Below are positions 1 to 64,000 of a DNA stretch of 64,000 bases, piece after piece. The position numbers and the translations under genes were made by a program. The notes under the pieces are model-generated. The model did no database searches and was not told where the DNA came from. It saw nothing but the letters and a program-made list of their open reading frames with translations. How positions within the stretch are numbered: position 1 is the stretch's first letter; each line of letters begins with the position of its first letter. Origin of the DNA: a bacterium (lineage in GTDB: Bacteria; Patescibacteriota; Patescibacteriia; UBA10025). The stretch spans positions 154,910 through 218,909 of the forward strand of contig JAKAGM010000001.1 in the NCBI GenBank assembly GCA_021815445.1. Reading direction: 5' to 3'.

Positions 1-898
1 TCAGTACAGCATCCGCAGCCTCCCTGAGCGCGCTGGGGTCGATAGCAAGACCGATATATCTTACTTTTTGATCCAGAGTAAGAGCATCTGCCTCATCGCC
101 GACCTTCGCGGAGAACTTTTCTTCCTGTACCTCTCGGCCGATTAAGGCATTGAGCGAGCCGACAAAAGTAATATGCTGTTCATCGGCTACTTCTTTCAGC
201 TTTTTGAGCGCGTCCTGCGCCATCTGGTCTGAAAGCTGTTTGCGTATAGCCTGCAGATCGTTTTCGGTAATAAGCTTAGCGTCGCGCGTTCCGCCCGTCA
301 TCGGCGAAGCGCTCTCTGCATAGATTGAATCTTGGAGACCAGCCCACAATCCCGGAATTGTGAAATGGCTGGCGGCTATGTTGCCCGCCGGTCCGGGTTT
401 ATCTGCATATACTGTCACGCCTTCTACTTTTCCGCCCGGGGGGACGTCGACTCGCTTCTCGATGTGGAAGAGTACGCCGGTTGACGAAAGGAGCCGCGTC
501 GTGGCCTGCAGGGGTTGGACCTGAGACCATTTATTGTAGATAGTCACTGTTCCGCGGGCGATATCGTCGACCTTGCCGCTCGGGGTAATATTCGTGTACG
601 TGAGGCTGCCATCGAGCGTCGTGTTAAGCAGGGTGCCGACTATGACAGGGATATCTGCGGGGGTTTGAGGAAGTTCTTTCTCGATACGCACGGTAAAAAC
701 TGCGGTCTGTTCCACCGGCGACGGCGTGATGGTAATCGTCGTCTTGGCAAAAGAGAAATACAGGATGAAGCCCACGAGAAGGGCGGAAATGAAGGAGAAC
801 GCCGCCACGACCTTTTGATACGATTTTGTCGTGCGTGCCGTGCTCAATTTCCTGGCTTGATGGTTTCGCTGCTCATGCGCAGGACGAGTTTTTTGCAT
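1..898 (-). CDS. hypothetical membrane-anchored protein, 3'-partial (at least 299 codons), absent from supplied ORF track
   Basis: Translated by hand on the minus strand from ATG at 898-896 (MQKTRPAHEQRNHQARKL...). One N-terminal hydrophobic helix (AAFSFISALLVGFILYF). The frame stays open to the window edge, so the gene continues past position 1. It lies immediately downstream of dnaE on the same strand. Confidence 0.4.
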   Translation of the reverse strand, partial: MQKTRPAHEQRNHQARKLSTARTTKSYQKVVAAFSFISALLVGFILYFSFAKTTITITPSPVEQTAVFTVRIEKELPQTPADIPVIVGTLLNTTLDGSLTYTNITPSGKVDDIARGTVTIYNKWSQVQPLQATTRLLSSTGVLFHIEKRVDVPPGGKVEGVTVYADKPGPAGNIAASHFTIPGLWAGLQDSIYAESASPMTGGTRDAKLITENDLQAIRKQLSDQMAQDALKKLKEVADEQHITFVGSLNALIGREVQEEKFSAKVGDEADALTLDQKVRYIGLAIDPSALREAADAVL

Positions 899-909
899 AA
901 AATATACCG

Positions 910-3900
910 CTATGATTCCTTATTGATGACTTCCGCAATGGCCTTGTGGAATTCGCTTGATGGGCTTATTGAGTATTTTGTCGCGACTACTTTTGTCGTG
1001 TTTCCGGAAAGTATCTTGAGGTGCACGCGCTGGTCACCGGGAAAACGAGCAAAGACCGTCTTTAACTGGTCGATATCCTGTGGACGGGGGGGAGCATTCA
1101 GGGATAGGTAAAAAGCTTGCTGCACCTCGTGAGGCGGAACTCCCGGCAGGTTCGAGGATTGGGAAGCCTTTGCCGGAGTGAATGCACGTGCACTGGAGAC
1201 CAGTATTTTCATCATACCATCTTTATCCGAAATCTTTCCATCAACCACCAGTATAGTGTCCTCCTGCCAGACGGTAGGGTTTTCTTTCAGGACCGAGGGA
1301 AAGACTATTGCCTCGGTCCTTCCAGAGAGGTCCTCGATCCGGGCAAAAAGCATCGGTTCTGAGTTTCTCGTCATCACGCGCTGGATTTGCGTTACAATGC
1401 CGCCGACACGGACAGATCGGTTGCGGTAATCTCCCAATGCCGCGATTCGAACCGTCACAGCTTCGAGCTCTTCCCGGTGTTCCGCCAAGGGGTGATCAGA
1501 GATATAGAGGCCGAGCAATTCTTTTTCCCATGCCAGAGTCTGTTTCTTGGTGGCAGGGGTTGTCGGTCTCAGCCTGAGGATGGGGGAATGATCGACGGGA
1601 AGCATACCAAACAAATTTGTCTGTCCGCTGGCGCCCTCGCGTTCTGACGCTTTTGCCATCGAGAGGATGAGGTCCATGCTGCTCAGCATCTGATTCCGCT
1701 CGCCGAAAGCGTCGAGTGAGCCGGACTTAATGAGACTCTCGAGTGATTTTTTGTTCAAATCCTTTGTTTTGACGCGGGTCAAGAAGTCTTCTAGTGAACG
1801 GTACTGACCGTGCTCTTTTCTCTCGCGGACTATTGCTTTAACGACGTGCTCTCCGACATTTTTGACCGCCTGAAGCCCGAAGCGGATTTTCCTTTGGGGG
1901 AGGCGAGTCTCGGTATTATATACGGCGGTAAATGTCGTGTAGCTTTCATTCACATCGGGCGGGAGTACGACGATATTCATCCGTTTGCATTCTTCCACTT
2001 CGATAGCGATGCGGTCGATGTCACCTTGGTCCGATGTCATAAGGGAAGCCATGAATTCCTCGGGGTAATTCGCCTTGAGATACGCCGTTTGATATGCAAT
2101 CAACGCGTAACAAGCGGCGTGAGCACGGTTAAAGCCGTACCGGGCAAAAGGTTCGGTAAACTGCCAGATTTTTTCAGCTGTGGATCGGGGAATCTTATTG
2201 CCGACCATTCCTTCGATCATTTTATCACGCTGTTCTATGAGCAGTTTGCGGATTTTTTTCCCTACTGCTTTTCGCAGGACATCCGCCTCGGCAAGCGTAA
2301 ACCCCGCAAGATCACGCGCAATCTGCATTACCTGTTCTTGGTAAACGGCGATGCCGTAAGTTTTTTCGAGGATAGGCTTCAGCTTCGGATGAAGGTAGAC
2401 AATCCGCTTGAGTCCCTGCTTTCCGGCGATATATTGGGGGATAAGCTCCATCGGGCCTGGGCGGAATAGCGCGACCATGGCGATGATGTCCTCGAGTTCA
2501 GTCGGTTTCAGTTGGATCAAGTAGCGCTGCATGCCGCGGCTTTCAAGCTGGAAGACACCGATTGATTTGCCCTCCTGCAAAAGTTTGAAGGCGCCAGGAT
2601 CATTCAGCGGGAGCGTGTCGAGATTGAGAGAGGTTCCTCGAGCCTTCTTAATGATGTCGAGGGTATTTTCCAGGATAGTGAGATTTTTAAGTCCAAGGAA
2701 GTCCATCTTTAAGAGTCCGAGGTCTTCTATCGCATGCAAGGAGTACTGGGTGACGATGATCTTATCATCCTGAGCGGCGTACTGGAGGGGAACATATTCA
2801 TTGAGCGGCTTCTTGGTAATAACCACCCCGCATGCATGTGTTGAAGAGTGCCTCGCAACACCTTCCAGTCGCCTGGCTGAGTCAAGAAGTTTCGCACCGT
2901 CGGGGTCGTTCTCGTGTATCTCCTGCAGCTCAGGCACAGAGGCAATCGCGTGGTCAAGATCGGTGAACATCGGGATGAGTTTGGCGACCCGATCGCAGTA
3001 CACATATGGCAGTCCCATGACTCTGCCGACGTCACGCACTGCGGCCCGAGCGGCCATGGTTCCGAAGGTGATTATTTGCGCGACGTGCTCCTTGCCGTAT
3101 TTTTCTTCCACGTACCGGATGACTTCATCACGGCGGGTATCAGCAAAATCCAAGTCAATATCGGGCATAGATACGCGCTCGGGATTCAAGAATCTCTCAA
3201 ACATGAGATCGTATGTTATAGGATCAATGTTGGTGATATTCAACAGATACGCGACGATGCTCCCTGCGGCGGATCCGCGCCCGGGGCCGACGACTATAGA
3301 GTGCGTCTTTGCCCAGTTGACGAAATCATGGACGATGAGGAAATAATCCGTAAATCCCGTACGCTCGATGACGCCCAGCTCATATTCCATCCGCCGCTGA
3401 ATCCGCTCGTTATGATCCATGCCTGGGTATCTGTATGAGAGACCCTTGTCGCAGAGCTCGCGCAGATAGCCCGAGGCCGTCTTGCCTTCGGGTAACGTGA
3501 AATGGGGCAGGACGACGCTACCGAGCTGGATGTTCACATCGCAGGCCTCTGCAATCTTTATCGTGTTTGCCAGGGCTTCAGGGGTTTCAGGGAATGCAAC
3601 TGCCATCTCCTCAGCGCTTTTGAGTGAAAAGTTTTCCCCTACATAACTCATGCGGTCGGTGTCCGTCAACTGGCGCTTCGTCTGGATGCAGAGAAGGATA
3701 TCCTGGGCTTCGGCGTCTTCATTCGTCAAATAGTGGACGTCATTCGTTGCAACGAGAGGTACGCCCGTCTCTTTTGACAATGCAATGAGTCCCTCGTTGA
3801 CTATGCGCTGGTTTGGTATTGTCGGGTGAGATTGGAGCTCAAGGTAGAAGCTGTCTTTGCCGAAAATATTTTGATAATGTGCGATTGCCTTGTGAGCCCC

Positions 3901-4359
3901 ATCATAATCTTTTGACAAGATGAGCTGCGGAATGTGGCCCTGCAGGCACGCTGTCAGAGCGATTAATCCTTCATGATACTTCTCGAGCATCTCAAGGTCT
4001 ATGCGAGGTTTATAATAAAAACCCTCGAGGTGGGCTATCGTGGTGAGCTTTAGTAGATTTTGATACCCGATGTTGTTTCGCGCGAGCAACACCATGTGGT
4101 AGGGTCGGTCGTCGACGCGCGGACGTTTATTGAGTCTCCCGTTGCGGGCAATATACGCTTCCACGCCGATAATGGGCTTGATCCCTGCCTTTACCGCTTC
4201 CTGGTAAAATTCGATAGCGCCATAAAGCACTCCATGGTCAGTGAGCGCCACTGCCGACATACCGTTTTTCTTTGCACGTTCTACAAGCTCGGGGATTTTT
4301 GGCAAACCGTCAAGCAGGCTATAATGTGAATGGATGTGGAGATGAACAAAGTCAGACAT
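910..4359 (-). CDS. dnaE: DNA polymerase III alpha subunit
   Basis: 1149 aa. N-terminal PHP domain (HLHIHSHYSLLDG...ALTDHG), polymerase core and OB-fold tail. Strong family resemblance. Confidence 0.95.
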   Translation of the reverse strand: MSDFVHLHIHSHYSLLDGLPKIPELVERAKKNGMSAVALTDHGVLYGAIEFYQEAVKAGIKPIIGVEAYIARNGRLNKRPRVDDRPYHMVLLARNNIGYQNLLKLTTIAHLEGFYYKPRIDLEMLEKYHEGLIALTACLQGHIPQLILSKDYDGAHKAIAHYQNIFGKDSFYLELQSHPTIPNQRIVNEGLIALSKETGVPLVATNDVHYLTNEDAEAQDILLCIQTKRQLTDTDRMSYVGENFSLKSAEEMAVAFPETPEALANTIKIAEACDVNIQLGSVVLPHFTLPEGKTASGYLRELCDKGLSYRYPGMDHNERIQRRMEYELGVIERTGFTDYFLIVHDFVNWAKTHSIVVGPGRGSAAGSIVAYLLNITNIDPITYDLMFERFLNPERVSMPDIDLDFADTRRDEVIRYVEEKYGKEHVAQIITFGTMAARAAVRDVGRVMGLPYVYCDRVAKLIPMFTDLDHAIASVPELQEIHENDPDGAKLLDSARRLEGVARHSSTHACGVVITKKPLNEYVPLQYAAQDDKIIVTQYSLHAIEDLGLLKMDFLGLKNLTILENTLDIIKKARGTSLNLDTLPLNDPGAFKLLQEGKSIGVFQLESRGMQRYLIQLKPTELEDIIAMVALFRPGPMELIPQYIAGKQGLKRIVYLHPKLKPILEKTYGIAVYQEQVMQIARDLAGFTLAEADVLRKAVGKKIRKLLIEQRDKMIEGMVGNKIPRSTAEKIWQFTEPFARYGFNRAHAACYALIAYQTAYLKANYPEEFMASLMTSDQGDIDRIAIEVEECKRMNIVVLPPDVNESYTTFTAVYNTETRLPQRKIRFGLQAVKNVGEHVVKAIVRERKEHGQYRSLEDFLTRVKTKDLNKKSLESLIKSGSLDAFGERNQMLSSMDLILSMAKASEREGASGQTNLFGMLPVDHSPILRLRPTTPATKKQTLAWEKELLGLYISDHPLAEHREELEAVTVRIAALGDYRNRSVRVGGIVTQIQRVMTRNSEPMLFARIEDLSGRTEAIVFPSVLKENPTVWQEDTILVVDGKISDKDGMMKILVSSARAFTPAKASQSSNLPGVPPHEVQQAFYLSLNAPPRPQDIDQLKTVFARFPGDQRVHLKILSGNTTKVVATKYSISPSSEFHKAIAEVINKES

Positions 4360-4411
4360 AAAAGCCTCGCACTGGTTGTGTCAGGTTCGTTTCACGGTAT
4401 GAACGAAACGC

Positions 4412-4753
4412 TTATGAGCTTTTTGCCTTTTTAGACTGTTTCCGCTTCTTGAAGTGCTCAACGAGCTCGGTAACTCCTTTCACGACAAGGGGAAGGTAGG
4501 ATACTGAGGAGTTTATTTTTTCTTGAATGGTGTTAATGACCTCCTCGATCTGGCGGACGCGGTCGCGAACGGTTATGACGAGCGTTTCAACCTCTTTGGC
4601 AACCTCATGGGCCTTTTTAAGCATCATCGTGACGTAGTAGAGCGACCAAGCCAAAAAAAAGGTAAGCACGGCCACTGCTACCGCGAGAGTGAAAAAAAGT
4701 ATGTCTTTTGTCGTTGTAAACATGGGGGGTGTTTGGCAATCAGAGTGTACCAT
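4412..4753 (-). CDS. small membrane protein, DUF948-like (N-terminal TM helix plus coiled coil)
   Basis: 113 aa with one TM helix (ILFFTLAVAVAVLTFFLAWSLYYV) followed by a charged coiled-coil segment. True start may be the internal Met (MFTTTKD). Confidence 0.4.
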   Translation of the reverse strand: MVHSDCQTPPMFTTTKDILFFTLAVAVAVLTFFLAWSLYYVTMMLKKAHEVAKEVETLVITVRDRVRQIEEVINTIQEKINSSVSYLPLVVKGVTELVEHFKKRKQSKKAKSS

Positions 4754-4908
4754 AATTCTTAATCGGCTACAACACCCCTATCGTATTGAACGGGGGGTAC
4801 GCTTCTCAATACGCGAGGGGCGTGGTATACTTTTTGTGTATAAAGCATATCAGACGGGCTATGGAATTACGATCGCGAGGAGACGCGTGGTTGCGAATAA
4901 ATTATTGG

Positions 4909-5700
4909 ATGCTCTCAAATATTTCACTCCTGAAAAAATGGTGGGTGGTTGTCTTGTTGGGGCTGACGATCTTTATGATTGTATTTGCTCTTACTAACAT
5001 TCTTTTGTATGTGATAGCCTCGCCTCGTGAAGAGACATTGATACGTTCATTTCCGCAGACCATGTTGGGATTCACGGCCATGCGAAATACCATTACGCCA
5101 GCCCCATTGAATGTCGGTAAACCCATTCTCATCCCGGCGGCTGGATCCACGAGTGACATTGTCGCTAAAGTGACCAATCCGAACAAACAATGGCTTGCTG
5201 AGCGCGTCACCTACAGTTTTTCGGTAGATGGCCAGGAAACAAAAGAGGGGCAGGCGCTGGTCCCTGCTGGAAAAGAAACATACCTTGCCGTTTATGCCGA
5301 GCAGTTTCCGGCGGCAATGGGAACACGGCAAATAACGGTGACAATAAAAAATGTTCAGTGGGGCAGGATGTCAAAGAACAGCGTACCGCTTGAAGAGGTG
5401 ATTAAAGTGGATACTCCCCGTTACGCTATCGTGCAGGAAACCCAGCCGAATCGTACCGTGGGTACTGTGACGGCAGAAGTGACTAATAATTCGTTCCAAG
5501 GGTATTGGCAGGTAAAGTTTACGGTGACACTTTTTCGATCGGGGTCGCTTGTCGGTGTGAATACACTTTATATCGACAAGTTCCTTGCACATTCAAAGCG
5601 TGTCATCTCGGTCCAGTGGACTCCGGGACCCGGCAATGTCGACACTGTCGTTGTCACCCCCGAGCTGGATCTGCTCAACGCGAATGCTGTCATGCCCTGA
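4909..5700 (+). CDS. hypothetical secreted/membrane-anchored protein
   Basis: Start chosen at MLSNISLLKKWWVVVLLGLTIFMIVF, giving an N-terminal signal anchor. The rest is beta-rich and soluble-looking. The track ORF begins earlier at 4786 without supporting signals. Confidence 0.45.
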   Translation: MLSNISLLKKWWVVVLLGLTIFMIVFALTNILLYVIASPREETLIRSFPQTMLGFTAMRNTITPAPLNVGKPILIPAAGSTSDIVAKVTNPNKQWLAERVTYSFSVDGQETKEGQALVPAGKETYLAVYAEQFPAAMGTRQITVTIKNVQWGRMSKNSVPLEEVIKVDTPRYAIVQETQPNRTVGTVTAEVTNNSFQGYWQVKFTVTLFRSGSLVGVNTLYIDKFLAHSKRVISVQWTPGPGNVDTVVVTPELDLLNANAVMP

Positions 5701-5721
5701 TGAGCATTTTACATTGACTTC

Positions 5722-6834
5722 ATGTTTCGCGCCCTCTTTCTTTTTTTCAGGCAGCTCAATTGGCTGCTCATCGCTCCGGCCCTCCTCCTCGTGATCTATG
5801 GTTTAATTGTGTCTTTCAGTCTCGGCGCCGTAAAATTGCCGGTTGATTTTTCGTTATTTTGGAAGCAGGTAATTTTTTCAATTGTAGGCGTCCTCCTCCT
5901 ATTTCTCTTCAGTGTTATAGATTATCGATACTACAGATCGTGGGGTTCGGCGATTTATATATTTGCTGTCGCCGTATCTATCGGCGTCCTGCTTTTCGGT
6001 ACGACGATCCGGGCAACAAAAGGTTGGTTCGTTATTTTTGGGATGACTATACAGGTTGTGGAGTTCGTAAAGGTTATGTTTATTATCGCCCTGAGCGCAT
6101 ATTTCTCCCGGTTAAAATCTTCACTTGTGCGTTTTCGAGATCTATTCATTAGCGCACTGGGCATCGGTGCGCTTGTTTTTCTTACGTTTCTGCAAAGGGA
6201 TATGGGATCGGGCCTGCTCTTATTGTGTATTTATTTGGGCATGTTGTTTCTAGTCAGGACGCGAAAATCCCACATGATTTTGCTTGCAGCCGTCCTTATA
6301 GCCGCGAGCATCTTTAGCTGGTTTTTTATACTCCAGCCTTTTCAAAAAGAACGTATCCTCACTTTCCTGCATCCGTCACGGGACCCGCTGGGCATCGGAT
6401 ACAACGTTAAACAATCTACTATTGCTATCGGGTCGGGCCAATGGTTCGGGCGCGGCCTTACCCTCGGCTCTCAGAGCAGGCTCGATTTTCTCCCGGAGCG
6501 GCAAAATGATTTTATCTTTGCCGTTATCGGAGAAGCCCTCGGATTTGCGGGTATCCTTGTCCTTTTTTCGCTTTTTATTGCCCTGTACTACCAGATGCTG
6601 AGAATCGCTAGGCGCTCACGGGATGATTTTGGCATCCTGCTAGCCGGCGGAATCGCCATAGCTCTTATGTTGCAAACTGCTGTAAATATCAGCACCAACA
6701 TAGGTCTCCTGCCGATTGCGGGGCTCCCGCTTCCGTTTCTCAGCGCGGGCGGAAGCTCGCTGATGGTCAGTTTTCTGTCTGTCGGCATCGTGGCAAGCAT
6801 AGACCTTCGACAGCGTGTAGGGATGGCGAAATAA
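5722..6834 (+). CDS. SEDS family peptidoglycan glycosyltransferase (FtsW/RodA/SpoVE)
   Basis: 370 aa, polytopic. Conserved SEDS block GSQSRLDFLPERQNDFIFAVIGEALGFAG near the C-terminus. Confidence 0.85.
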   Translation: MFRALFLFFRQLNWLLIAPALLLVIYGLIVSFSLGAVKLPVDFSLFWKQVIFSIVGVLLLFLFSVIDYRYYRSWGSAIYIFAVAVSIGVLLFGTTIRATKGWFVIFGMTIQVVEFVKVMFIIALSAYFSRLKSSLVRFRDLFISALGIGALVFLTFLQRDMGSGLLLLCIYLGMLFLVRTRKSHMILLAAVLIAASIFSWFFILQPFQKERILTFLHPSRDPLGIGYNVKQSTIAIGSGQWFGRGLTLGSQSRLDFLPERQNDFIFAVIGEALGFAGILVLFSLFIALYYQMLRIARRSRDDFGILLAGGIAIALMLQTAVNISTNIGLLPIAGLPLPFLSAGGSSLMVSFLSVGIVASIDLRQRVGMAK

Positions 6835-6945
6835 CCAGTTGAGGTTGGCGCAATGTTTACGCCGGCCCGCCCCCCATTCCGGCCCTGCTTTTAAAAACGC
6901 AGCGTTACAGGGTAATTCCTCCCGCGATATCGGCGGTTGAAACGC

Positions 6946-6980
6946 CGAGGGTTGACTTTCAGGCGAAGTATGATATACTA
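6946..6980 (+). promoter_or_regulatory. sigma70-like promoter (TTGACT -16 nt- TGaTATACT extended -10) upstream of the zinc-ribbon ORF and rplY
   Basis: ttgactttcaggcgaagtatgatatact, read directly from the sequence. Confidence 0.45.
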
Positions 6981-7043
6981 TATATGCTCTGGACACATAG
7001 CGTGTGAGATGATTCAACCCGTTTATAGAGTACTCTTACATAT

Positions 7044-7370
7044 ATGGACAATTCTGCTCGAATGTTCCGTCCTGAGGGCTTAAGGCTTGTATCATACTGC
7101 CCGCTTTGCCATCTGCATTACAACGTCGGGGACGCCAAGATACTCGAAGAGCATGAAGATACGCACCTCATGCATGTGGTGTGCAAACGATGTTCAAGCT
7201 CTATTCTTGTCTTAATGCTCACCGGTGAGTTGGGAGTCAGCTCTGTCGGTCTTATCACCGATTTAACCAGTGATGATGTGGTGCGGTTTAAAGACCAGTC
7301 AGACATCCAGGACGATGACGTGATTGCGCTCCATGAGCAACTTCATCAGGATCTCCTCGACATTACGTAA
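7044..7370 (+). CDS. hypothetical small protein with CxxC...CxxC zinc-ribbon and acidic C-terminus
   Basis: 108 aa. CPLCH ... CKRC cysteine pairs. Sits between the promoter and rplY in the same orientation. Confidence 0.4.
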   Translation: MDNSARMFRPEGLRLVSYCPLCHLHYNVGDAKILEEHEDTHLMHVVCKRCSSSILVLMLTGELGVSSVGLITDLTSDDVVRFKDQSDIQDDDVIALHEQLHQDLLDIT

Positions 7371-7462
7371 AGTCGGGTAAGTGTGCGGATCCGTGGGGGG
7401 ATTCAGAGTCAGTTAGAGAAAGTGGGATCGTTTATTTTACTTATACTGATTGAAAAAACTTC

Positions 7463-8173
7463 ATGCCATCAATTTCTATTGAAGCGACAAAACGGGAGGA
7501 AACAGGCAAGCGCGCACGATCGTTGCTGCACCGCAACATTATTCCTGCGGTTGTCTATGGCCACGATAGGACAAGCACGGCAATCGCGGTACCCTATGCC
7601 ACGTTTGAGCGGGCATACGCCCAGGCAGGGGAGAGCAGTCTCGTTGACTTGAAAATAAACGAAGATCAGCCCGTCAAAGTGCTCATCCAGTCAATACAAT
7701 CTGACCCACTCACGGGAAAGTTCCGTCATGTTGATTTTCATCAGGTAAAAATGACCGAAAAGCTCAATGCCGATGTCGCTTTGAAATTCATCGGCGAGTC
7801 TAAGGCCGTGAAGGAACTGGGCGGAGTGCTGATCAAAGCGCTGGATCATATCCCTGTTGAATGTCTGGCCAAAGATTTGATTCACGAGATTGATGTTGAT
7901 ATTTCCGTGTTACGTACGTTTGACGATGTTATCCGAGTTCGCGATTTGCGTGTCCCGACCACTGTCTCAGTCAAACACGATACTGACGATGTTGTTGCAA
8001 CTGTCCAACCCCCGCGCAGTGAAGAGGAAATAAAAGAGCTGGAAGCGAAGCCTGAGGCGGAAATCGGGGAGGTGGAAGTTGCCGAAAAAGGAAAGAAGAA
8101 GGATGAGGATGCAGAGGGTGAAACCGCTGCACCAGCGGACGAAAAAGGAAAAGTTCAAGAAGAAAAGAAATAA
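7463..8173 (+). CDS. rplY: 50S ribosomal protein L25 (general stress protein Ctc form) with Lys/Glu-rich C-terminal tail
   Basis: L25/Ctc N-terminal domain (IEATKREETGKRARSLLHRNIIPAVVYG) plus second beta-barrel domain. Charged low-complexity tail. Confidence 0.9.
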   Translation: MPSISIEATKREETGKRARSLLHRNIIPAVVYGHDRTSTAIAVPYATFERAYAQAGESSLVDLKINEDQPVKVLIQSIQSDPLTGKFRHVDFHQVKMTEKLNADVALKFIGESKAVKELGGVLIKALDHIPVECLAKDLIHEIDVDISVLRTFDDVIRVRDLRVPTTVSVKHDTDDVVATVQPPRSEEEIKELEAKPEAEIGEVEVAEKGKKKDEDAEGETAAPADEKGKVQEEKK

Positions 8174-8180
8174 ATATCCT

Positions 8181-9272
8181 ATGGGTAAAAGACCGGAAGG
8201 CGTCACAGAATACACCTGGGGGGCCCGCAAGAGCCGAAAAAAAATAATTCTTATCTCATCTGCCGCCGTAGTAGTAGTGGCAGCCGCCGTGGCGGGCTTT
8301 CTCTTTTTTAGCAAAGGAGAAAAACCGCCGACAAACTCTACCAACGCTTCGCTCGGCCCCAATATGACCGCGGGACAATACCTCCCAAGGAAAATAGACG
8401 GGGTGATGGCGATTGTTGATAAGTCTAATGTATTTCCGGTTGCAATCATGATAGAGAATCTCGTGTCTGCTCGTCCGCAGGCGGGTTTAGGGGATGCAAA
8501 TGTTGTTTATGAAGCTTTAGCGGAAGGCGGTATTACCCGCTTCATGGCAATTTTTGCTTCGGGTGCTGATATAAAAAAAATCGGGCCAGTACGGTCGGCG
8601 AGACCGTATTATCTTGACTGGGCAAAAGAATATGGCGCGCTTTATGTACATATCGGAGGAAGTCCCCAGGCAATTGCGGATATTAAAGCAAAGGGAGTCT
8701 TTGACTTGAACCAGTTTTACCATTCCCCGAATTTCTATCGAGATAGCGCCCGTCCTGCCCCGCACAATCTCTACACGACAACAAGATTGCTTGCTTTTGC
8801 GCTGCGCGACCTCAAAGCAAGCGATACGGGTTCGTATGATAGTTGGACGTTTAAGGATCCCGAGAATACAGCGTCGCTTCCTACGGATCAAAAAACTATT
8901 GAGATAGATTTTTCAAGCTTCAGCTACAAGGTTGACTACACTTTTGATCGGGAAAAAAACATATATTTAAGGAACCAGGCCGGAGCGCCGCACCTCGATG
9001 CTGATGGCAAGCAAATTACAGCGCGAAATGTGATTGTCCAATACACCAAAACAAGCCTTGCGGACAGCACTGGCAGGCTCACGATGGTCACGACAGGTGA
9101 GGGGAGGGCGCTGTTCTTCAGGGACGGATCAGTAATTCAAGGCAGTTGGAAAAAAGATCAGAGCGGCTCGAGGACCCGGTATGTGGATGCATCAGGCAAC
9201 GATATACAGCTTAATCGGGGAACAACGTGGGTAGAGATTGTCCCTGATGACCGTCAGGTCGTGTATAAGTAG
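8181..9272 (+). CDS. DUF3048 (YerB-like) domain protein, membrane-anchored, paralog 1
   Basis: ATG at 8181 lies 8 nt after the rplY stop. N-terminal TM helix. Conserved core MIENLVSARPQAGLGDANVVYEALAEGGITRFMAIF typical of DUF3048. Confidence 0.6.
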   Translation: MGKRPEGVTEYTWGARKSRKKIILISSAAVVVVAAAVAGFLFFSKGEKPPTNSTNASLGPNMTAGQYLPRKIDGVMAIVDKSNVFPVAIMIENLVSARPQAGLGDANVVYEALAEGGITRFMAIFASGADIKKIGPVRSARPYYLDWAKEYGALYVHIGGSPQAIADIKAKGVFDLNQFYHSPNFYRDSARPAPHNLYTTTRLLAFALRDLKASDTGSYDSWTFKDPENTASLPTDQKTIEIDFSSFSYKVDYTFDREKNIYLRNQAGAPHLDADGKQITARNVIVQYTKTSLADSTGRLTMVTTGEGRALFFRDGSVIQGSWKKDQSGSRTRYVDASGNDIQLNRGTTWVEIVPDDRQVVYK

Positions 9273-9301
9273 GCCAAGAAAAATAAAAACAAAAGACAGC
9301 C

Positions 9302-10429
9302 ATGAGCAACGCAAAAACAAAGCGTGCGGAAATATTTTTTAGGCATCCACGTGTCTTGGGTACGTGCGTTTTTTGCATTTTCACGCTCATAGCGTGGGTT
9401 GGGGTCGTCCGCCTTGCCGATGCCTCGCGGGTAAAGTGGTCCTGGTTGCTCAATACGAGCGGCACAACTTCTCCGGCCATTGCCGATACCGTCCCGGATG
9501 CGCCAGCGATTGTTGCCCAATACAGACTGCTCGACGGTATGAGTGCGACGGGAACCCAGGCCGCTGACTGGCCTGCTGCAGTCATGATCGAGAATCTCCC
9601 CAGCGTTCGGCCTCAATCGGGTCTCGGTGATGCGATGGTTGTCTACGAAGCGCTTGCCGAGGGAGGGGCTACTCGCTTTATGGCCCTTTTTGATCCCCAA
9701 ATTTCCGCGGCTGAAAAAATAGGTCCTGTCAGGTCTTCCCGTCCATATTATATCGAATGGCTCGGGGAGTATGACGCTCTCTACGCGCATGCCGGCGGAT
9801 CGCCAAAAGCGCTGCTGGTTATTTGGGAAGCACGGGTAAAGAACGTAGAAGCCCTGGGTCCTGACGGAAAGTATTTTTGGCGCGACCATTCGATTGCGGC
9901 TCCGCATAATCTTTTTACCAGCGCGGCCGAACTGAGGCTCGCATTGCAAACCAAGGGCTGGCTCGCGATGAAAGCCAGTTTTTTGCCGTGGACATTTGTC
10001 GATGATGCGACAGTAGACCAGCGGGGTGAGGACGGGAAAAGCGCCGAATTTAATTTTTCCACGGGAAAAAGCTATCTCGTACGGTGGCAGTATCAACGCC
10101 CGACAAACTCGTACCTGCGTTATAACGCCGGAGTGCCCCATATAGACAACAATACTGGTAAGCAGCTCGAAGCGAAGAACGTGGTAGTCCAGCTTGTTGA
10201 TCCTCCTGAGCTTGACGGGACAGGGAAGGGAAGACTCGATATCTATGTCGGCGGGACGGGTAAAGCATGGGTATTCAACAACGGCAACGCGATTGAGGCC
10301 ACGTGGAAAAAACTGTCCCGAACGGACAGAACGAGGTTCTACGATAGTGCTGGGCATGAGATACCCATGGTGCGCGGAGCTACATGGGTTCACGTTGTAC
10401 CTAAGGCACAGGCTGTTACGTACCGGTAG
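9302..10429 (+). CDS. DUF3048 (YerB-like) domain protein, membrane-anchored, paralog 2
   Basis: Same architecture and motifs as the upstream gene (AVMIENLPSVRPQSGLGDAMVVYEALAEGGATRFMALF). Tandem duplication. Confidence 0.6.
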   Translation: MSNAKTKRAEIFFRHPRVLGTCVFCIFTLIAWVGVVRLADASRVKWSWLLNTSGTTSPAIADTVPDAPAIVAQYRLLDGMSATGTQAADWPAAVMIENLPSVRPQSGLGDAMVVYEALAEGGATRFMALFDPQISAAEKIGPVRSSRPYYIEWLGEYDALYAHAGGSPKALLVIWEARVKNVEALGPDGKYFWRDHSIAAPHNLFTSAAELRLALQTKGWLAMKASFLPWTFVDDATVDQRGEDGKSAEFNFSTGKSYLVRWQYQRPTNSYLRYNAGVPHIDNNTGKQLEAKNVVVQLVDPPELDGTGKGRLDIYVGGTGKAWVFNNGNAIEATWKKLSRTDRTRFYDSAGHEIPMVRGATWVHVVPKAQAVTYR

Positions 10430-10446
10430 GTCTTTGCTGATTTTTT

Positions 10447-11274
10447 TTACCCAATTCTTGCCACGCGCACTCGCGCGCCGAGATCTTTAACGAACTTAAC
10501 AGTTTTTCCTGGCATGAGTTGCTGGACAATGTACGCAATGATGTCCGACTGTCGGGGATCTATTTCGAGAAACATTTGACCAAACCGTGTCAGGTGCGCG
10601 GGTGCGCTTTGTAAGAGCCTGTCGATATGCTCGACGCCAAGTTTGCCGCCAAGAAGCGCCACAACTGGTTCAAAAGGCACGAGGGTGAGCTGATCCGGGG
10701 TCAAATACGGAAGATTAGCGACAATGCAGTCAAATCTTTTTTTATGCGCTTGCCATAAAAGATCGCCGCGAAAGAAACGTATCCGCTTGCCCATTTTATG
10801 GCGGAGGGCATTCTTTTTTGCCACACCGAGGGCCGGGGCTGAAATATCAAACGCTGTAATCGACGCCCGGGGAAGATACTTGGCAAGCGTGACGGCAATG
10901 CAACCAGAACCTGTTCCTACGTCAGCTATACTCAGTCGCGCGTCTTTCGGCATGGTTTGGAGCACGGTGTCTACGAGGACCTCTGTATCAGGACGGGGAA
11001 TCAGTACGCGGGGCGAGACTATAAAGTCCAGACCGTAAAACTCCTTGTGGCCGATCAAATATGCCACCGGCCAGCCCTTTTTCCGTTCGCGCACAAGACG
11101 GCCGAATCTCTGAGACTGGGACAATGTCAGCCTTCGCTCAGGCGCGGCTAGCAGCTGGGCTTTCGTACACCTCAAGACGTGCGACAACAGGACTTCCGCG
11201 TCGAGTGCTACAGAAGTCGCGCCGCTCATACGGAGGGCGGTCATCGCTTTAACGAGAGTCTGCTGGATTGTCAT
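10447..11274 (-). CDS. prmC: release factor glutamine N5-methyltransferase PrmC/HemK
   Basis: SAM-binding motif [13 protein letters not shown] and substrate motif variant NLPY. Overlaps prfA by 4 nt in the canonical prfA-prmC arrangement. Confidence 0.85.
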
Positions 11275-12320
11275 GCGGGTTTGTCGCCCGCTTGCAGCGC
11301 ACGTATGAGCGGATCAAGATTACCCTCAAGAATTGCGGAAATGTTGTGGAAACTTTCTTTGACCCTATGATCGGTGATTCTGTCTTGGGGGAAGTTATAT
11401 GTGCGTATTTTTTCACTTCTATCGCCGGAACCAATTTGGTTTTTCCTCTCCTTGGAAAGTTCACGCGCCTTTTTTTCCTCATCGAGCGCATGGAGGCGCG
11501 AACGGAGTACTTGGAGCGCTTTTTCCTTGTTCTGTTTTTGCGACCGCTCGTCCTGGCAAATGACGGTTAAACCCGAAGGGATATGTGTTATCCGTATAGC
11601 AGAGTAAGTGGTGTTGACGCTTTGACCGCCGTGTCCGCTCGAGGTCGTGGCTTCAATCTGCAAATCTTCGGGGCGGATTGCAAAATCCACTTCCTCTGCC
11701 TCAGGGAGCACTGCGACTGTGACTGTTGACGTGTGGACTCGACCCGATTTTTCCGTCTCAGGAACGCGCTGGACCCTGTGGACGCCGCGCTCATATTTAA
11801 GGTGGGCAAAGACATCAGTGCCGTGGATCTCGCATATGACTTCTTTGAACCCGCCGATTCCGATTCTGTGGGCGGAAATAAGGTGTGTCGTCCACTTTTT
11901 GCTCTCGGCGTATTTTTGGTACATGCGAAAAAGTTCAGCGGCAAAAAGCGCCGATTCGTCCCCGCCGGCACCCGCCCGGATTTCGATAATAATATCTTTA
12001 GCGTCGAGGGGATTATCCGTTTTCTCAAGTGCGGCGATACCGGCCTGGACTTCTTTGTACTGCTGTTCAAAGTCTTCTAAGTCTTGAATGGCTATTTCTC
12101 TTAGCTCTGGATCTGACTCCTGCTCGGCCATCGCGCGGACTTCTTCCCGGTCTAGTTTTATCTTGGCCAGACGTTCATAGAGAGCCAGTAATTCCTCGGT
12201 TCCACGGTATTCTTTTGCAAGAGATTGAGCCTTTTTTTGATCACGGAAAATCTGGGGATCCTGAAGGATCCTCTCCAATTCATCGTGCCGTTTTTTCAAT
12301 TCCTCGAGTGTATTTTCCAT
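11271..12320 (-). CDS. prfA: peptide chain release factor 1
   Basis: GGQ motif ([12 protein letters not shown]). The tripeptide PET aligns to the RF1 PxT position, and no SPF is present. 349 aa. Confidence 0.9.
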
Positions 12321-12383
12321 CTGTCTCTAGTATGCAAAAGAACCCCGATATCCACAAGGGGTCGGGAATGGGCTGGGTAATGC

Positions 12384-12632
12384 TTAAGCAGCCTCCGTCT
12401 TTTTGACGTGCCGCTTGTGGGCCATATCAGTTTTCTTCTGGAGAAGTCGCTGGAAGCGGTCCAGACGGCCTTGGGTATCAGCAAATTTTTGCTTGCCGGT
12501 AAAAAACGGATGGCAATTGGAACAAATTTCAACGCGGATTTCCTGCATTGTGGATCCTGTTGTAAACGTGTTTCCACAGGCGCAGGTAACCTGTGCTGTT
12601 TCATGGTATGTCGGATGGATGTCTTTTTTCAT
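12384..12632 (-). CDS. rpmE: 50S ribosomal protein L31
   Basis: 82 aa with CxxC...CxxC (VTCACGNTF...[10 protein letters not shown]), classic L31. Confidence 0.9.
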
Positions 12633-12760
12633 TGATTTCGGCTAATAAAACGATATAAAGAATCGCTGTATCGGGTATCATACTTATTTGTCTGGCACCT
12701 GTCAACCCCGTTGAGAAATGTACAGTGGAGCTGAGTACGCACAAAGTCATAGTGTGGCAG

Positions 12761-12796
12761 GAAGACAAGAAAAAACCGCGGCCCCCAAGTCCGCGG
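12761..12796 (-). terminator. rho-independent terminator downstream of the M23/FG-GAP gene
   Basis: Hairpin CCGCGG-cccccaagt-CCGCGG followed on the minus strand by a T-run (plus strand aaaaaa at 12769-12774). Confidence 0.55.
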
Positions 12797-12825
12797 GATT
12801 GAATGATCATAGGACGATTTCACGT

Positions 12826-15405
12826 TCACTTCAGCAGAACCATCTTCTTAATCTCCACCGCCTGATCGGTGACGAGACGGTAGAAGTACATGCCCGATGC
12901 GTACTGTAAAGCGTTCCACTGTGCAGTGTGCTCTCCGGCAAGCTGGTTCTCATCGGCAAGAGTCTCAATCCTCTGGCCAAGGATATTGTAAATGTCCAAC
13001 CTGACATGAGTACCCACCGGAAGAGTGTACCTGATCGTCGTGCCCGGGTTGAACGGGTTCGGGTAATTCTGGGACAGGGAGAATGTCCGAGGCAGAGTAT
13101 TGTCTCCTCCATGTGCCGTGATCTTAGGCGAACCGGGAATGGTGCGCCTAATGACGATGCACCTGTCCGCATACCCGTCACTGTTGTAATCCAGCCAGAA
13201 TTCTTGGGTGGACGGGCGGAATACGCCGATGTTGGTGCCGCAATTACCGGTCCAGTCGCCGACGATTGGCGAATCACCCGCATCTCCATACGTCCGGGAG
13301 AAGTCAGCAACGTGGTCGTTATCGTAATCCAACCAGAAGGTCCTGGTAGAAGGACGGTAAATACCGATGTTCCAGTCCAGGTCGCAGTCCCAATCACCAA
13401 CAAGAGGGATATCACCGTTATCCCCGAAAGTGACGGAAAAATCAGCTACACCGTTGTTGTCGTAATCTAACCAGAATGTCCGGGTAGAGTGGCGAAAGAT
13501 TCCTATCCGGGTATAGCCGTTGCCGAGCCAATCTCCGGCTAGAGGAATATCGCCGCCATCACCATAGGTGATGCCGATGTCCATCTGGCCGTTGTTGTCG
13601 TAATCCAGGTAAAACACCCGGTAGGCCGGACGATAGAAACCGACACTGTAGTAGGTATTGCCGTCCCAGTCACCGGCCAAAGGTTTGTCTACGGCTGAGC
13701 TGTAATGAAGCTCCAGCTCCGTATACCCGTCATTGTTGGTGTCCAGATAGAAGGTTTGCGTCTCGTCGGCATAGACACCGACCTCGAAGATCCCGTCCCC
13801 GTTCCAATCACCTGCGATGGGGGTGACGGTCAAGTTGGCGAATGACTCAGAAGAGTCACTGCCTGCGGCGTGATAGGTCCCGCCCGAGCAGGTTCCAAGC
13901 ACGTCAACCGCCGGACTGCCAGTCTCATAGATACGATGTTGAGTACCGGCGCTGTTCTTGAAGTCCTGGCACCACTTCCCATTCAAATAGAAACGATCGA
14001 TGGTGGCGCAACCAAATAGGTTTACCCCACCAAGTTCATCGTAGCGGGATTTAATGCTCCCATACACCCAGTAGGCCTCGTTCGTGGCCGAAGTATTGCA
14101 CTCCCAGTTCTCTTGGTCGTACATGATCCTGCCGGATCCGTCGTCGCCACCAGTGAATTCCTGAATCAGGATACTGCCGGAAAGAACATGGACCTGACCG
14201 TCATTCCCAGAGCTTGGGTTCCCTACATCGCGGCGGGCGCCGTTGCGGTCATAGGCATCGGTAAAGAGGTAGGAGTACTGGTTGTTCCATCCGGAAGAAG
14301 TCCAGCCGGGTGTCGTCGTCGTGTTGCACTTGATGGTGGTTCCGTCCTGGATGTACCCTTTCTGGAAATCCTGACGCCAGTGGTCTGGGTTCTCGGTGTA
14401 CTTGTACCGGTTGGTGATCGGCATTCCAAGGGCCGAATTCGGCCCTCCCTGTCCTGACGGACCGTCTGAACAGCTGGGCGTTGGACAGCTGCCGCTGCAT
14501 TCTGCCTCAAGGTTGTCCCACGTAGCCCATTCTTGATCGCCGACACAGTAGGCATGTCTTGCGCCACCTAGGGCGTCGTATACGACCGCGCCAGCATAGA
14601 AGCCGCCACCGTAAACCGTGCGATAACAATTGACAGCAGTGTTTGTGCCAGACTGGTAAAGCGAGTTTGGATTGTACGCATGGTACCAACCAATCGATCC
14701 AGCCGTTCCACCAAGCCATTGATTCGGCGACTGTGACACGGCGTATGGGTTGCGGTCATTCAGAGCAGTAGATTTCCGGAGGTCAATGATGTTGGAGTTG
14801 ACAGAGGTGTAGAAAGTGCTCGCAGGTGGGCTGCTTGAGCAGTCGCACGGATCGGGGTACCCATCGGTGACGGTTTGACCAAGGTAGTTCTTAAAATCAA
14901 CATACACCTCAGTCATGTCCTTTGTCGCAGGGTTCGCCGTCCCTTGCGTGTTGTAGTGTATATGCGATGGCCATTGGTCATCCGTTACGCCTGTTGTCCC
15001 GCAGAATCCAACCACTTGCCCCTTCTCAACCTTCTCGCCGACGCTCACGACAATCTCTGTTTGGTGTGCCAGCCGGCCATAGTAGCCGTCCCCATAGTCA
15101 ATTAGGACAACATTGCCATACGGACTATTTGCTCCACTCTGTTGCTTGGATCTTCCAGCAAACACTATTCGCCCTGAATCTGGAGCTAGAAGTGGATACC
15201 CCAGGTCGTTGGCGCCGGTTCCATAATTGTAGTCCCATGCGTCTTCGCCGGAATGGGATACGCTCCCATTCCAGCCTTGCGCACACCACCATGTATCACC
15301 TGCCATAAACGGTAGCCCGATGTCTGGCGGCGTTGCTAAGGCTTTCGAACTGCCCAGAGCGACTATGACAGCCGCTGCCACGAAACGACCGATCGTCCTC
15401 TTCAT
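12826..15405 (-). CDS. secreted multidomain protein: M23 (LytM) peptidase + FG-GAP/VCBS-like repeats + type IX secretion system C-terminal sorting domain
   Basis: 859 aa. Signal peptide. M23 motifs (HSGEDAWDYNYG ... GQVVGFCGTTG ... SHIHY). Five ~46-aa repeats of P[LI]AGDWDGNG...G[IV][FY]R....F[YW]LDYDNNG. The final ~80 aa (LSQNYPNPFNPGTTIRYTLPVGTHVRLDIYNILGQRIETL...ASGMYFYRLVT) match the Por_Secre_tail/T9SS CTD consensus closely. Strong AGGAGG RBS. Confidence 0.8.
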   Translation of the reverse strand: MKRTIGRFVAAAVIVALGSSKALATPPDIGLPFMAGDTWWCAQGWNGSVSHSGEDAWDYNYGTGANDLGYPLLAPDSGRIVFAGRSKQQSGANSPYGNVVLIDYGDGYYGRLAHQTEIVVSVGEKVEKGQVVGFCGTTGVTDDQWPSHIHYNTQGTANPATKDMTEVYVDFKNYLGQTVTDGYPDPCDCSSSPPASTFYTSVNSNIIDLRKSTALNDRNPYAVSQSPNQWLGGTAGSIGWYHAYNPNSLYQSGTNTAVNCYRTVYGGGFYAGAVVYDALGGARHAYCVGDQEWATWDNLEAECSGSCPTPSCSDGPSGQGGPNSALGMPITNRYKYTENPDHWRQDFQKGYIQDGTTIKCNTTTTPGWTSSGWNNQYSYLFTDAYDRNGARRDVGNPSSGNDGQVHVLSGSILIQEFTGGDDGSGRIMYDQENWECNTSATNEAYWVYGSIKSRYDELGGVNLFGCATIDRFYLNGKWCQDFKNSAGTQHRIYETGSPAVDVLGTCSGGTYHAAGSDSSESFANLTVTPIAGDWNGDGIFEVGVYADETQTFYLDTNNDGYTELELHYSSAVDKPLAGDWDGNTYYSVGFYRPAYRVFYLDYDNNGQMDIGITYGDGGDIPLAGDWLGNGYTRIGIFRHSTRTFWLDYDNNGVADFSVTFGDNGDIPLVGDWDCDLDWNIGIYRPSTRTFWLDYDNDHVADFSRTYGDAGDSPIVGDWTGNCGTNIGVFRPSTQEFWLDYNSDGYADRCIVIRRTIPGSPKITAHGGDNTLPRTFSLSQNYPNPFNPGTTIRYTLPVGTHVRLDIYNILGQRIETLADENQLAGEHTAQWNALQYASGMYFYRLVTDQAVEIKKMVLLK

Positions 15406-15446
15406 GACACTCCTCCTGTTGGTTGTGAACGTGCTGTTTTAGTGAG

Positions 15447-16175
15447 CTATTTGCCTATTGACTGCAGAACCGCTGCGCATGTATCGCGGTAGGCTAGAAA
15501 GTCACCCCGTGGTGATACATCAAGATCGTAGTAGTAACTGAAGCGGATCATGTTGCTGTTACTTTGGAAGAAGTACGACCTCCCTTGAGTCATGTTAGGC
15601 CCTTGTTCCGTTGCTAGAACGCCATCGCGCGTGTTGATCGCTTGAGGTACCATGGTGGACACGTTGAGGTCTTCACTGCCTGAAGTGCCGTAGATGTTAC
15701 TTGCATTGATCCAGTCAACAATACTTGCTACTGGGTGCGTAACCGGGTAGGCTGATATTGTGCAGTCGGCTGCAGCAGGAAAATCCAGAGTATTGTTTGG
15801 TGGACTTATAACCTCCTGATCTGTGGGGAGGTTGTCTTTATATTGTCCCTGAGTTACTCGCTTACGCTGCAGTGTCCAGTTCTTCGGAATAGCAATCGTA
15901 AATCCGTACTTGTCCTCTTGAGTTGTCCATGCACTCGTATCGACTGAGTTCGTGTTTGATAGAGTGTTGCTGCTGGCGTTGACTGACGTGTTGACGTTCT
16001 GAGTTCCAGTGGTGCCTGCATTAGCTGCGGCGTTCGTGTTTGACTTGGTCTTTTCTTTTTGCCACCAGAAGTAAGCGCCCGCGCCGACTGCTATAATGAG
16101 AATGATTACCAAAATGACCCACATAAGTTTCCTTGATGAGCCCTGTGGCGTGGGCTGTGGTGTTGGTGTGTCCAT
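15447..16175 (-). CDS. hypothetical membrane-anchored protein with N/T/S-rich linker
   Basis: 242 aa. TM helix (LMWVILVIILIIAVGAGAYFWW), then low-complexity segment and a globular C-terminal domain. Same strand as the M23 gene. Confidence 0.45.
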   Translation of the reverse strand: MDTPTPQPTPQGSSRKLMWVILVIILIIAVGAGAYFWWQKEKTKSNTNAAANAGTTGTQNVNTSVNASSNTLSNTNSVDTSAWTTQEDKYGFTIAIPKNWTLQRKRVTQGQYKDNLPTDQEVISPPNNTLDFPAAADCTISAYPVTHPVASIVDWINASNIYGTSGSEDLNVSTMVPQAINTRDGVLATEQGPNMTQGRSYFFQSNSNMIRFSYYYDLDVSPRGDFLAYRDTCAAVLQSIGK

Positions 16176-16550
16176 AGGTTATTGTCATTAAGTGGTTAGA
16201 ACGCTAAACTCAGCGTAACACGGCAATTCTGCTCTGACCAGTCTCCGGTACCCTCCTGGCATTCTCGGGTTCCAAGGTCTCGGAAGGATGGATGGGTGCC
16301 GTCTCGCCTCACGACTTGGCGGGGGCCTCGGATTTCGAAAGCCCGGATACTTGCGTATTTTTTTGACCTATGGTACGCTATATCCCGCCTGTAGACCCCG
16401 GAATCGGGGGCCTGCAAGCATATTTTACAATAGTAATCTCACATATCTCTGTTATTGCGGATCTTGTTCCTGGCGGACGCCTTGTTAGGTGTACCGTTCA
16501 ATAAGATCGGCTTATTTCAGCAGAGGTAGAGGAAGAAAGGAACAACAACC

Positions 16551-17330
16551 ATGCGCGAAGTTACGTTACTCGAAATGCTCAAACGGGGAGTTCATTTCGG
16601 CCACCGGGAATCCCGATGGCATCCTAAAATGCGCCCGTACATCTACACCTCTCGACAGGGTGTCCATATCATTGACCTGGAGAAGACTTCACGGAAGCTT
16701 CAGGAAGCTTATGATTTCATGAAGCTCCAGTCGGGCAAAGGGGCTGTCGTTCTGTTCGTGGGTACGAAACGCCAGGCGCAGAAGATAGTTATCGATGCGG
16801 CGCAGCGTGCCGGGATGCCGTATGTTGCCGGCCGCTGGCTCGGGGGAACACTCACGAATTTTGTGACGGTGTCGAAGCTGATCAAAAAACTCAAATCGTA
16901 CCGCCAGTCCCGCGATAGCGGCGGTTTTGAGAAATACACGAAAAAAGAACAGCTGGAGTTTACCAAGGAAATTAAACGCCTCGAGGATCTTATCGGCGGC
17001 ATCGAAACTCTCCAAAAGCTTCCCGACGTCGTATTTGTTGAGGATGTCAAACAAGAAAGCACGGCAGTCCGCGAAGCGCGCAAAATGGGAGTGCCTATCG
17101 TCGGTCTCGTCGATACCAATGCCAATCCCGATCTCCTCGACTATCCTATCCCTGCAAACGATGACGCGACGAAATCCCTGGAGCTTCTGGTCTCATTGAT
17201 GGCTGACGCAATTGTAGAAGGCCGGGCCTCTGTCCCTCAGCCGAGCGCTCCCGCTGTTTCTGAAGAAGAGAAGATTGAAAAAAAGGCTGAAGAGGCGCAC
17301 AGTGAAACTGCGCCGGTACCAATCGTATGA
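16551..17330 (+). CDS. rpsB: 30S ribosomal protein S2
   Basis: N-terminus MLKRGVHFGHRESRWHPKMRPYIY is diagnostic. 259 aa. Confidence 0.95.
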   Translation: MREVTLLEMLKRGVHFGHRESRWHPKMRPYIYTSRQGVHIIDLEKTSRKLQEAYDFMKLQSGKGAVVLFVGTKRQAQKIVIDAAQRAGMPYVAGRWLGGTLTNFVTVSKLIKKLKSYRQSRDSGGFEKYTKKEQLEFTKEIKRLEDLIGGIETLQKLPDVVFVEDVKQESTAVREARKMGVPIVGLVDTNANPDLLDYPIPANDDATKSLELLVSLMADAIVEGRASVPQPSAPAVSEEEKIEKKAEEAHSETAPVPIV

Positions 17331-17920
17331 ATATAACAGCCGCAGCTATTAAGCAGCTTAGGGAAAAGACCGGCGCCGGCCTGATGGAAGTTAAGCGCGC
17401 CCTCGAGCAGTCAAAGGGTGACGCGGAAGAAGCGATAAAGTACCTTCGGGCCTCTGGCCAGAAATTTGCGGCAAAAATGAGCGCACGCACAACGAAAGAG
17501 GGCAAGATAGGATATTATGTCCACTCTGACGGTAAAACAGCCGGTCTTGTGGCTGTTGCGTGTGAGACTGACTTTGTCGCGCTTACGGAGGATTTTTCCC
17601 AGCTCGTGCATGACCTTGCCATGCATGTCACGGCGTTCAACCCCCGTTATCTCGACTCCACTCAGATTCCCCCCGATGTCATAAAGAATGAACGGAACAT
17701 TTTTCGGGCGCAGATAGCAAAAGAGGGGAAGCCGAAGCAGCTCCATGACAAAATCATTGAGGGTAAGCTGAAGTCGTATTACAAAGAAAATTGTTTTGTC
17801 AACCAGCCGTTCGTCAAGGATGACACCAAGAGTATCGAGGATCTGCTCAAGGAGTATATCGCCAAGCTCGGTGAGAATATACGGATTGTTTCTTTTGCGC
17901 GGCTTTCTCTCGGTGCATAA
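17327..17920 (+). CDS. tsf: elongation factor Ts (short form)
   Basis: UBA-like N-terminus (IKQLREKTGAGLMEVKRALE) and dimerisation core. ATGA overlap with rpsB. 197 aa. Confidence 0.9.
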   Translation: MNITAAAIKQLREKTGAGLMEVKRALEQSKGDAEEAIKYLRASGQKFAAKMSARTTKEGKIGYYVHSDGKTAGLVAVACETDFVALTEDFSQLVHDLAMHVTAFNPRYLDSTQIPPDVIKNERNIFRAQIAKEGKPKQLHDKIIEGKLKSYYKENCFVNQPFVKDDTKSIEDLLKEYIAKLGENIRIVSFARLSLGA

Positions 17921-17922
17921 GG

Positions 17923-18843
17923 ATGCGTGCTTATTTACTTTCACATGCCATGATAGCCGATTATATCGCTCTCGCCATCCTTGTCATCAGCGTCGGTGTT
18001 GTCTTGATTATTTTCTTTAGGAAGTTCCCCGTTCTTTCCTCAATCAATATCAAAGAACTTCCATGGCATCAGCAGGACGAAGTGAAAGCCGACCTTATTG
18101 AGCACAGACTTTTCCGGAAACTGAAGACGGCTGCTATATGGGGCAGAAAGAGGGCACACCCTTTCCGTGAATGGCTGGAGGGCCGGGTCAGGGCTCTCCG
18201 CGCGTGGATCAGGCATCTTGAACAGAAGTATGAGGTTCCCGTACAACAGCTCTCCTCAGAGGATAAAGCGGGACGCGAGAAGCAGATAGCCCGTTTGTTC
18301 GACGAAAGCGCTGAGCTTTTTAAGGCCAAGGAGTATCATCTGGCTGAAAAGAAGATGATAGAGGTCATCAGCCTCGACCCAAAAAAGGTTGATGCATACA
18401 AAACTCTGGGTGAAGTATACTTTGCAATGAAGGATTACCGGCACGCGAAGGAAGTGCTGCACTACGTCTTAAAGTTGAATCAGCAGGACGACGAACTCCA
18501 CGCCAGACTGGGCAGAATTGCCGCATCAGAGGGACATTTTGAAGAAGCCCGCCAGGAATATGTGGCATCGATTGCGCTGAAGTACCAGCTTGCTGATCAC
18601 CATATTGATCTCGCGGAAACCCAAATGCAACTGGGGAATATGCAGGAGGCGCGCAAAAGTTTCGAAGAAGCTCTGCGTCTCGAACCCAGCAACCCGAGAA
18701 ATCTTGATGCATTCCTTGAATTCGCTATCACAATAAAGGATCAGTCCTTAGCTAAGAGTACGCTCGCCAAACTTCGTGATGTGAACCCTGAAAATCAGAA
18801 ACTCAAAGAATTCGAGGATCGAATTGACAACCTAGGCAAGTGA
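17923..18843 (+). CDS. TPR-repeat protein with N-terminal TM anchor
   Basis: 306 aa. TM helix, then several tetratricopeptide-like repeats (AYKTLGEVYFAMKDYRHAKEVLHYVLKLN...). Confidence 0.65.
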   Translation: MRAYLLSHAMIADYIALAILVISVGVVLIIFFRKFPVLSSINIKELPWHQQDEVKADLIEHRLFRKLKTAAIWGRKRAHPFREWLEGRVRALRAWIRHLEQKYEVPVQQLSSEDKAGREKQIARLFDESAELFKAKEYHLAEKKMIEVISLDPKKVDAYKTLGEVYFAMKDYRHAKEVLHYVLKLNQQDDELHARLGRIAASEGHFEEARQEYVASIALKYQLADHHIDLAETQMQLGNMQEARKSFEEALRLEPSNPRNLDAFLEFAITIKDQSLAKSTLAKLRDVNPENQKLKEFEDRIDNLGK

Positions 18844-18863
18844 GCGTATTTTCACACGTTCGT

Positions 18864-18944
18864 GCCGATGTAGTCCCGTCCCGCCCGGGCGGGACGAGGA
18901 TCCACGATCCCGCGGCGGGATCGGGACTCAGTTGGTCCGCCTGA
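18864..18944 (+). repeat. degenerate tRNA-Thr 5' fragment (GCCGATGTAG ... CTCAGTTGGT) split by a GC-rich insert carrying a perfect 20-bp palindrome
   Basis: gccgatgtag at 18864-18873 and ctcagttggt at 18930-18939 reproduce the 5' end of the adjacent tRNA-Thr. The insert contains CGTCCCGCCCGGGCGGGACG (18877-18896) and the near-palindrome GATCCCGCGGCGGGATC. Confidence 0.5.
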
Positions 18945-19017
18945 GCCGATGTAGCTCAGTTGGTAGAGCAACTCCATGGTAAGGAGTAGGTCCGCGGTTC
19001 AAATCCGCGCATCGGCT
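18945..19017 (+). tRNA. tRNA-Thr(GGT)
   Basis: Cloverleaf by hand: acceptor GCCGATG/CATCGGC, D arm GCTC-AGTTGGTA-GAGC, anticodon stem ACTCC/GGAGT with loop ATGGTAA, T arm CGCGG-TTCAAAT-CCGCG, discriminator T. No encoded CCA. Confidence 0.85.
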
Positions 19018-19110
19018 TAGGCGGGGCAAGTGTCGCAACTCCATGCCAAGTCCCGTCGAATGGCGGGAGTAAGGAGTAGGTCCGCGGTTCAAATCCGCGC
19101 ATCGGCTCCA
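19018..19110 (+). pseudogene. pseudo-tRNA: 3' two-thirds of tRNA-Thr(GGT) duplicated, with a 23-nt insert inside the anticodon loop and an encoded CCA
   Basis: GCAACTCCATG + [CCAAGTCCCGTCGAATGGCGGGA] + GTAAGGAGTAGGTCCGCGGTTCAAATCCGCGCATCGGCTCCA. There is no 5' acceptor strand or D arm, so it cannot fold into a tRNA. Confidence 0.5.
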
Positions 19111-19113
19111 TGG

Positions 19114-19197
19114 GGGTGGATACCGAAGCGGTCAAACGGGGCAGACTGTAAATCTGCTGGCCTCCGGCCTTCGTAGGTTCGAATCCTACTCCACCCA
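19114..19197 (+). tRNA. tRNA-Tyr(GTA), long variable arm
   Basis: Acceptor GGGTGGA/TCCACCC, anticodon stem GCAGA/TCTGC with loop CTGTAAA, variable arm TGGCCTCCGGCCTTC, T arm GTAGG-TTCGAAT-CCTAC, discriminator A. Confidence 0.85.
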
Positions 19198-19364
19198 GAT
19201 AGTCGATTTAATGAAGATTACCAATCTCCTCATAATTCGATATAGTAACGAAGTCTGGTGAGGATTCGAAGGGCAGAAGCGAACCCCGCGGCCGCGGGGG
19301 AGCGTCGGCGAATGCGAGCAAGCGAAGCATTCGACGCTGCCCAGGGCCCGAATCCTACTCCACC
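19198..19364 (+). repeat. GC-rich palindromic spacer ending in a 24-nt direct repeat of the tRNA-Tyr 3' end (cgaatcctactccacccagatagt at 19341-19364)
   Basis: Contains perfect palindrome CCCCGCGGCCGCGGGG, the long imperfect hairpin GCGTCGGCGAATGC...GCATTCGACGC, and an outer stem GGGCAG/CTGCCC. The copy keeps the T-loop and acceptor 3' strand but lacks the T-stem 5' strand. Confidence 0.5.
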
Positions 19365-19391
19365 CAGATAGTGAAAAGTCCCCTGAGTCTT

Positions 19392-19466
19392 GCCAGCGTA
19401 GCTCAGTGGTAGAGCAACTGTTTTGTAAACAGTAGGTCGTCGGTTCAAATCCGACCGCTGGCTCCA
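19392..19466 (+). tRNA. tRNA-Thr(TGT), CCA encoded
   Basis: Acceptor GCCAGCG/CGCTGGC, anticodon stem ACTGT/ACAGT with loop TTTGTAA, T arm GTCGG-TTCAAAT-CCGAC, discriminator T followed by CCA. Confidence 0.85.
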
Positions 19467-19501
19467 GCCGATCAATTATTTACTTTATTTTAAAAAAAAC
19501 T

Positions 19502-19657
19502 ATGTCACAGGATAACCTTACCAAGCTCGAGTGCACGGTGTGCCATCGTATCAATTATCACACCTTTAAGAACAAGAAAAAGCTCAAGAACCGTCTTGAG
19601 ATGAAAAAGTTCTGCACGTGGTGCGGCAAGCATCAGGTACACAAAGAGACGAAGTAA
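19502..19657 (+). CDS. rpmG: 50S ribosomal protein L33 (51 aa; below ORF-track size cutoff)
   Basis: [51 protein letters not shown]. The CxxC...CxxC zinc ribbon and the conserved C-terminal HKETK identify L33. Located in the classic tRNA-Thr/Tyr-rpmG-tRNA-Trp context. Confidence 0.85.
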
Positions 19658-19673
19658 CCCTGAGTCTCATTGA

Positions 19674-19748
19674 GGGGGTATGGTGAAATGGCTATCACAA
19701 CGGTCTCCAAAACCGTTATTCTAGGTTCGAATCCTAGTACCCCCGCCA
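19674..19748 (+). tRNA. tRNA-Trp(CCA), CCA encoded
   Basis: Acceptor GGGGGTA/TACCCCC, anticodon stem ACGGT/ACCGT with loop CTCCAAA, T arm CTAGG-TTCGAAT-CCTAG, discriminator G followed by CCA. Confidence 0.85.
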
Positions 19749-19750
19749 AA

Positions 19751-19786
19751 AGGCACCCAGCATCGTTGGGCGTTTTTTGGTATACT
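19751..19786 (+). promoter_or_regulatory. promoter cassette AGGCACCC...GGCGTTTTTTGGTATACT (T-tract + extended -10), copy 1
   Basis: aggcacccagcatcgttgggcgttttttggtatact. An almost identical cassette recurs at 21319-21350. Confidence 0.5.
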
Positions 19787-19851
19787 GTATAGTGAAACCA
19801 AATGCATCATGCAGAACTTTAGTAAGAGAGTTTCTATTTCAGTTGAAGAGT

Positions 19852-20634
19852 ATGAAATTCATGACCTACAACATATTAAACGGAGGAAAGGCCGGGCTTG
19901 ATCGCGTCGTTGAAGTAGTAAGAAAAGAGTCCCCGGATTATCTTACGATTAATGAAGCAAATACATTTGCGGATAAAAATAATAAAGGCCTTAAGGAGTT
20001 CGCTCGCCGATGCGGCTTCAAGTACTTCGAATTAGCTCTCTCTGGAGAGAAGGAGTATCACGTTGCGGCATTATCAAAGAAAAAGTGGCAAAGAGTGAGG
20101 CGCGTTACGCCGCTCATGAGGGGGTGTGTTGCAGCCGAGTTTGAAACTACTATCGGCAAACTATCCATTGCCAGCTTTCATTTGACGCCGTATACGGAGG
20201 ACCTCCGCCTGCCGGAAATTGACGTCATCGTATCGTCTCAAAAGGGATTCGAAAATAAGATATTGATGGGAGACGCCAACTCCCTTTCTCCATATGATGA
20301 CTATGATTCCCGAAAAGTCAAAACCTTTAACGAGGTACAGCTGAAGAAGTTCACCAGAAATGGGCAGTTAAGGTTTGATGCAATTAAAAAAATCATGTCG
20401 CATGGGTATTTAGACAGTGCTTTGGAAATGAAACGCAATCGTGACTATACGGCTCCCACGTCGATTAACGAGGATTCAGTCCATTCCGACATGAGGCTCG
20501 ACTACATTTTTGTATCTGAACCGTTGCGACCGTTCCTGTATACGTATTATGTCGTGAAGAACTCACTGACACAAATAGCATCGGACCACTATCCCGTTGT
20601 TCTGGAGCTACAAGGTCTAGAAATACTCGACTAA
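19852..20634 (+). CDS. endonuclease/exonuclease/phosphatase (EEP) family protein
   Basis: Starts MKFMTYNILNGG (EEP N-terminal motif) and ends ...SDHYPVVLEL (catalytic His motif). The track's earlier TTG start lies inside the promoter -10 and is rejected. Confidence 0.65.
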   Translation: MKFMTYNILNGGKAGLDRVVEVVRKESPDYLTINEANTFADKNNKGLKEFARRCGFKYFELALSGEKEYHVAALSKKKWQRVRRVTPLMRGCVAAEFETTIGKLSIASFHLTPYTEDLRLPEIDVIVSSQKGFENKILMGDANSLSPYDDYDSRKVKTFNEVQLKKFTRNGQLRFDAIKKIMSHGYLDSALEMKRNRDYTAPTSINEDSVHSDMRLDYIFVSEPLRPFLYTYYVVKNSLTQIASDHYPVVLELQGLEILD

Positions 20635-20750
20635 ACTTAACTGCACATTTGCGAATATGTGCAAACAAGGTAATGTGTCATGATTTTTCCAAGTGGAGGT
20701 AAGAGGTACTACTGACGAGGCGTCATTAGTCTGCACTGATCAATCGGCAT

Positions 20751-20779
20751 ATAAAAAAGCGGTTCCTCGGAAGAACCGC
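20751..20779 (-). terminator. rho-independent terminator for the minus-strand gene 20811-21257
   Basis: GCGGTTC-ctcggaa-GAACCGC hairpin. The plus strand has ataaaaaa before it, which is a T-run on the minus strand. Confidence 0.5.
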
Positions 20780-20810
20780 GATGTTCGGATGTGCAGGTGG
20801 CAGATAGAGG

Positions 20811-21257
20811 TCAGTCGACTTTGAATATTGCCCGGATACTGCCGGTAACTGGCCCATATTCAACCAAATGTTTGAGACCGAACGGGGTCGCCCATGTCCG
20901 TATCAGCTCCAAATAGTGAGGGTCCTTTCGAGCCTGATTCAAGCAGCGCCGCCGCTCTTTAGTAGGCAGTCCCGGTTTGGCTCGGCCGATCTCGATTATG
21001 GTATCTTGTCCTGTGACCAGATCGAACAAATGTTCAGAGGTAATCTTGCCCCTGAAATGATGTGGCAGAGCGGTTCGCATCTCCCGAATAAGCTGCTTCG
21101 TTCTTTCAGTGAGTGCCCGGTTTATAATAGGCACTTCCCTCAAAGACAGGTTCTGCGCCCCTTGGACCATCGTTGCGATTTTCACGCATCCTCCCTGTTG
21201 GTTTGGGTTTTGGGGATCTATCACCGAATCATAGCCCTCCAATACTCGCATTGTCAA
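20811..21257 (-). CDS. hypothetical protein (148 aa)
   Basis: Clean ORF with its own terminator. No recognisable family. Confidence 0.4.
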   Translation of the reverse strand: MTMRVLEGYDSVIDPQNPNQQGGCVKIATMVQGAQNLSLREVPIINRALTERTKQLIREMRTALPHHFRGKITSEHLFDLVTGQDTIIEIGRAKPGLPTKERRRCLNQARKDPHYLELIRTWATPFGLKHLVEYGPVTGSIRAIFKVD

Positions 21258-21318
21258 ACTCAGTCGATGATCGCAGTAATTCCTTGCGAGCCTACATTGT
21301 GGTCAAAACCGGAACGTC

Positions 21319-21350
21319 CTTAGGCACCCTTAGGCGTTTTTTGGTATACT
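21319..21350 (+). promoter_or_regulatory. promoter cassette AGGCACCC...GGCGTTTTTTGGTATACT, copy 2; the transcript is probably leaderless
   Basis: aggcacccttaggcgttttttggtatact. The ATG of the downstream gene (21358) begins 7 nt after the -10 hexamer. Confidence 0.5.
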
Positions 21351-21357
21351 ACCACTC

Positions 21358-22095
21358 ATGAGTCTTGACTATCTAATACATTTTGTATTACCTTTTTCCG
21401 CTGATACGTTTGTTGTGACTGAGCGGAACTTTCACGAACAAGTGAAAAAACATTTTGTCGAATCTCCACAGTCTCGCGTTCTTTCCGTAGCGTTACCCTG
21501 GTGGGGTTTTCGCGATGTGGGATCGTTGGGTCAGAAGATTGTACGGAGCGGTCATTCGTTCCTTGGATACGAATTTCCCGTAGGCATTTTGAGCGCTGAT
21601 TATCAAGCCACACGACGGTATTTTGAAATGATCAGGGATATGGTGGTTGAGGATATTCGCAGGCTGCAAGCTTTACATCATTTTTCGGAAGTGAACATTG
21701 TGGGCGTAAGCCTGGGCTGTGTTCACGCCACCATGGTCTCAGAGGAATTTCCCTTTGATGCGATTACGCTCGTAGTGCCGGGACACTGTTTAGCTGAGTC
21801 ACTGTGGTATGGCATTAGGACGCAGAACCTCAGGAAAGAATTTCAGAAACAGGGAGTCATACTTGAACAGTTAAAAAAAGAATGGTACGCACTTGCGCCT
21901 GAACATAATGTTCATAACATGAATCAATCTTCAATTACCGTTTACCTTTCGCAATCTGACAAGGTCATACCGTACCGCTGCGGCAAAAAACTGGTCGAAG
22001 TCATGCGCCAGAAGGGTCTCAATCCGCTGGTGAGAGAAAATAAGTACTGGGGCCATTATGGAACAGTGAAGCGGTTTGAGTGGGGAACAATATAA
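21358..22095 (+). CDS. alpha/beta-hydrolase fold protein (putative esterase)
   Basis: Nucleophile elbow VGVSLGC (G-x-S-x-G), about 245 aa with alternating beta/alpha propensity. Confidence 0.45.
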   Translation: MSLDYLIHFVLPFSADTFVVTERNFHEQVKKHFVESPQSRVLSVALPWWGFRDVGSLGQKIVRSGHSFLGYEFPVGILSADYQATRRYFEMIRDMVVEDIRRLQALHHFSEVNIVGVSLGCVHATMVSEEFPFDAITLVVPGHCLAESLWYGIRTQNLRKEFQKQGVILEQLKKEWYALAPEHNVHNMNQSSITVYLSQSDKVIPYRCGKKLVEVMRQKGLNPLVRENKYWGHYGTVKRFEWGTI

Positions 22096-22119
22096 TCATG
22101 ATCTCTCCTCAGCGTAAAT

Positions 22120-22644
22120 ATGATAAGATATAGTTATGATATGAATAGTGGACCGAAGCGAAAGGTTGTTTGCCACGATATATATGGCAAACTATACAAA
22201 GTTCCTGCCGATAAGCTGTCCTTTAGGCCTTCTGTCTATGGCGTTATCATCCGAGGCAGTAAAATTCTTCTCTCCAAACAGTGGGATGGATACGATTTTC
22301 CCGGCGGCGGGATTAAATTGGATGAGACCGTAGAAGAAGCTCTGATGCGAGAGGTGAAAGAAGAAACCGGATTGCGGGTACGGATGGGGAAAATTGTTGC
22401 TTGTCAGAGTTCATTTTTCAAGCTTCCCTCATCGGGCAATTATGTCAACGCGGTGCTCGTGTATTACCTTTGTGCGATCGCAGGCGGAAAAATATCTACC
22501 GACTACTTTGATGCCCACGAAAAAGAATACGCCGGCAAGGCGGAGTGGCTGGACATTTCAAAAGTCGGAACTGTAAAATTCTATAATTCTGTTGATAATT
22601 GTAAGGTGGTAGAGGAAGCGCAACGGATAAAGAACTGTAAATAA
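22120..22644 (+). CDS. NUDIX hydrolase
   Basis: Nudix box GGGIKLDETVEEALMREVKEETGL. Confidence 0.8.
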   Translation: MIRYSYDMNSGPKRKVVCHDIYGKLYKVPADKLSFRPSVYGVIIRGSKILLSKQWDGYDFPGGGIKLDETVEEALMREVKEETGLRVRMGKIVACQSSFFKLPSSGNYVNAVLVYYLCAIAGGKISTDYFDAHEKEYAGKAEWLDISKVGTVKFYNSVDNCKVVEEAQRIKNCK

Positions 22645-22648
22645 TGCC

Positions 22649-23209
22649 ATGACCAAATATATCCTCCATGGCGGAGTTACGAAAGGGGCGGATCCGATGA
22701 ATGATAGTTTCTTCCAGGAAGTTACACGGGAGAGCGCCGGGAAAACCAGAATCCTGCTTAACTATTTTGCGCGAAAACCCGAGGAGTATGAACAGTCTGC
22801 CAAGGAGGACAAGAAACGTTTTTTAGAAAATAGCCCTCATACTGATGTAGAATTCGACATCGCGGATCCTCACCGACTTGCCGAACAATTGGAGAGATGC
22901 CCCATAATGTACATTAAGGGAGGAAATACCCCCTTGCTTCTCAAGCTGCTATCTCATGCGCAAGATTTTCGCAAATGTATCAATGGCAGAGTGATCGCCG
23001 GGGTATCAGCCGGTGTTAATGTGCTTTCTGCGTATTATTGGTCGAACCATAATACAAGGATTATGGAAGGGCTGGGCATTCTCAATATCAAAGTAATATG
23101 CCATTTCCATCCTGAGGATAATGAAATAGTGAAAAAGCTTTTATCCTACAAAGAAGATTTGCCGTTGCTCACATTGCCCGAGTATCATTGGGCGGTGATG
23201 TACCGGTAA
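22649..23209 (+). CDS. peptidase S51-like (dipeptidase E / cyanophycinase family) protein
   Basis: IYIKGGNT motif and GVSAG nucleophile motif (RVIAGVSAGVNVL). 186 aa. Confidence 0.55.
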   Translation: MTKYILHGGVTKGADPMNDSFFQEVTRESAGKTRILLNYFARKPEEYEQSAKEDKKRFLENSPHTDVEFDIADPHRLAEQLERCPIMYIKGGNTPLLLKLLSHAQDFRKCINGRVIAGVSAGVNVLSAYYWSNHNTRIMEGLGILNIKVICHFHPEDNEIVKKLLSYKEDLPLLTLPEYHWAVMYR

Positions 23210-23360
23210 TTCGCCCACATCCTTTTTTACTGGCTTTTTTGACTTCACTATTAATCCTTGATACAGTGTCACCGCGCCAGTGGATGTTTTTTGGCGTTGT
23301 ACGGTGCGTTCGTTGACAATTAACGCAGTAAATATGGGCCATTTTCAGGAGGGTTTCTCA

Positions 23361-24401
23361 ATGGCAAGGAAGATCGCAGTGATTCCCGGAGACGGAATCG
23401 GACCAGAAGTCATCAGACCGGCTGTGGATGTGCTCAAACATCTTCAGCCGGGATTCGAGTTGGACATGTTTGACCTGGGTGCTGAGAGATATCTCAAGGA
23501 TGGCACGACGATGCCGCCGGAGCTGATGGCGTCTTTGAAGGACGGCGTCTATGATGCCGTCTTACTCGGCGCCCTTGGGGATCCGCGCGTGCCCGGGAAT
23601 GAACCCGCGCATGACATACTCCTTGGATGCCGGTTCGGGCTGGATCTGTTTGTGAACCACCGCCCCGTCAGATTGCTCGTCCCGCGGTACTCGCCACTCA
23701 AGACCGCTTCCGGGATCGATATGACCATATTCCGGGAGAACACCGAGGGTGAGTACGTCGGCATGGGCGGGACGATGCGCAAAGGCCTCCCTGACGAGAT
23801 TGCAACCGAGCTGTCTGTCGCGACCCGTCACGGAGTTGTGCGTATCATCGAGTATGCGTTCATGTGGGCCCAGCAGAACGGGAAGAGACGAGTCTGTTGT
23901 GCGACCAAAGCGAATGCCCAGCCTGAAACCGGGGGTGTGTGGATGCGGGCATTCAGAGACATTTCCGCTCGGTATCCCCGAATTGACGCTCGGCACATGT
24001 ATATTGACGCCGTCGCGGCGCAGATGGTTTTGCATCCCGAGGATTTTGACGTGATTGTCACCAGCAATTTGTTCGGGGACATCATCACTGATCTCGGCGC
24101 CGCCATTGCCGGCAGCATGGGCCTCGCGGCAAGCGGTAACATCAATCCCGCGGGCATCGGGCTCTTTGAGCCGGTGCATGGCAGCGCTCCGGATATCGCA
24201 GGAAAGGGAATCGCAAATCCCATGGCGGCCATCCTGAGCGTCGGGATGATGTTCGCCCATATGAAGTTGCCGGAACTTGCAGAGAAGGTCGAGAACGCGG
24301 TCACCGCGTGCCTCGAGGAGTCGATTGTCACCCAAGATCTTAGTGGGACATACACGACCGTTGAAGTCGGCAATGCGGTTCTGCAGAAACTCGTCGAATG
24401 A
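23361..24401 (+). CDS. isocitrate/isopropylmalate dehydrogenase family enzyme (LeuB/tartrate-DH/homoisocitrate-DH-like)
   Basis: MARKIAVIPGDGIGPEV N-terminus, C-terminal NLFGDIITDLGAAIAGSMGLAASGNI block. A GGAGGG RBS lies 6 nt upstream. Confidence 0.8.
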   Translation: MARKIAVIPGDGIGPEVIRPAVDVLKHLQPGFELDMFDLGAERYLKDGTTMPPELMASLKDGVYDAVLLGALGDPRVPGNEPAHDILLGCRFGLDLFVNHRPVRLLVPRYSPLKTASGIDMTIFRENTEGEYVGMGGTMRKGLPDEIATELSVATRHGVVRIIEYAFMWAQQNGKRRVCCATKANAQPETGGVWMRAFRDISARYPRIDARHMYIDAVAAQMVLHPEDFDVIVTSNLFGDIITDLGAAIAGSMGLAASGNINPAGIGLFEPVHGSAPDIAGKGIANPMAAILSVGMMFAHMKLPELAEKVENAVTACLEESIVTQDLSGTYTTVEVGNAVLQKLVE

Positions 24402-24436
24402 AATGAATCGAACGAATCCATGGTAAAGGAGCAAAC

Positions 24437-26356
24437 ATGAAACTTACGGGACGAGTTCTGGTCCTCTATGAGGATCCGGAACTCATACGACGCCAGTTGG
24501 ACGGGGAAGACATTCCGTATACCGGGCAGCCGCTTGCCTTTGGCGTCAACACTGACCAGATGATCAGCGGCGGCGCTTGTACGCTCGGGTATACCGAGGA
24601 CATTCTCGGCCCGCATTTCCTCGAGAACTTTCTCGGTGTTGTGAATGCCGATGATGTTCACAAGGGCGGGTTCCAGGTGATCGTGGCGGGTGAGGCGTAC
24701 GGTACGGGGTCGAGCCGTGAAGTCGCCGTGGTCGCACACCGGGGGGCGGGGATCAAGCTCGTGATAGCACGAAGTTGTGAACGCATCTTCATGGAGAACA
24801 TGGCCTATTCCGGCATGCCGTTCACGGTTGATTTCAAAATTCTCGAACGACTGCTCTCTGGCGGGGACGTGAACTTCAGCGAGCTTAGCGGGGCCCTCCC
24901 ATCTTTTTTCGGGGAAGTTACGAGCTCCGGCGGGCTCTTGCCCTATGGCTCGGCATGGTGGAGGGGAGACATTTCGCCTTGGTACGATACAGGGCGCAAA
25001 CCTCATCCGATGACCATCGTGGAAAAGATCATCGCGTCACAAGCATGGTCTGGCTGTAAGTCGTTCGGCGTACACGCGGTGAATCCTGGCGAACAACTTC
25101 TCTGTAAGGTCGGGTTCCGCGGGATGCATGAATACACAGCAGGCATGTGCTTCTCGTTGTTCCGTGAAGCCTATGGTGACTCCAGACCGCATACCTCCCG
25201 ACTTCAGGACGTGGTGTGCTTTCAGGATCATTTTGTGCTGATCGACTCACCGACCACGCCGGTCGAGGCTAAAAACGCGCGGCTCGGTCCATCAAGGCAG
25301 CTGACTGATGAGATGGTGGCCGCCTGCCAAGAGTACGGCGTTCCACTGCACGGACCGGGCCGTGATCGAGCGGCAGGCGTTTGTCACCGGCTCGTTGTCG
25401 AGCAGTATGCCCGTCCAGGCGATATCGTTGTGCTGACTGACTCCCATACGCCGACGGCAGGTGTGATGAACTGTTTTGCGTTCGGCGTTGGATCGACGGC
25501 GATGGCGTTCGCTCTGCGGACTGGCATGATCCCGGTGACAGTTCCGAAGACAGTCCGCGTGATTGTGAACGGGCGTCCCCACTCCGGGCTTTCGCCGAAA
25601 GATCTTATCCTTCATCTGATCGGGGATCCGTATTTCCGAGAAAAGCGGTGGATGAGTAATCCTACTGACACCTGTGTGATTCAGTTCGGGGGGAAAGGAC
25701 TGAGCTCTTGGAGCGTCGATGAGCTCTCCGTGCTCACCAACATGACTGTGGAGGGAGGGCTCATGAGCGGTGTAGTTGAGCCGTGTCTTCCGATCTACGA
25801 TTTTCTGAATGCGTACCGGGGTGATGGTATGGCGGGTTCGATGGTCCATCCCGATGACGGCGCGCATTATGAGCGGGTTATCGAGGTCGACCTTGCCGAG
25901 GTGCCACTCACCATCGCTTTACCGGGTGACTCACGGAACCGCGCCTTATTGAGCGATCATACGGGGGTGGAAGTCCACAACGTCGTGATCGGCTCCTGCA
26001 CTGGCGCCTCACTTAAGGATCTCAGATCCGCGTCAACAGTTTTGCGCGGCAGAACGATCAAACCGGGCGTTCGTGTCACAGTGAGTCCTTCAAGTTCGGA
26101 TGTAGCCGCACGGGCCGAGGAAGCGGGGATTCTAACACTTTTCCGTTCCCTTGGTGCCGTCGTCACTGAACCAGGTTGCGGAGCATGTATCGGCAACGGA
26201 CCCGGTGTTCCATTACCTGGTGAGGTTACCGTATCCACGACCAACCGCAACTTTGACCGACGCATGGGTTCTGACGGGCCTGTTTATCTCGTTTCGCCAT
26301 CTGTCGCTGCGGCCAGTGCCGTGACGGGTCGTCTGACTGACCCGAGAAGCCTTTAA
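24437..26356 (+). CDS. aconitase-family dehydratase with permuted fusion: LeuD-like swivel domain (N-terminal) + LeuC-like catalytic domains (C-terminal)
   Basis: N-terminal ~170 aa carry VIVAGEAYGTGSSREVAVVAHRGAGIKLVIARSCERIF (LeuD signature GxGSSRE). The C-terminal part carries DSHTPTAG, GVGSTAMA, GSCTGAS, GCGACIG (Fe-S cysteines) and TTNRNFDRRMG. 639 aa. Confidence 0.75.
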   Translation: MKLTGRVLVLYEDPELIRRQLDGEDIPYTGQPLAFGVNTDQMISGGACTLGYTEDILGPHFLENFLGVVNADDVHKGGFQVIVAGEAYGTGSSREVAVVAHRGAGIKLVIARSCERIFMENMAYSGMPFTVDFKILERLLSGGDVNFSELSGALPSFFGEVTSSGGLLPYGSAWWRGDISPWYDTGRKPHPMTIVEKIIASQAWSGCKSFGVHAVNPGEQLLCKVGFRGMHEYTAGMCFSLFREAYGDSRPHTSRLQDVVCFQDHFVLIDSPTTPVEAKNARLGPSRQLTDEMVAACQEYGVPLHGPGRDRAAGVCHRLVVEQYARPGDIVVLTDSHTPTAGVMNCFAFGVGSTAMAFALRTGMIPVTVPKTVRVIVNGRPHSGLSPKDLILHLIGDPYFREKRWMSNPTDTCVIQFGGKGLSSWSVDELSVLTNMTVEGGLMSGVVEPCLPIYDFLNAYRGDGMAGSMVHPDDGAHYERVIEVDLAEVPLTIALPGDSRNRALLSDHTGVEVHNVVIGSCTGASLKDLRSASTVLRGRTIKPGVRVTVSPSSSDVAARAEEAGILTLFRSLGAVVTEPGCGACIGNGPGVPLPGEVTVSTTNRNFDRRMGSDGPVYLVSPSVAAASAVTGRLTDPRSL

Positions 26357-26387
26357 AACAAAATATCAACTTGCACATTGTTCCAAG

Positions 26388-26412
26388 ACGAGGGAATCCT
26401 CGTCTTTTTTTA
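26388..26412 (+). terminator. rho-independent terminator after the aconitase-family gene
   Basis: GACGAGG-gaat-CCTCGTC followed by ttttttt. Confidence 0.6.
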
Positions 26413-26413
26413 T

Positions 26414-26443
26414 TTGCCACGTACGCTCTTCCTAAGGTACAAT
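26414..26443 (+). promoter_or_regulatory. sigma70-like promoter TTGCCA-18-TACAAT; downstream ATG 7 nt after the -10 (leaderless)
   Basis: ttgccacgtacgctcttcctaaggtacaat then caaacgcATG. Confidence 0.45.
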
Positions 26444-26450
26444 CAAACGC

Positions 26451-27221
26451 ATGACGCGCCAACTTCGCACAATGATGTCTGCCGCCCGGGCCGGGGGGAA
26501 AATTCTCCGGAAATATTTTGGGCAGGAACTTACACTTGTGCAAAAAACCAAGCGCAGTGATTTTCTCACAAAAGCTGATCTCGGCTCTGAGCGGGCGATT
26601 TTGTCTGTTCTGAGGAAACATTTCCCCCGGTACAATAGTTACGCAGAGGAATCGGGGGAGCGGCATGTGGGTTCTAACTGGACATTTGTCGTTGACCCCC
26701 TCGATGGCACCTATAACTTTGTCATCGGAGTTCCCCAGTTTTCAATTCCCATTGCGCTCACACATGAAGGCAGATTAGTAGCTTCGGTTGTCTTTCACCC
26801 GATACTCGACTGTATGTATTACGCCGAGAAAGGTGGCGGCGCTTTCCTCAACGGCAAGCGTATCAGGGTGAATCGGGAAACGCGGTATGCCCATGCAACA
26901 ATCTCCTACGTCGGCGGTTATCATAACGCCTTGCGTGCACACTGGAAGGTTATCAGCTCCATTGTCCAGCTTAGGTGCAAGCGGATGACCAACTTTTGGA
27001 CGCCCGCACTTGACTTTTGCCTACTCGCTTCGGGAAAGATTGAGGGCGTTGTCAATTACAACTCGGAAATTTATGATTTTCTTGCAGGGAAGCTTATCGC
27101 ATTGGAAGCCGGGGCTCGTATTACGAATTTTAGGGGAAAGCCGGAAAAAGGCGATTTGAATAGGGAGTTTATTGCGACTAACGGCAGGATCCATGCTCAA
27201 TTGCTCCGTTCAGTAAAGTAA
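26451..27221 (+). CDS. inositol monophosphatase family protein (SuhB/IMPase-like)
   Basis: Motifs FVVDPLDGTYNF and WDxAAG-like region (FWTPALDFCLLASG). 256 aa. Confidence 0.85.
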   Translation: MTRQLRTMMSAARAGGKILRKYFGQELTLVQKTKRSDFLTKADLGSERAILSVLRKHFPRYNSYAEESGERHVGSNWTFVVDPLDGTYNFVIGVPQFSIPIALTHEGRLVASVVFHPILDCMYYAEKGGGAFLNGKRIRVNRETRYAHATISYVGGYHNALRAHWKVISSIVQLRCKRMTNFWTPALDFCLLASGKIEGVVNYNSEIYDFLAGKLIALEAGARITNFRGKPEKGDLNREFIATNGRIHAQLLRSVK

Positions 27222-27336
27222 TACCATTTGGCATTAGTTTTTTTCATTTGACATTGATACCTGAAAAAGGTACTTTTGTCGCATAGGCAATGTAAAGAAG
27301 TCATGTTCGTTCTCAAACTATGTGTCGGGAGGAGAT

Positions 27337-27738
27337 ATGCTTTTACGCAAGTGGCTGTGCGCGTCCTGCGGTATTCTTATCGGATCGCTGGTATATAACG
27401 GCGTTGGAGTACTATGCTGGTTCTTTGGCCAAGGTTCTGCCGGCGCCGTAGTGCAGATTGTCGTTCTTGCCGCCATGACCCTGGTGGGAGTGTACTTTCT
27501 CAAAAGGGTTCAGCCCATGATGTTTTTCGATGAGTTATTCTGGACCATGGTGTGGTTCGGGCCTGCAGTCTTCGCGCTTATCTGGTTGGCGGCCGGGCCG
27601 CTGCTTACCGTGAGCACTGCAGAATCTTGGCTGCTGAGCGCGGCCAAATTCATCGCCAGGATGGTAGTCATTCCGTTGGTTGGAGGGGGAGCTACGGTCA
27701 TAGCGGTTCGTAATACAAAGCTCATCAGCGATAGATAA
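27337..27738 (+). CDS. hypothetical polytopic membrane protein (4 predicted TM helices)
   Basis: Start at ATG 27337 preceded by GGGAGGAG. Hydrophobic segments throughout. Confidence 0.45.
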   Translation: MLLRKWLCASCGILIGSLVYNGVGVLCWFFGQGSAGAVVQIVVLAAMTLVGVYFLKRVQPMMFFDELFWTMVWFGPAVFALIWLAAGPLLTVSTAESWLLSAAKFIARMVVIPLVGGGATVIAVRNTKLISDR

Positions 27739-27890
27739 GTATTCCGCCGGTTCATATTTGAACAGGGCGGTTTTTTCTTACCTTGACGCGGTAAAGGTCA
27801 AACCGTAGTATTCAGGCAACAGCCAGGGCTATGTACGGCTTCTCCGTTAAGTGCGATATATATACTATACGCGTGGTATTCCGTCATTAT

Positions 27891-29036
27891 ATGACTTCGA
27901 ACTTCGATCAATATACGCATAGTCATCGACGTACCTGGAGGTGGGTTAAATACATTGTGTTCGGCTTTTTGGGGATTATTGTTGCCGGAATACTTTTTAT
28001 CAAACTGGATACGGCAGGTTCGGCCAACTTTACCGACAATGTTCTGCGGCCGATTTTTGGCCCTCGCATTGTCGTAGGTGTCGAGAAGATTTTTTTTAAT
28101 TTGTCGGATACAACGCAGCAGCTCCACTCAAAATTTTCAGAGCCCACCAGCCCGCTTCTCGGCAACGACACAATAATTAAGCAAGGCTCCGGAGGGGCGC
28201 TTGATCTTACGCCGATACCTGTGTCGTCAAATTTCACGTCTGTCGCTCATGAGGGCTTCTGGCGCGATAAACCTCTCAGCCTTTTTCCCGGAGAGCATGT
28301 TGCCGCCTATACGGTTGTCAGGCCTGATCCCGACCGTTCGTTTGCTTTTACGACCTTGATTCAAATCGACATGACCCGTGTAAGACTTGGAGTTGTAGCA
28401 GGAACTCAACAACCCGGCGGACCAGTCGGCAAACCCGGTCCCGGGATTATTCCGCCTGATATCGTCAAAAGCGACAAACTCGTAGCCGCATTTGACGGGG
28501 GATTCCAGTACCGTGACGGAGCATATGGCATGATTGTCGGTTCTACCACATATTTGCCCCTCAAAAATGATTTGGGAACTGTCGTCGGGTTCAACGATGG
28601 CTCTGTTGATATTATCAACTACACAGGTCAGACGTTGGGAGACAATGTGGCTTTTGTGAGGCAAAACTGCCCGATTCTTATCAATAACGGCGTCATCGGA
28701 ATAACGGATCCGAATAATAAAGCGCTTTGGGGACGCACGTTCTCCTCGGGGATGTATACGTGGCGGACAGGGATGGGGCTGACGAGGGAGGGAAACCTCG
28801 TTTTCGCCGTGGGCAACAATCTGATACCCGAAACGCTGGCCCAAGCGCTGCGCATGGCCGGGGCCGTGAATGCAATCCAGCTTGATATTAATCCGAACTG
28901 GGTGCGTTTTAACTTTTTTGAACCCAAAGGGGGAGGTGCGTACGCATCAACAACGCTCACGAAGGATTTGAAGGACGGATCCGCGGAATATCTCAATGGC
29001 GACAAGAAAGATTTTTTTTATCTTTATAAAAAATAA
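27891..29036 (+). CDS. hypothetical membrane-anchored extracytoplasmic protein (possibly phosphodiester-glycosidase-like)
   Basis: Start at MTSNFDQY, with a TATACT -10 23 nt upstream. One TM helix (YIVFGFLGIIVAGILFI), then a large Gly/Asn-rich domain. The family call is tentative. Confidence 0.4.
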   Translation: MTSNFDQYTHSHRRTWRWVKYIVFGFLGIIVAGILFIKLDTAGSANFTDNVLRPIFGPRIVVGVEKIFFNLSDTTQQLHSKFSEPTSPLLGNDTIIKQGSGGALDLTPIPVSSNFTSVAHEGFWRDKPLSLFPGEHVAAYTVVRPDPDRSFAFTTLIQIDMTRVRLGVVAGTQQPGGPVGKPGPGIIPPDIVKSDKLVAAFDGGFQYRDGAYGMIVGSTTYLPLKNDLGTVVGFNDGSVDIINYTGQTLGDNVAFVRQNCPILINNGVIGITDPNNKALWGRTFSSGMYTWRTGMGLTREGNLVFAVGNNLIPETLAQALRMAGAVNAIQLDINPNWVRFNFFEPKGGGAYASTTLTKDLKDGSAEYLNGDKKDFFYLYKK

Positions 29037-29083
29037 GTGCCCAGATAGTTTTTGTAGACACAATAAATAATGAGGATGCTCTG

Positions 29084-29713
29084 ATGGACGCGTACGTACA
29101 ATTTAAATGGAAATACAACCTCATCCGTCTTGGTTTTTTAGGATGGATGGTTTTTGAACTCCTCAACTGGGTAAAGATTTTACATTTTTCTCTTGATTTT
29201 TCATGGGCGGGATTACTGCTCACTGTCAGCTGGATTTGGGGAAGCATTGAATTCGCGTCATGGAAGCTCAGAAAATCAGGAATGGAGTCTTTGCCATGGG
29301 CAGCGTACCTCATAGGATTGGTCGGTACAAGCTGGGACGCATTTGGCGATGTAGCCCACCTATATTCGAGTGTGATGTATTATGACAAATATGCTCATTT
29401 TTTCGGCGGAGGTTCTGCTGCCATCGTGAGTTTATTTATTTTGTGGCGCTTGGTGCAAGGAGGAAAAATACTTCTCGATCCGCGGATGATGGGATTCTTT
29501 GCAATTTGTATGGCCAATTTTCTCGGGATCCTGTATGAACTTGAAGAGTATTCAGAATCTTACTTTTTTCATAACAATAGAATGGGGGACGCGTTCGATA
29601 CATCCACCGATGTGATAAATAATTTCCTGGGCGCTGCGGTAATGGTGGTAATAGCACTCATAGTACTCAGGAAAAAAAAGAATTCGGAGAGCGCTCATCT
29701 GACTGCCGTATAA
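29084..29713 (+). CDS. hypothetical membrane protein, tandem paralog A
   Basis: Shares with the next gene the pattern NLIRLGFL...SWxWGSxEFxSxKLxKSG...AxYLIGLxG...YDxxxHFFGGxxAA. Confidence 0.5.
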   Translation: MDAYVQFKWKYNLIRLGFLGWMVFELLNWVKILHFSLDFSWAGLLLTVSWIWGSIEFASWKLRKSGMESLPWAAYLIGLVGTSWDAFGDVAHLYSSVMYYDKYAHFFGGGSAAIVSLFILWRLVQGGKILLDPRMMGFFAICMANFLGILYELEEYSESYFFHNNRMGDAFDTSTDVINNFLGAAVMVVIALIVLRKKKNSESAHLTAV

Positions 29714-29716
29714 TTT

Positions 29717-30394
29717 ATGTTACGGAATGTGTTCATCAATATCATCCGTCTCGGTTTCCTGGTCTTGGTATCTTTCGAGGTGCTTGGCCTCACACGCATT
29801 GTTCAAGTTGATAGTCCCTACTCCTGGCTTGGATTTATAATCACCGGTTGTTTTATCTGGCTTTCTCTGGAGATTGTTTCTTCTCGCCTAAAAAAGTCAG
29901 GCTTGGAGCAGCTGTCACCTGCGATGTATCTCATCGGTCTCATTGGCAGCTACTTAAATCTTTTTGGCATTTTGACAGGGCTTTTTACGCGCTATGGCTG
30001 GTATGACCAGGTCATCCACGGCTTTGGGGGCGCCGCCGCGGCATTGGTTTTTTGCTCCGTTTTCTCTAAACTGCAAATTGCGCGGAAGATATCCGTCGGT
30101 CCGCGTCTTCTCGGCTTTTTCACATTTTGCTCGACTATGCTGCTAAGTTCTCTCTATACGACCGAAGAGTTCCTCGAAACAAAGATTTTTCATGACGGAC
30201 GCATGGGCTCAGGGATTATAGGAGGATTTCACGCCGATAATCATTTTCTATGGAATGCCATTGGGGCTGCTCTCGTTGCGTTTGTTTCAGCTGTTGTCAT
30301 AAGAAGGCGTGAAAATTCGCTTTCCTACTCCAAAAAGTCTCTTTCTCTGCGCCGGGGCTCTTCTCAACTGACGAGAGATCCGGTCAAATCCTGA
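29717..30394 (+). CDS. hypothetical membrane protein, tandem paralog B
   Basis: Paralogous to 29084-29713 (NIIRLGFLVLVSFEV...AMYLIGLIGSYLNLFG...YDQVIHGFGGAAAALV). Starts 3 nt after the previous stop. Confidence 0.5.
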   Translation: MLRNVFINIIRLGFLVLVSFEVLGLTRIVQVDSPYSWLGFIITGCFIWLSLEIVSSRLKKSGLEQLSPAMYLIGLIGSYLNLFGILTGLFTRYGWYDQVIHGFGGAAAALVFCSVFSKLQIARKISVGPRLLGFFTFCSTMLLSSLYTTEEFLETKIFHDGRMGSGIIGGFHADNHFLWNAIGAALVAFVSAVVIRRRENSLSYSKKSLSLRRGSSQLTRDPVKS

Positions 30395-30554
30395 CCGTAT
30401 CAGGTAAATATTACCCCGCAGGCATCTTGAAATTTTTTCAAACTTATTTGGTAGTATTGCGCTTTTCTTGATACCACCTTATACTATAAGGGTGTTGATA
30501 AGTCGACACTTTCGAAATCTGCATACATCTTTGATCGAAAAGGAGGTGATTCGA

Positions 30555-30623
30555 ATGGCAAAAAAGAAAGCGAAGAAACGGAAGGTTGCAAAACGGAAGA
30601 CTGCAAAGAAACGCAGGAGATAA
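30555..30623 (+). CDS. 22-aa polybasic micro-protein MAKKKAKKRKVAKRKTAKKRRR (bS22/ribosome-associated-like or nucleic-acid-binding peptide)
   Basis: Strong RBS AAAGGAGGTGA 7 nt upstream of the ATG. Followed 18 nt later by a canonical terminator. Below ORF-track cutoff. Confidence 0.45.
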   Translation: MAKKKAKKRKVAKRKTAKKRRR

Positions 30624-30640
30624 ATAATATTTACAGCAGG

Positions 30641-30677
30641 AGCTCCTCCATGTTTTTATGGGGAGCTTTTGTTTTTT
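30641..30677 (+). terminator. rho-independent terminator after the micro-ORF
   Basis: AGCTCCTCCAT-gttttt-ATGGGGAGCT followed by tttgtttttt. Confidence 0.6.
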
Positions 30678-30704
30678 GACGGGGCGTGAGTCGCATTCTA
30701 TACT
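30676..30704 (+). promoter_or_regulatory. sigma70-like promoter TTGACG-17-TATACT for the DMT transporter gene
   Basis: ttgacggggcgtgagtcgcattctatact. Confidence 0.5.
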
Positions 30705-30737
30705 GACTTCAGTGTGCAGGGATATTGTATTCACCAT

Positions 30738-31661
30738 ATGAACAGACAAACCTATCTTGGCATCAGTTTGGCGCTCGGTACGGCGGTTATTTCCGGCGCA
30801 TCGAATTTTATTGCGAAGATTGGAGTTACCGTCGTGAATAATGGCGTTGTGTTTACCGCACTTAAAAATTCTCTTGTCGCCGGTGCGCTCATCGGCATTA
30901 TCCTGCTCCTGAAACGCCTGCCAGAGCTCAGGAAGCTTTCTCACAAAGACTGGGCGAAACTGGCCGCAATCGGCGTTGTCGGAGGCGGAGTTCCGTTCGT
31001 TCTATTTTTTACGGGATTGACGCATACGACAGCTCTAACTGCAGGGGTTATTCATAAAACACTGTTTTTTTGGGTAGCGTTGCTTGCCGCTCGTTTTTTG
31101 AAAGAGCGGATTGGCCGGGCCCAGACGGTTGCATTCTTTTTTCTCATTGGCGGTAATTTCGTACTCGGCGGTCTTCGGGGATTGACGTTCGGAGCAGGCG
31201 AGCGGATGATTTTGGCGGCGACAATATTTTGGGCGATTGAAAATGTCATTGCAAAACGTGCGCTTAATAACATTCCCAGTCTTGTTGTCGCCGGAGCGCG
31301 GATGACATTCGGGTCCGTCATACTGTTTGCCGTCGTGGGGCTCCAGGGAAATTTCCATCTCATCGGATCATTGGATGCTCGGCAATGGCTGTGGACGCTT
31401 ATTCCGTCCGCGCTGTTGCTTGGGTACGTACTTACCTGGTACTCGGCGCTCAGACGCCTGTCCGCCACTTTTGCAACGTGCCTGTTGGTGCCGGCAACAT
31501 TTGTGACTGGTTTACTATCGCAGGTATTTCTCGACAAGTCTCTTACCGCGAACGACTTAATGAGCGGTGCGGTTGTCCTCGCCGCATGCGGAGTCCTTAT
31601 GTATGGCGCTTATCATTCGACGAAATATGCAGTCCCAAGCTCGCAGCGCGCGGATGCTTGA
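30738..31661 (+). CDS. DMT superfamily (EamA-like) permease
   Basis: Ten predicted TM helices in two EamA-like halves. Start at MNRQTYLGISL. Confidence 0.7.
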   Translation: MNRQTYLGISLALGTAVISGASNFIAKIGVTVVNNGVVFTALKNSLVAGALIGIILLLKRLPELRKLSHKDWAKLAAIGVVGGGVPFVLFFTGLTHTTALTAGVIHKTLFFWVALLAARFLKERIGRAQTVAFFFLIGGNFVLGGLRGLTFGAGERMILAATIFWAIENVIAKRALNNIPSLVVAGARMTFGSVILFAVVGLQGNFHLIGSLDARQWLWTLIPSALLLGYVLTWYSALRRLSATFATCLLVPATFVTGLLSQVFLDKSLTANDLMSGAVVLAACGVLMYGAYHSTKYAVPSSQRADA

Positions 31662-32388
31662 CGGCGTCGCTCGCTGTAGCCGATACGCATTTGGGCCGAA
31701 TAAACTGAGAATGTGCGGACCTGATGCAAATCGGGAACTTTCCGCGTATATGCGGGAGGAAGTGAGCGATGACGGGCTCACCCACATCCTGTCCCAGTTC
31801 AAAACGCTGTATCCATACCTGCGGTCAATAGCTGAGGCGAACCGCATCCGTGACCCCTTCGATCCGCGTGTCGTCGAGGCGTATTGGATTGGCAACGAAC
31901 TTCTCGAATCAATTACGCAAAAAACATTTTACACGCACCTGACGGACGCGCTTCATCTCAAGAATAAGACTTCAACCCGGGATTTCGATGAACTCGCGCA
32001 GAAACTTCCTCAGGGTGCGCGCATGCACCACTCGTTCCATGTTTTTAACGTGTATAAGCGTACCGGCAACCTCGAAATCCTCCATTCTCTCGAGAGCATG
32101 GACGCGTGCAGGATCAGCTGGGGACATGTTACGCGCGTTGACGGCCCGCGGGTGTTTATCGACAGGAAACCCCTTATGCTTGACGGCCACAGGTTATTCC
32201 TCGGAAAGTGCGAAGAGTACGAAATAAAGCGACAGTTAGATGTTGATGATATTCTTGATGAGGTCGAGGTTGGCGATTGGATAACGCTCCACTGGTACCG
32301 TCCGTGCGAGATTGTGTCAGCGCAGCATATACGCTGGCTTGAGCTCTATACGCAAAAGCACATTGCTCTTGCGAACCAGACGCTATAA
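31654..32388 (+). CDS. hypothetical conserved protein (244 aa), translationally coupled to the DMT permease and followed by the hydrogenase maturation protease
   Basis: ATGCTTGA start/stop overlap with the upstream gene. Cys-containing N-terminus (ARCSRYAFGPNKLRMCGPD). No recognisable family. Confidence 0.45.
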   Translation: MLDGVARCSRYAFGPNKLRMCGPDANRELSAYMREEVSDDGLTHILSQFKTLYPYLRSIAEANRIRDPFDPRVVEAYWIGNELLESITQKTFYTHLTDALHLKNKTSTRDFDELAQKLPQGARMHHSFHVFNVYKRTGNLEILHSLESMDACRISWGHVTRVDGPRVFIDRKPLMLDGHRLFLGKCEEYEIKRQLDVDDILDEVEVGDWITLHWYRPCEIVSAQHIRWLELYTQKHIALANQTL

Positions 32389-32392
32389 GGAT

Positions 32393-32770
32393 ATGGAAGT
32401 GTGGATTTTCGGCAACCCTGACCTTCCTGAGGACTCGCTCCCGATACGGCTTCACTCAGAACTCATGAAACGCTTCCCTGCGCTGAGTTTTCGAATTCTC
32501 GATCCCTTGGATGAGTGGCAAATTCCAGACAAACTTGAGATGATAGATACGGTCCGGGGCATCGACCATGTTCGCGCTTTCACATCGCTCGATGAATTCG
32601 AAGGTTCGCCTCACGTGACCATGCACGATTTCGACCTCGGGATGCAGCTTCGTTTTTTGGCAAAACTCAAAAAACTTCCTCCGTTCATAATGTACGGGGT
32701 GCCCGATACTTTTTCAGTCGGCCAAGCGCTTCGCGAACTTACGCCGATGCTCGATCAACGCGCAAGGTAA
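32393..32770 (+). CDS. hydrogenase maturation endopeptidase (HycI/HoxW/FrhD-like)
   Basis: 126 aa. N-terminal MEVWIFGNPDLPEDSLP resembles the GNxxxGDDGxG motif region. Conserved Asp/His candidates are present (DTVRGIDHV, HVTMHDFDLG). Consistent with the C-terminal extension on the adjacent large subunit. Confidence 0.55.
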   Translation: MEVWIFGNPDLPEDSLPIRLHSELMKRFPALSFRILDPLDEWQIPDKLEMIDTVRGIDHVRAFTSLDEFEGSPHVTMHDFDLGMQLRFLAKLKKLPPFIMYGVPDTFSVGQALRELTPMLDQRAR

Positions 32771-34043
32771 GGAAGTGTGACGCGCAACTCATGCAGGGAT
32801 CATATGCCCGTATGAGTTTTTCGAGCTCGAGCTGGAGCGTTTCCTCGGACGGGCCGGACGGGAGGAGCTCCTCGACGCGGCGAGCCATGTCCTGCTCGAT
32901 GTTAATCTGATTCTGGCCCGTCGGCACGACTATTTCGCCTTCAATGACGTTGCCGTCTTTGCCGATGGAAACTTTGTGATAGAGCGTACCGCGGGGAGCT
33001 TCGATCACTCCGATGCCGGTTCCCTCGGTTCGTGACGGCGCGACAATCTTTTCCGGTACAAACGTATAGTGCTCGAGGATATCGAGAGAATCATCGACGC
33101 AATGCAAGAGCTCGATAGCCTGGGCGAGGTTATTATGGAAAATGTTGGTCGAGGGAAAGCGATTGAGCGTCTGCGGGATACTCGCGCGGGTTTTTACGTG
33201 GAGTGTATCTTTTGCGAGATTGATGCGAGCGAGCGCGCCCACCATGAACGATTTCCCTTTAAAGGCGTACCCGGAAGCGTGTGAATAGGGGATAATGACA
33301 TGCTCAAGGTGGCTGCGGTAATCAGTTTCACGGATGAAATCGCCGGCATCACTTACAATATTCCCTTCGAGGTAATTGAACGGATTTGCGACAAGCGCCA
33401 TAAACTTAGTTTTTCTGTCAAACGCGTAATCGGATTTTTCGAACCGTTCAATTGTTCGGAGGACAGCGGGACGGATTTCACGAAGTTTGGCGACCGCTTG
33501 TTTGATCTCTTCTGGCTTTGGAATCTTAAAAAATCCGCCGATGGTCGGATTCACGGCATGTACGCTCCTTCCCGCTATGATGATTGAGAGGTAATTTCCC
33601 GCTGCCTTAATATCGAACGCATCGTGAAGTATCTGGTGCTGGACGGGATCGTTTTCGTCAAACTCCAGAAACGAATCTTTGCCGTACATGTCGGGCATGG
33701 CAAAAAGGTAAAGGTGGAGGGCGTGGTCGCGAATGTTCAACCCGTACATCGTCAGTTTCTTCATGATCTGTGATTGCGGCGACGGTGCAATACCCAGCGC
33801 ATGTTCACAAGCTTCGATGCTGCAAATGAGGTGGGCGTTTGAACAGGTGCCGCAAATGCGCGCAAGGAGAGTCGGAAGCATCCGGTATGGTTTGCCTCGC
33901 ATTGCCTGGGTGTAAAAACGTTTGAACTCAGTGATCCCGAATCTGCAGTGCTCAACCTTTCCTTTTGTAATTTTCACGTCGAGAGTGGCCGCGCCCTCGA
34001 CCTTGGTAATTTCTTTTGTCAGAGAGAGGTCTACCTGGTGCAT
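32739..34043 (-). CDS. [NiFe]-hydrogenase large subunit (group 3-like), with C-terminal extension after the terminal His
   Basis: L1 motif RICGTCSNAH (RxCGxCxxxH) and L5 motif DPCMSCASH (DPCxxCxxH), then the 11-residue tail FLTLRVDRASA. N-terminal VEGAATL lies where the usual R[IV]EGH block is expected. 434 aa. Confidence 0.85.
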   Translation of the reverse strand: MHQVDLSLTKEITKVEGAATLDVKITKGKVEHCRFGITEFKRFYTQAMRGKPYRMLPTLLARICGTCSNAHLICSIEACEHALGIAPSPQSQIMKKLTMYGLNIRDHALHLYLFAMPDMYGKDSFLEFDENDPVQHQILHDAFDIKAAGNYLSIIIAGRSVHAVNPTIGGFFKIPKPEEIKQAVAKLREIRPAVLRTIERFEKSDYAFDRKTKFMALVANPFNYLEGNIVSDAGDFIRETDYRSHLEHVIIPYSHASGYAFKGKSFMVGALARINLAKDTLHVKTRASIPQTLNRFPSTNIFHNNLAQAIELLHCVDDSLDILEHYTFVPEKIVAPSRTEGTGIGVIEAPRGTLYHKVSIGKDGNVIEGEIVVPTGQNQINIEQDMARRVEELLPSGPSEETLQLELEKLIRAYDPCMSCASHFLTLRVDRASA

Positions 34044-34048
34044 AGATA

Positions 34049-34564
34049 TTAAACAATATGAAATTCTTTCAACAGACCCGTGAGAACGCTCATGAAGGTG
34101 GCTTCATTCATCGGGCAGCCCGGCACGTTGATGTCGACGGTAATGACCTCGGAAAGTTTCTGTGCCTTCGGCAGGTACGCGAAACGTTCGAGAACGGGCT
34201 GTATTTCCTTAAGTCTCCCGGGATCAAACTGGTTTCGCTGCGTTGAGGGTAGTCCTATCACTGCACAGGCCCCGATAGCGACAACCTTGTGTGATTTTTT
34301 TCTGATCTCTTTCACCCGATCCACATGGTTTTTTGATGAAAGCGCGCCCTCAATAAATGCCACATCCAGCTCGTCCAGGATGTTATGCGACTGCAGGACC
34401 CTTGCGTGGCGAATGTCCAATACTCGTTTCCATTCCTGCCAATGTTCGTTCATCAGCTCGGTAAAAAGGATAGTACTGTCCTCGCAGCAGCTGAACGTAA
34501 ACCAGCCTATACGCAGTTTTTTTACTGATTTTCCACCTAATGAATTATTCGGCTGGTTATGCAT
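34049..34564 (-). CDS. [NiFe]-hydrogenase small subunit, minimal NuoB-like form (proximal [4Fe-4S] cluster only)
   Basis: 171 aa. Cysteines in FSCCEDS, AIGACAV and the GCP motif VDINVPGCPMNEAT. No medial or distal cluster cysteines. Confidence 0.8.
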   Translation of the reverse strand: MHNQPNNSLGGKSVKKLRIGWFTFSCCEDSTILFTELMNEHWQEWKRVLDIRHARVLQSHNILDELDVAFIEGALSSKNHVDRVKEIRKKSHKVVAIGACAVIGLPSTQRNQFDPGRLKEIQPVLERFAYLPKAQKLSEVITVDINVPGCPMNEATFMSVLTGLLKEFHIV

Positions 34565-34673
34565 AGATTGCGAACTCTACACAACAGTATAGCAAAAAAA
34601 ACTGTAGCAAACCACGATGTTTACAAAAGCACTCGAATCCAAAAAAGTACTCGCATTGATGGTTTTTTGAAGG

Positions 34674-34705
34674 CGGAATTGACCCGGAAGGCAAGATGTG
34701 CTAGA
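34674..34705 (+). promoter_or_regulatory. putative promoter TTGACC-17-TAGAGT with ATG 4 nt downstream (leaderless FtsB-like gene)
   Basis: ttgacccggaaggcaagatgtgctagagtatacATG. Confidence 0.35.
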
Positions 34706-34711
34706 GTATAC

Positions 34712-35149
34712 ATGAAACTTTTTAGTATTATGAAGCAGAGAATGAACCAGGAGGCGCTGGTGCGCCGGATGTTGAAGTCTCGCCTCGTCCTTGGTATAGA
34801 GGTGCTGTTGCTGGTTTTAATCAGCGTAGCGCTCGGTAAAGAAGTAGTGCAACGGTATACTGTCGACAGGCAAATCACCCAGCTTAAAAACGAGTATAGG
34901 GATCTCCAGAAGAATACTGTTGATTTGCAGAAGCTTATTTCCTATTTTCAAAGTGCGTCATTTCAAGAAGAACAAGCGCGCACTAAACTGGGACTGAAAA
35001 AACAGGGAGAGGAAGTCATCTTGCTGCCGAAGACAGAGAACCAGGCAGAAGTGACAAGCGACAGCGCCGAATCCGGCCTGGCCAGTCAGCAGACACTGGG
35101 TAATCCCCAACGCTGGTGGAATTTCTTCTTTACCCCAAAAACATCTTAA
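34712..35149 (+). CDS. septum formation initiator family protein (FtsB/DivIC-like)
   Basis: N-terminal TM helix and coiled coil. C-terminal ARTKLGLKKQGEEVILLP resembles the FtsB/DivIC motif. Confidence 0.55.
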   Translation: MKLFSIMKQRMNQEALVRRMLKSRLVLGIEVLLLVLISVALGKEVVQRYTVDRQITQLKNEYRDLQKNTVDLQKLISYFQSASFQEEQARTKLGLKKQGEEVILLPKTENQAEVTSDSAESGLASQQTLGNPQRWWNFFFTPKTS

Positions 35150-35181
35150 CCTTATTTAATTTGACTAGTTTATACCATACT

Positions 35182-36432
35182 ATGCCGCTCAAAAAAAGAT
35201 CTGTTCAGAGTGAAAGCGAAGACGAGCTCTCCCGGGATCAGGCAGCGCCTTCCCACGGGGCCAAACGCATTAAACACATTGGGCAGCCGCCAGCGCCGGA
35301 TTCCTCACGAAATGAGGTCTTGAAGGTCCTTACTGTCGATCAGCAGTCTGACACGGGTTCGCCTGAGGTCGTGAAGCATCTGTCCCAACCTGAACCTGTC
35401 AAAGAGAAAAAGAAAAAGACTCACGGTCCCGTGTGGTATAGCGTTGCGGTGGTTATTGCCGTCATTGTTATCGTTCTACTGGGCCTTGTGGTTGTGGGAA
35501 TCGGCGTCTATCAGAAGAATTGGCAGCAACCCATTGCCCTTAAGATTGCAAAACTTTTTTCTTTTCCAGCGGCAATGGTCGATAATCACTTAATCCCATT
35601 CTCGAACTATAATGACGATCTGCATACGCTAGATCATTACTATAAGGCCCAAAAAGCTGCCACACCGACTGGCTTTACTATGCCGGATCGCGCACAACTG
35701 CAAAAGACAATCCTCCAAAGGGCAATAGAGGACCATTTTGTCGCGCAGTTAGCGGGGACATACGGAGTGACGGTAACAAGTGCTGAGATAGACAAAGAGT
35801 TTCAGGCCATTCTCGATCAGGCGCAGGACAAAAACCAGGTTACAGACACGCTCAGGACTCTGTATGACTGGACACCGGAGCAGTTTAAGACCAAGGTCCT
35901 TAAGCCGTATATCGAGAGGACGAAGCTTCAAGACAAAATTTCGACGTCAAAGGATCTCAATCAGGACGCGTTGAAACGGGCGCAGGATGTTCTCGCACAA
36001 GTCAAAGAAGGCAAGAAATCGTTCGAAGACCTGGCGAAGCAGTATAGCGAGGATACCAGTACGGCTCCATCAGGCGGAGATCTCGGTCTCTTCGGCAAAG
36101 GTGAGATGGTGCAGGCGTTTGAAGATGCCGCTTTTGCGCTCAAAGCCGGAGAAGTTTCCGGCATAGTTACCACCCAGTATGGCTACCATATTATCAAGGT
36201 GCTCGAGATTATCCCGGCGGACAAAAATGCCGCGGGAAAGGGTGAGACGATCCATGCCGAGCATATTTTAATCAAAACCAAGGGAATCAGCGATCTCGTT
36301 GCCGAGGCAGAAAAAAAAGCCAAGATAAGGTTGTTTATTTCAGGTTTTAAGTGGGATTCTTCCTGTACAAGCGTTTTGCTCGATTCAGAAACATGCCAAA
36401 CAGCCCAACAGCTGCCCGCAAGCGCTCCGTAA
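35182..36432 (+). CDS. membrane-anchored PpiC-type peptidyl-prolyl isomerase (PrsA/SurA-like foldase)
   Basis: Parvulin domain (SGGDLGLFGKGEMVQAFEDAAFALKAGEVSGIVTTQYGYHIIKV). TM anchor after an acidic N-terminus. Confidence 0.75.
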   Translation: MPLKKRSVQSESEDELSRDQAAPSHGAKRIKHIGQPPAPDSSRNEVLKVLTVDQQSDTGSPEVVKHLSQPEPVKEKKKKTHGPVWYSVAVVIAVIVIVLLGLVVVGIGVYQKNWQQPIALKIAKLFSFPAAMVDNHLIPFSNYNDDLHTLDHYYKAQKAATPTGFTMPDRAQLQKTILQRAIEDHFVAQLAGTYGVTVTSAEIDKEFQAILDQAQDKNQVTDTLRTLYDWTPEQFKTKVLKPYIERTKLQDKISTSKDLNQDALKRAQDVLAQVKEGKKSFEDLAKQYSEDTSTAPSGGDLGLFGKGEMVQAFEDAAFALKAGEVSGIVTTQYGYHIIKVLEIIPADKNAAGKGETIHAEHILIKTKGISDLVAEAEKKAKIRLFISGFKWDSSCTSVLLDSETCQTAQQLPASAP

Positions 36433-36555
36433 TTGACGGTAGGGTGCCGAACTCTTTAGGTTTTGCCACTGCTTGCCCGGCACCAACAAGCCGTCCCTGG
36501 ATCTTTGAGAGCATAAAGCGGGCGCTAGCTTCTCTGGCTGTTTTGATGTCTTACG

Positions 36556-36631
36556 TGGAGCCACCCGTCGGATTCGAACCGACGACCTCTGCTTTACGAA
36601 AGCATTGCTCTACCAGCTGAGCTAGGGTGGC
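36556..36631 (-). tRNA. tRNA-Thr(CGT), CCA encoded
   Basis: Reverse complement: GCCACCC-TA-GCTC-AGCTGGTA-GAGC, anticodon loop TTCGTAA, T arm GTCGG-TTCGAAT-CCGAC, GGGTGGC-T-CCA. One A:G mismatch at 27:43. Confidence 0.75.
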
Positions 36632-36644
36632 ACGAGATTTCCTC

Positions 36645-36715
36645 AGCGGATAACGGGAGTCGGACCCGTACCTCAACCTTGGGAAGGTCGTGTACTACCG
36701 CTATACTATATCCGC
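36645..36715 (-). tRNA. tRNA-Gly(CCC), 71 nt
   Basis: Reverse complement: acceptor GCGGATA/TATCCGC, anticodon stem CGACC/GGTTG with loop TTCCCAA, T arm ACGGG-TCCGACT-CCCGT (unusual C55), discriminator U. Confidence 0.55.
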
Positions 36716-36759
36716 GCGTCAAATCGCATTCATCATAAGAATATTAACGGTAATCGTCA

Positions 36760-38334
36760 ATGAGTCAAGTCTCTCCTCACAATCTATCCCGATTGAAAAC
36801 TCTCTCGTTAAGTTTGACGGTTGTTGCTGCCTTTAGTCTTTTGTTTATTTTTCGTCCATTGAATGTGCATGCTGCAGATCCCGACTTGTTCGTAAAACTT
36901 GACCTGGCGACTGTTGCGAAAGGATATACCGCAGAAACTGCCGACCATGCACTGCGGGTGGGAATCTGGGCGAATGTTTTTAGCGATCCCGTTTCACTGA
37001 CACTCCAGCATGTCCCCGCATTTGATCGCCCGCTGCCCGAAGGCGCGCGGACTGCAAGCGACGAGTATGTATTTGATTTTTTGACTCTTGGAGAGCCGAA
37101 GGCGATTACTCCGACGAGGCCAATCACTATAGCTGTAAAGTATCAAGGTGACAATACGTGGAGAAAGGTTGTCAAATATTATGATGACATAAAAAAAACC
37201 TGGGTTACTTTACCCTCACAGACGGATTTTACCGGCGGGTACGTAAGAGCCTCGACGTCTTTGACCTTTCTTCGCCTGGCAGTTTTTGAGGAGGACGTGC
37301 TTCAGGAGGGCAGAGCGAGCTATTACACTCATCCGAATTATAAAAACAAGTTCATAGCGGCGAGCAGGGATTATGTCACCGGCACCAAACTGAGGATTGA
37401 AAACCTCGAGAACGGCACATCAACAGTCGTCACTGTCGTCGATTACGGGCCCAATAAAGCGAAGTTTCCCGATAGGATTGTTGATATCTCCAAGCCCGCT
37501 TTTGCCGCACTTGCACCGTTGTCGCGCGGCACTATCCCTGTGAGAGTAACTGTTGCACAGCCGGCAGTGCTCGGCGCTTCAATAACAGTCAAAGCCGCGC
37601 CGAAAGTATCAGCCAAGGCTGCAATAGCAGTAGATACCTCGACTGGCAACGTGCTTTTTTCAAAAAATGAAACGACCCCTTTGCCGATTGCAAGTCTCAC
37701 AAAGGTCATGACATCGATGGTTTTTCTTGAAACCGGGACTCCGTGGAACCGTGTCGTGACGTATCAAGCAAGCGATAATGCCATAGGCGCCAAGCTGTAT
37801 ATTTCACCGGGCGAGAAACTCACCGTCAAAGATCTGTTCAACTCAGGTCTTATCGGATCGGCAAATAACGCGATGAATGCGTTGGCGAGATCGACGGGCC
37901 TTTCACGGGCGCAATTTGTTTCGCGGATGAATGACAAGGCAAAAACACTCGGTCTTGCAAACACGCACTTCGTTGACGTCACCGGACTCGATCCGGCGAA
38001 CGTTTCCACAACGGCGGATTACGCAAAATTAGCGACCTACGCTTTTCAACATTTCCTAGAGTTCAAAACAACTGTGCGTTCTTCATACACATTTACCACC
38101 ATAAATACAGGCCATACGCATACAATCAAGAATCAAAATAAAATGATAAGTTCAGCGTGGGTCGTGACAGACACCAAGACCGGGTACCTCGATGAGGCGT
38201 TGTACAACCTCACGGTGAGGGCAAAAAAGAACGCATCAAGCTCTCCGGAGATACTGACAGTCGTTCTCGGCAGCCCTACCGATGCGTCGAGATATCAGGA
38301 TACCGACAATATCATAACGTATGCGCTTCAGTAA
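36760..38334 (+). CDS. secreted RlpA-like (DPBB) domain fused to serine-type D-Ala-D-Ala carboxypeptidase (peptidase S11/PBP5-like)
   Basis: Signal peptide. DPBB block EGRASYYTHPNYKNKFIAASRDYVTGTKLRIENLENGTSTVVTVVDYGP. SxxK (ASLTKVMT), SxN (GSANNA) and KTG (DTKTGYL) motifs. Confidence 0.75.
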   Translation: MSQVSPHNLSRLKTLSLSLTVVAAFSLLFIFRPLNVHAADPDLFVKLDLATVAKGYTAETADHALRVGIWANVFSDPVSLTLQHVPAFDRPLPEGARTASDEYVFDFLTLGEPKAITPTRPITIAVKYQGDNTWRKVVKYYDDIKKTWVTLPSQTDFTGGYVRASTSLTFLRLAVFEEDVLQEGRASYYTHPNYKNKFIAASRDYVTGTKLRIENLENGTSTVVTVVDYGPNKAKFPDRIVDISKPAFAALAPLSRGTIPVRVTVAQPAVLGASITVKAAPKVSAKAAIAVDTSTGNVLFSKNETTPLPIASLTKVMTSMVFLETGTPWNRVVTYQASDNAIGAKLYISPGEKLTVKDLFNSGLIGSANNAMNALARSTGLSRAQFVSRMNDKAKTLGLANTHFVDVTGLDPANVSTTADYAKLATYAFQHFLEFKTTVRSSYTFTTINTGHTHTIKNQNKMISSAWVVTDTKTGYLDEALYNLTVRAKKNASSSPEILTVVLGSPTDASRYQDTDNIITYALQ

Positions 38335-39008
38335 TGTCCCGTATGGCTGTAATTGAGATTGCACGACTTACGAAAACGTATGACCAGGGCAAGCCAAATG
38401 AATTCTGCGCCTTGGACCAAGTCAACCTTCGCATAGAAAAGGGCGAGTTTGTGGCAATAATGGGAGTTTCCGGATCGGGTAAGTCGACTCTGATGCACAT
38501 CATCGGTTGCCTCGATACTCCGACTTCGGGGGAGTATCTGTTGGACGGGGAGCCCATCTCCTCGCTGCGCCAGTCTCAGCTCGTCAAAATCAGGAGGAAG
38601 AAAATAGGTTTTATTTTCCAGAATTTCAACCTTTTGCCCCGCAGGTCCGCTCTGGCAAACGTCGAGCTGCCCCTGATCTACAATGCACTCCGCTCGAAAG
38701 CACGCCGTGAAAAAGCGCACCGGGCACTGATGCAGGTAGGCATAGAGTCGAAAATGGAGCACAAACCTTCCATGCTCTCCGGAGGCGAACAGCAGCGTGT
38801 CGCGATTGCCCGTGCGCTTGTGAATGATCCGCTCATCATACTCGCAGACGAACCGACGGGAAACTTAGACAGCAAGAGCGGCCAGCAGGTCATGGAGGTA
38901 TTGCGAAAACTGAACGAACGCGGCGTAACCATCATTGTCGTCACGCACGATCCTAAAATTGCGCAGTATGCCGGTAGAACCATAAAAATAGAGGACGGAA
39001 GGATTTGA
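38334..39008 (+). CDS. ABC transporter ATP-binding protein (MacB/LolD-like)
   Basis: Walker A GVSGSGKST, signature LSGGEQQRVAIARAL, Walker B IILADEPTGNLD. Confidence 0.85.
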   Translation: MSRMAVIEIARLTKTYDQGKPNEFCALDQVNLRIEKGEFVAIMGVSGSGKSTLMHIIGCLDTPTSGEYLLDGEPISSLRQSQLVKIRRKKIGFIFQNFNLLPRRSALANVELPLIYNALRSKARREKAHRALMQVGIESKMEHKPSMLSGGEQQRVAIARALVNDPLIILADEPTGNLDSKSGQQVMEVLRKLNERGVTIIVVTHDPKIAQYAGRTIKIEDGRI

Positions 39009-39013
39009 CGCCT

Positions 39014-40237
39014 ATGTATGCCGTGATGGAAAATATCAAACTCGCGCTGCAGGCAATTTGGTCAAAAAAATTCCGGTCTTTTTTGACGATGCTCGGCGTA
39101 ATTATTGGCGTTTTTGCGATTGTACTGCTCATAGGGATCGGCCAGGGGGTAAAAAAGCAGATTACCGACCAGATCCAGGGGCTAGGATCCAATTTGTTAT
39201 TTGTGATTCCGGGAAAACTTGAGAGTGGAGGACCGCCGACCGGCGTCATCGCGAGCAGCACATTAACTGATAAGGATGTCACTACAGTCAGGGCAATCCC
39301 CAACGTTATCGAAGCTTCACCGGTCGCTATTATCGGATTGCCGGTGGCGGAAGGCACAACTACGGTGAAAGGTGCGCTGGTTTTTGGCTCAACGCCGGAT
39401 GTCGAGGACACTTTTACCGGGCAGGTGACTTCAGGCCAGGGGCTGGGGAGAATGTTCACTCAACAGGAATACGATGCCGGCGCCAAAGTAGCTGTCATTT
39501 TTTCTGGAGTTCGCGATCAATTATTTCCCAATGAAGATCCCATCGGGAAAAAAATCCTGGTGGGCAAGGACGAGTTGACCGTCGTCGGCTTCAAACAGGC
39601 GCAGGAATCAGGGAGCCTGTTCGGCGGCAATGAACTCTCCAATCTTGTCATTATCCCCCTGACTACAGCGCGTGGAATGACAAAAACAAATGAAATTCAT
39701 CGAATTGCCATTAAAGTTTCCTTGACAGATGCCGTCCAGGGGGTCAAGGACGAGGTTCATAAACGTCTCCTTGTCAACCACAGCGGGGTGGAGGATTTCT
39801 CAGTGCTCACCCAGAAAGATTTACTGAGCATTTTTGACCAGGTACTCAGTGTGTTAACGACGATGCTCGGCGGAATAGCCGCCATTTCACTGCTTGTCGG
39901 GGGTATCGGCGTCATGAACATCATGCTCGTATCAGTCAGTGAACGAACCAGGGAAATTGGGCTTCGCAAGGCTGTGGGTGCCTCAAGTTTCGATATTCTG
40001 CTACAATTCCTTGTGGAGGCGGTGGTGATCTCCGTACTTGGAGGAGCACTTGGAGTCGCACTTGCTACAGCAGGCAAGGTGGTTATGGACGTACGGTTTG
40101 GTTTCGCACCGGTTATTAATGTCCAGTCAGTCATTATGGCGCTTGGGTTCACGGTAGGAATAGGGATTTTCTTCGGGGTTGCACCGGCCATCCGCGCCGC
40201 GCGACTTCAGCCGATAGATGCCTTACGTTATGAGTGA
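39014..40237 (+). CDS. ABC transporter permease, FtsX/MacB-type with large periplasmic domain
   Basis: Start at ATG 39014 (the track used TTG 39005). MacB_PCD-like periplasmic domain between TM1 and TM2. FtsX-type 4-TM C-terminus. Confidence 0.75.
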   Translation: MYAVMENIKLALQAIWSKKFRSFLTMLGVIIGVFAIVLLIGIGQGVKKQITDQIQGLGSNLLFVIPGKLESGGPPTGVIASSTLTDKDVTTVRAIPNVIEASPVAIIGLPVAEGTTTVKGALVFGSTPDVEDTFTGQVTSGQGLGRMFTQQEYDAGAKVAVIFSGVRDQLFPNEDPIGKKILVGKDELTVVGFKQAQESGSLFGGNELSNLVIIPLTTARGMTKTNEIHRIAIKVSLTDAVQGVKDEVHKRLLVNHSGVEDFSVLTQKDLLSIFDQVLSVLTTMLGGIAAISLLVGGIGVMNIMLVSVSERTREIGLRKAVGASSFDILLQFLVEAVVISVLGGALGVALATAGKVVMDVRFGFAPVINVQSVIMALGFTVGIGIFFGVAPAIRAARLQPIDALRYE

Positions 40238-40940
40238 TCAATCACCGGAAGCAAAAACCATGATTCGGTTTCGCGGGGTATCGAAGTTGTATCCCCCTGA
40301 CGTTACGGCGTTGAAGGACGTCACGCTGAGTATCATGCCCGGTGAATTTGTTTCTATCGTCGGTCAGTCAGGCACCGGAAAGACGACACTCGCAAAACTC
40401 ATTATCGCGGAGCAAAGACCGTCAAAAGGCCGCGTAATCATCGGTGACTGGGATATCACTGATATACGCTCCCATGAGATCCCAATACTCCGAAGGCAGA
40501 TAGGGGTCGTGTTTCAGGATTTCAAACTTTTGCCGCGCAAAACATTATTTGAGAATGTCGCCTTTGCGCTGGAGGTTGCCGGAGCTTCCCGGAAGAAAAT
40601 TTCATCTGTCATCCCGCAGGTGCTCAAGATTGTCGGCCTTGAAAACAAAATGGACCGCTTCCCCCGTGAAGTTTCGGGAGGGGAGCAGCAACGCGCTGTT
40701 ATAGCGCGAGCGCTCGTTCACAGGCCCAAGATTCTCCTTGCAGACGAGCCGACGGGGAATCTCGACGCTATCAACGCCCACGACATTATCGAGCTCCTCC
40801 GCAAAATTAATGAATTCGGCACAACTGTCGTGCTGGTGACGCACAACCGTGAGATAGTTAATATGCTGCACAAGCGCGTTATCACCCTCGACCAGGGCAT
40901 GGTTATCTCAGATCAAAAGTCGGGAAGGTATATTTTGTAA
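40230..40940 (+). CDS. ftsE: cell division ATP-binding protein FtsE
   Basis: ATGAGTGA start/stop overlap with the permease. Walker A GQSGTGKTT, signature VSGGEQQRAVIARAL, Walker B LLADEPTGNLD. Confidence 0.8.
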   Translation: MSDQSPEAKTMIRFRGVSKLYPPDVTALKDVTLSIMPGEFVSIVGQSGTGKTTLAKLIIAEQRPSKGRVIIGDWDITDIRSHEIPILRRQIGVVFQDFKLLPRKTLFENVAFALEVAGASRKKISSVIPQVLKIVGLENKMDRFPREVSGGEQQRAVIARALVHRPKILLADEPTGNLDAINAHDIIELLRKINEFGTTVVLVTHNREIVNMLHKRVITLDQGMVISDQKSGRYIL

Positions 40941-40949
40941 ACGTATCAT

Positions 40950-41867
40950 ATGTTTTTCCTCACTTTCTATCGAGCCCTCAGATTTGCCTTTCAAGGTTTT
41001 TGGCGCAACATCTGGCTCTCGGTCGTAACAATAATCATCCTCGTCCTCACACTTTTTTCTGTGAGCGTCGTCGCGGGCATCAATGTCGTAGGGCGTGAGA
41101 TGGTGAAATCAATAGAAAATAAAGTGGATGTCTCGGTATATTTTTTCCCGACAGTTAGCGACAGCGATGTCGAAAGCGTCCAATACCGCCTTGAATCTCT
41201 TGGTAGCGTTGCTTCCGTCACTCGCGTGTCAAAGGAGGAAGCGCTCGCCCAATTCAAGGAACGTCACAAAAACGATCCGACAATCACCGAATCACTTAAC
41301 GAACTCACCGACAACCCGCTCGGAACGACGCTGATCATAAAGGCAAAAAAAATAGAGGACTACCCGCTCATTCTCCAGGTGCTCGATGACCCTGATTATC
41401 AGAAGCTTGTGCAGAACAGGAATTTCGAGGACAACCAGAAGATTGTGGCCCGTCTCTCGGATATTTCAGGACGCATTCAACGCGGGGCGATTGCCTTGAG
41501 CGCCATGTTCATTATCATTAGCATTCTGATTATCTTCAATACCATTCGCATCACGATTTATACGCACAGGGAAGAGATCGGCATCATGAAGCTCGTCGGC
41601 GCGTCAAACTGGTTCGTTCGTTTCCCGTTTATCATCGAAAGTCTGCTCTACGGCTTAATTGCAGTTGCCATTACTCTCATCCTGGTTTTCCCGCTGGTGC
41701 AGCTTGTGTCACCTCAATTACAGTCGTTTTTCCAGGGTTACTCGTTTGACCTGGCTGCCTATTTTACGGGTCATTTCCTCATGTTTGCCCTCATGCAGGT
41801 CGCACTTGCAACATTCCTCAGTATGGCCAGCTCGGCCGTTGCCGTGGGGAAATATCTGCGTGTGTAG
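40950..41867 (+). CDS. ftsX: cell division permease FtsX
   Basis: 305 aa. N-terminal TM, periplasmic alpha/beta domain, three C-terminal TM helices with the conserved KLVGASNWFVRFPF block. Confidence 0.85.
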   Translation: MFFLTFYRALRFAFQGFWRNIWLSVVTIIILVLTLFSVSVVAGINVVGREMVKSIENKVDVSVYFFPTVSDSDVESVQYRLESLGSVASVTRVSKEEALAQFKERHKNDPTITESLNELTDNPLGTTLIIKAKKIEDYPLILQVLDDPDYQKLVQNRNFEDNQKIVARLSDISGRIQRGAIALSAMFIIISILIIFNTIRITIYTHREEIGIMKLVGASNWFVRFPFIIESLLYGLIAVAITLILVFPLVQLVSPQLQSFFQGYSFDLAAYFTGHFLMFALMQVALATFLSMASSAVAVGKYLRV

Positions 41868-41937
41868 CGGGATTCCCAGGCTTTACAGGGGAGTAGTTTT
41901 TTTGTAGAGTGTCTTCAGGAACTCTGTTTTTTTATAT

Positions 41938-42008
41938 TCCGGGATCGTCTAATGGTAGGACACAGGCCTTTGGAGCCTGGTATCTTGGTTCGAGTCCAAG
42001 TCCCGGAG
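41938..42008 (+). tRNA. tRNA-Gln(TTG)
   Basis: U1:A72 acceptor (TCCGGGA/TCCCGGA) and G73 discriminator typical of tRNA-Gln. Anticodon stem CAGGC/GCCTG with loop CTTTGGA. T arm CTTGG-TTCGAGT-CCAAG. Confidence 0.75.
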
Positions 42009-42077
42009 AAAGGGAAGCAAATATGATGAAACTTATCGAATTGAACGTGGAAATATAATCTTAATCACTTTTACCGT

Positions 42078-42914
42078 ATGAAACGTATCTTTTTTTTGGC
42101 AATCACATTAACACTTACAATCATTCTTACTGGTTGTGCTAAGAAAACCGTCTCGCCAACAGTTGCCAATTCGAATGCAACTCAAGCAACAACGGACACG
42201 GGTGGAGGAAATCGTAGGGCAGACGCGAATACAACGGGATCAGGCGTAACCTGGATGCAAACTGCCGACGGCTGGCAGACCAATGGCACGCCGCCGGCAT
42301 GTCCTGAGCCCGTGCTTCACACACCAACTGATCTTTCGGTTGTAACTTCGATTCTTTATCCCGGGCAGACTCGGGGAGGTGACTATAAACCGCACGGTGG
42401 TTTTCGGTTTGATACAGCCACGAGCAGCAATGAAACAGTGACTGCAGCGATGGATGGCCAGGTGGTCGAGGGCAGCCGCTACCTCGTGAACGGCGAAATG
42501 CAGTACATGTTTGATATTGTCGCTTCATGCGGGATGATGTACCGCGTCGGCCATCTTTTAGCACTTGCACCGAAGTTCCAGGCAATCGCAGAAACGTTTT
42601 CTCCTGCAGTGGAAGGCGATTCGCGTACCACAAATGTGTATCCGCCGATCAACGTGACTGCCGGAGAACAGATAGCAACGGCTGTCGGCGTAACAAAGGG
42701 CGGCCTCAATGTATTTTTTGACTTTGGCGTCTATAATCTGCAACAGAAGAATGCGGCGTCCCAGGATGCGACCTATGCCGCTACGCACGATGTCCAGTTG
42801 GCTCAGCGTGCCGTATGCTGGCTTGATCTTCTGCCAAGCGGTGATGCGGCGAAGGTGAAGGCATTGCCGGCTGCGGATCCGACGAGCGGAAAGAAAAGCG
42901 ACTATTGCAAGTAG
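42078..42914 (+). CDS. hypothetical lipoprotein
   Basis: Lipobox LTGC after the signal peptide MKRIFFLAITLTLTIILTGC. 278 aa. Confidence 0.5.
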   Translation: MKRIFFLAITLTLTIILTGCAKKTVSPTVANSNATQATTDTGGGNRRADANTTGSGVTWMQTADGWQTNGTPPACPEPVLHTPTDLSVVTSILYPGQTRGGDYKPHGGFRFDTATSSNETVTAAMDGQVVEGSRYLVNGEMQYMFDIVASCGMMYRVGHLLALAPKFQAIAETFSPAVEGDSRTTNVYPPINVTAGEQIATAVGVTKGGLNVFFDFGVYNLQQKNAASQDATYAATHDVQLAQRAVCWLDLLPSGDAAKVKALPAADPTSGKKSDYCK

Positions 42915-43004
42915 GAATGTCATGGAAATATCGATATCATTGATTGCATTTTCTTGAAATAAAATAGCGGGCGTAAAGTTTTACTGAATTTGATTAACCA
43001 AAAG

Positions 43005-43796
43005 ATGAAGTCTTTCGGATTATTTCTAAATGTCATAACGACCAACCGGGCGGAGATCGAGAAACGCATCTCATTTTTGGGGAACATGGAAAATCTTGGA
43101 CACGTGGAAGTCTGGCTTGAGCACACATACTGGTCGGAGGACGATAGCCGGTGGCTCAAGGAAAAACTGAAAAAATACGAGGTACTTGTTCATGCTCCGT
43201 TTATCAATCTCTCTTTTGTCACCGCACATGAGCAAATTAATATCGCCTCGCTCAATGAACTGAAGCGCACGTGCGACCATACGAGGATACTCGGGGGCAA
43301 GGTAATGACGCTGCATGCGGGCAGGAGGCCGTTCTATATATCAGATGTTAAGGCAAGAAAGATAGCCGTGCCGTATCTTCAGAACCTCCTCGATTATGTC
43401 GGAGGCGAATTTGAGCTTGCAATCGAGAATTTGCCCGCCAGTTCCGGAACGAGCTTTGGCTACCCGGTAACCTTGGATGAGTTTGAGAAAATGGCCATGG
43501 AAGTTCCCCGATTAAATGTTACGGTGGACATAGGCCATTGTCTGCAGAATAATGATGCTTATGAGCCTTTTTTTGAAAAATACCCAACAAAGATTTCCGA
43601 TATACATGTCCATAACGGATTCAAAAAGGGCACGGCACATTTTGGATTTGGGCAACCAGGGGATCTGAACTTGCGGGAATTTGTGTTGTATCTTGAGAAA
43701 GTCGGATATGCCAATTATTTCACCTTTGAAATATTGGGAGACGGAGACATTGAAGATTCTTGGCGCAGACTACAGGAAATAATTAAAGAACAATAA
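43005..43796 (+). CDS. sugar phosphate isomerase/epimerase (xylose-isomerase-like TIM barrel, AP-endonuclease-2 family)
   Basis: About 264 aa. Alternating beta/alpha pattern. His/Glu/Asp metal-site candidates (EVWLEH, HAPF, TLHAG, DIHVHNG). Call is family-level only. Confidence 0.45.
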   Translation: MKSFGLFLNVITTNRAEIEKRISFLGNMENLGHVEVWLEHTYWSEDDSRWLKEKLKKYEVLVHAPFINLSFVTAHEQINIASLNELKRTCDHTRILGGKVMTLHAGRRPFYISDVKARKIAVPYLQNLLDYVGGEFELAIENLPASSGTSFGYPVTLDEFEKMAMEVPRLNVTVDIGHCLQNNDAYEPFFEKYPTKISDIHVHNGFKKGTAHFGFGQPGDLNLREFVLYLEKVGYANYFTFEILGDGDIEDSWRRLQEIIKEQ

Positions 43797-44051
43797 GTAC
43801 TAATAAAAGTTCTCGGCCCTAGTGGTGAGCCAGGTGATGCGGAAGGTTCATGTACCTTGCAGGTGTCGTGCGTAAGCATGTTTTTGCCTGCATAAAAAGG
43901 AAGCCTGATTTCATATCAGGGAGCCATAATTTAACGTTCAACATTGCGTTTTACTGTAAATTTTCGAGGTTGACTCTTTACCCGCACAGTGTACCATTCA
44001 AAAGTATAGATATGAAACTCTAGGGAATGTAACATTTTTCAATCCTGACCG

Positions 44052-44645
44052 ATGTATACACCAACAAGGGACACCACCGGCGAAGCGGATATCCCGCGTC
44101 TCGTACGCGAGGCCCAAGAGGGCAATGAGGACAGCCTCAGCCGGCTGTACGAACTGCTCAGTGACCGCATATACCGTTATATTTTGATGCGCGTCAGCCA
44201 TCGAGAAACGGCTGAGGATATCACCCAAGTGGTTTTTATTGAAATGATTCGCTCTCTTCCCCGATATACAGAACGGGCAGGAGCGAAATTTAGCACATGG
44301 CTTTTCCAAATAGCGCGGCACCGGTTGATTGACCATTATCGGCGCCAAAAGACGGTTCTTTCGCTGGATGAAACCCTTGAATCTCATCCAAATATGCAGG
44401 TCGATCCTGCCCCACCACCGGACGATGCGCTGGTGAGCAGTGGAAATCTCACAAATCTCCTTAAGCATCTTTCTGAACGCCAGCAGACTATTCTCCATCT
44501 CTTTTTTCAGGAGGAGATGTCACTGCGGGAGATTGCTGATATTTTGGATATTTCCATAGTCAGCGTACGCGTAGAGAAGCATCGCGCACTTAAAAAGCTT
44601 AAGCATATGCTCTTGGTGAAAGATTCGCATTTACCACTGATATGA
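44052..44645 (+). CDS. RNA polymerase sigma-70 factor, ECF subfamily
   Basis: Region 2 (DITQVVFIEMIRSLPRY...FSTWLFQIARHRLIDHYR) and region 4 HTH (LSLREIADILDISIVSVRVEKHRALKKLK). Confidence 0.85.
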   Translation: MYTPTRDTTGEADIPRLVREAQEGNEDSLSRLYELLSDRIYRYILMRVSHRETAEDITQVVFIEMIRSLPRYTERAGAKFSTWLFQIARHRLIDHYRRQKTVLSLDETLESHPNMQVDPAPPPDDALVSSGNLTNLLKHLSERQQTILHLFFQEEMSLREIADILDISIVSVRVEKHRALKKLKHMLLVKDSHLPLI

Positions 44646-45643
44646 GCGCAAAGAATGGCTACATTACAAATCTTTTACGAACGGCAGGACGTCCACATTT
44701 ACGCCCTGAATCCCGTGAACGCATTCGGCTGGCCGTTGTAGCGTCGTTTGCTGATGTAATACGGAATGCCGACGAACGATACAAGTATCAGACGGCAGAA
44801 TTTACTTTTTTTTCACCAAGCATTATGATACCCGTTATTATTGCAATCATCCTCGTCGTTGCCGGTGCGGGCACAGTCATCGCCTCCGATGCAGCAAAGC
44901 CGGGTGACGCACTTTTTGGTGTGGATAAGGCCCTGGAGCAAACTCGGTTGGATTTCACCATCAGTCGTACGGCAAAAGCTGAATATCTCGCCAATATCGC
45001 CCAGGAGCGAGAAAAGGAACGCGCACAGCTCGAAGCCGAAGGAAAGTCGCAGGAATCAGCTTCAGCCGACGTTGAAGTCGGGCAGGCTCTGGACACAGCG
45101 AAGCAGACTATCGACGAGGTCCGCACAAAGCAGGAGCAGGAGGGCGATAGCCACGCTGTCGATACGCTCACCAAGGTTGAGGACAAGCTCCTCGAGCTCC
45201 AGCAGCAGCACGAGGAACGAGCTCAGGAACACATCCAGATCGAGGTCAAAATAACCGGAGGTACTGCGAAAGTGGAAGTCCGATCTGCGGGGCTTGACGC
45301 AACCTTTACGCTCGCGACGACTGATGTCGAGCAGATTATCGCCCAGATTGTACAGCGCACAGGACTGACAGATAGCCAGGTGAGAGCTTCTATAAAGATT
45401 GAAAACGAAGATCAGGGTGACAGTCAGTCTGATTCAAATGCGGGCGAAAATGAGAATAAGAACGTCAACGAGCATAAGGACGAGAACAGCAATTCTAAAA
45501 ATGATGTCAATCAAAGCACTAATACCTCGTTGAACATCAATGCTTCCGCTCCGGACGGCTCCAGGGGTACTGACGCGAGCAATGAGAACCGGGATACGAA
45601 CACGAATACTGAGGGTTCGGGTCAGGACAACAGCGGAGATTAA
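44642..45643 (+). CDS. putative membrane anti-sigma factor (DUF5667-like) with E/Q-rich coiled coil and N/D/S-rich tail
   Basis: ATGA overlap with the sigma gene. Single TM helix (IMIPVIIAIILVVAGAGTVIA). Low-complexity C-terminus. Confidence 0.45.
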   Translation: MSAKNGYITNLLRTAGRPHLRPESRERIRLAVVASFADVIRNADERYKYQTAEFTFFSPSIMIPVIIAIILVVAGAGTVIASDAAKPGDALFGVDKALEQTRLDFTISRTAKAEYLANIAQEREKERAQLEAEGKSQESASADVEVGQALDTAKQTIDEVRTKQEQEGDSHAVDTLTKVEDKLLELQQQHEERAQEHIQIEVKITGGTAKVEVRSAGLDATFTLATTDVEQIIAQIVQRTGLTDSQVRASIKIENEDQGDSQSDSNAGENENKNVNEHKDENSNSKNDVNQSTNTSLNINASAPDGSRGTDASNENRDTNTNTEGSGQDNSGD

Positions 45644-45710
45644 CCCGATACTGGCGATAGTTTTACCCATACAACACCGTACACTTAATAACGTTCGAGA
45701 ACCAAGAATT

Positions 45711-45738
45711 GCCCGCTTCTGCTTAGCGGGCGGTTTTT
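45711..45738 (+). terminator. rho-independent terminator
   Basis: GCCCGCT-tctgctt-AGCGGGC then GGTTTTTGA. Confidence 0.55.
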
Positions 45739-45846
45739 GATGTAGCGGTCCGACGCATTGACAACGACTAGGCACATGATACGATAGTTTTCTCACAGCA
45801 GCCCAGAACTCATTGGTGTTTTCCACCGTTGCTCAGGAGGGATCGC

Positions 45847-46035
45847 ATGGATTCAAAAAGAGAGTTGGAACTGGCCGCTCAGTCCGTGAGCGCCAAGAAG
45901 TACGACGAGGCTGCCGCACGAAGCCTGCTGGTGATTGCCCGTTCGTTGCACAAAATCACTGATTTACTGGAGAAGCAGGTGAAGCCACGCCGTTCGCGTC
46001 CGAAACGGGCCGTCGCCAGGGCCAGACGCCGGTAG
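45847..46035 (+). CDS. hypothetical small protein (62 aa) with Arg-rich C-terminus
   Basis: Own promoter (TTGACA-16-TACGAT, extended TG). GGAGGG RBS 5 nt upstream. Confidence 0.35.
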   Translation: MDSKRELELAAQSVSAKKYDEAAARSLLVIARSLHKITDLLEKQVKPRRSRPKRAVARARRR

Positions 46036-46161
46036 TTCATTTGCGAAGGTATGTTTTCCGCCGATCTCGCTCATCCTATACCAGGGTCCACGCTTGACCG
46101 GCTTTTTTATTACTAAAAAAATTAAGTTGATTTTCTGAGTATACTCGCGTATAATTTCCTT

Positions 46162-47034
46162 ATGCAGGCGATAGTTGTGGAAAATTTAACGAAACATTTC
46201 GGGAAGACGAAAGCAGTCGACGGGGTATCGTTTTCCGTAGAGCAGGGGGAAGTGTTCGGTTTCCTCGGTCCTAATGGCGCTGGCAAAACGACGACTATCA
46301 GATGCATGATGGATTTTATCCGTCCGTCAGGCGGCACTGTCTCACTTCTCGGCCTGGATGCACAAAAGGACTCTGTCGAAGTGAAAAAACGAGTCGGCTA
46401 TCTTTCGGGATATGTGCGGCTTTACGGTTCATGGACGGGTGATGATCACATCAGGTTCGCACAGCGCTTGAGCGGCAGCCACGACAGAGCGCAAGAGCTT
46501 GCCAACCGGCTTAATTTCAACCCCAAGGTAAAAGCCAAAGCGCTCTCGACGGGCAATAGGCAAAAGCTCGGCCTGATTTTATCGCTGTTGAATGATCCTG
46601 ACCTGATCATCATGGACGAACCGACCAATGCGCTCGATCCGCTCCTTCAGAACGCCGTCTATGGGCTCCTCGACGAAGCAAAGAAGCGCGGCGCGACTAT
46701 ATTTATGTCATCGCACAACCTGAATGAGGTGGATCGCATATGCACGAATGTATGCGTCATCAAGCAGGGGAAAGTTGTCGCAACGGACGCTATTAACGAT
46801 CTCAAGAAATTACGCCTCTTCAGAATACATGCACACGTGGCAGGATCCATATCGCCGGCGATATTCACTTCCCTCGGCGCGGAGGTCCTCGAACACCGCA
46901 ACGACCACATTACCATGAAGATCAAGGGCGACGTGACGCCTATCATCAAGGCGCTCAGCGGGTATAAACTTCACGATCTCGAGGTCGAGCATGCGACTCT
47001 CGAGGATATTTTTCTCGAATATTACCAAGCCTGA
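46162..47034 (+). CDS. ABC transporter ATP-binding protein (ABC-2 type)
   Basis: Walker A GPNGAGKTT, signature LSTGNRQKLGL, Walker B IIMDEPTNALD. Confidence 0.85.
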   Translation: MQAIVVENLTKHFGKTKAVDGVSFSVEQGEVFGFLGPNGAGKTTTIRCMMDFIRPSGGTVSLLGLDAQKDSVEVKKRVGYLSGYVRLYGSWTGDDHIRFAQRLSGSHDRAQELANRLNFNPKVKAKALSTGNRQKLGLILSLLNDPDLIIMDEPTNALDPLLQNAVYGLLDEAKKRGATIFMSSHNLNEVDRICTNVCVIKQGKVVATDAINDLKKLRLFRIHAHVAGSISPAIFTSLGAEVLEHRNDHITMKIKGDVTPIIKALSGYKLHDLEVEHATLEDIFLEYYQA

Positions 47035-47036
47035 CT

Positions 47037-47840
47037 ATGTGGACACTTTTTTTCCGCTATCTCCGGGACAGGCGCATCTTCATCATCGTGTTCTGTGTTG
47101 CTGCTATAGCCACGATGTGGATGTATATCGCGCTGTTCCCGTCGATGCAGCAGCAGTCGGCGACGCTCAACGAGGCGTTCAAAAGCTATCCCGAATCCCT
47201 GATGAAGGCGTTCGGCATCGAGTCGCTGACGTTTAACCGCATCGAAAATTTCATCGCCATGGAATACTTCAGCATCATCTGGCCGCTTATGGCGATTTTT
47301 CTCGGTATTTCACTTGCCTCAGGGGCAGTTGCGAGAGAAGTGGAAAAGGGGACCATCGAGCTGGTGCTAGCGCGTCCGGTATCGCGCCTTAAATTATTCG
47401 GCAGCCGTTATCTCGCCGGACTTTCCGCGCTTGTGCTGTTTACCCTGTTATCGACGTTTTGCGTCATTCCTATCGCCGCTATCCACCACGTAGATTACGC
47501 CCTCCGTAATTTTGTGACTGTCGCAATCCTTGGGCTGCTTTTCGCATGGGCGACATTTTCGCTCAGTATGATGCTTTCGGCATTTTTCTCTGATAAGGGC
47601 AAGGTATCCATGAGCGTCGGAGGATTACTCGTCCTGATGTACGTGCTGAATATCGTTGCGGCATTGAAAGCTAATTTAAAAGATTTGCAGTACGCCTCAT
47701 TTTTTCACTATTTCGCGTCCAGTAATGCATTGATAAAGAATATGCTGACTGTGGAATCAGTTTGGGTATTTATTGCCGTTGCGGTAGTATGCACGGCTAT
47801 CGGTAGTTGGCGGTTCAAGCAGAGGGATGTAGCTGTCTGA
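47037..47840 (+). CDS. ABC-2 family transporter permease
   Basis: Six predicted TM helices. Immediately follows the ATPase. Confidence 0.65.
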   Translation: MWTLFFRYLRDRRIFIIVFCVAAIATMWMYIALFPSMQQQSATLNEAFKSYPESLMKAFGIESLTFNRIENFIAMEYFSIIWPLMAIFLGISLASGAVAREVEKGTIELVLARPVSRLKLFGSRYLAGLSALVLFTLLSTFCVIPIAAIHHVDYALRNFVTVAILGLLFAWATFSLSMMLSAFFSDKGKVSMSVGGLLVLMYVLNIVAALKANLKDLQYASFFHYFASSNALIKNMLTVESVWVFIAVAVVCTAIGSWRFKQRDVAV

Positions 47841-48016
47841 AGCCCTGCCAGGCGGTCTCGGAAAAAAGGAGAAGACTACCCGTTTACCAATGTTGAAGTA
47901 TCGAGGGATAGTAGTATTCCTGGGCCGTTTGGAGTTGACTTCGTTTTTTCCCCGTGTTACTGTTCAGCATAAACAACGAATTGCCCTTTTCATCAACCTT
48001 TCAACGAGAGGGTGTC

Positions 48017-48598
48017 ATGAAGACAGAGGTAATGTCGAATCGGAGCGAGCTGATTGTTAACCGCATTATTATTATCCTTATTGCCGGGCTGGTTATCACC
48101 GGAGCGGTAATGGAGATCGCATTCGCTTTGCATGCACACTGGGCTGTCGGCCATGCCGGACTCGCACTATGGGCCGGCGCGATCCTCTGGGTTATCATCT
48201 CCGGGGCGGGGTGGACAATGCGTGCGACATGGGGATCAGACGAAGCTCCGCTGTGGCTCCTTATCCCATTCTCCATATTACCCGTTCTGTCCGTTGGCGC
48301 AGTTTTTATCCCGGCGCTCCGGCCCTTTTGCGCTTGGTCGAACGCCGTACTTTGGACGATAATGATTCTCTCCGTGTACGGCATTTTGCGTGACGGCTGG
48401 GGATTCTCTTCGCCCGCGCAAAAGACGGATAAACCCACAGGAGATGAAGGGAAAGAGCAGATTGACGTTGTCGATCCTCTTCGCCGCAGCTTAGGTACTC
48501 TTTGCAATATTCTCGGTTTTTCCCGCCTCAGGTATCTCCCGAGGCGTTTTTTTCATAGGAAAAGCGTCTTAACTCACAACTTCAGCTGGCTTCATTAA
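48017..48598 (+). CDS. hypothetical polytopic membrane protein
   Basis: Start at ATG 48017 (the track used GTG 47954). Four to five hydrophobic helices. Confidence 0.4.
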   Translation: MKTEVMSNRSELIVNRIIIILIAGLVITGAVMEIAFALHAHWAVGHAGLALWAGAILWVIISGAGWTMRATWGSDEAPLWLLIPFSILPVLSVGAVFIPALRPFCAWSNAVLWTIMILSVYGILRDGWGFSSPAQKTDKPTGDEGKEQIDVVDPLRRSLGTLCNILGFSRLRYLPRRFFHRKSVLTHNFSWLH

Positions 48599-48721
48599 AT
48601 GTTTTGACATCGAATAGTGTGTATGATAAAGTTTGCTATTGCATTGATCATTGACTCAAGACTTCAAAAACTAACGGGGAAACCATTCCCTTAACGGTCC
48701 TTTTTGAGGAACTAGGAGGGT

Positions 48722-49192
48722 ATGATGCAAAATGACATCAGTGGCAGAGTACGGGACATCCAGGCACTTAGGGAGCAGGTTGAGACGGAGTTGGGTCGTA
48801 TCTCCGGCAACTATGTTGGTCTTGACTTTCCGTCGTGCCTGGGCGGAGAACGTTTCTCCCACTGCGAATCGGGCATCACGGTGTCTGAAACTGAGTGGTT
48901 CGTGAATGATGAGAAGGGTAGTCTACTGAAAGGTGAGACGTACCGATATCTGCTCATATTCGCGGGACAGGGCATCGCAATTCTCGCGGAGGGGGAGAGA
49001 GAGTGCGGCAACGTATACCGTTTCCAAACATGGCTGAACAGAGAGGCTGTCGACAAATATGGCATTGGCAGTCCGTTGTTCGATCTTGCGGCCATACGAG
49101 CTGCGCTCACCAAGGCCCTCGAAGACGAGGCCGTGAGCCTGGAGGACGAAGCCGCTAAGGTGCGCGAACTTATGGCCGCACTGGCAGCGTAG
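48722..49192 (+). CDS. hypothetical protein (156 aa)
   Basis: Clean ORF with AGGAGGG RBS and a downstream terminator. No family recognised. Confidence 0.45.
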   Translation: MMQNDISGRVRDIQALREQVETELGRISGNYVGLDFPSCLGGERFSHCESGITVSETEWFVNDEKGSLLKGETYRYLLIFAGQGIAILAEGERECGNVYRFQTWLNREAVDKYGIGSPLFDLAAIRAALTKALEDEAVSLEDEAAKVRELMAALAA

Positions 49193-49228
49193 AAGTGCAT
49201 GTTCTTACCAGAGGCATGGTCCACCATG

Positions 49229-49257
49229 GATCGATCCTGACAGGTCGATCTTTTTTT
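49229..49257 (+). terminator. rho-independent terminator
   Basis: GATCGA-tcctgacagg-TCGATC then ttttttt. Confidence 0.55.
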
Positions 49258-49278
49258 GAATAGGAAATTAATTTTAAA

Positions 49279-49289
49279 AATGGTATACT
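49279..49289 (+). promoter_or_regulatory. extended -10 promoter aaaaaTGGTATACT (third occurrence of the TGGTATACT motif)
   Basis: ttttaaaaatggtatact, 29 nt upstream of the cyclophilin ATG. Confidence 0.45.
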
Positions 49290-49317
49290 GAGAAAGTTCT
49301 ATTTACATTTTACCAAT

Positions 49318-49788
49318 ATGCCCAAAGAATACGACTTCCCCGGAGTGTTACCCGCCGAAAAAATTAAGGGTAAAAAAGTAACCCTCCAAACGAGCAAAGG
49401 AACGATAGAGTTCGAGCTGTTTTTCGATGATGCACCAAAAGCCGTGAGTAACTTCGTGTATCTCGCCGAACAGGGGTTCTTCGACGGCCTCACGTTTCAC
49501 CGCGTGGTGCCGGGGTTTGTCATCCAGGGCGGCGACCCGTTAGGCACAGGCACCGGCGGTCCCGGTTACCAATTTGAGGACGAACCCGTCATACAGAATT
49601 ATGACCAGGGCATTGTCGCTATGGCCAATGCCGGGCCGGACACCAACGGCTCGCAATTTTTTATCATGCTTGAGGATAACCCGACATTACCGAAAGCATA
49701 CACAATTTTCGGGAAGGTAATTAAAGGAATGGATGCGGTGAAAAAGATTGTGCAGGGAGATAAGATGGTAAGGGTGACGATCCAATAA
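49318..49788 (+). CDS. peptidyl-prolyl cis-trans isomerase, cyclophilin type
   Basis: FHRVVPGFVIQGGDP...GIVAMANAGPDTNGSQFFI cyclophilin signature. Confidence 0.9.
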   Translation: MPKEYDFPGVLPAEKIKGKKVTLQTSKGTIEFELFFDDAPKAVSNFVYLAEQGFFDGLTFHRVVPGFVIQGGDPLGTGTGGPGYQFEDEPVIQNYDQGIVAMANAGPDTNGSQFFIMLEDNPTLPKAYTIFGKVIKGMDAVKKIVQGDKMVRVTIQ

Positions 49789-49806
49789 GCATTCAATAGG
49801 CGCAGT

Positions 49807-50268
49807 ATGAAGAAAGTCGAGAGAGATTTCTATCAAGTCTCACTGAAACTTATCTTGAATAACGACAAGGGCGAGACTCTGCTCATGAAGGCGCTGAACA
49901 CGGGCACGTACGCGGGCTTTTATGATTTTCCCGGAGGGCGGATAAATGTCGGTGAATTCGAGGTTCCGTTGCCGGATATCGTTCGACGAGAAGTCCGTGA
50001 GGAAATAGGGGATGTCGAGTATACACTCAACCCGCATCCCGCGGCTGTTGCTCGCCACCTTATTCCCGCAAGCATTTCTGGTTTAAAGAGTGACATTCGA
50101 GTGGTATATCTTCTTTATGAGGGCGCATACTCAACCGGCGAAGTTAGAATGAACCATGAACATACAGGGTTCCGGTGGCTTGATCTGAACAAGATTGATC
50201 TGGAAAAATATCTCACATCGGGAAACTTGGAAGGCGCCAGGATGTACGTAGGGAGAAAAAAGGGATAG
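49807..50268 (+). CDS. Nudix-like hydrolase (divergent Nudix box)
   Basis: GGRINVGEFEVPLPDIVRREVREEIG resembles GX5EX7REUXEEXGU with substitutions. Confidence 0.5.
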   Translation: MKKVERDFYQVSLKLILNNDKGETLLMKALNTGTYAGFYDFPGGRINVGEFEVPLPDIVRREVREEIGDVEYTLNPHPAAVARHLIPASISGLKSDIRVVYLLYEGAYSTGEVRMNHEHTGFRWLDLNKIDLEKYLTSGNLEGARMYVGRKKG

Positions 50269-50324
50269 GATGGAGAGTGCGGTGATTATTTGACCTCTTC
50301 TCTCCTTAACAAGTCACTATCACT

Positions 50325-51383
50325 ATGCAACAAATTCTCGGACAGAAACGGCCATTCTTCTACATTGTCGCGGCTGTCATCGCGTACCTATCATACCTGG
50401 TTTTGCGTCCCTACTTTTCGGCAATCGTGCTTGCGTTGATTTTAGTAATACTCTTCAAGCCAGTCTACTTTTTTTTCACGCGGTTCTCTTTCCATAAAGA
50501 AAGAATTGCCGTGTTGATGTCCGTCATTTTCGTCTTTCTGGTCGTTTTTATTCCCGTGGTGATTGTCGGCGGGCTCACAGTCAACCAGATTATCCAGTTC
50601 AAGAATGACCTGACCAGCGGCAACAGCAGTATTACCCTTGCGCGCGTCGTTGAACGCGTTAACGCAATCTCCGCAGTGATTCCTGGCCATGGCGCGCCGC
50701 TCACCGTGGCCGGTGCGCACGAACACATCAGCAAGTGGGCACAGGCCGCCGGAACGTATTTCCTCGCGCGACTGCCCAGCATAGGCTCCGGCGCCTTCCA
50801 GTCGGTAACGTGGTTCATCGTCTTCCTTATTTTGCTCTACTCGCTGTTTCCGATCCAGCATAAGCTCTTTAAGCTTTTTCAGAGCGCCAGTCCGCTTGAT
50901 GACCGCATCGACACGGTGTATGCCACCCGAGTCGTGGAAATGTCCAAGTCTATGATCAAGGGCACGCTCCTCGTGGCTGTAGTCCAGGGCTCCATTGCAG
51001 GTATCTTTCTCGCCATTGCAGGCGTGCCGTACGTACTTTTCTGGACAATGCTGATGATTTTTCTCGGGGTAGTTCCGATCATCGGTTACGGCTTTGTCCT
51101 TATCCCCATCGCGATAGTCCTCATCGCTACAGGCGGCATCTGGCAGGGGATCATGCTGATCCTGTCGAGTGCGCTCATTATCGGCAACCTCGACAATTAC
51201 CTCCGTCCCAAGCTGGTTTCTAAAAAAGCGGAGCTCCACCCGGCGCTCGTCATTCTCGGCGTTATCGGAGGCCTGCAAGTGTTCGGCGTGCTCGGGTTTA
51301 TCTACGGCCCGGTAATCATGATTCTTCTTGTCACGACCTTCGAGATGTATCAGAAATATTTTCGTACGCCGGCAGGAGAGTAG
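50325..51383 (+). CDS. AI-2E family transporter (PerM/UPF0118)
   Basis: About 8 TM helices. Conserved C-terminal block IGNLDNYLRPKLVSKKAELHPALVILGVIGG. Confidence 0.8.
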   Translation: MQQILGQKRPFFYIVAAVIAYLSYLVLRPYFSAIVLALILVILFKPVYFFFTRFSFHKERIAVLMSVIFVFLVVFIPVVIVGGLTVNQIIQFKNDLTSGNSSITLARVVERVNAISAVIPGHGAPLTVAGAHEHISKWAQAAGTYFLARLPSIGSGAFQSVTWFIVFLILLYSLFPIQHKLFKLFQSASPLDDRIDTVYATRVVEMSKSMIKGTLLVAVVQGSIAGIFLAIAGVPYVLFWTMLMIFLGVVPIIGYGFVLIPIAIVLIATGGIWQGIMLILSSALIIGNLDNYLRPKLVSKKAELHPALVILGVIGGLQVFGVLGFIYGPVIMILLVTTFEMYQKYFRTPAGE

Positions 51384-51438
51384 TACGTTCATGGAATAAG
51401 TAGTCATCCAATTTTGTTACCGTGTCCCATGACGGCCC

Positions 51439-51864
51439 ATGCTTCGTCATAAATCCCCATTTCGCGTTTCAGCCGTTATTATCAAAGACGGCAAAATGCT
51501 CTTGATTCACCGGAAGAAAAATGGAAACGATTATTTTATTAATATCGGCGGCACCCCAGAAAAAGGGGAGTCGCACGTACAAACTCTGGTTCGCGAAGTT
51601 AAAGAAGAGGCACGTATTGATGTGCGCATAGTGCGTAAACTCGACGAAGCATATAACAACCACGATGAGCGTACACATATATTTTTTCTCGCGGAAATTA
51701 TTTCCGGAGAGCCGAAACTTGGCGGTCCTGAGTTGGAGCGGCAAACGGAAGCTAACCAGTATCTTTTAGAATGGTGTCCGGTTGCTGATGCTGAACGCAT
51801 ACGGCTTTTCCCAGAAGCGGCAAAGGAGATCATGAAAAACTTGAAAACAACCGGTCATGAGTAA
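51439..51864 (+). CDS. NUDIX hydrolase
   Basis: Nudix box IGGTPEKGESHVQTLVREVKEEARI. Confidence 0.75.
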   Translation: MLRHKSPFRVSAVIIKDGKMLLIHRKKNGNDYFINIGGTPEKGESHVQTLVREVKEEARIDVRIVRKLDEAYNNHDERTHIFFLAEIISGEPKLGGPELERQTEANQYLLEWCPVADAERIRLFPEAAKEIMKNLKTTGHE

Positions 51865-52440
51865 TATCCAAAAGGCGCGAGAAACAGCGACGCGATTGCA
51901 CGCCGGCCAGACGAGGAAAGACAGCAGCACGCCGTACATCACTCATCCCGTTGCTGTGGCGGGAATTTTATCAAGATATACCGACGATGATGACACCCTG
52001 TGCGCCGCATTTTTGCATGATACACTGGAAGATGTGGACGGATACAGTTACGACCGACTTAAACAGGATTTCGGGAGCCGTGTCGCTGACATAGTCAAAG
52101 AAGTCTCAGAGGACAAAGTCCCGGGAGACAGCCGCGAAACAAGCAAAACCAGCTGGAGGCAAAGAAAAGAAGGATACATTGGGAATTTACAGAATAACAG
52201 TCGGGAAGCTCTCATGGTAAGCTGCGCTGACAAGATAGCCAATCTCACGAGCTTATAGACTTGTACGCGAAGTCCGGCGATGCCATGTGGGAACATTTCA
52301 ATGCTCCCGAGCCTTCTGCTGGGTCGACAATGTGGTATTTTGGGGAAGTACTGAACGTCTTAAAAAAGCGTTTGGACGATGATATCGTAAGGGAGTATGA
52401 AAAGATTGTCACGAGGGCGAGAAAGGTTTTTAAGGTATAA
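51857..52440 (+). pseudogene. SpoT/RelA-type HD-domain (p)ppGpp-hydrolase-like protein (Mesh1/SAH-like) interrupted by a frameshift near 52231-52256
   Basis: N-terminal ORF 51857-52258 carries HAGQTRKDSSTPYITHPVAVAGIL...AAFLHDTLEDV and ends CADKIANLTSL*. A different frame is open from 52231 to the TAA at 52438-52440 and encodes HELIDLYAKSGDAMWEHFNAPEPSAGSTMWYFGEVLNVLKKRL..., the expected C-terminal helices. Confidence 0.55.
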
Positions 52441-52525
52441 ACAGCGAGGAGGAGAATTAATGGAATAGAGGGCGAAAGAGAGTTCGGCAGATTCCCTACC
52501 TTTTTGGTATACTTCTTTTATATCC

Positions 52526-53032
52526 ATGCAAGTTCCTATCCGAAAACCAGGAAAGTATACATATTCTAAACCCGATCTTCATTTGACGAGGGCGAAACTT
52601 AATGGATTGAAGGAGGAACTTGAGCGATTAAAAACGACGAATCGGCCTCGTGCGATGAAAGAAGTGAGCCGGCTGGCTGAAATGGGGGACTTCTCCGAGA
52701 ATGCGGCATATCAGATAGCGAAAGGCAGACTGCGCGGGCTGAACGAACGCATAAATGAGCTTGAAGAACGGGTGAAAAAAGCAATTGTTATCCAAACGAA
52801 AGGTACGGACACTGTTCAAATCGGGCACAAAGTGACTGTCGAAGCGAATGGAAGGCGGTCGACATTTCGTGTGCTTGGTTCGGAGGAATCCGATCCGGGT
52901 CAACATATTATTTCATACACTTCACCGCTCGGGTCGGCAGTACTTGATAAAGCAGTCGGGGACCGCATAACCATGAAAGTGAAAAATAGCGAAGTCACCT
53001 ACGTCATTGTAATGATTGCAGAGAACCCATGA
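52526..53032 (+). CDS. greA: transcription elongation factor GreA
   Basis: N-terminal coiled coil (LTRAKLNGLKEELERLK...GDFSENAAYQIAKGRLRGLNERINELE) plus FKBP-like C-terminal domain. Confidence 0.85.
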   Translation: MQVPIRKPGKYTYSKPDLHLTRAKLNGLKEELERLKTTNRPRAMKEVSRLAEMGDFSENAAYQIAKGRLRGLNERINELEERVKKAIVIQTKGTDTVQIGHKVTVEANGRRSTFRVLGSEESDPGQHIISYTSPLGSAVLDKAVGDRITMKVKNSEVTYVIVMIAENP

Positions 53033-54264
53033 AACAACATCTGGCACTGCATATTCTGAGAAGCGGGAAAAACGTGCTCCTGACGGGTCCTGCGGGAAGC
53101 GGGAAAACTTTTGTGTTAAACCAATTTATCGGCCACCTGAAGCGCGAAAAGATTCCTGTCGGGATTACGGCACCGACAGGTGTCGCGGCAACGCACATCA
53201 ACGGCCGCACACTACATTCATGGGCGGGATTGGGGATTCAGCATCGATTTACCAAAAAGGAGATCGATAAAATCGCATATACCAAGCGTATCCGAGAAAG
53301 GGTGCTCAAGACAAAGACGCTCATTATCGACGAGATATCGATGATGAATCATTACCATCTTGACGCAGTTGATGCCGTGTGCAGGAAAATTCGGCAAAAC
53401 ACCCAACCGTTCGGCGGCATCCAGGTAGTCATGAGCGGGGACTTTTTCCAACTGCCACCCATCAGTCGGGATGGTGAGGAGGGGAAGTTTGTCAACAACT
53501 CGGACATCTGGGGCGCAATGGATCTGCAAGTATGCTATCTTACTGAACAGCACCGGCATGATGACGCTGATCTTTCGAAAGCGTTGAATGATATTCGGAA
53601 GGGCAGGGTAACTGCAGCGACAAAAGAGATTCTTGCCGGCAGGCACAGGGCGAGCATCAGCGGTAGTATGCGGCCCACGAGGCTCTTCACCCACAATGTT
53701 GACGTGGATGCGCAAAATGAGCATGAGCTCGGTTTGATCGGCGGAGAAGAACATGAATATAACATGGGGGAGGCCGGACGGGCCGAGCTGGTGAAGAGTC
53801 TGAAAAAAAATTGCCTCGCGCCCGAACGTCTGATGCTCAAAAAAGGCGCCGTAGTGATGTTTCTCAAAAACAACTCTGAGGCGGGATATGTAAATGGCAC
53901 GCTCGGTAAGGTGATAAACTTCTCGTCAGAAGACTTTCCGATTGTAGAGACAACCAATGGCGATGTTATTACCGCAACCCCATCGCGATGGATGGTTGAG
54001 GAAGAAGATGAAATACTCGCCCAGATTTCGCAGATTCCGCTACGGCTCGCCTGGGCGATTACGGTGCACAAAAGCCAGGGAATGACACTCGACCTGGCCG
54101 AAATGGACCTGAGCAAATCATTCACCCCCGGGATGGGCTATGTGGCGCTTTCCCGCGTACGGAAACTGAGCGGGCTGAGTCTGCTCGGCTTAAATGAAAT
54201 GGCGCTGAAAGTAAATCCGAAAGCTATTCTGCTGGATAGAGAGTTGAGGAGGCGGTCAATATGA
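53029..54264 (+). CDS. PIF1/RecD-like ATP-dependent DNA helicase (AAA_30)
   Basis: Walker A LLTGPAGSGKTF and Walker B-like IIDEISMM. Helicase motif SLHSWAGLG. ATGA overlap with greA. Confidence 0.7.
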   Translation: MKQHLALHILRSGKNVLLTGPAGSGKTFVLNQFIGHLKREKIPVGITAPTGVAATHINGRTLHSWAGLGIQHRFTKKEIDKIAYTKRIRERVLKTKTLIIDEISMMNHYHLDAVDAVCRKIRQNTQPFGGIQVVMSGDFFQLPPISRDGEEGKFVNNSDIWGAMDLQVCYLTEQHRHDDADLSKALNDIRKGRVTAATKEILAGRHRASISGSMRPTRLFTHNVDVDAQNEHELGLIGGEEHEYNMGEAGRAELVKSLKKNCLAPERLMLKKGAVVMFLKNNSEAGYVNGTLGKVINFSSEDFPIVETTNGDVITATPSRWMVEEEDEILAQISQIPLRLAWAITVHKSQGMTLDLAEMDLSKSFTPGMGYVALSRVRKLSGLSLLGLNEMALKVNPKAILLDRELRRRSI

Positions 54265-54350
54265 TGTTTCATGCATAACAGCATCCCACGGCAAGACCGC
54301 TAAAGACCATTTGGCTTTAGGACTGCTTTGAAAAAGAAAAAACCGTCTGC

Positions 54351-54914
54351 TTAAAAAAGCTGGCGGCATTGGATTACCAATTGGGCTGTATTTCCTGAGT
54401 TGTACGGGGCAATTTTATACCTAACCTTCATGCGGCTGTCTTGCTCGGTATGAATCCATGTTTGACCCGCTTTGATAGCGCCAAAGACCTCATCGAGCTT
54501 TTTCAACTCTCCCACCCTGGTGGTGACGATCTTCCATAGAACGTAATCGTAACCCCGATAGAGCTTTTTCCCCTCCGCATTGAAGGCCTCGAATTCTTCC
54601 CAAGGAAGATGCACCGGGTGATGCTCGGCCCGCCCGGAGTCGATAGCTTGCGCGACGTCTTCAGCAAAGACCGAGGGGTCAGGAACGGTCACGGTGATAT
54701 CGTACCTGCAAAGAAGGGTCAGGTTCTCAGACGGTCTGCCTTGCGGGGGGTTTCTATCGATCAAATCAGCGTACGCGGGTTGATGGTAAACGACAGTCTT
54801 GGGCATTCTGTCGCCGAATTTCAGGAAGAGTTCTGTGGTGGATGTCGGGGTTTCACGGCACCCGACAATGACTATGCCGGACATCAGCACGGCGCCTATC
54901 GCGATGATGCGCAT
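54351..54914 (-). CDS. hypothetical lipoprotein
   Basis: Start chosen at MRIIAIGAVLMSGIVIVGC (lipobox VGC). The track ORF extends 50 codons further upstream without support. Confidence 0.4.
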   Translation of the reverse strand: MRIIAIGAVLMSGIVIVGCRETPTSTTELFLKFGDRMPKTVVYHQPAYADLIDRNPPQGRPSENLTLLCRYDITVTVPDPSVFAEDVAQAIDSGRAEHHPVHLPWEEFEAFNAEGKKLYRGYDYVLWKIVTTRVGELKKLDEVFGAIKAGQTWIHTEQDSRMKVRYKIAPYNSGNTAQLVIQCRQLF

Positions 54915-55141
54915 GCAAAGCCTCCTGGAACGTTTCAATGAGCACCTCCCTGTTGATTGTGTTTCGGTGGATGTTTCCTTCGTTATTAGTATAAGGTACA
55001 CAGTGCCGGGCTCATTCGTCAATAGATCATTCTGCGGTGAGTACGCATTGACGGGTCTTGACATACAAGCAATTTCCTGTACACTATCCGAAAATAGTCA
55101 ACGCTCTTTACATCAACAACGCGGATTGGAGGAAAAGACTC

Positions 55142-55786
55142 ATGGATACTGCCCAAACCTACTTTTTGTGCGTAGCGGGAACGTTGTGCTGTCTTGGACT
55201 GGCCTGGGTCAGCCTTTATGGTTTGGAAGGTCGCTGGAGTGAAGGCCGCCGCAACGTCCCGTCTCCGGGCGGACGCATGCTGGCGCTACTCTCCCTACTC
55301 CTGAGCGGGGTTTGCGTATCACTGCTTTTCTACGAGTACCCGAATTTTCAGGAAGACAGTGTCGTCGTTGAGTACGCTGACAATGGGGGGCTGGTCGAAC
55401 ATCCCTGGGGTACCTTCTGCTATGAGGGCGATCCTCGGTTTGTAACCGTCCCTGATAGTACCGACAGTATCCCTGTCTTTTGCATGATCAAAGATTCAGT
55501 CCAAAAAGTCTATATCGTGGGCTACGTGGTACTTGCTGACCGTGCGAAATTCCTGGCGGACAGACCGAGGTTCGAGAGTTTCGGGGCCTCCAAAAATTCG
55601 GCGTATATGATCGCTCATAACGCGATTTGCCAGATCGTCGATACCCCCCTAAGTCAATTCGGGCAGTTGAGCGACTCGGGTGACGAATCTCTGCAGGAGC
55701 GATTTCGTGCATTTCTTGACGACCGAATCAATCCGATTGTGTCACAGCGGGGTTTGCGATTTAAGACGCTCAGATTCAATCGCTGA
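55142..55786 (+). CDS. hypothetical membrane-anchored protein
   Basis: Start at ATG 55142 with a GGAGG RBS. Two N-terminal hydrophobic helices. Confidence 0.4.
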   Translation: MDTAQTYFLCVAGTLCCLGLAWVSLYGLEGRWSEGRRNVPSPGGRMLALLSLLLSGVCVSLLFYEYPNFQEDSVVVEYADNGGLVEHPWGTFCYEGDPRFVTVPDSTDSIPVFCMIKDSVQKVYIVGYVVLADRAKFLADRPRFESFGASKNSAYMIAHNAICQIVDTPLSQFGQLSDSGDESLQERFRAFLDDRINPIVSQRGLRFKTLRFNR

Positions 55787-55902
55787 CAAAAATCGCACCG
55801 TCGCCGTATAATGCTCAGGAGTTCCATTGTGGACTCCTTTTTTATTATTCAAAATAATGTACCGTATCCGGCTGCTTCATTAATAGATGCAAAACTCTTA
55901 AG

Positions 55903-57201
55903 ATGTGCTACACTGGTTGCGTGACTACAACGAATAATTCAACCGGCTTTTCAGGACTTGGCATAGCACCGAGCCTGCTCAGCGCGCTCGATCGGCTCAA
56001 GTTTATCGAGCCTACTCCCGTCCAAAGCAGGTCAATTCCCGTCGGGATAGAAGGCCAAGACCTGATTGCTATAGCCCAAACGGGCACCGGGAAAACACTG
56101 GCGTTCGGCATTCCAATTATTCAGCGTCTCGCTCAGGTTAAGGGCAAGGCACTCGTACTCTTGCCCACAAGGGAACTCGCGATCCAGGTGGATGAATCGC
56201 TTCACTCAATTGGTCGTTCGTTGGGTTTGCGTACGGCGGTGCTTATCGGAGGCGCATCGATGTTGCTTCAGCGCAAGAGTATCCTGCGCAAGCCGCACGT
56301 GGTCATCGCGACACCCGGCAGGCTTCTCGACCACATGGAGCAGCACACCGTCAATCTTGCCGATGTGACTATTCTGGTTCTCGATGAGGCCGATAGGATG
56401 CTCGACATGGGATTCGCCCCACAAATTAAAAAGATACTCGCGGCCGTCCCAAGGAAGCGCCAGACGATGCTTTTTTCAGCGACGATGCCCAAAGAAATAG
56501 TCGAAATAGCTCACAGGCACATGGCAACCCCGTTGCACGTCGAGATCGCACGCTCCGGCACCGCAGTTGAAAAAGTGACCCAGGAAGTCTTTTTTGTCAC
56601 GCAGGAGTCCAAGGCGCGGCTTTTGGAGACCGTATTGTCTAAACATTTAGGATCTGCGCTTGTCTTTGTCAGGACCAAGCACGGCGCGCGAAAGATTACC
56701 CGTTATGTGCAGGAGATGGGGCATACGGCGGCTGAAATTCACTCAAACAGAACCCTCGGCCAGCGGAGAGAAGCGCTCGAAGGGTTCAAATCAGGCAAGT
56801 ACCGCGTCCTCGTGGCGACTGATATAGCCGCCCGGGGGATTGACGTGACGGGGATTGAAGTTGTGGTTAATTTCGACCTTCCTTCAACCGCCGAAGATTA
56901 CATCCACAGGATCGGCAGGACGGCGCGCGCAGGCCGTACAGGCCAGGCGATATCGTTCGCCACGTTTGATCAGCAGGGCGACATCCGGAGTATTGAGCGC
57001 CTTATCCGCAAGACATTACCTGTCCGCGAGCTTCCACAGCTGCCTCCCGTGCGTTATTCGGGCCCGCGTGAAAGCGCTCCGCAAGGTTCACAATACCGGG
57101 CGCGTCAGCCATACAGATCGCAAAGCCGCGGAAGCCGGCCCTGGCAGCGGACTCAGTTCAGAGGCAGGAACAAGCAACGCCGGTCAGGAAGAAACTACTA
57201 G
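55903..57201 (+). CDS. DEAD-box ATP-dependent RNA helicase with Arg/Ser/Gln-rich C-terminal tail
   Basis: Q motif (FIEPTPVQ), Walker A AQTGTGKT, DEAD (VLDEAD), SAT, and HRIGRTARAG motifs. Confidence 0.85.
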   Translation: MCYTGCVTTTNNSTGFSGLGIAPSLLSALDRLKFIEPTPVQSRSIPVGIEGQDLIAIAQTGTGKTLAFGIPIIQRLAQVKGKALVLLPTRELAIQVDESLHSIGRSLGLRTAVLIGGASMLLQRKSILRKPHVVIATPGRLLDHMEQHTVNLADVTILVLDEADRMLDMGFAPQIKKILAAVPRKRQTMLFSATMPKEIVEIAHRHMATPLHVEIARSGTAVEKVTQEVFFVTQESKARLLETVLSKHLGSALVFVRTKHGARKITRYVQEMGHTAAEIHSNRTLGQRREALEGFKSGKYRVLVATDIAARGIDVTGIEVVVNFDLPSTAEDYIHRIGRTARAGRTGQAISFATFDQQGDIRSIERLIRKTLPVRELPQLPPVRYSGPRESAPQGSQYRARQPYRSQSRGSRPWQRTQFRGRNKQRRSGRNY

Positions 57202-57224
57202 CTGGGTTGGCGTTACATAGGGAA

Positions 57225-57482
57225 ATGTACTACCTTTACATTCTGAAATGCTCAGATGGTACGCTCTATACAGGGATAACGACTGATATCAAGCGCAGGG
57301 TAGGAGAGCACAACGGTTTACAACGAGGAGCGCGGTATACTAGGTCACGAAGGCCGGTGAAGTTGGTTTTCTCAAAAAACTTCAGAACCAGGTCTACAGC
57401 GTCAGTCGCGGAAGCGCGATTTAAGCGGTTGTCACGCCGCGAAAAGATAAAGCTTGTGAAAGTAGTGAGAATGAAGAAGTAG
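57225..57482 (+). CDS. GIY-YIG nuclease family protein (UPF0213-like)
   Basis: MYYLYILKCSDGTLYTGITTDIKRRVGEHN. Start at ATG 57225 (the track used TTG 57207). Confidence 0.7.
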   Translation: MYYLYILKCSDGTLYTGITTDIKRRVGEHNGLQRGARYTRSRRPVKLVFSKNFRTRSTASVAEARFKRLSRREKIKLVKVVRMKK

Positions 57483-57520
57483 GTAAGTAAGTGAGCAAGG
57501 TTTAAATTCCTTTAAGTGCC

Positions 57521-57548
57521 AAAAGCCATTTATCATGGCCTTTTTTAG
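57521..57548 (+). terminator. putative rho-independent terminator
   Basis: GCCAT-ttatc-ATGGC followed by cttttttag. Confidence 0.4.
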
Positions 57549-57612
57549 TTATCCACAGGAGGCAATGTAAAGTATACTTGACATTCCTTGGATACTGCTT
57601 TATGATGCTTTT

Positions 57613-57813
57613 ATGGAGAAAACAATGAACAGATTACGCGAATTACGGAGGCTTCGAGGACAGACTCAGGAGGAGATGGCGCGGGATCTCGGTGTGACTC
57701 GACAAACGGTTATCTCCGTTGAGAAAGGCGAGTACATTCCGTCAACAACGCTTGCGCTCAAGATAGCCCGTTTACTCAAAAAACCTTTAGAAGATATCTT
57801 TTGGATTGAATAA
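57613..57813 (+). CDS. XRE-family helix-turn-helix transcriptional regulator
   Basis: LRELRRLRGQTQEEMARDLGVTRQTVISVEKGEYIPSTTLALKIARLL, a classic Cro/C1 HTH. Confidence 0.8.
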   Translation: MEKTMNRLRELRRLRGQTQEEMARDLGVTRQTVISVEKGEYIPSTTLALKIARLLKKPLEDIFWIE

Positions 57814-57835
57814 TTAATAATCATTTAATACGACT

Positions 57836-58483
57836 ATGAACAATATATTTTCCCGAGTGCTTTCAGTAGCTATGATCATTACATTTGGTCTGCTCATATT
57901 GATGTTCCTTTTCCGCGGGGCGAGTACGTCTCCCCTCTATTTGATTATGGCGTTATTTATGATTATACTCGGCGCCGCACTTCTCAAATTATACTGGCCT
58001 CGTATTGCCGGAAAAAAAACAGCTTCTTCCGATCAACCCGTTTTTATGGTTTCGCGCAGTGTGTACGTTATTATGATTATTACTCTTGTGGTGTCCTTCC
58101 TCTTTGAGGGGTATACATATCTACCTGGCTGGTCATCTCAGCATTCTATGGAAAATGCTTTACTCACAATTACATTTATCGGTATTATTGTAGCGCTATA
58201 CCTGCTCACCTTTTTCAGCAAATCTATCCGCGGGAAATATACTTTCATTGAACTGCTGACTATGAAGGCACGCGATGAACGCGAACAGCACATTATCAAT
58301 ACCGTTGCGCGCAGTACATATGCGTTTATCAGGGTTCTTGCCATCGTTGTCGCCTTGCTCTTTTTTGGACTACAGCTTTCCGGTGTGTCGTTTTCCGCTT
58401 TTTCAATCGGGTACATTCTGCTTCTCTTCATTTTTGTTGCGCATGGGTACTTTATGATTCTGCTCAGACAAAAGGTTGAATAG
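57836..58483 (+). CDS. hypothetical polytopic membrane protein paired with the XRE regulator
   Basis: Five to six TM helices. Starts 23 nt after the regulator. Confidence 0.45.
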   Translation: MNNIFSRVLSVAMIITFGLLILMFLFRGASTSPLYLIMALFMIILGAALLKLYWPRIAGKKTASSDQPVFMVSRSVYVIMIITLVVSFLFEGYTYLPGWSSQHSMENALLTITFIGIIVALYLLTFFSKSIRGKYTFIELLTMKARDEREQHIINTVARSTYAFIRVLAIVVALLFFGLQLSGVSFSAFSIGYILLLFIFVAHGYFMILLRQKVE

Positions 58484-58504
58484 CCCTGTTTCACAAGGAG
58501 CTTC

Positions 58505-58723
58505 ATGAAACTCTTTATTACCGCAAAAGCCGGCGCGCGGGAAGAAAAGGTTGAAAAAATAGACGAAACGCATTACCGCGTGTGGGTGAAAGAGCCGCCT
58601 GAGAAGGGGAGGGCGAATAAGGCTATTGAAAAGGCAATAGCCGAGTTTTTGGATATCCCAAAATCGCGAGTCGCTCTTGTTTCTGGAGCAACGTCGAAAC
58701 GGAAAGTGGTTGAAGCGGCATGA
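58505..58723 (+). CDS. DUF167 (YggU/UPF0235) family protein
   Basis: 72 aa. KEPPEKGRANKAIEKAIAEFLDIPKSRVALVSGATSKRKVV matches the DUF167 C-terminal consensus. Confidence 0.6.
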   Translation: MKLFITAKAGAREEKVEKIDETHYRVWVKEPPEKGRANKAIEKAIAEFLDIPKSRVALVSGATSKRKVVEAA

Positions 58724-58862
58724 AGTGTTTAATAACTCACCGTTCTGAGCGAACGCAGTGAGCGAAGAATCCCGCGTTATTGACTTCAAATCGTAGATCT
58801 TCGGGATCCTTCGTTCCCGAGCTAAGCCGGTCACTCAGGGTGGTGAATGCATGAGGGATTTA

Positions 58863-58900
58863 ATCAATAAAAAGAGGGACCCTATGATAGTCGGGTCCCC
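58863..58900 (-). terminator. rho-independent terminator for the minus-strand ORF 58928-59161
   Basis: GGGACCC-tatgatagtc-GGGTCCC hairpin. The minus strand continues with CTCTTTTTATTG. Confidence 0.5.
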
Positions 58901-58927
58901 GAAGCTTCGCGTTGTGACAGTGGCGAA

Positions 58928-59161
58928 TCAGGCAGTTGCCAATTCAAGATCGATCGGCGCATTGAGATGCGGTCCCTCCGACATATGCCACGCCGGGTCA
59001 CCTTGCTTCCGCGCGAGAGCGAGAGGAGGATCCTTCAGCCAGACAACCTCCTCAGTACCTGTCTGGAGCCGGTGAACGTTCAGGGCGCAATCGACTTCGG
59101 CGGGGATCTGAATTCCACCGACGGTAACAATAACAGTGTTGCCTTCATGGAGCGTACACAT
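58928..59161 (-). CDS. hypothetical small protein (77 aa)
   Basis: ORF with a matching downstream terminator. No family recognised. Confidence 0.3.
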   Translation of the reverse strand: MCTLHEGNTVIVTVGGIQIPAEVDCALNVHRLQTGTEEVVWLKDPPLALARKQGDPAWHMSEGPHLNAPIDLELATA

Positions 59162-59386
59162 GCATGCCCTTTCGTTTGGGTGTGTATTTTGGTTACTTCA
59201 ATCGTAGTAAAGAATTTCAATATAGTCAACATACTTCAATGTAGCGAGGACCATGTATCTCAAGGCAGCCGATTCCGTTGGATGAAGACAAAAGCACCCT
59301 TGCCATAGTAACTCGTTTCTGCTACACTTTTTGTACCAAAAATCGCCCGAAAGGGAATTATTTTTTTATAGAGATTGCCTTGAAAT

Positions 59387-61180
59387 ATGGAGATTAGGAA
59401 CATAGCTATTATCGCCCACGTTGACCACGGCAAAACCACGCTCACTGATGCCATTATGCGGCAGACGGGTATGGTCACCGAAGAGGGCGCAACCATGGAT
59501 TCAAACACGCTTGAAAAAGAGCGGGGGATTACCATTTATTCAAAAAATACCTCCGTCTTTTATCGCGACACGAAAATCAATATCGTCGATACGCCCGGGC
59601 ACGCCGATTTCGGCTCCGAGGTTGAGCGCGTACTCCGTTCGATTGACAGTGTTCTTCTCGTTGTCGATGCGCAAGAGGGACCGATGCCCCAGACGCGATT
59701 TGTTCTGAAAAAATCGCTCGAACTCGGGATAAAACCCATAGTTGTTATTAATAAGATTGATAAGCCGGCCGCGGATCCTGACATGGCACAGGAAGAGGTG
59801 TATGAACTCTTCCTCGATCTTGGTGCAACGGATGAGCAGCTTGATTTCACCACGGTCTACACTATTGGCCGTGAAGGTACTGCTAAGCTGAATCTCACTG
59901 ATGAGTCACACGATCTGGAGCCGCTTTTGGACACCATTTTGCTCAAAGTCCAGCCTGCTAAAGCGAATACTGACGTGCTTTTCCGTTTTCAACCTTTTAA
60001 CCTCGGGTATGACAACTATCTCGGCAGGCTTGCTGTCGGCCGCGTGTACGAGGGCAAGGTCCAGGCGGGCAGTATGCTCGTCCTCAAGAAGAGCGGCGGA
60101 GGCACGGAGACCAACCGCGTAACCAAGCTTTTCACCTTCAAAGGACTGCAACGTATTGAAGTCGCCGAGGCTGTCGCAGGAGACATTGTCATGATCGCCG
60201 GTTTTCCCACGATAGACATCGGCGAAACGCTCTGCGAAAACGCTGACCAGGAAGCGCTTCCCGCTATCTCGGTGGACGAGCCGACCATTTCACTTAACTT
60301 CCTCGTCAACAGCTCCCCGTTTTCAGGCAAAGAAGGCACGTACGTCACTAACACCCAGCTTCGTGAACGTCTCAGGAAAGAACTCGAAGTCAACGTCGGG
60401 CTCAAGATAGATTTCCTCCCGGAAGCTGCAAAGGTGTACGGACGGGGAGAGCTTCATATCGCCATTCTTATTGAAAATATGCGCAGGGAAGGATATGAGT
60501 TACAGGTGTCGAAACCTCACGTAATTATCAAGAACATTGACGGCGTGAAGTCCGAGCCGTACGAAGAAGCTACTGTCGACGTCCCTGAAAAGCTTGCGGG
60601 CCCGGTCATTGAAAAGATGGGGAGACGGAAAGGGCTGATGTCCAAGATGGAAAACGTTGCCGGACATGCCCGGATGATTTTCGAAGTCCCCACGCGCGGC
60701 TTGCTCGGGTATCGCGGAGAGTTCATTATCGACACACAGGGAGAAGGAATCCTATACTCGCGCGTGATCGGATATCGGCCTTTTGCCGGAGAGATCAAAA
60801 AGCGCGACACGGGATCGATGATCTCCATGGTATCAGGCAAGGCGCTCGGATTCTCTTTGGCCAACTTGCAGGATCGAGGGACGCTGTATATCGGTCCGGC
60901 AACCGAGGTATACGAAGGTATGGTTATCGGCAATGCCGCGAAGGGATTTGACATGGCCGTAAATCCGATTAAGGGGAAGCGTCTGACTAACATGCGCGCT
61001 TCCGGAACCGACGAGGCTATCCAGCTGACGCCGCCGGTTCCGTTGACGATTGAGAGCGGGCTCGAGATTATGGCCGAAGACGAGTATCTGGAAATAACCC
61101 CAAAGAGCGTCCGCCTAAGGAAACAGCTGCTTACCGAAGTCGAACGGAGACGCGCGGGCAAGGAGGCGCTCGTAGACTAA
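59387..61180 (+). CDS. typA: translational GTPase TypA/BipA
   Basis: G1 [10 protein letters not shown]3 DTPGHADF, G4 NKID. 597 aa with EF-G-like domain order. Confidence 0.95.
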
Positions 61181-61529
61181 GCACGCAGTTTCTTTCAGTT
61201 TTCAAGAAGGATTGCGTGCAATCTCAAGACGCGTTACATGTAGCTAGGTCGGTCTGCTCATCCTTGATATTCCCGGCGCTGTAAATATGGGGACGGGGCC
61301 TTTTTATGACCCATTTTACCGTCCAAAGGCGGGGGATTGACAAGAGAAGGTGTATCAGGTATACTCTTCCACAGTAAGGTTCTCAGCACGTTTCTTTCCG
61401 CTTCCTTGGCCCTGTGTTTTACGCAGGGAAGTAAGGATGCCATAAGACCATATAAGGCTTTATGTTGAGAAGAGCGGGTGAGAAGAGGTCGTCTTACGTA
61501 TTAACTCAACCAATCAATCAGTAAGTATT

Positions 61530-61856
61530 ATGGCAAAGAAGCTTTATATCGGTGGTCTTTCGTACAGCACCACCGAGGATGGTCTCAAAGAAGCATTTGC
61601 ACAGGCAGGGAACGTAGTGTCAGCGGCAATTATTATGGACAGAATGACGGGCCGCTCGCGAGGTTTCGGCTTTGTGGAGATGGGGACCGACGAGGAAGCT
61701 GAGAAAGCTATCGAGATGTGGAACGGCAAAGAACTCGATGGCCGCACACTGACCGTCAATGAGGCTCGCCCGATGGAGAATCGCCCGCAAAGAAGCGGTG
61801 GATTCAATCGTGGCGGTGACCGTGGCGGATTCGGCGGCGGAAGAGGCAAGTGGTAA
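61530..61856 (+). CDS. RRM-type RNA-binding protein with Gly/Arg-rich tail
   Basis: RNP-2 LYIGGL and RNP-1 RGFGFVEM. C-terminal GGFNRGGDRGGFGGGRG. Confidence 0.85.
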   Translation: MAKKLYIGGLSYSTTEDGLKEAFAQAGNVVSAAIIMDRMTGRSRGFGFVEMGTDEEAEKAIEMWNGKELDGRTLTVNEARPMENRPQRSGGFNRGGDRGGFGGGRGKW

Positions 61857-61877
61857 ACTTCCCCCAATCACCAATAA

Positions 61878-61910
61878 ACACCCCGTCTCATTGACGGGGT
61901 GTTTTGTATT
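61878..61910 (+). terminator. rho-independent terminator
   Basis: Perfect 10-bp stem ACACCCCGTC/GACGGGGTGT with a 5-nt loop, then tttgtatt. Confidence 0.65.
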
Positions 61911-61943
61911 CTTGCAATGACTTTGCAGCAGAACCAACGCTTG

Positions 61944-63929
61944 CTACTGGATCACTTTGAGATTCGGTTCGATACAGTCGCCCGTGCAAAGCTGCACCTC
62001 GCCCTGCGGATCCAGGGTATCAAGAGAATTAATTTTTATTTTATTCTCTGATATGGTGTACAGACTCCTACCTATGTATAGGATCCGTTGTATTGAATTG
62101 CCGTCGCCGTAATAGTTGTATCCGCTCTTTTTAAACGCGTCATCGATGACATAGTGGGTGATCCTGCCTTTTTCGACAAATCCACCGTCCAACGTAAGGT
62201 TGTAGACAAACGCGCCTTGGTACGTGAATTCACCATACGTGGTAGGGGCCGTCGTAAGTTGTTTCTGTTCAGAGCTAATCTCCGCCAGGAGGACGGGAAT
62301 AACGAGTATGTTTTTGCTCTTATCGAAAAGGAATGCCTTGTGGTCGTGCAAGGCATAGGAGTCAGTCCCTCTGTCGCCGATCGATGTTGTGAACATTTGT
62401 TGGGGGTTCGTCACGTCAGTCACGTCAAACAGCGCGAGCTTCATGCCCTGGTACCAGGAAAAATTCCCCTCCTCGGAGGGTATGGCCTCTTTGCCGAGGC
62501 CGATGATATGGTTCTCGTCATAGGGGTGGAGGTAATCGGAAAAGCCGGGGATTTTGAGCTTGCCGAGCAAAATCGGCTCCCGCGGATCGCTGAGTCCGAT
62601 CACAAAAAGGGGATCGACTTTTTGGAATGTGACGAGGTAGACCCTGTCACCCACGAATCGCGCCGAATATATCTGTTCTCCTGGGGCGAGTTCGTCTATT
62701 TTACCAGTCCGATCGAGGTTTTTATCGAAAACATAGACACCGCTTGACGGTTGCTGTCCGGGAAGAAATGTCCGAGAAACGTGGCCGCGGGTGGTCGCGA
62801 TGCGAAAGTAGCCGTTGTTCTCATCCATTGAGAACTGGTTGAGCACGTTACCGGGGGCTTCAAGATTTCCTCGGTAGGATACGGTCCCGTTTTTTAGGTC
62901 GAAGACGTGAACCGTGGTTGTCTCTTGTCCTGTAACGTCAGTGACATCCCCGAGCCACCAGTTGCCCGAATTCTTGGTTGCCGCAACATATAGCGCTTGG
63001 TCGGACGCGTATACATTTTGGCCTGACCCGAGAATAGTCTCCTTATGCAGGTCACTTGGATTTTTAGCAAGGTCAAACGATGCTACAGTGACGAATTGTT
63101 CGGCAACGACGTCGGGAAAGTAGGCAATATCAGCACATCCAGCAACCGGGTGGAATGCTTGAGAGGTTTCGCTTCCTTCCATGACTCGGTACAGGGGGAC
63201 AATCTCATCAGGCGGTGCGTTGGTATCGAGGATGGTGTAATCGGGATAGGAGTTTACCACAATATACACCTGCGACCCGATCTTGCGGGATGTAAGATAA
63301 CTGCCCTCGAGCTCCATGGTTCTCACAAGAGCCGGGCGTGTTGTGTCGCTGATGTCAAAAATCTGGATAGCGGTGAATGAACGCGAGAGATTTGATCGAA
63401 GAATTGCTGCAGTGTCGCCCTGTTCCTTAAGGATCTGCGGTGTGCTTGTCCCGAAGACGACGGCAGTCTTGTCCCCGATAAAAAGTTCCTGCGGGGTAAT
63501 TGAAAGCACGGTTTGGCTTGCCAGCGTAGCCTGGTCTGCGGGGTATGCTTTGATGATAGAAAGTTTACCGTGGGAAATTGTATAGATATATTTCCCGTCG
63601 GTTTTCACTATATCCGCTTCGTCTACCCCCGTGACCTGCACATTTGTCGCGGAATATCCGGGTGCCGCGCTATCAGCTGAGGTCGAAGCTTGAGGAGTGG
63701 GCAAGGCAATTTTTTCCTCGAGAATAAATCTGTTATTCGTCTTCTGAGCTTCTTTGAGAGCATCTTGTAGGGCAGAACACGAAGCGAACATGGGAAGACT
63801 TTGTGATGACCGAATGAGCGGGGAAGGGGCTGGATCGACCGTGAGGTAATAAAGAAGCATCAAAAATCCGACAGCTAAAAACGCCACTATTGCGAAGGGT
63901 GCCGTAAGTGCGCTTATACTTTTTTTCAT
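61944..63929 (-). CDS. large membrane-anchored extracytoplasmic protein, probably with a C-terminal beta-propeller domain (PF09826-like)
   Basis: 661 aa. N-terminal TM helix. Long beta-rich region with motifs such as VTFQKVDPLFVIGLSDPREPILLGKLKIPGFSDYLHPYDENHIIGLG, which recall the secreted beta-propeller family. The family call is tentative. Confidence 0.45.
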   Translation of the reverse strand: MKKSISALTAPFAIVAFLAVGFLMLLYYLTVDPAPSPLIRSSQSLPMFASCSALQDALKEAQKTNNRFILEEKIALPTPQASTSADSAAPGYSATNVQVTGVDEADIVKTDGKYIYTISHGKLSIIKAYPADQATLASQTVLSITPQELFIGDKTAVVFGTSTPQILKEQGDTAAILRSNLSRSFTAIQIFDISDTTRPALVRTMELEGSYLTSRKIGSQVYIVVNSYPDYTILDTNAPPDEIVPLYRVMEGSETSQAFHPVAGCADIAYFPDVVAEQFVTVASFDLAKNPSDLHKETILGSGQNVYASDQALYVAATKNSGNWWLGDVTDVTGQETTTVHVFDLKNGTVSYRGNLEAPGNVLNQFSMDENNGYFRIATTRGHVSRTFLPGQQPSSGVYVFDKNLDRTGKIDELAPGEQIYSARFVGDRVYLVTFQKVDPLFVIGLSDPREPILLGKLKIPGFSDYLHPYDENHIIGLGKEAIPSEEGNFSWYQGMKLALFDVTDVTNPQQMFTTSIGDRGTDSYALHDHKAFLFDKSKNILVIPVLLAEISSEQKQLTTAPTTYGEFTYQGAFVYNLTLDGGFVEKGRITHYVIDDAFKKSGYNYYGDGNSIQRILYIGRSLYTISENKIKINSLDTLDPQGEVQLCTGDCIEPNLKVIQ

Positions 63930-64000
63930 CGGAGTTGTTTCTTAAGAGAGGTGTTCAGTATATCCCACCCCTTGGAGTCTGCCAAGCGCTCTAACAACTT

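Follow-up and report, generated by a model that had tools for sequence, protein, structure and literature searches.

A hyd2-type [NiFe]-hydrogenase locus of the Patescibacteriota with two apparently functional subunits and a probable maturation cassette

The hyd2 clade is composed of [NiFe]-hydrogenases found in Patescibacteria (CPR) only, where the large subunit is related to group 3b and lies on a long branch (Jaffe et al. 2020, BMC Biol 18:69; PMC7304191). The small subunit is consistently short, with a mean of 164 aa, and beta and gamma subunits are not co-located. PF07992 proteins and Fe-S families occur near some hyd2 loci, and a HypC-like family is found nearby. The gene plots of that paper show same-strand genes only, and the function of hyd2 is left open there.

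Group 3b is made up of the cytosolic sulfhydrogenase/Hyh enzymes, e.g., SHI of P. furiosus and the enzyme of T. kodakarensis (9nez, 9e15, 5yxy). The solved enzymes are alpha-beta-gamma-delta complexes with a delta subunit of 256-266 aa. Delta holds three clusters, and beta-gamma carry Fe-S clusters and FAD. Shorter small subunits of 179-189 aa are found in other solved enzymes, HoxY of group 3d (5xf9_C, 189 aa) and 7t2r_E (179 aa). These possess the proximal cluster only, and electrons thus pass straight to another protein. Small subunits of this type dock onto large diaphorase modules of the HoxFU or HydABC type.

The window, a stretch of 64,000 nucleotides from a member of the Patescibacteriota, contains a member of the hyd2 clade that shows no essential difference from it. 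The small subunit is similarly short (171 aa), and beta and gamma genes are likewise not co-located. Judged by its sequence, the locus is apparently a compact, intact, and functional two-subunit [NiFe]-hydrogenase. The small- and large-subunit genes are on the minus strand and converge with a plus-strand accessory operon, which encodes an EamA transporter, a DUF6390 protein, and a maturation endopeptidase. The last 8 nt of the EamA gene (ATGCTTGA) are also the first 8 nt of the DUF6390 gene, and the protease and large-subunit genes share 32 nt at their 3' ends (32739-32770). Both overlaps were read directly from the sequence and, like the gene positions and motifs, are as the preliminary description placed them. 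That description also regarded the locus as an orphan and an unusual find, a view that is superseded by the 2020 account of the clade (PMC7304191) and by the more than 4,800 homologues of the large subunit. Three features appear undescribed in the sections of PMC7304191 that were available: the EamA-DUF6390-protease cassette that converges with the structural genes, the fusions of EamA to DUF6390, and the split between partner-bearing and partner-less subclades.

A promoter-like site, TTGACG-17-TATACT (30676..30704, plus strand, 10/12), is located 5' of the accessory operon and is a consensus match only. Where the small-subunit gene and the divergent divIC face away from each other, the intergenic region (34565..34734) has promoter-like hexamers on both strands: TTCATA-18-TATACT on the minus strand (34734-34705) and TTGACC-17-TAGAGT on the plus strand (34679-34707). 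These are also consensus matches only and do not exceed shuffle expectation. Pfam searches identify the neighbors of the hydrogenase locus as DivIC (PF04977) and a PpiC rotamase. For comparison, 86 loci were assembled, with DUF6390 as the anchor in 80 and the large subunit in 6. Of the 86, 83 have DUF6390, 76 the protease, 72 EamA, 72 the large subunit, and 67 the small subunit.

The large subunit (32739..34043, minus strand, 434 aa; PF00374, E 4e-29) possesses the motifs RICGTCSNAH, EAPRGTLYH, and DPCMSCASH, followed by an 11-residue C-terminal tail, FLTLRVDRASA, after H423. Each listed motif position is nearly invariant, being kept in at least 58 of 62 relatives, and identity across the loci compared is 55-78%. 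The best PDB matches are the group 3b alpha subunits 5yxy and 9nez (E 1e-57). Both subunits have their best sequence matches in group 3b; the L1 and L2 motifs are identical, and the VEG motif lacks His in both. The NCBIfam scores are nevertheless far under the equivalog cut-offs (243.6 bits versus 700 for sulfhyd_ShyA, the best match of the large subunit, and 57.9 versus 500). Originally, VEGAATL was believed to be a substitution of the His in EGH. The closest solved 3b enzymes have RVEGKG rather than EGH, and Ser or Ala is the norm across hyd2 (Ser in 26/62, Ala in 25/62).

The small subunit (34049..34564, minus strand; PF01058, E 7e-20) contains exactly four cysteines, C26, C27, C100, and C150, in the motifs FSCCEDS, GACA, and PGCP. 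Its alignment to the group 3b delta subunit covers just the initial ~150 residues, and the protein stops after the proximal-cluster domain, the only part that it matches. The expectation of a one-cluster subunit is borne out by the four cysteines and this limited alignment, and one proximal Fe-S cluster is predicted. Among 43 small subunits, C26, C100, C150, and D29 are invariant and E28 is present in 42. C27 is replaced by Ser in six, and five possess three cysteines only. The cluster ligands may be C26, C100, and C150 with either C27 or, from the alignment, the invariant D29. Where group 3b has CxxC, CCED is observed here. In its length and single cluster the protein resembles HoxY and 7t2r_E, but the similarity to these is weaker (E 6e-9 and 4e-7, versus 5e-13 for the 3b delta), and genes of the HoxFU or HydABC type are found neither here nor in relatives. 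No Tat signal motif was seen at the N-terminus on inspection by eye. The pairing of a NuoB-type small subunit with a group 3 large subunit, proposed earlier, is not sustained. PF01058 is common to small subunits in general, group 3b delta, FrhG, and VhuG are the top matches in NCBIfam and PDB, and NuoB models cover just ~30 C-terminal residues. The tandem CC is the sole NuoB-like feature.

The 125-aa product of the third accessory gene (32393..32770, plus strand) is a divergent maturation endopeptidase of the HybD/HycI type. No direct Pfam or NCBIfam match was found for it. PF01750 is found in distant homologues, and of 36 proteins of the family, 30 match it at E<=1 (best 2.8e-6). The AF2 model has a pLDDT of 92, and the top four Foldseek PDB matches are HybD 5ija, HybD 1cfz, 3pu6, and HycI 2e85. 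The 3pu6 entry was deposited as an uncharacterized protein. The HycI-type protease, previously an inference, is now backed by transitive homology and fold search. It has the fold of HybD/HycI/HoxW (PF01750; 5ija, 1cfz, 2e85; TM 0.64) and, like them, an invariant acidic-Asp-His set, with G7, N8, D10, D14, D52, H78, D79, and D81 invariant in the family. Its gene also adjoins a large subunit with a cleavable tail. In contrast to those enzymes it is shorter (125 versus 148-162 aa), lacks the direct Pfam match, and is encoded by a gene whose 3' end overlaps that of its substrate. On inspection of the coordinates, the protease and large-subunit genes overlap in most related loci as well. The endopeptidase would cut off FLTLRVDRASA after H423 once nickel is inserted.

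The EamA gene (30714..31661, plus strand) is the first of the accessory operon and encodes a 10-TM EamA/DMT-family transporter (PF00892, E 2.7e-30, two repeats). Translation probably begins at an ATG (30738) rather than at the ORF start (30714). The following gene (31654..32388, plus strand) encodes a 244-aa protein once considered unclassifiable, which matches Pfam DUF6390 (E 2e-59). DUF6390 is encoded by 366 species-level genomes. Its N-terminal domain (~residues 1-152; conserved C21, H95, H126, and H129) is helical, residues 155-221 form a HypC-like beta-barrel, and a helix makes up the C-terminus. C152, C218, and H213 are likewise invariant. The C-terminal 90 residues have the OB barrel and C-terminal helix of HypC/HybG/HupF (PF01455; 2z1c, 2ot2), a GDW-x-x-x-H motif, and the C-x4-G-x-V-x2-V-D-G register. 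Unlike in those proteins, the aligned Cys is internal (C152) and not at position 2, the barrel comes after a helical Cys/His domain of 150 aa, and PF01455 is not matched. The essential Cys of canonical HypC must be N-terminal, which counts against a HypC-like role. The DUF6390 family is also fused to transporters and HTH domains. EamA adjoins DUF6390 in 72/86 loci, and in-frame EamA-DUF6390 fusions occur in L022, L041, L079, P0308, and P0385. Outside CPR, three loci have HTH-DUF6390 fusions inside operons for ABC importers of Nik/Opp-like or Fbp-like type. Hydrogenase genes are present in two of them, and one of these two also has HypC and HycI.

DUF6390 is probably a transporter-linked, metal-handling maturation factor and not a redox partner. 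With its HypC-like chaperone domain and its helical domain rich in Cys and His, it would handle a metal for the large subunit, possibly nickel or an iron cofactor precursor, while physically coupled to EamA. To our knowledge, nickel transport is not known in the EamA family, which counts against this proposal. The preliminary description named this protein as a possible redox partner. As the missing electron-transfer component, it would bear a redox-active metal center at its conserved cysteines and histidines. The invariance of these residues and the tight linkage to the hydrogenase in most loci would fit. That role is very unlikely given the lack of a CxxC-type Fe-S motif and the HypC-type fold of the C-terminal half. 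DUF6390 is also encoded together with the protease in an operon that runs opposite to the structural genes, its fusions typify ligand-binding or chaperone domains and not redox subunits, and relatives have bona fide ferredoxin and reductase genes beside the small subunit.

Pyr_redox_2, ferredoxin, OFOR, ADP-forming acetyl-CoA synthetase (ACD), and NifS/U have no tblastn match in the window, and neither a ferredoxin/rubredoxin Cys motif nor GxGxxG at the N-terminus is seen in any window ORF. Extending the search by 10 kb in each direction (84 kb total) gave the same result. The reported lack of beta/gamma, diaphorase, cytochrome, and membrane subunits thus extends to 84 kb. Ferredoxin, NorW-like reductase, OFOR, and ACD are in 0/18 loci of the subclade to which the window belongs. 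Partner genes are frequent in more distant hyd2 loci. A Pyr_redox_2 protein with Reductase_C/Rubredoxin_C domains, matching E. coli NorW (3e-26), is found in 29 loci, and an 88-aa Fer4_15 ferredoxin (CIGAASC...CP) in 17. OFOR alpha is present in 11, OFOR beta in 10, ACD in 7, and NifS and NifU in 10 each. The usual order is ferredoxin, reductase, small subunit, large subunit. From these relatives, the small ferredoxin and the NorW-like flavoprotein are the likely partners. For this genome the partner would be extrapolated wholly from more distant kin, which counts against the assignment.

An alternative is a regulatory H2 sensor like HupUV/HoxBC of group 2b. The build is minimal, energy-coupling partners are absent from the window, and L001-L004 encode a histidine kinase of GAF-PAS type and a response regulator a few genes off. 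Known H2 sensors lack the C-terminal extension and do not need the endopeptidase. Both are conserved here, no kinase or regulator was found beside the hydrogenase genes in the window, the affiliation is to group 3b and not group 2, and ferredoxin, reductase, OFOR, and ACD recur in relatives, making a sensor the least probable reading. Another alternative is that the locus is what remains of a four-subunit 3b enzyme, now decaying or non-catalytic, and is either retained for a different function or being lost. This would account for the absence of beta/gamma and of two Fe-S clusters. A search of the window and of ~1.2 Mb of related loci gave no HypA-F homologue; if the genome as a whole lacked them too, maturation of the enzyme would come into question. 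Cys-less large-subunit-like genes adjoin DUF6390 in L057 and L084. Cys-less Ehr-like proteins in CPR were reported by Jaffe et al. (PMC7304191). The near invariance of metal-ligand and catalytic residues, the retained protease and tail, and the spread of DUF6390 over 366 genomes make decay highly improbable, and the 55-78% identity of the large subunit is a pattern that indicates purifying selection on catalysis. H2 uptake is the same chemistry in the opposite direction, where H2 electrons from the host or community would reach NAD(P)+ or ferredoxin and serve biosynthesis. Reversibility is a feature of group 3 enzymes, the NorW-like NAD(P)H-linked reductase and ferredoxin would run either way, and many source samples are groundwater metagenomes. 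Uptake is nonetheless unlikely, as co-located OFOR and ACD classically mark a fermentation that disposes of electrons from ferredoxin.

The best explanation of the locus as a whole, held at roughly 55% probability, is a competent cytoplasmic hyd2 hydrogenase that works with a soluble carrier and a maturation cassette. The minus-strand operon would encode the catalytically competent enzyme, with the Ni-Fe site in the large subunit, and the plus-strand operon, which has no redox genes, would serve its maturation. With a single cluster, the heterodimer must hand electrons directly to a soluble carrier, which we infer to be a small ferredoxin. Since the hydrogenase loci of the window's subclade have no partner genes, the carrier would be encoded elsewhere or be an unknown one. 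In many relatives, a NorW/rubredoxin-reductase-like FAD protein would connect the ferredoxin with NAD(P)H, and in some, OFOR and ACD would connect it with 2-oxoacid oxidation. The hydrogenase would thereby act as a fermentative H2 valve, possibly a reversible one.

The hydrogenase locus is composed of two convergent transcription units, as read from the ORF listing and the Pfam and NCBIfam scans. The plus-strand cassette encodes an EamA transporter (30714-31661; PF00892), a 244-aa protein (31654-32388), and a 125-aa protein with no direct family match in the Pfam and NCBIfam scans (32393-32770). The structural genes lie on the minus strand and encode a large subunit of 434 aa (32739-34043; PF00374, E 4.4e-29) and a small subunit of 171 aa (34049-34564; PF01058). 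The 244-aa protein, called unclassifiable in the preliminary description, matches Pfam DUF6390 (PF19927, E 2e-59). The compact locus noticed there is confirmed as a whole. Checked against the sequence, both of its gene overlaps are real, i.e., the ATGCTTGA start/stop overlap of the EamA and DUF6390 genes and the 32-nt 3'-3' overlap (32739-32770) of the genes for the 125-aa protein and the large subunit. Genes for DivIC and a PpiC foldase are neighbors of the locus in the Pfam scan. Because the convergent genes overlap, transcription of one unit must run into the other, and antisense coupling between the two operons is possible. A promoter scan gave matches at sensible positions, in a number not above shuffle expectation. 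By ORF coordinates, and without a formal tally, the same overlap is seen in most of the related loci compared with the window, e.g., 50 nt in L007, 41 nt in L008, and 26 nt in L017.

The locus is assigned to hyd2, one of two hydrogenase clades that are specific to Patescibacteria (CPR) and related to group 3b (Jaffe et al. 2020, PMC7304191). The clade is thus already in the literature. In hyd2, the small subunit is consistently truncated (mean 164 aa), and the beta and gamma subunits are not co-located. Some members neighbor PF07992 or Fe-S families, with a HypC-like family nearby. Of hyd2 the authors write that "its function remains uncertain" (PMC7304191). The truncated small subunit, the lack of co-located beta and gamma genes, and the CPR host are all found in the window locus. 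The assignment is based on these common features and on close homologues in genomes of the GW2011 Parcubacteria series. A literature search found no paper on hyd2 later than Jaffe et al. 2020.

The group 3b (sulfhydrogenase/Hyh) holoenzyme has four subunits: alpha, delta with three Fe-S clusters, beta with Fe-S, and gamma with FAD/NAD(P). The window enzyme differs in that its small subunit is truncated, its scores fall below the equivalog cut-offs, and beta/gamma-like genes are absent from the window and its 10-kb flanks. The closest NCBIfam and PDB matches of the large subunit are group 3b alpha subunits. NCBIfam sulfhyd_ShyA matches at E 3e-72 but with 243.6 bits against a cut-off of 700, and PDB entries 5yxy, 9nez, and 9e15 match at E about 1e-57. 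More than 4,800 homologues of the large subunit were found. The best 120 are all at least 60% identical, and those that carry an organism name belong to Patescibacteria lineages or to a plain 'bacterium'.

The RxCGxCxxxH and DPCxxCxxH/R motifs of PF00374 large subunits supply the four Cys that ligate Ni and Fe. Here they are RICGTCSNAH (residues 62-71) and DPCMSCASH (415-423), with the Cys kept in 60 to 62 of 62 relatives. The catalytic Glu (E16 of KVEGA) is kept in 60/62, and EAPRG, with the catalytic Arg, in all 62. Across RICGTCSNAH, EAPRGTLYH, DPCMSCASH, and the KVEG Glu, each position examined is the same in at least 58 of the 62. The final His is followed by a tail of 7-11 residues that starts with FL. 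A reading of the enzyme as a pseudo-enzyme was ranked low, as was a reading as an H2 sensor. The change from EGH to EGA, earlier singled out as special, was rejected as such: solved 3b enzymes read VEGKG, and Ser or Ala is normal throughout hyd2. In two Patescibacteria loci, L057 (1788-2999, minus strand) and L084 (8654-9895, plus strand), DUF6390 adjoins a large-subunit-like protein that keeps EAPRG and one C-terminal Cys (HNPC) and has lost the N-terminal RICGTC Cys pair. This protein may be a non-catalytic derivative. The protease had no detected homologue in L057 or L084.

Alignment of the small subunit to the 3b delta subunit (256-266 aa) is confined to the first ~150 residues of the latter (HydD positions 4-154 of 261), so that only the proximal-cluster domain is kept. 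Its relatives have 158-200 aa, with a median of about 170. The SCYGC of 3b enzymes is replaced by FSCCED[SN]T in hyd2. C26, C100, C150, and D29 are invariant (43/43), and E28 is present in 42/43. C27 is Ser in 6/43, and five proteins have only three Cys. Judged from this pattern, the fourth ligand of the proximal cluster may be Asp29, in a CxxD motif. A NuoB-type small subunit, paired with a group 3 large subunit, had been proposed. In NuoB, the 20-kDa subunit of complex I, a tandem CC provides ligands of cluster N2, and a tandem CC (C26, C27) is present in the window protein. The assignment was rejected. PF01058 is the generic small-subunit domain, the NuoB models match only ~30 residues (~135-165; E 2e-4 or worse, 21 bits against a cut-off of 143), and the second Cys of the pair is the one that varies.

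The comparison covered 86 related loci, where DUF6390 is found in 83, the protease in 76, EamA and the large subunit in 72 each, and the small subunit in 67. The convergent arrangement is the usual one. Many loci carry possible partners of the hydrogenase. A Pyr_redox_2 reductase that matches E. coli NorW at 3e-26 is present in 29 loci, an 88-aa Fer4_15 ferredoxin in 17, the alpha and beta subunits of a 2-oxoacid:ferredoxin oxidoreductase (OFOR) in 11 and 10, and an ADP-forming acetyl-CoA synthetase in 7. NifS, NifU, and Nfu occur in 10, 10, and 5 loci. The usual order in partner-bearing loci is ferredoxin, reductase, small subunit, large subunit. No reductase, ferredoxin, or OFOR gene is found in the 18 loci with a large subunit at least 70% identical to that of the window, whereas among 42 more distant loci the reductase is found in 26, the ferredoxin in 17, and OFOR in 10. 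Orphan loci are therefore a mark of the subclade of the window, not of all hyd2. The earlier picture of an orphan minimal enzyme thus holds in part: the enzyme is minimal and partner-less at its locus, but it belongs to a known clade in which other loci often have partner genes. Which carrier takes the electrons in this genome, which way H2 flows, which metal DUF6390 binds, and what EamA transports are matters of inference here.

The 125-aa protein is a putative maturation endopeptidase of the HybD/HycI type (PF01750). Its distant homologues (E about 1e-16) are annotated PF01750, and 30 of 36 family members match PF01750 weakly (E at most 1, best 2.8e-6), the window protein itself not at all. 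The AF2 model (pLDDT 92) has as its four best Foldseek matches in the PDB HybD 5ija, HybD 1cfz, 3pu6, and HycI 2e85 (Prob 0.99-1.0, TM 0.53-0.64). Of these, 3pu6 was deposited as an uncharacterized protein, and the other three are maturation endopeptidases. Searches against PDB sequences, with the single sequence and with a profile, gave chance matches only. D10, D14, D52, and H78 are invariant in the family. The protein shares with HybD/HycI the fold and an acidic/Asp/His metal-binding set, and D10/D14, D52, and H78 are probably equivalent to the HybD triad. The protease call of the preliminary description is supported by the homologues, the fold, and these residues.

DUF6390 is the product of the middle gene of the cassette. 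The model of the window protein (pLDDT 85) has a helical domain (1-152), a beta-barrel (155-221), and a C-terminal helix. HypC/HupF (PF01455) shares an OB barrel, a C-terminal helix, and a conserved His with DUF6390 and, in its mature form, has an essential Cys as residue 2. By hhalign and pairwise alignment, H213 corresponds to His51 of HypC, and the register places C152 opposite Cys2; the pairwise score is 50, against 25.5 +/- 4.5 for shuffles. C152 differs from Cys2, however, in being internal, behind a 150-aa domain, and the Pfam scan gave no PF01455 match in the window protein. Searches against PDB sequences, single-sequence and profile, gave chance matches only, and a literature search found no paper on DUF6390. 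The invariant residues C21, H95, H126, H129, C152, H213, and C218 suggest a metal site. The EamA alignment has conserved E131, E163, E176, and H114, and no substrate is identified by these.

DUF6390 is encoded in 366 of the species-representative genomes scanned. The best 80 are labeled Patescibacteria lineages, unclassified 'bacterium' MAGs, or 'uncultured Gammaproteobacteria', a label taken as an annotation artefact because those loci have the same cassette. EamA and DUF6390 form a single ORF in L022, L041, L079, P0308, and P0385. Among 756 representative matches of the DUF6390 N-terminal domain, most have the standard ~250-aa architecture, and the exceptions are fusions to HTH_3/XRE, PadR, GntR, or EamA domains. 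Directly after the GntR fusion, and on its strand, comes an Fbp-like ABC importer, with a [NiFe] small-subunit gene 8 kb off. The PadR fusion is followed by one unannotated gene and then a Nik/Opp-like SBP_bac_5 importer on the same strand. The XRE fusion is flanked by two SBP_bac_5 importer gene sets, one on each side, and closely follows HypC. Its locus, L094 (Logan SRR22388294 contig, non-CPR), has the order HTH, SBP_bac_5, two permeases, HypC, XRE-DUF6390, second SBP_bac_5 importer. Further downstream, on the opposite, convergent strand, are a NifU/Rieske fusion protein, HycI, and a 640-aa [NiFe] large subunit. L094 would be a good model locus for DUF6390 function.

The recurrent linkage of DUF6390 to transporters, and in two of the three HTH-fusion loci also to hydrogenase genes, suggests a metal-binding role, with nickel the obvious candidate. 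The 244-aa protein had been put forward as a possible redox partner of the hydrogenase; a maturation or metal-handling factor is the better explanation, given the HypC-like barrel and this linkage. Tentatively, with a probability of roughly 0.3, DUF6390 could be a family, so far unrecognised, that handles a metal (nickel most likely) and links membrane transport to [NiFe]-hydrogenase maturation. It would act as a transporter-docked chaperone in Patescibacteria and, in other phyla, would serve HTH regulators encoded in Nik/Opp-like or Fbp-like importer operons as their sensing domain. In a strong version, the cassette would substitute for part of the canonical HypA-F machinery in these tiny genomes. 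Single E. coli HypA-F proteins used as phmmer seeds, of limited sensitivity, found no homologues in the window, its 10-kb flanks, or the 86 loci (~1.2 Mb), a weak negative, especially for HypA and HypC, since the HycI and HycG seeds of the same run missed the protease and the small subunit. Literature searches for hyp genes in CPR found nothing relevant, and hypC-F are unmentioned in the supplements of Jaffe et al. (PMC7304191).

Elsewhere in the window, an isocitrate/isopropylmalate dehydrogenase (PF00180) adjoins a 639-aa aconitase-family protein (23280-26356). In the latter the domain order is permuted, with the Aconitase_C swivel domain (78-127) ahead of the main Aconitase domain (222-506). 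GC content reaches 57% in the 24-26 kb bin and is about 50% elsewhere. An 859-aa secreted protein (12826-15405, minus strand) carries an M23 peptidase domain at the N terminus and, at the C terminus, a T9SS-type sorting domain (Por_Secre_tail) that is unusual for a Patescibacteria genome. At 8079-9272 (plus strand), the longest-ORF call conflicts with the gene calls deposited for L088, which are two tandem DUF3048 genes and ribosomal protein L25 on the opposite strand. The ORF at 9254-10393 (minus strand) has no Pfam match and may be spurious. Seven tRNA genes are present: a cluster of four (Thr-GGT, Tyr, Thr-TGT, and Trp; 18944-19748), a Thr-CGT/Gly-CCC pair 2 kb from the hydrogenase locus (36556-36715), and tRNA-Gln (41937-42009). 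The tRNAs were the only Rfam families found in the window.

Hyd2 is present in hundreds of Patescibacteria species. If it were known how a one-cluster hydrogenase connects with metabolism, it would be clearer how the ultra-small symbionts of groundwater and sediments dispose of or acquire reducing power. DUF6390 is the more useful lead. Its HypC-like domain recurs fused to, or in operons with, transporters and hydrogenase genes, which makes the family a specific candidate, open to experiment, for a new step by which nickel or cofactor reaches [NiFe]-hydrogenases.
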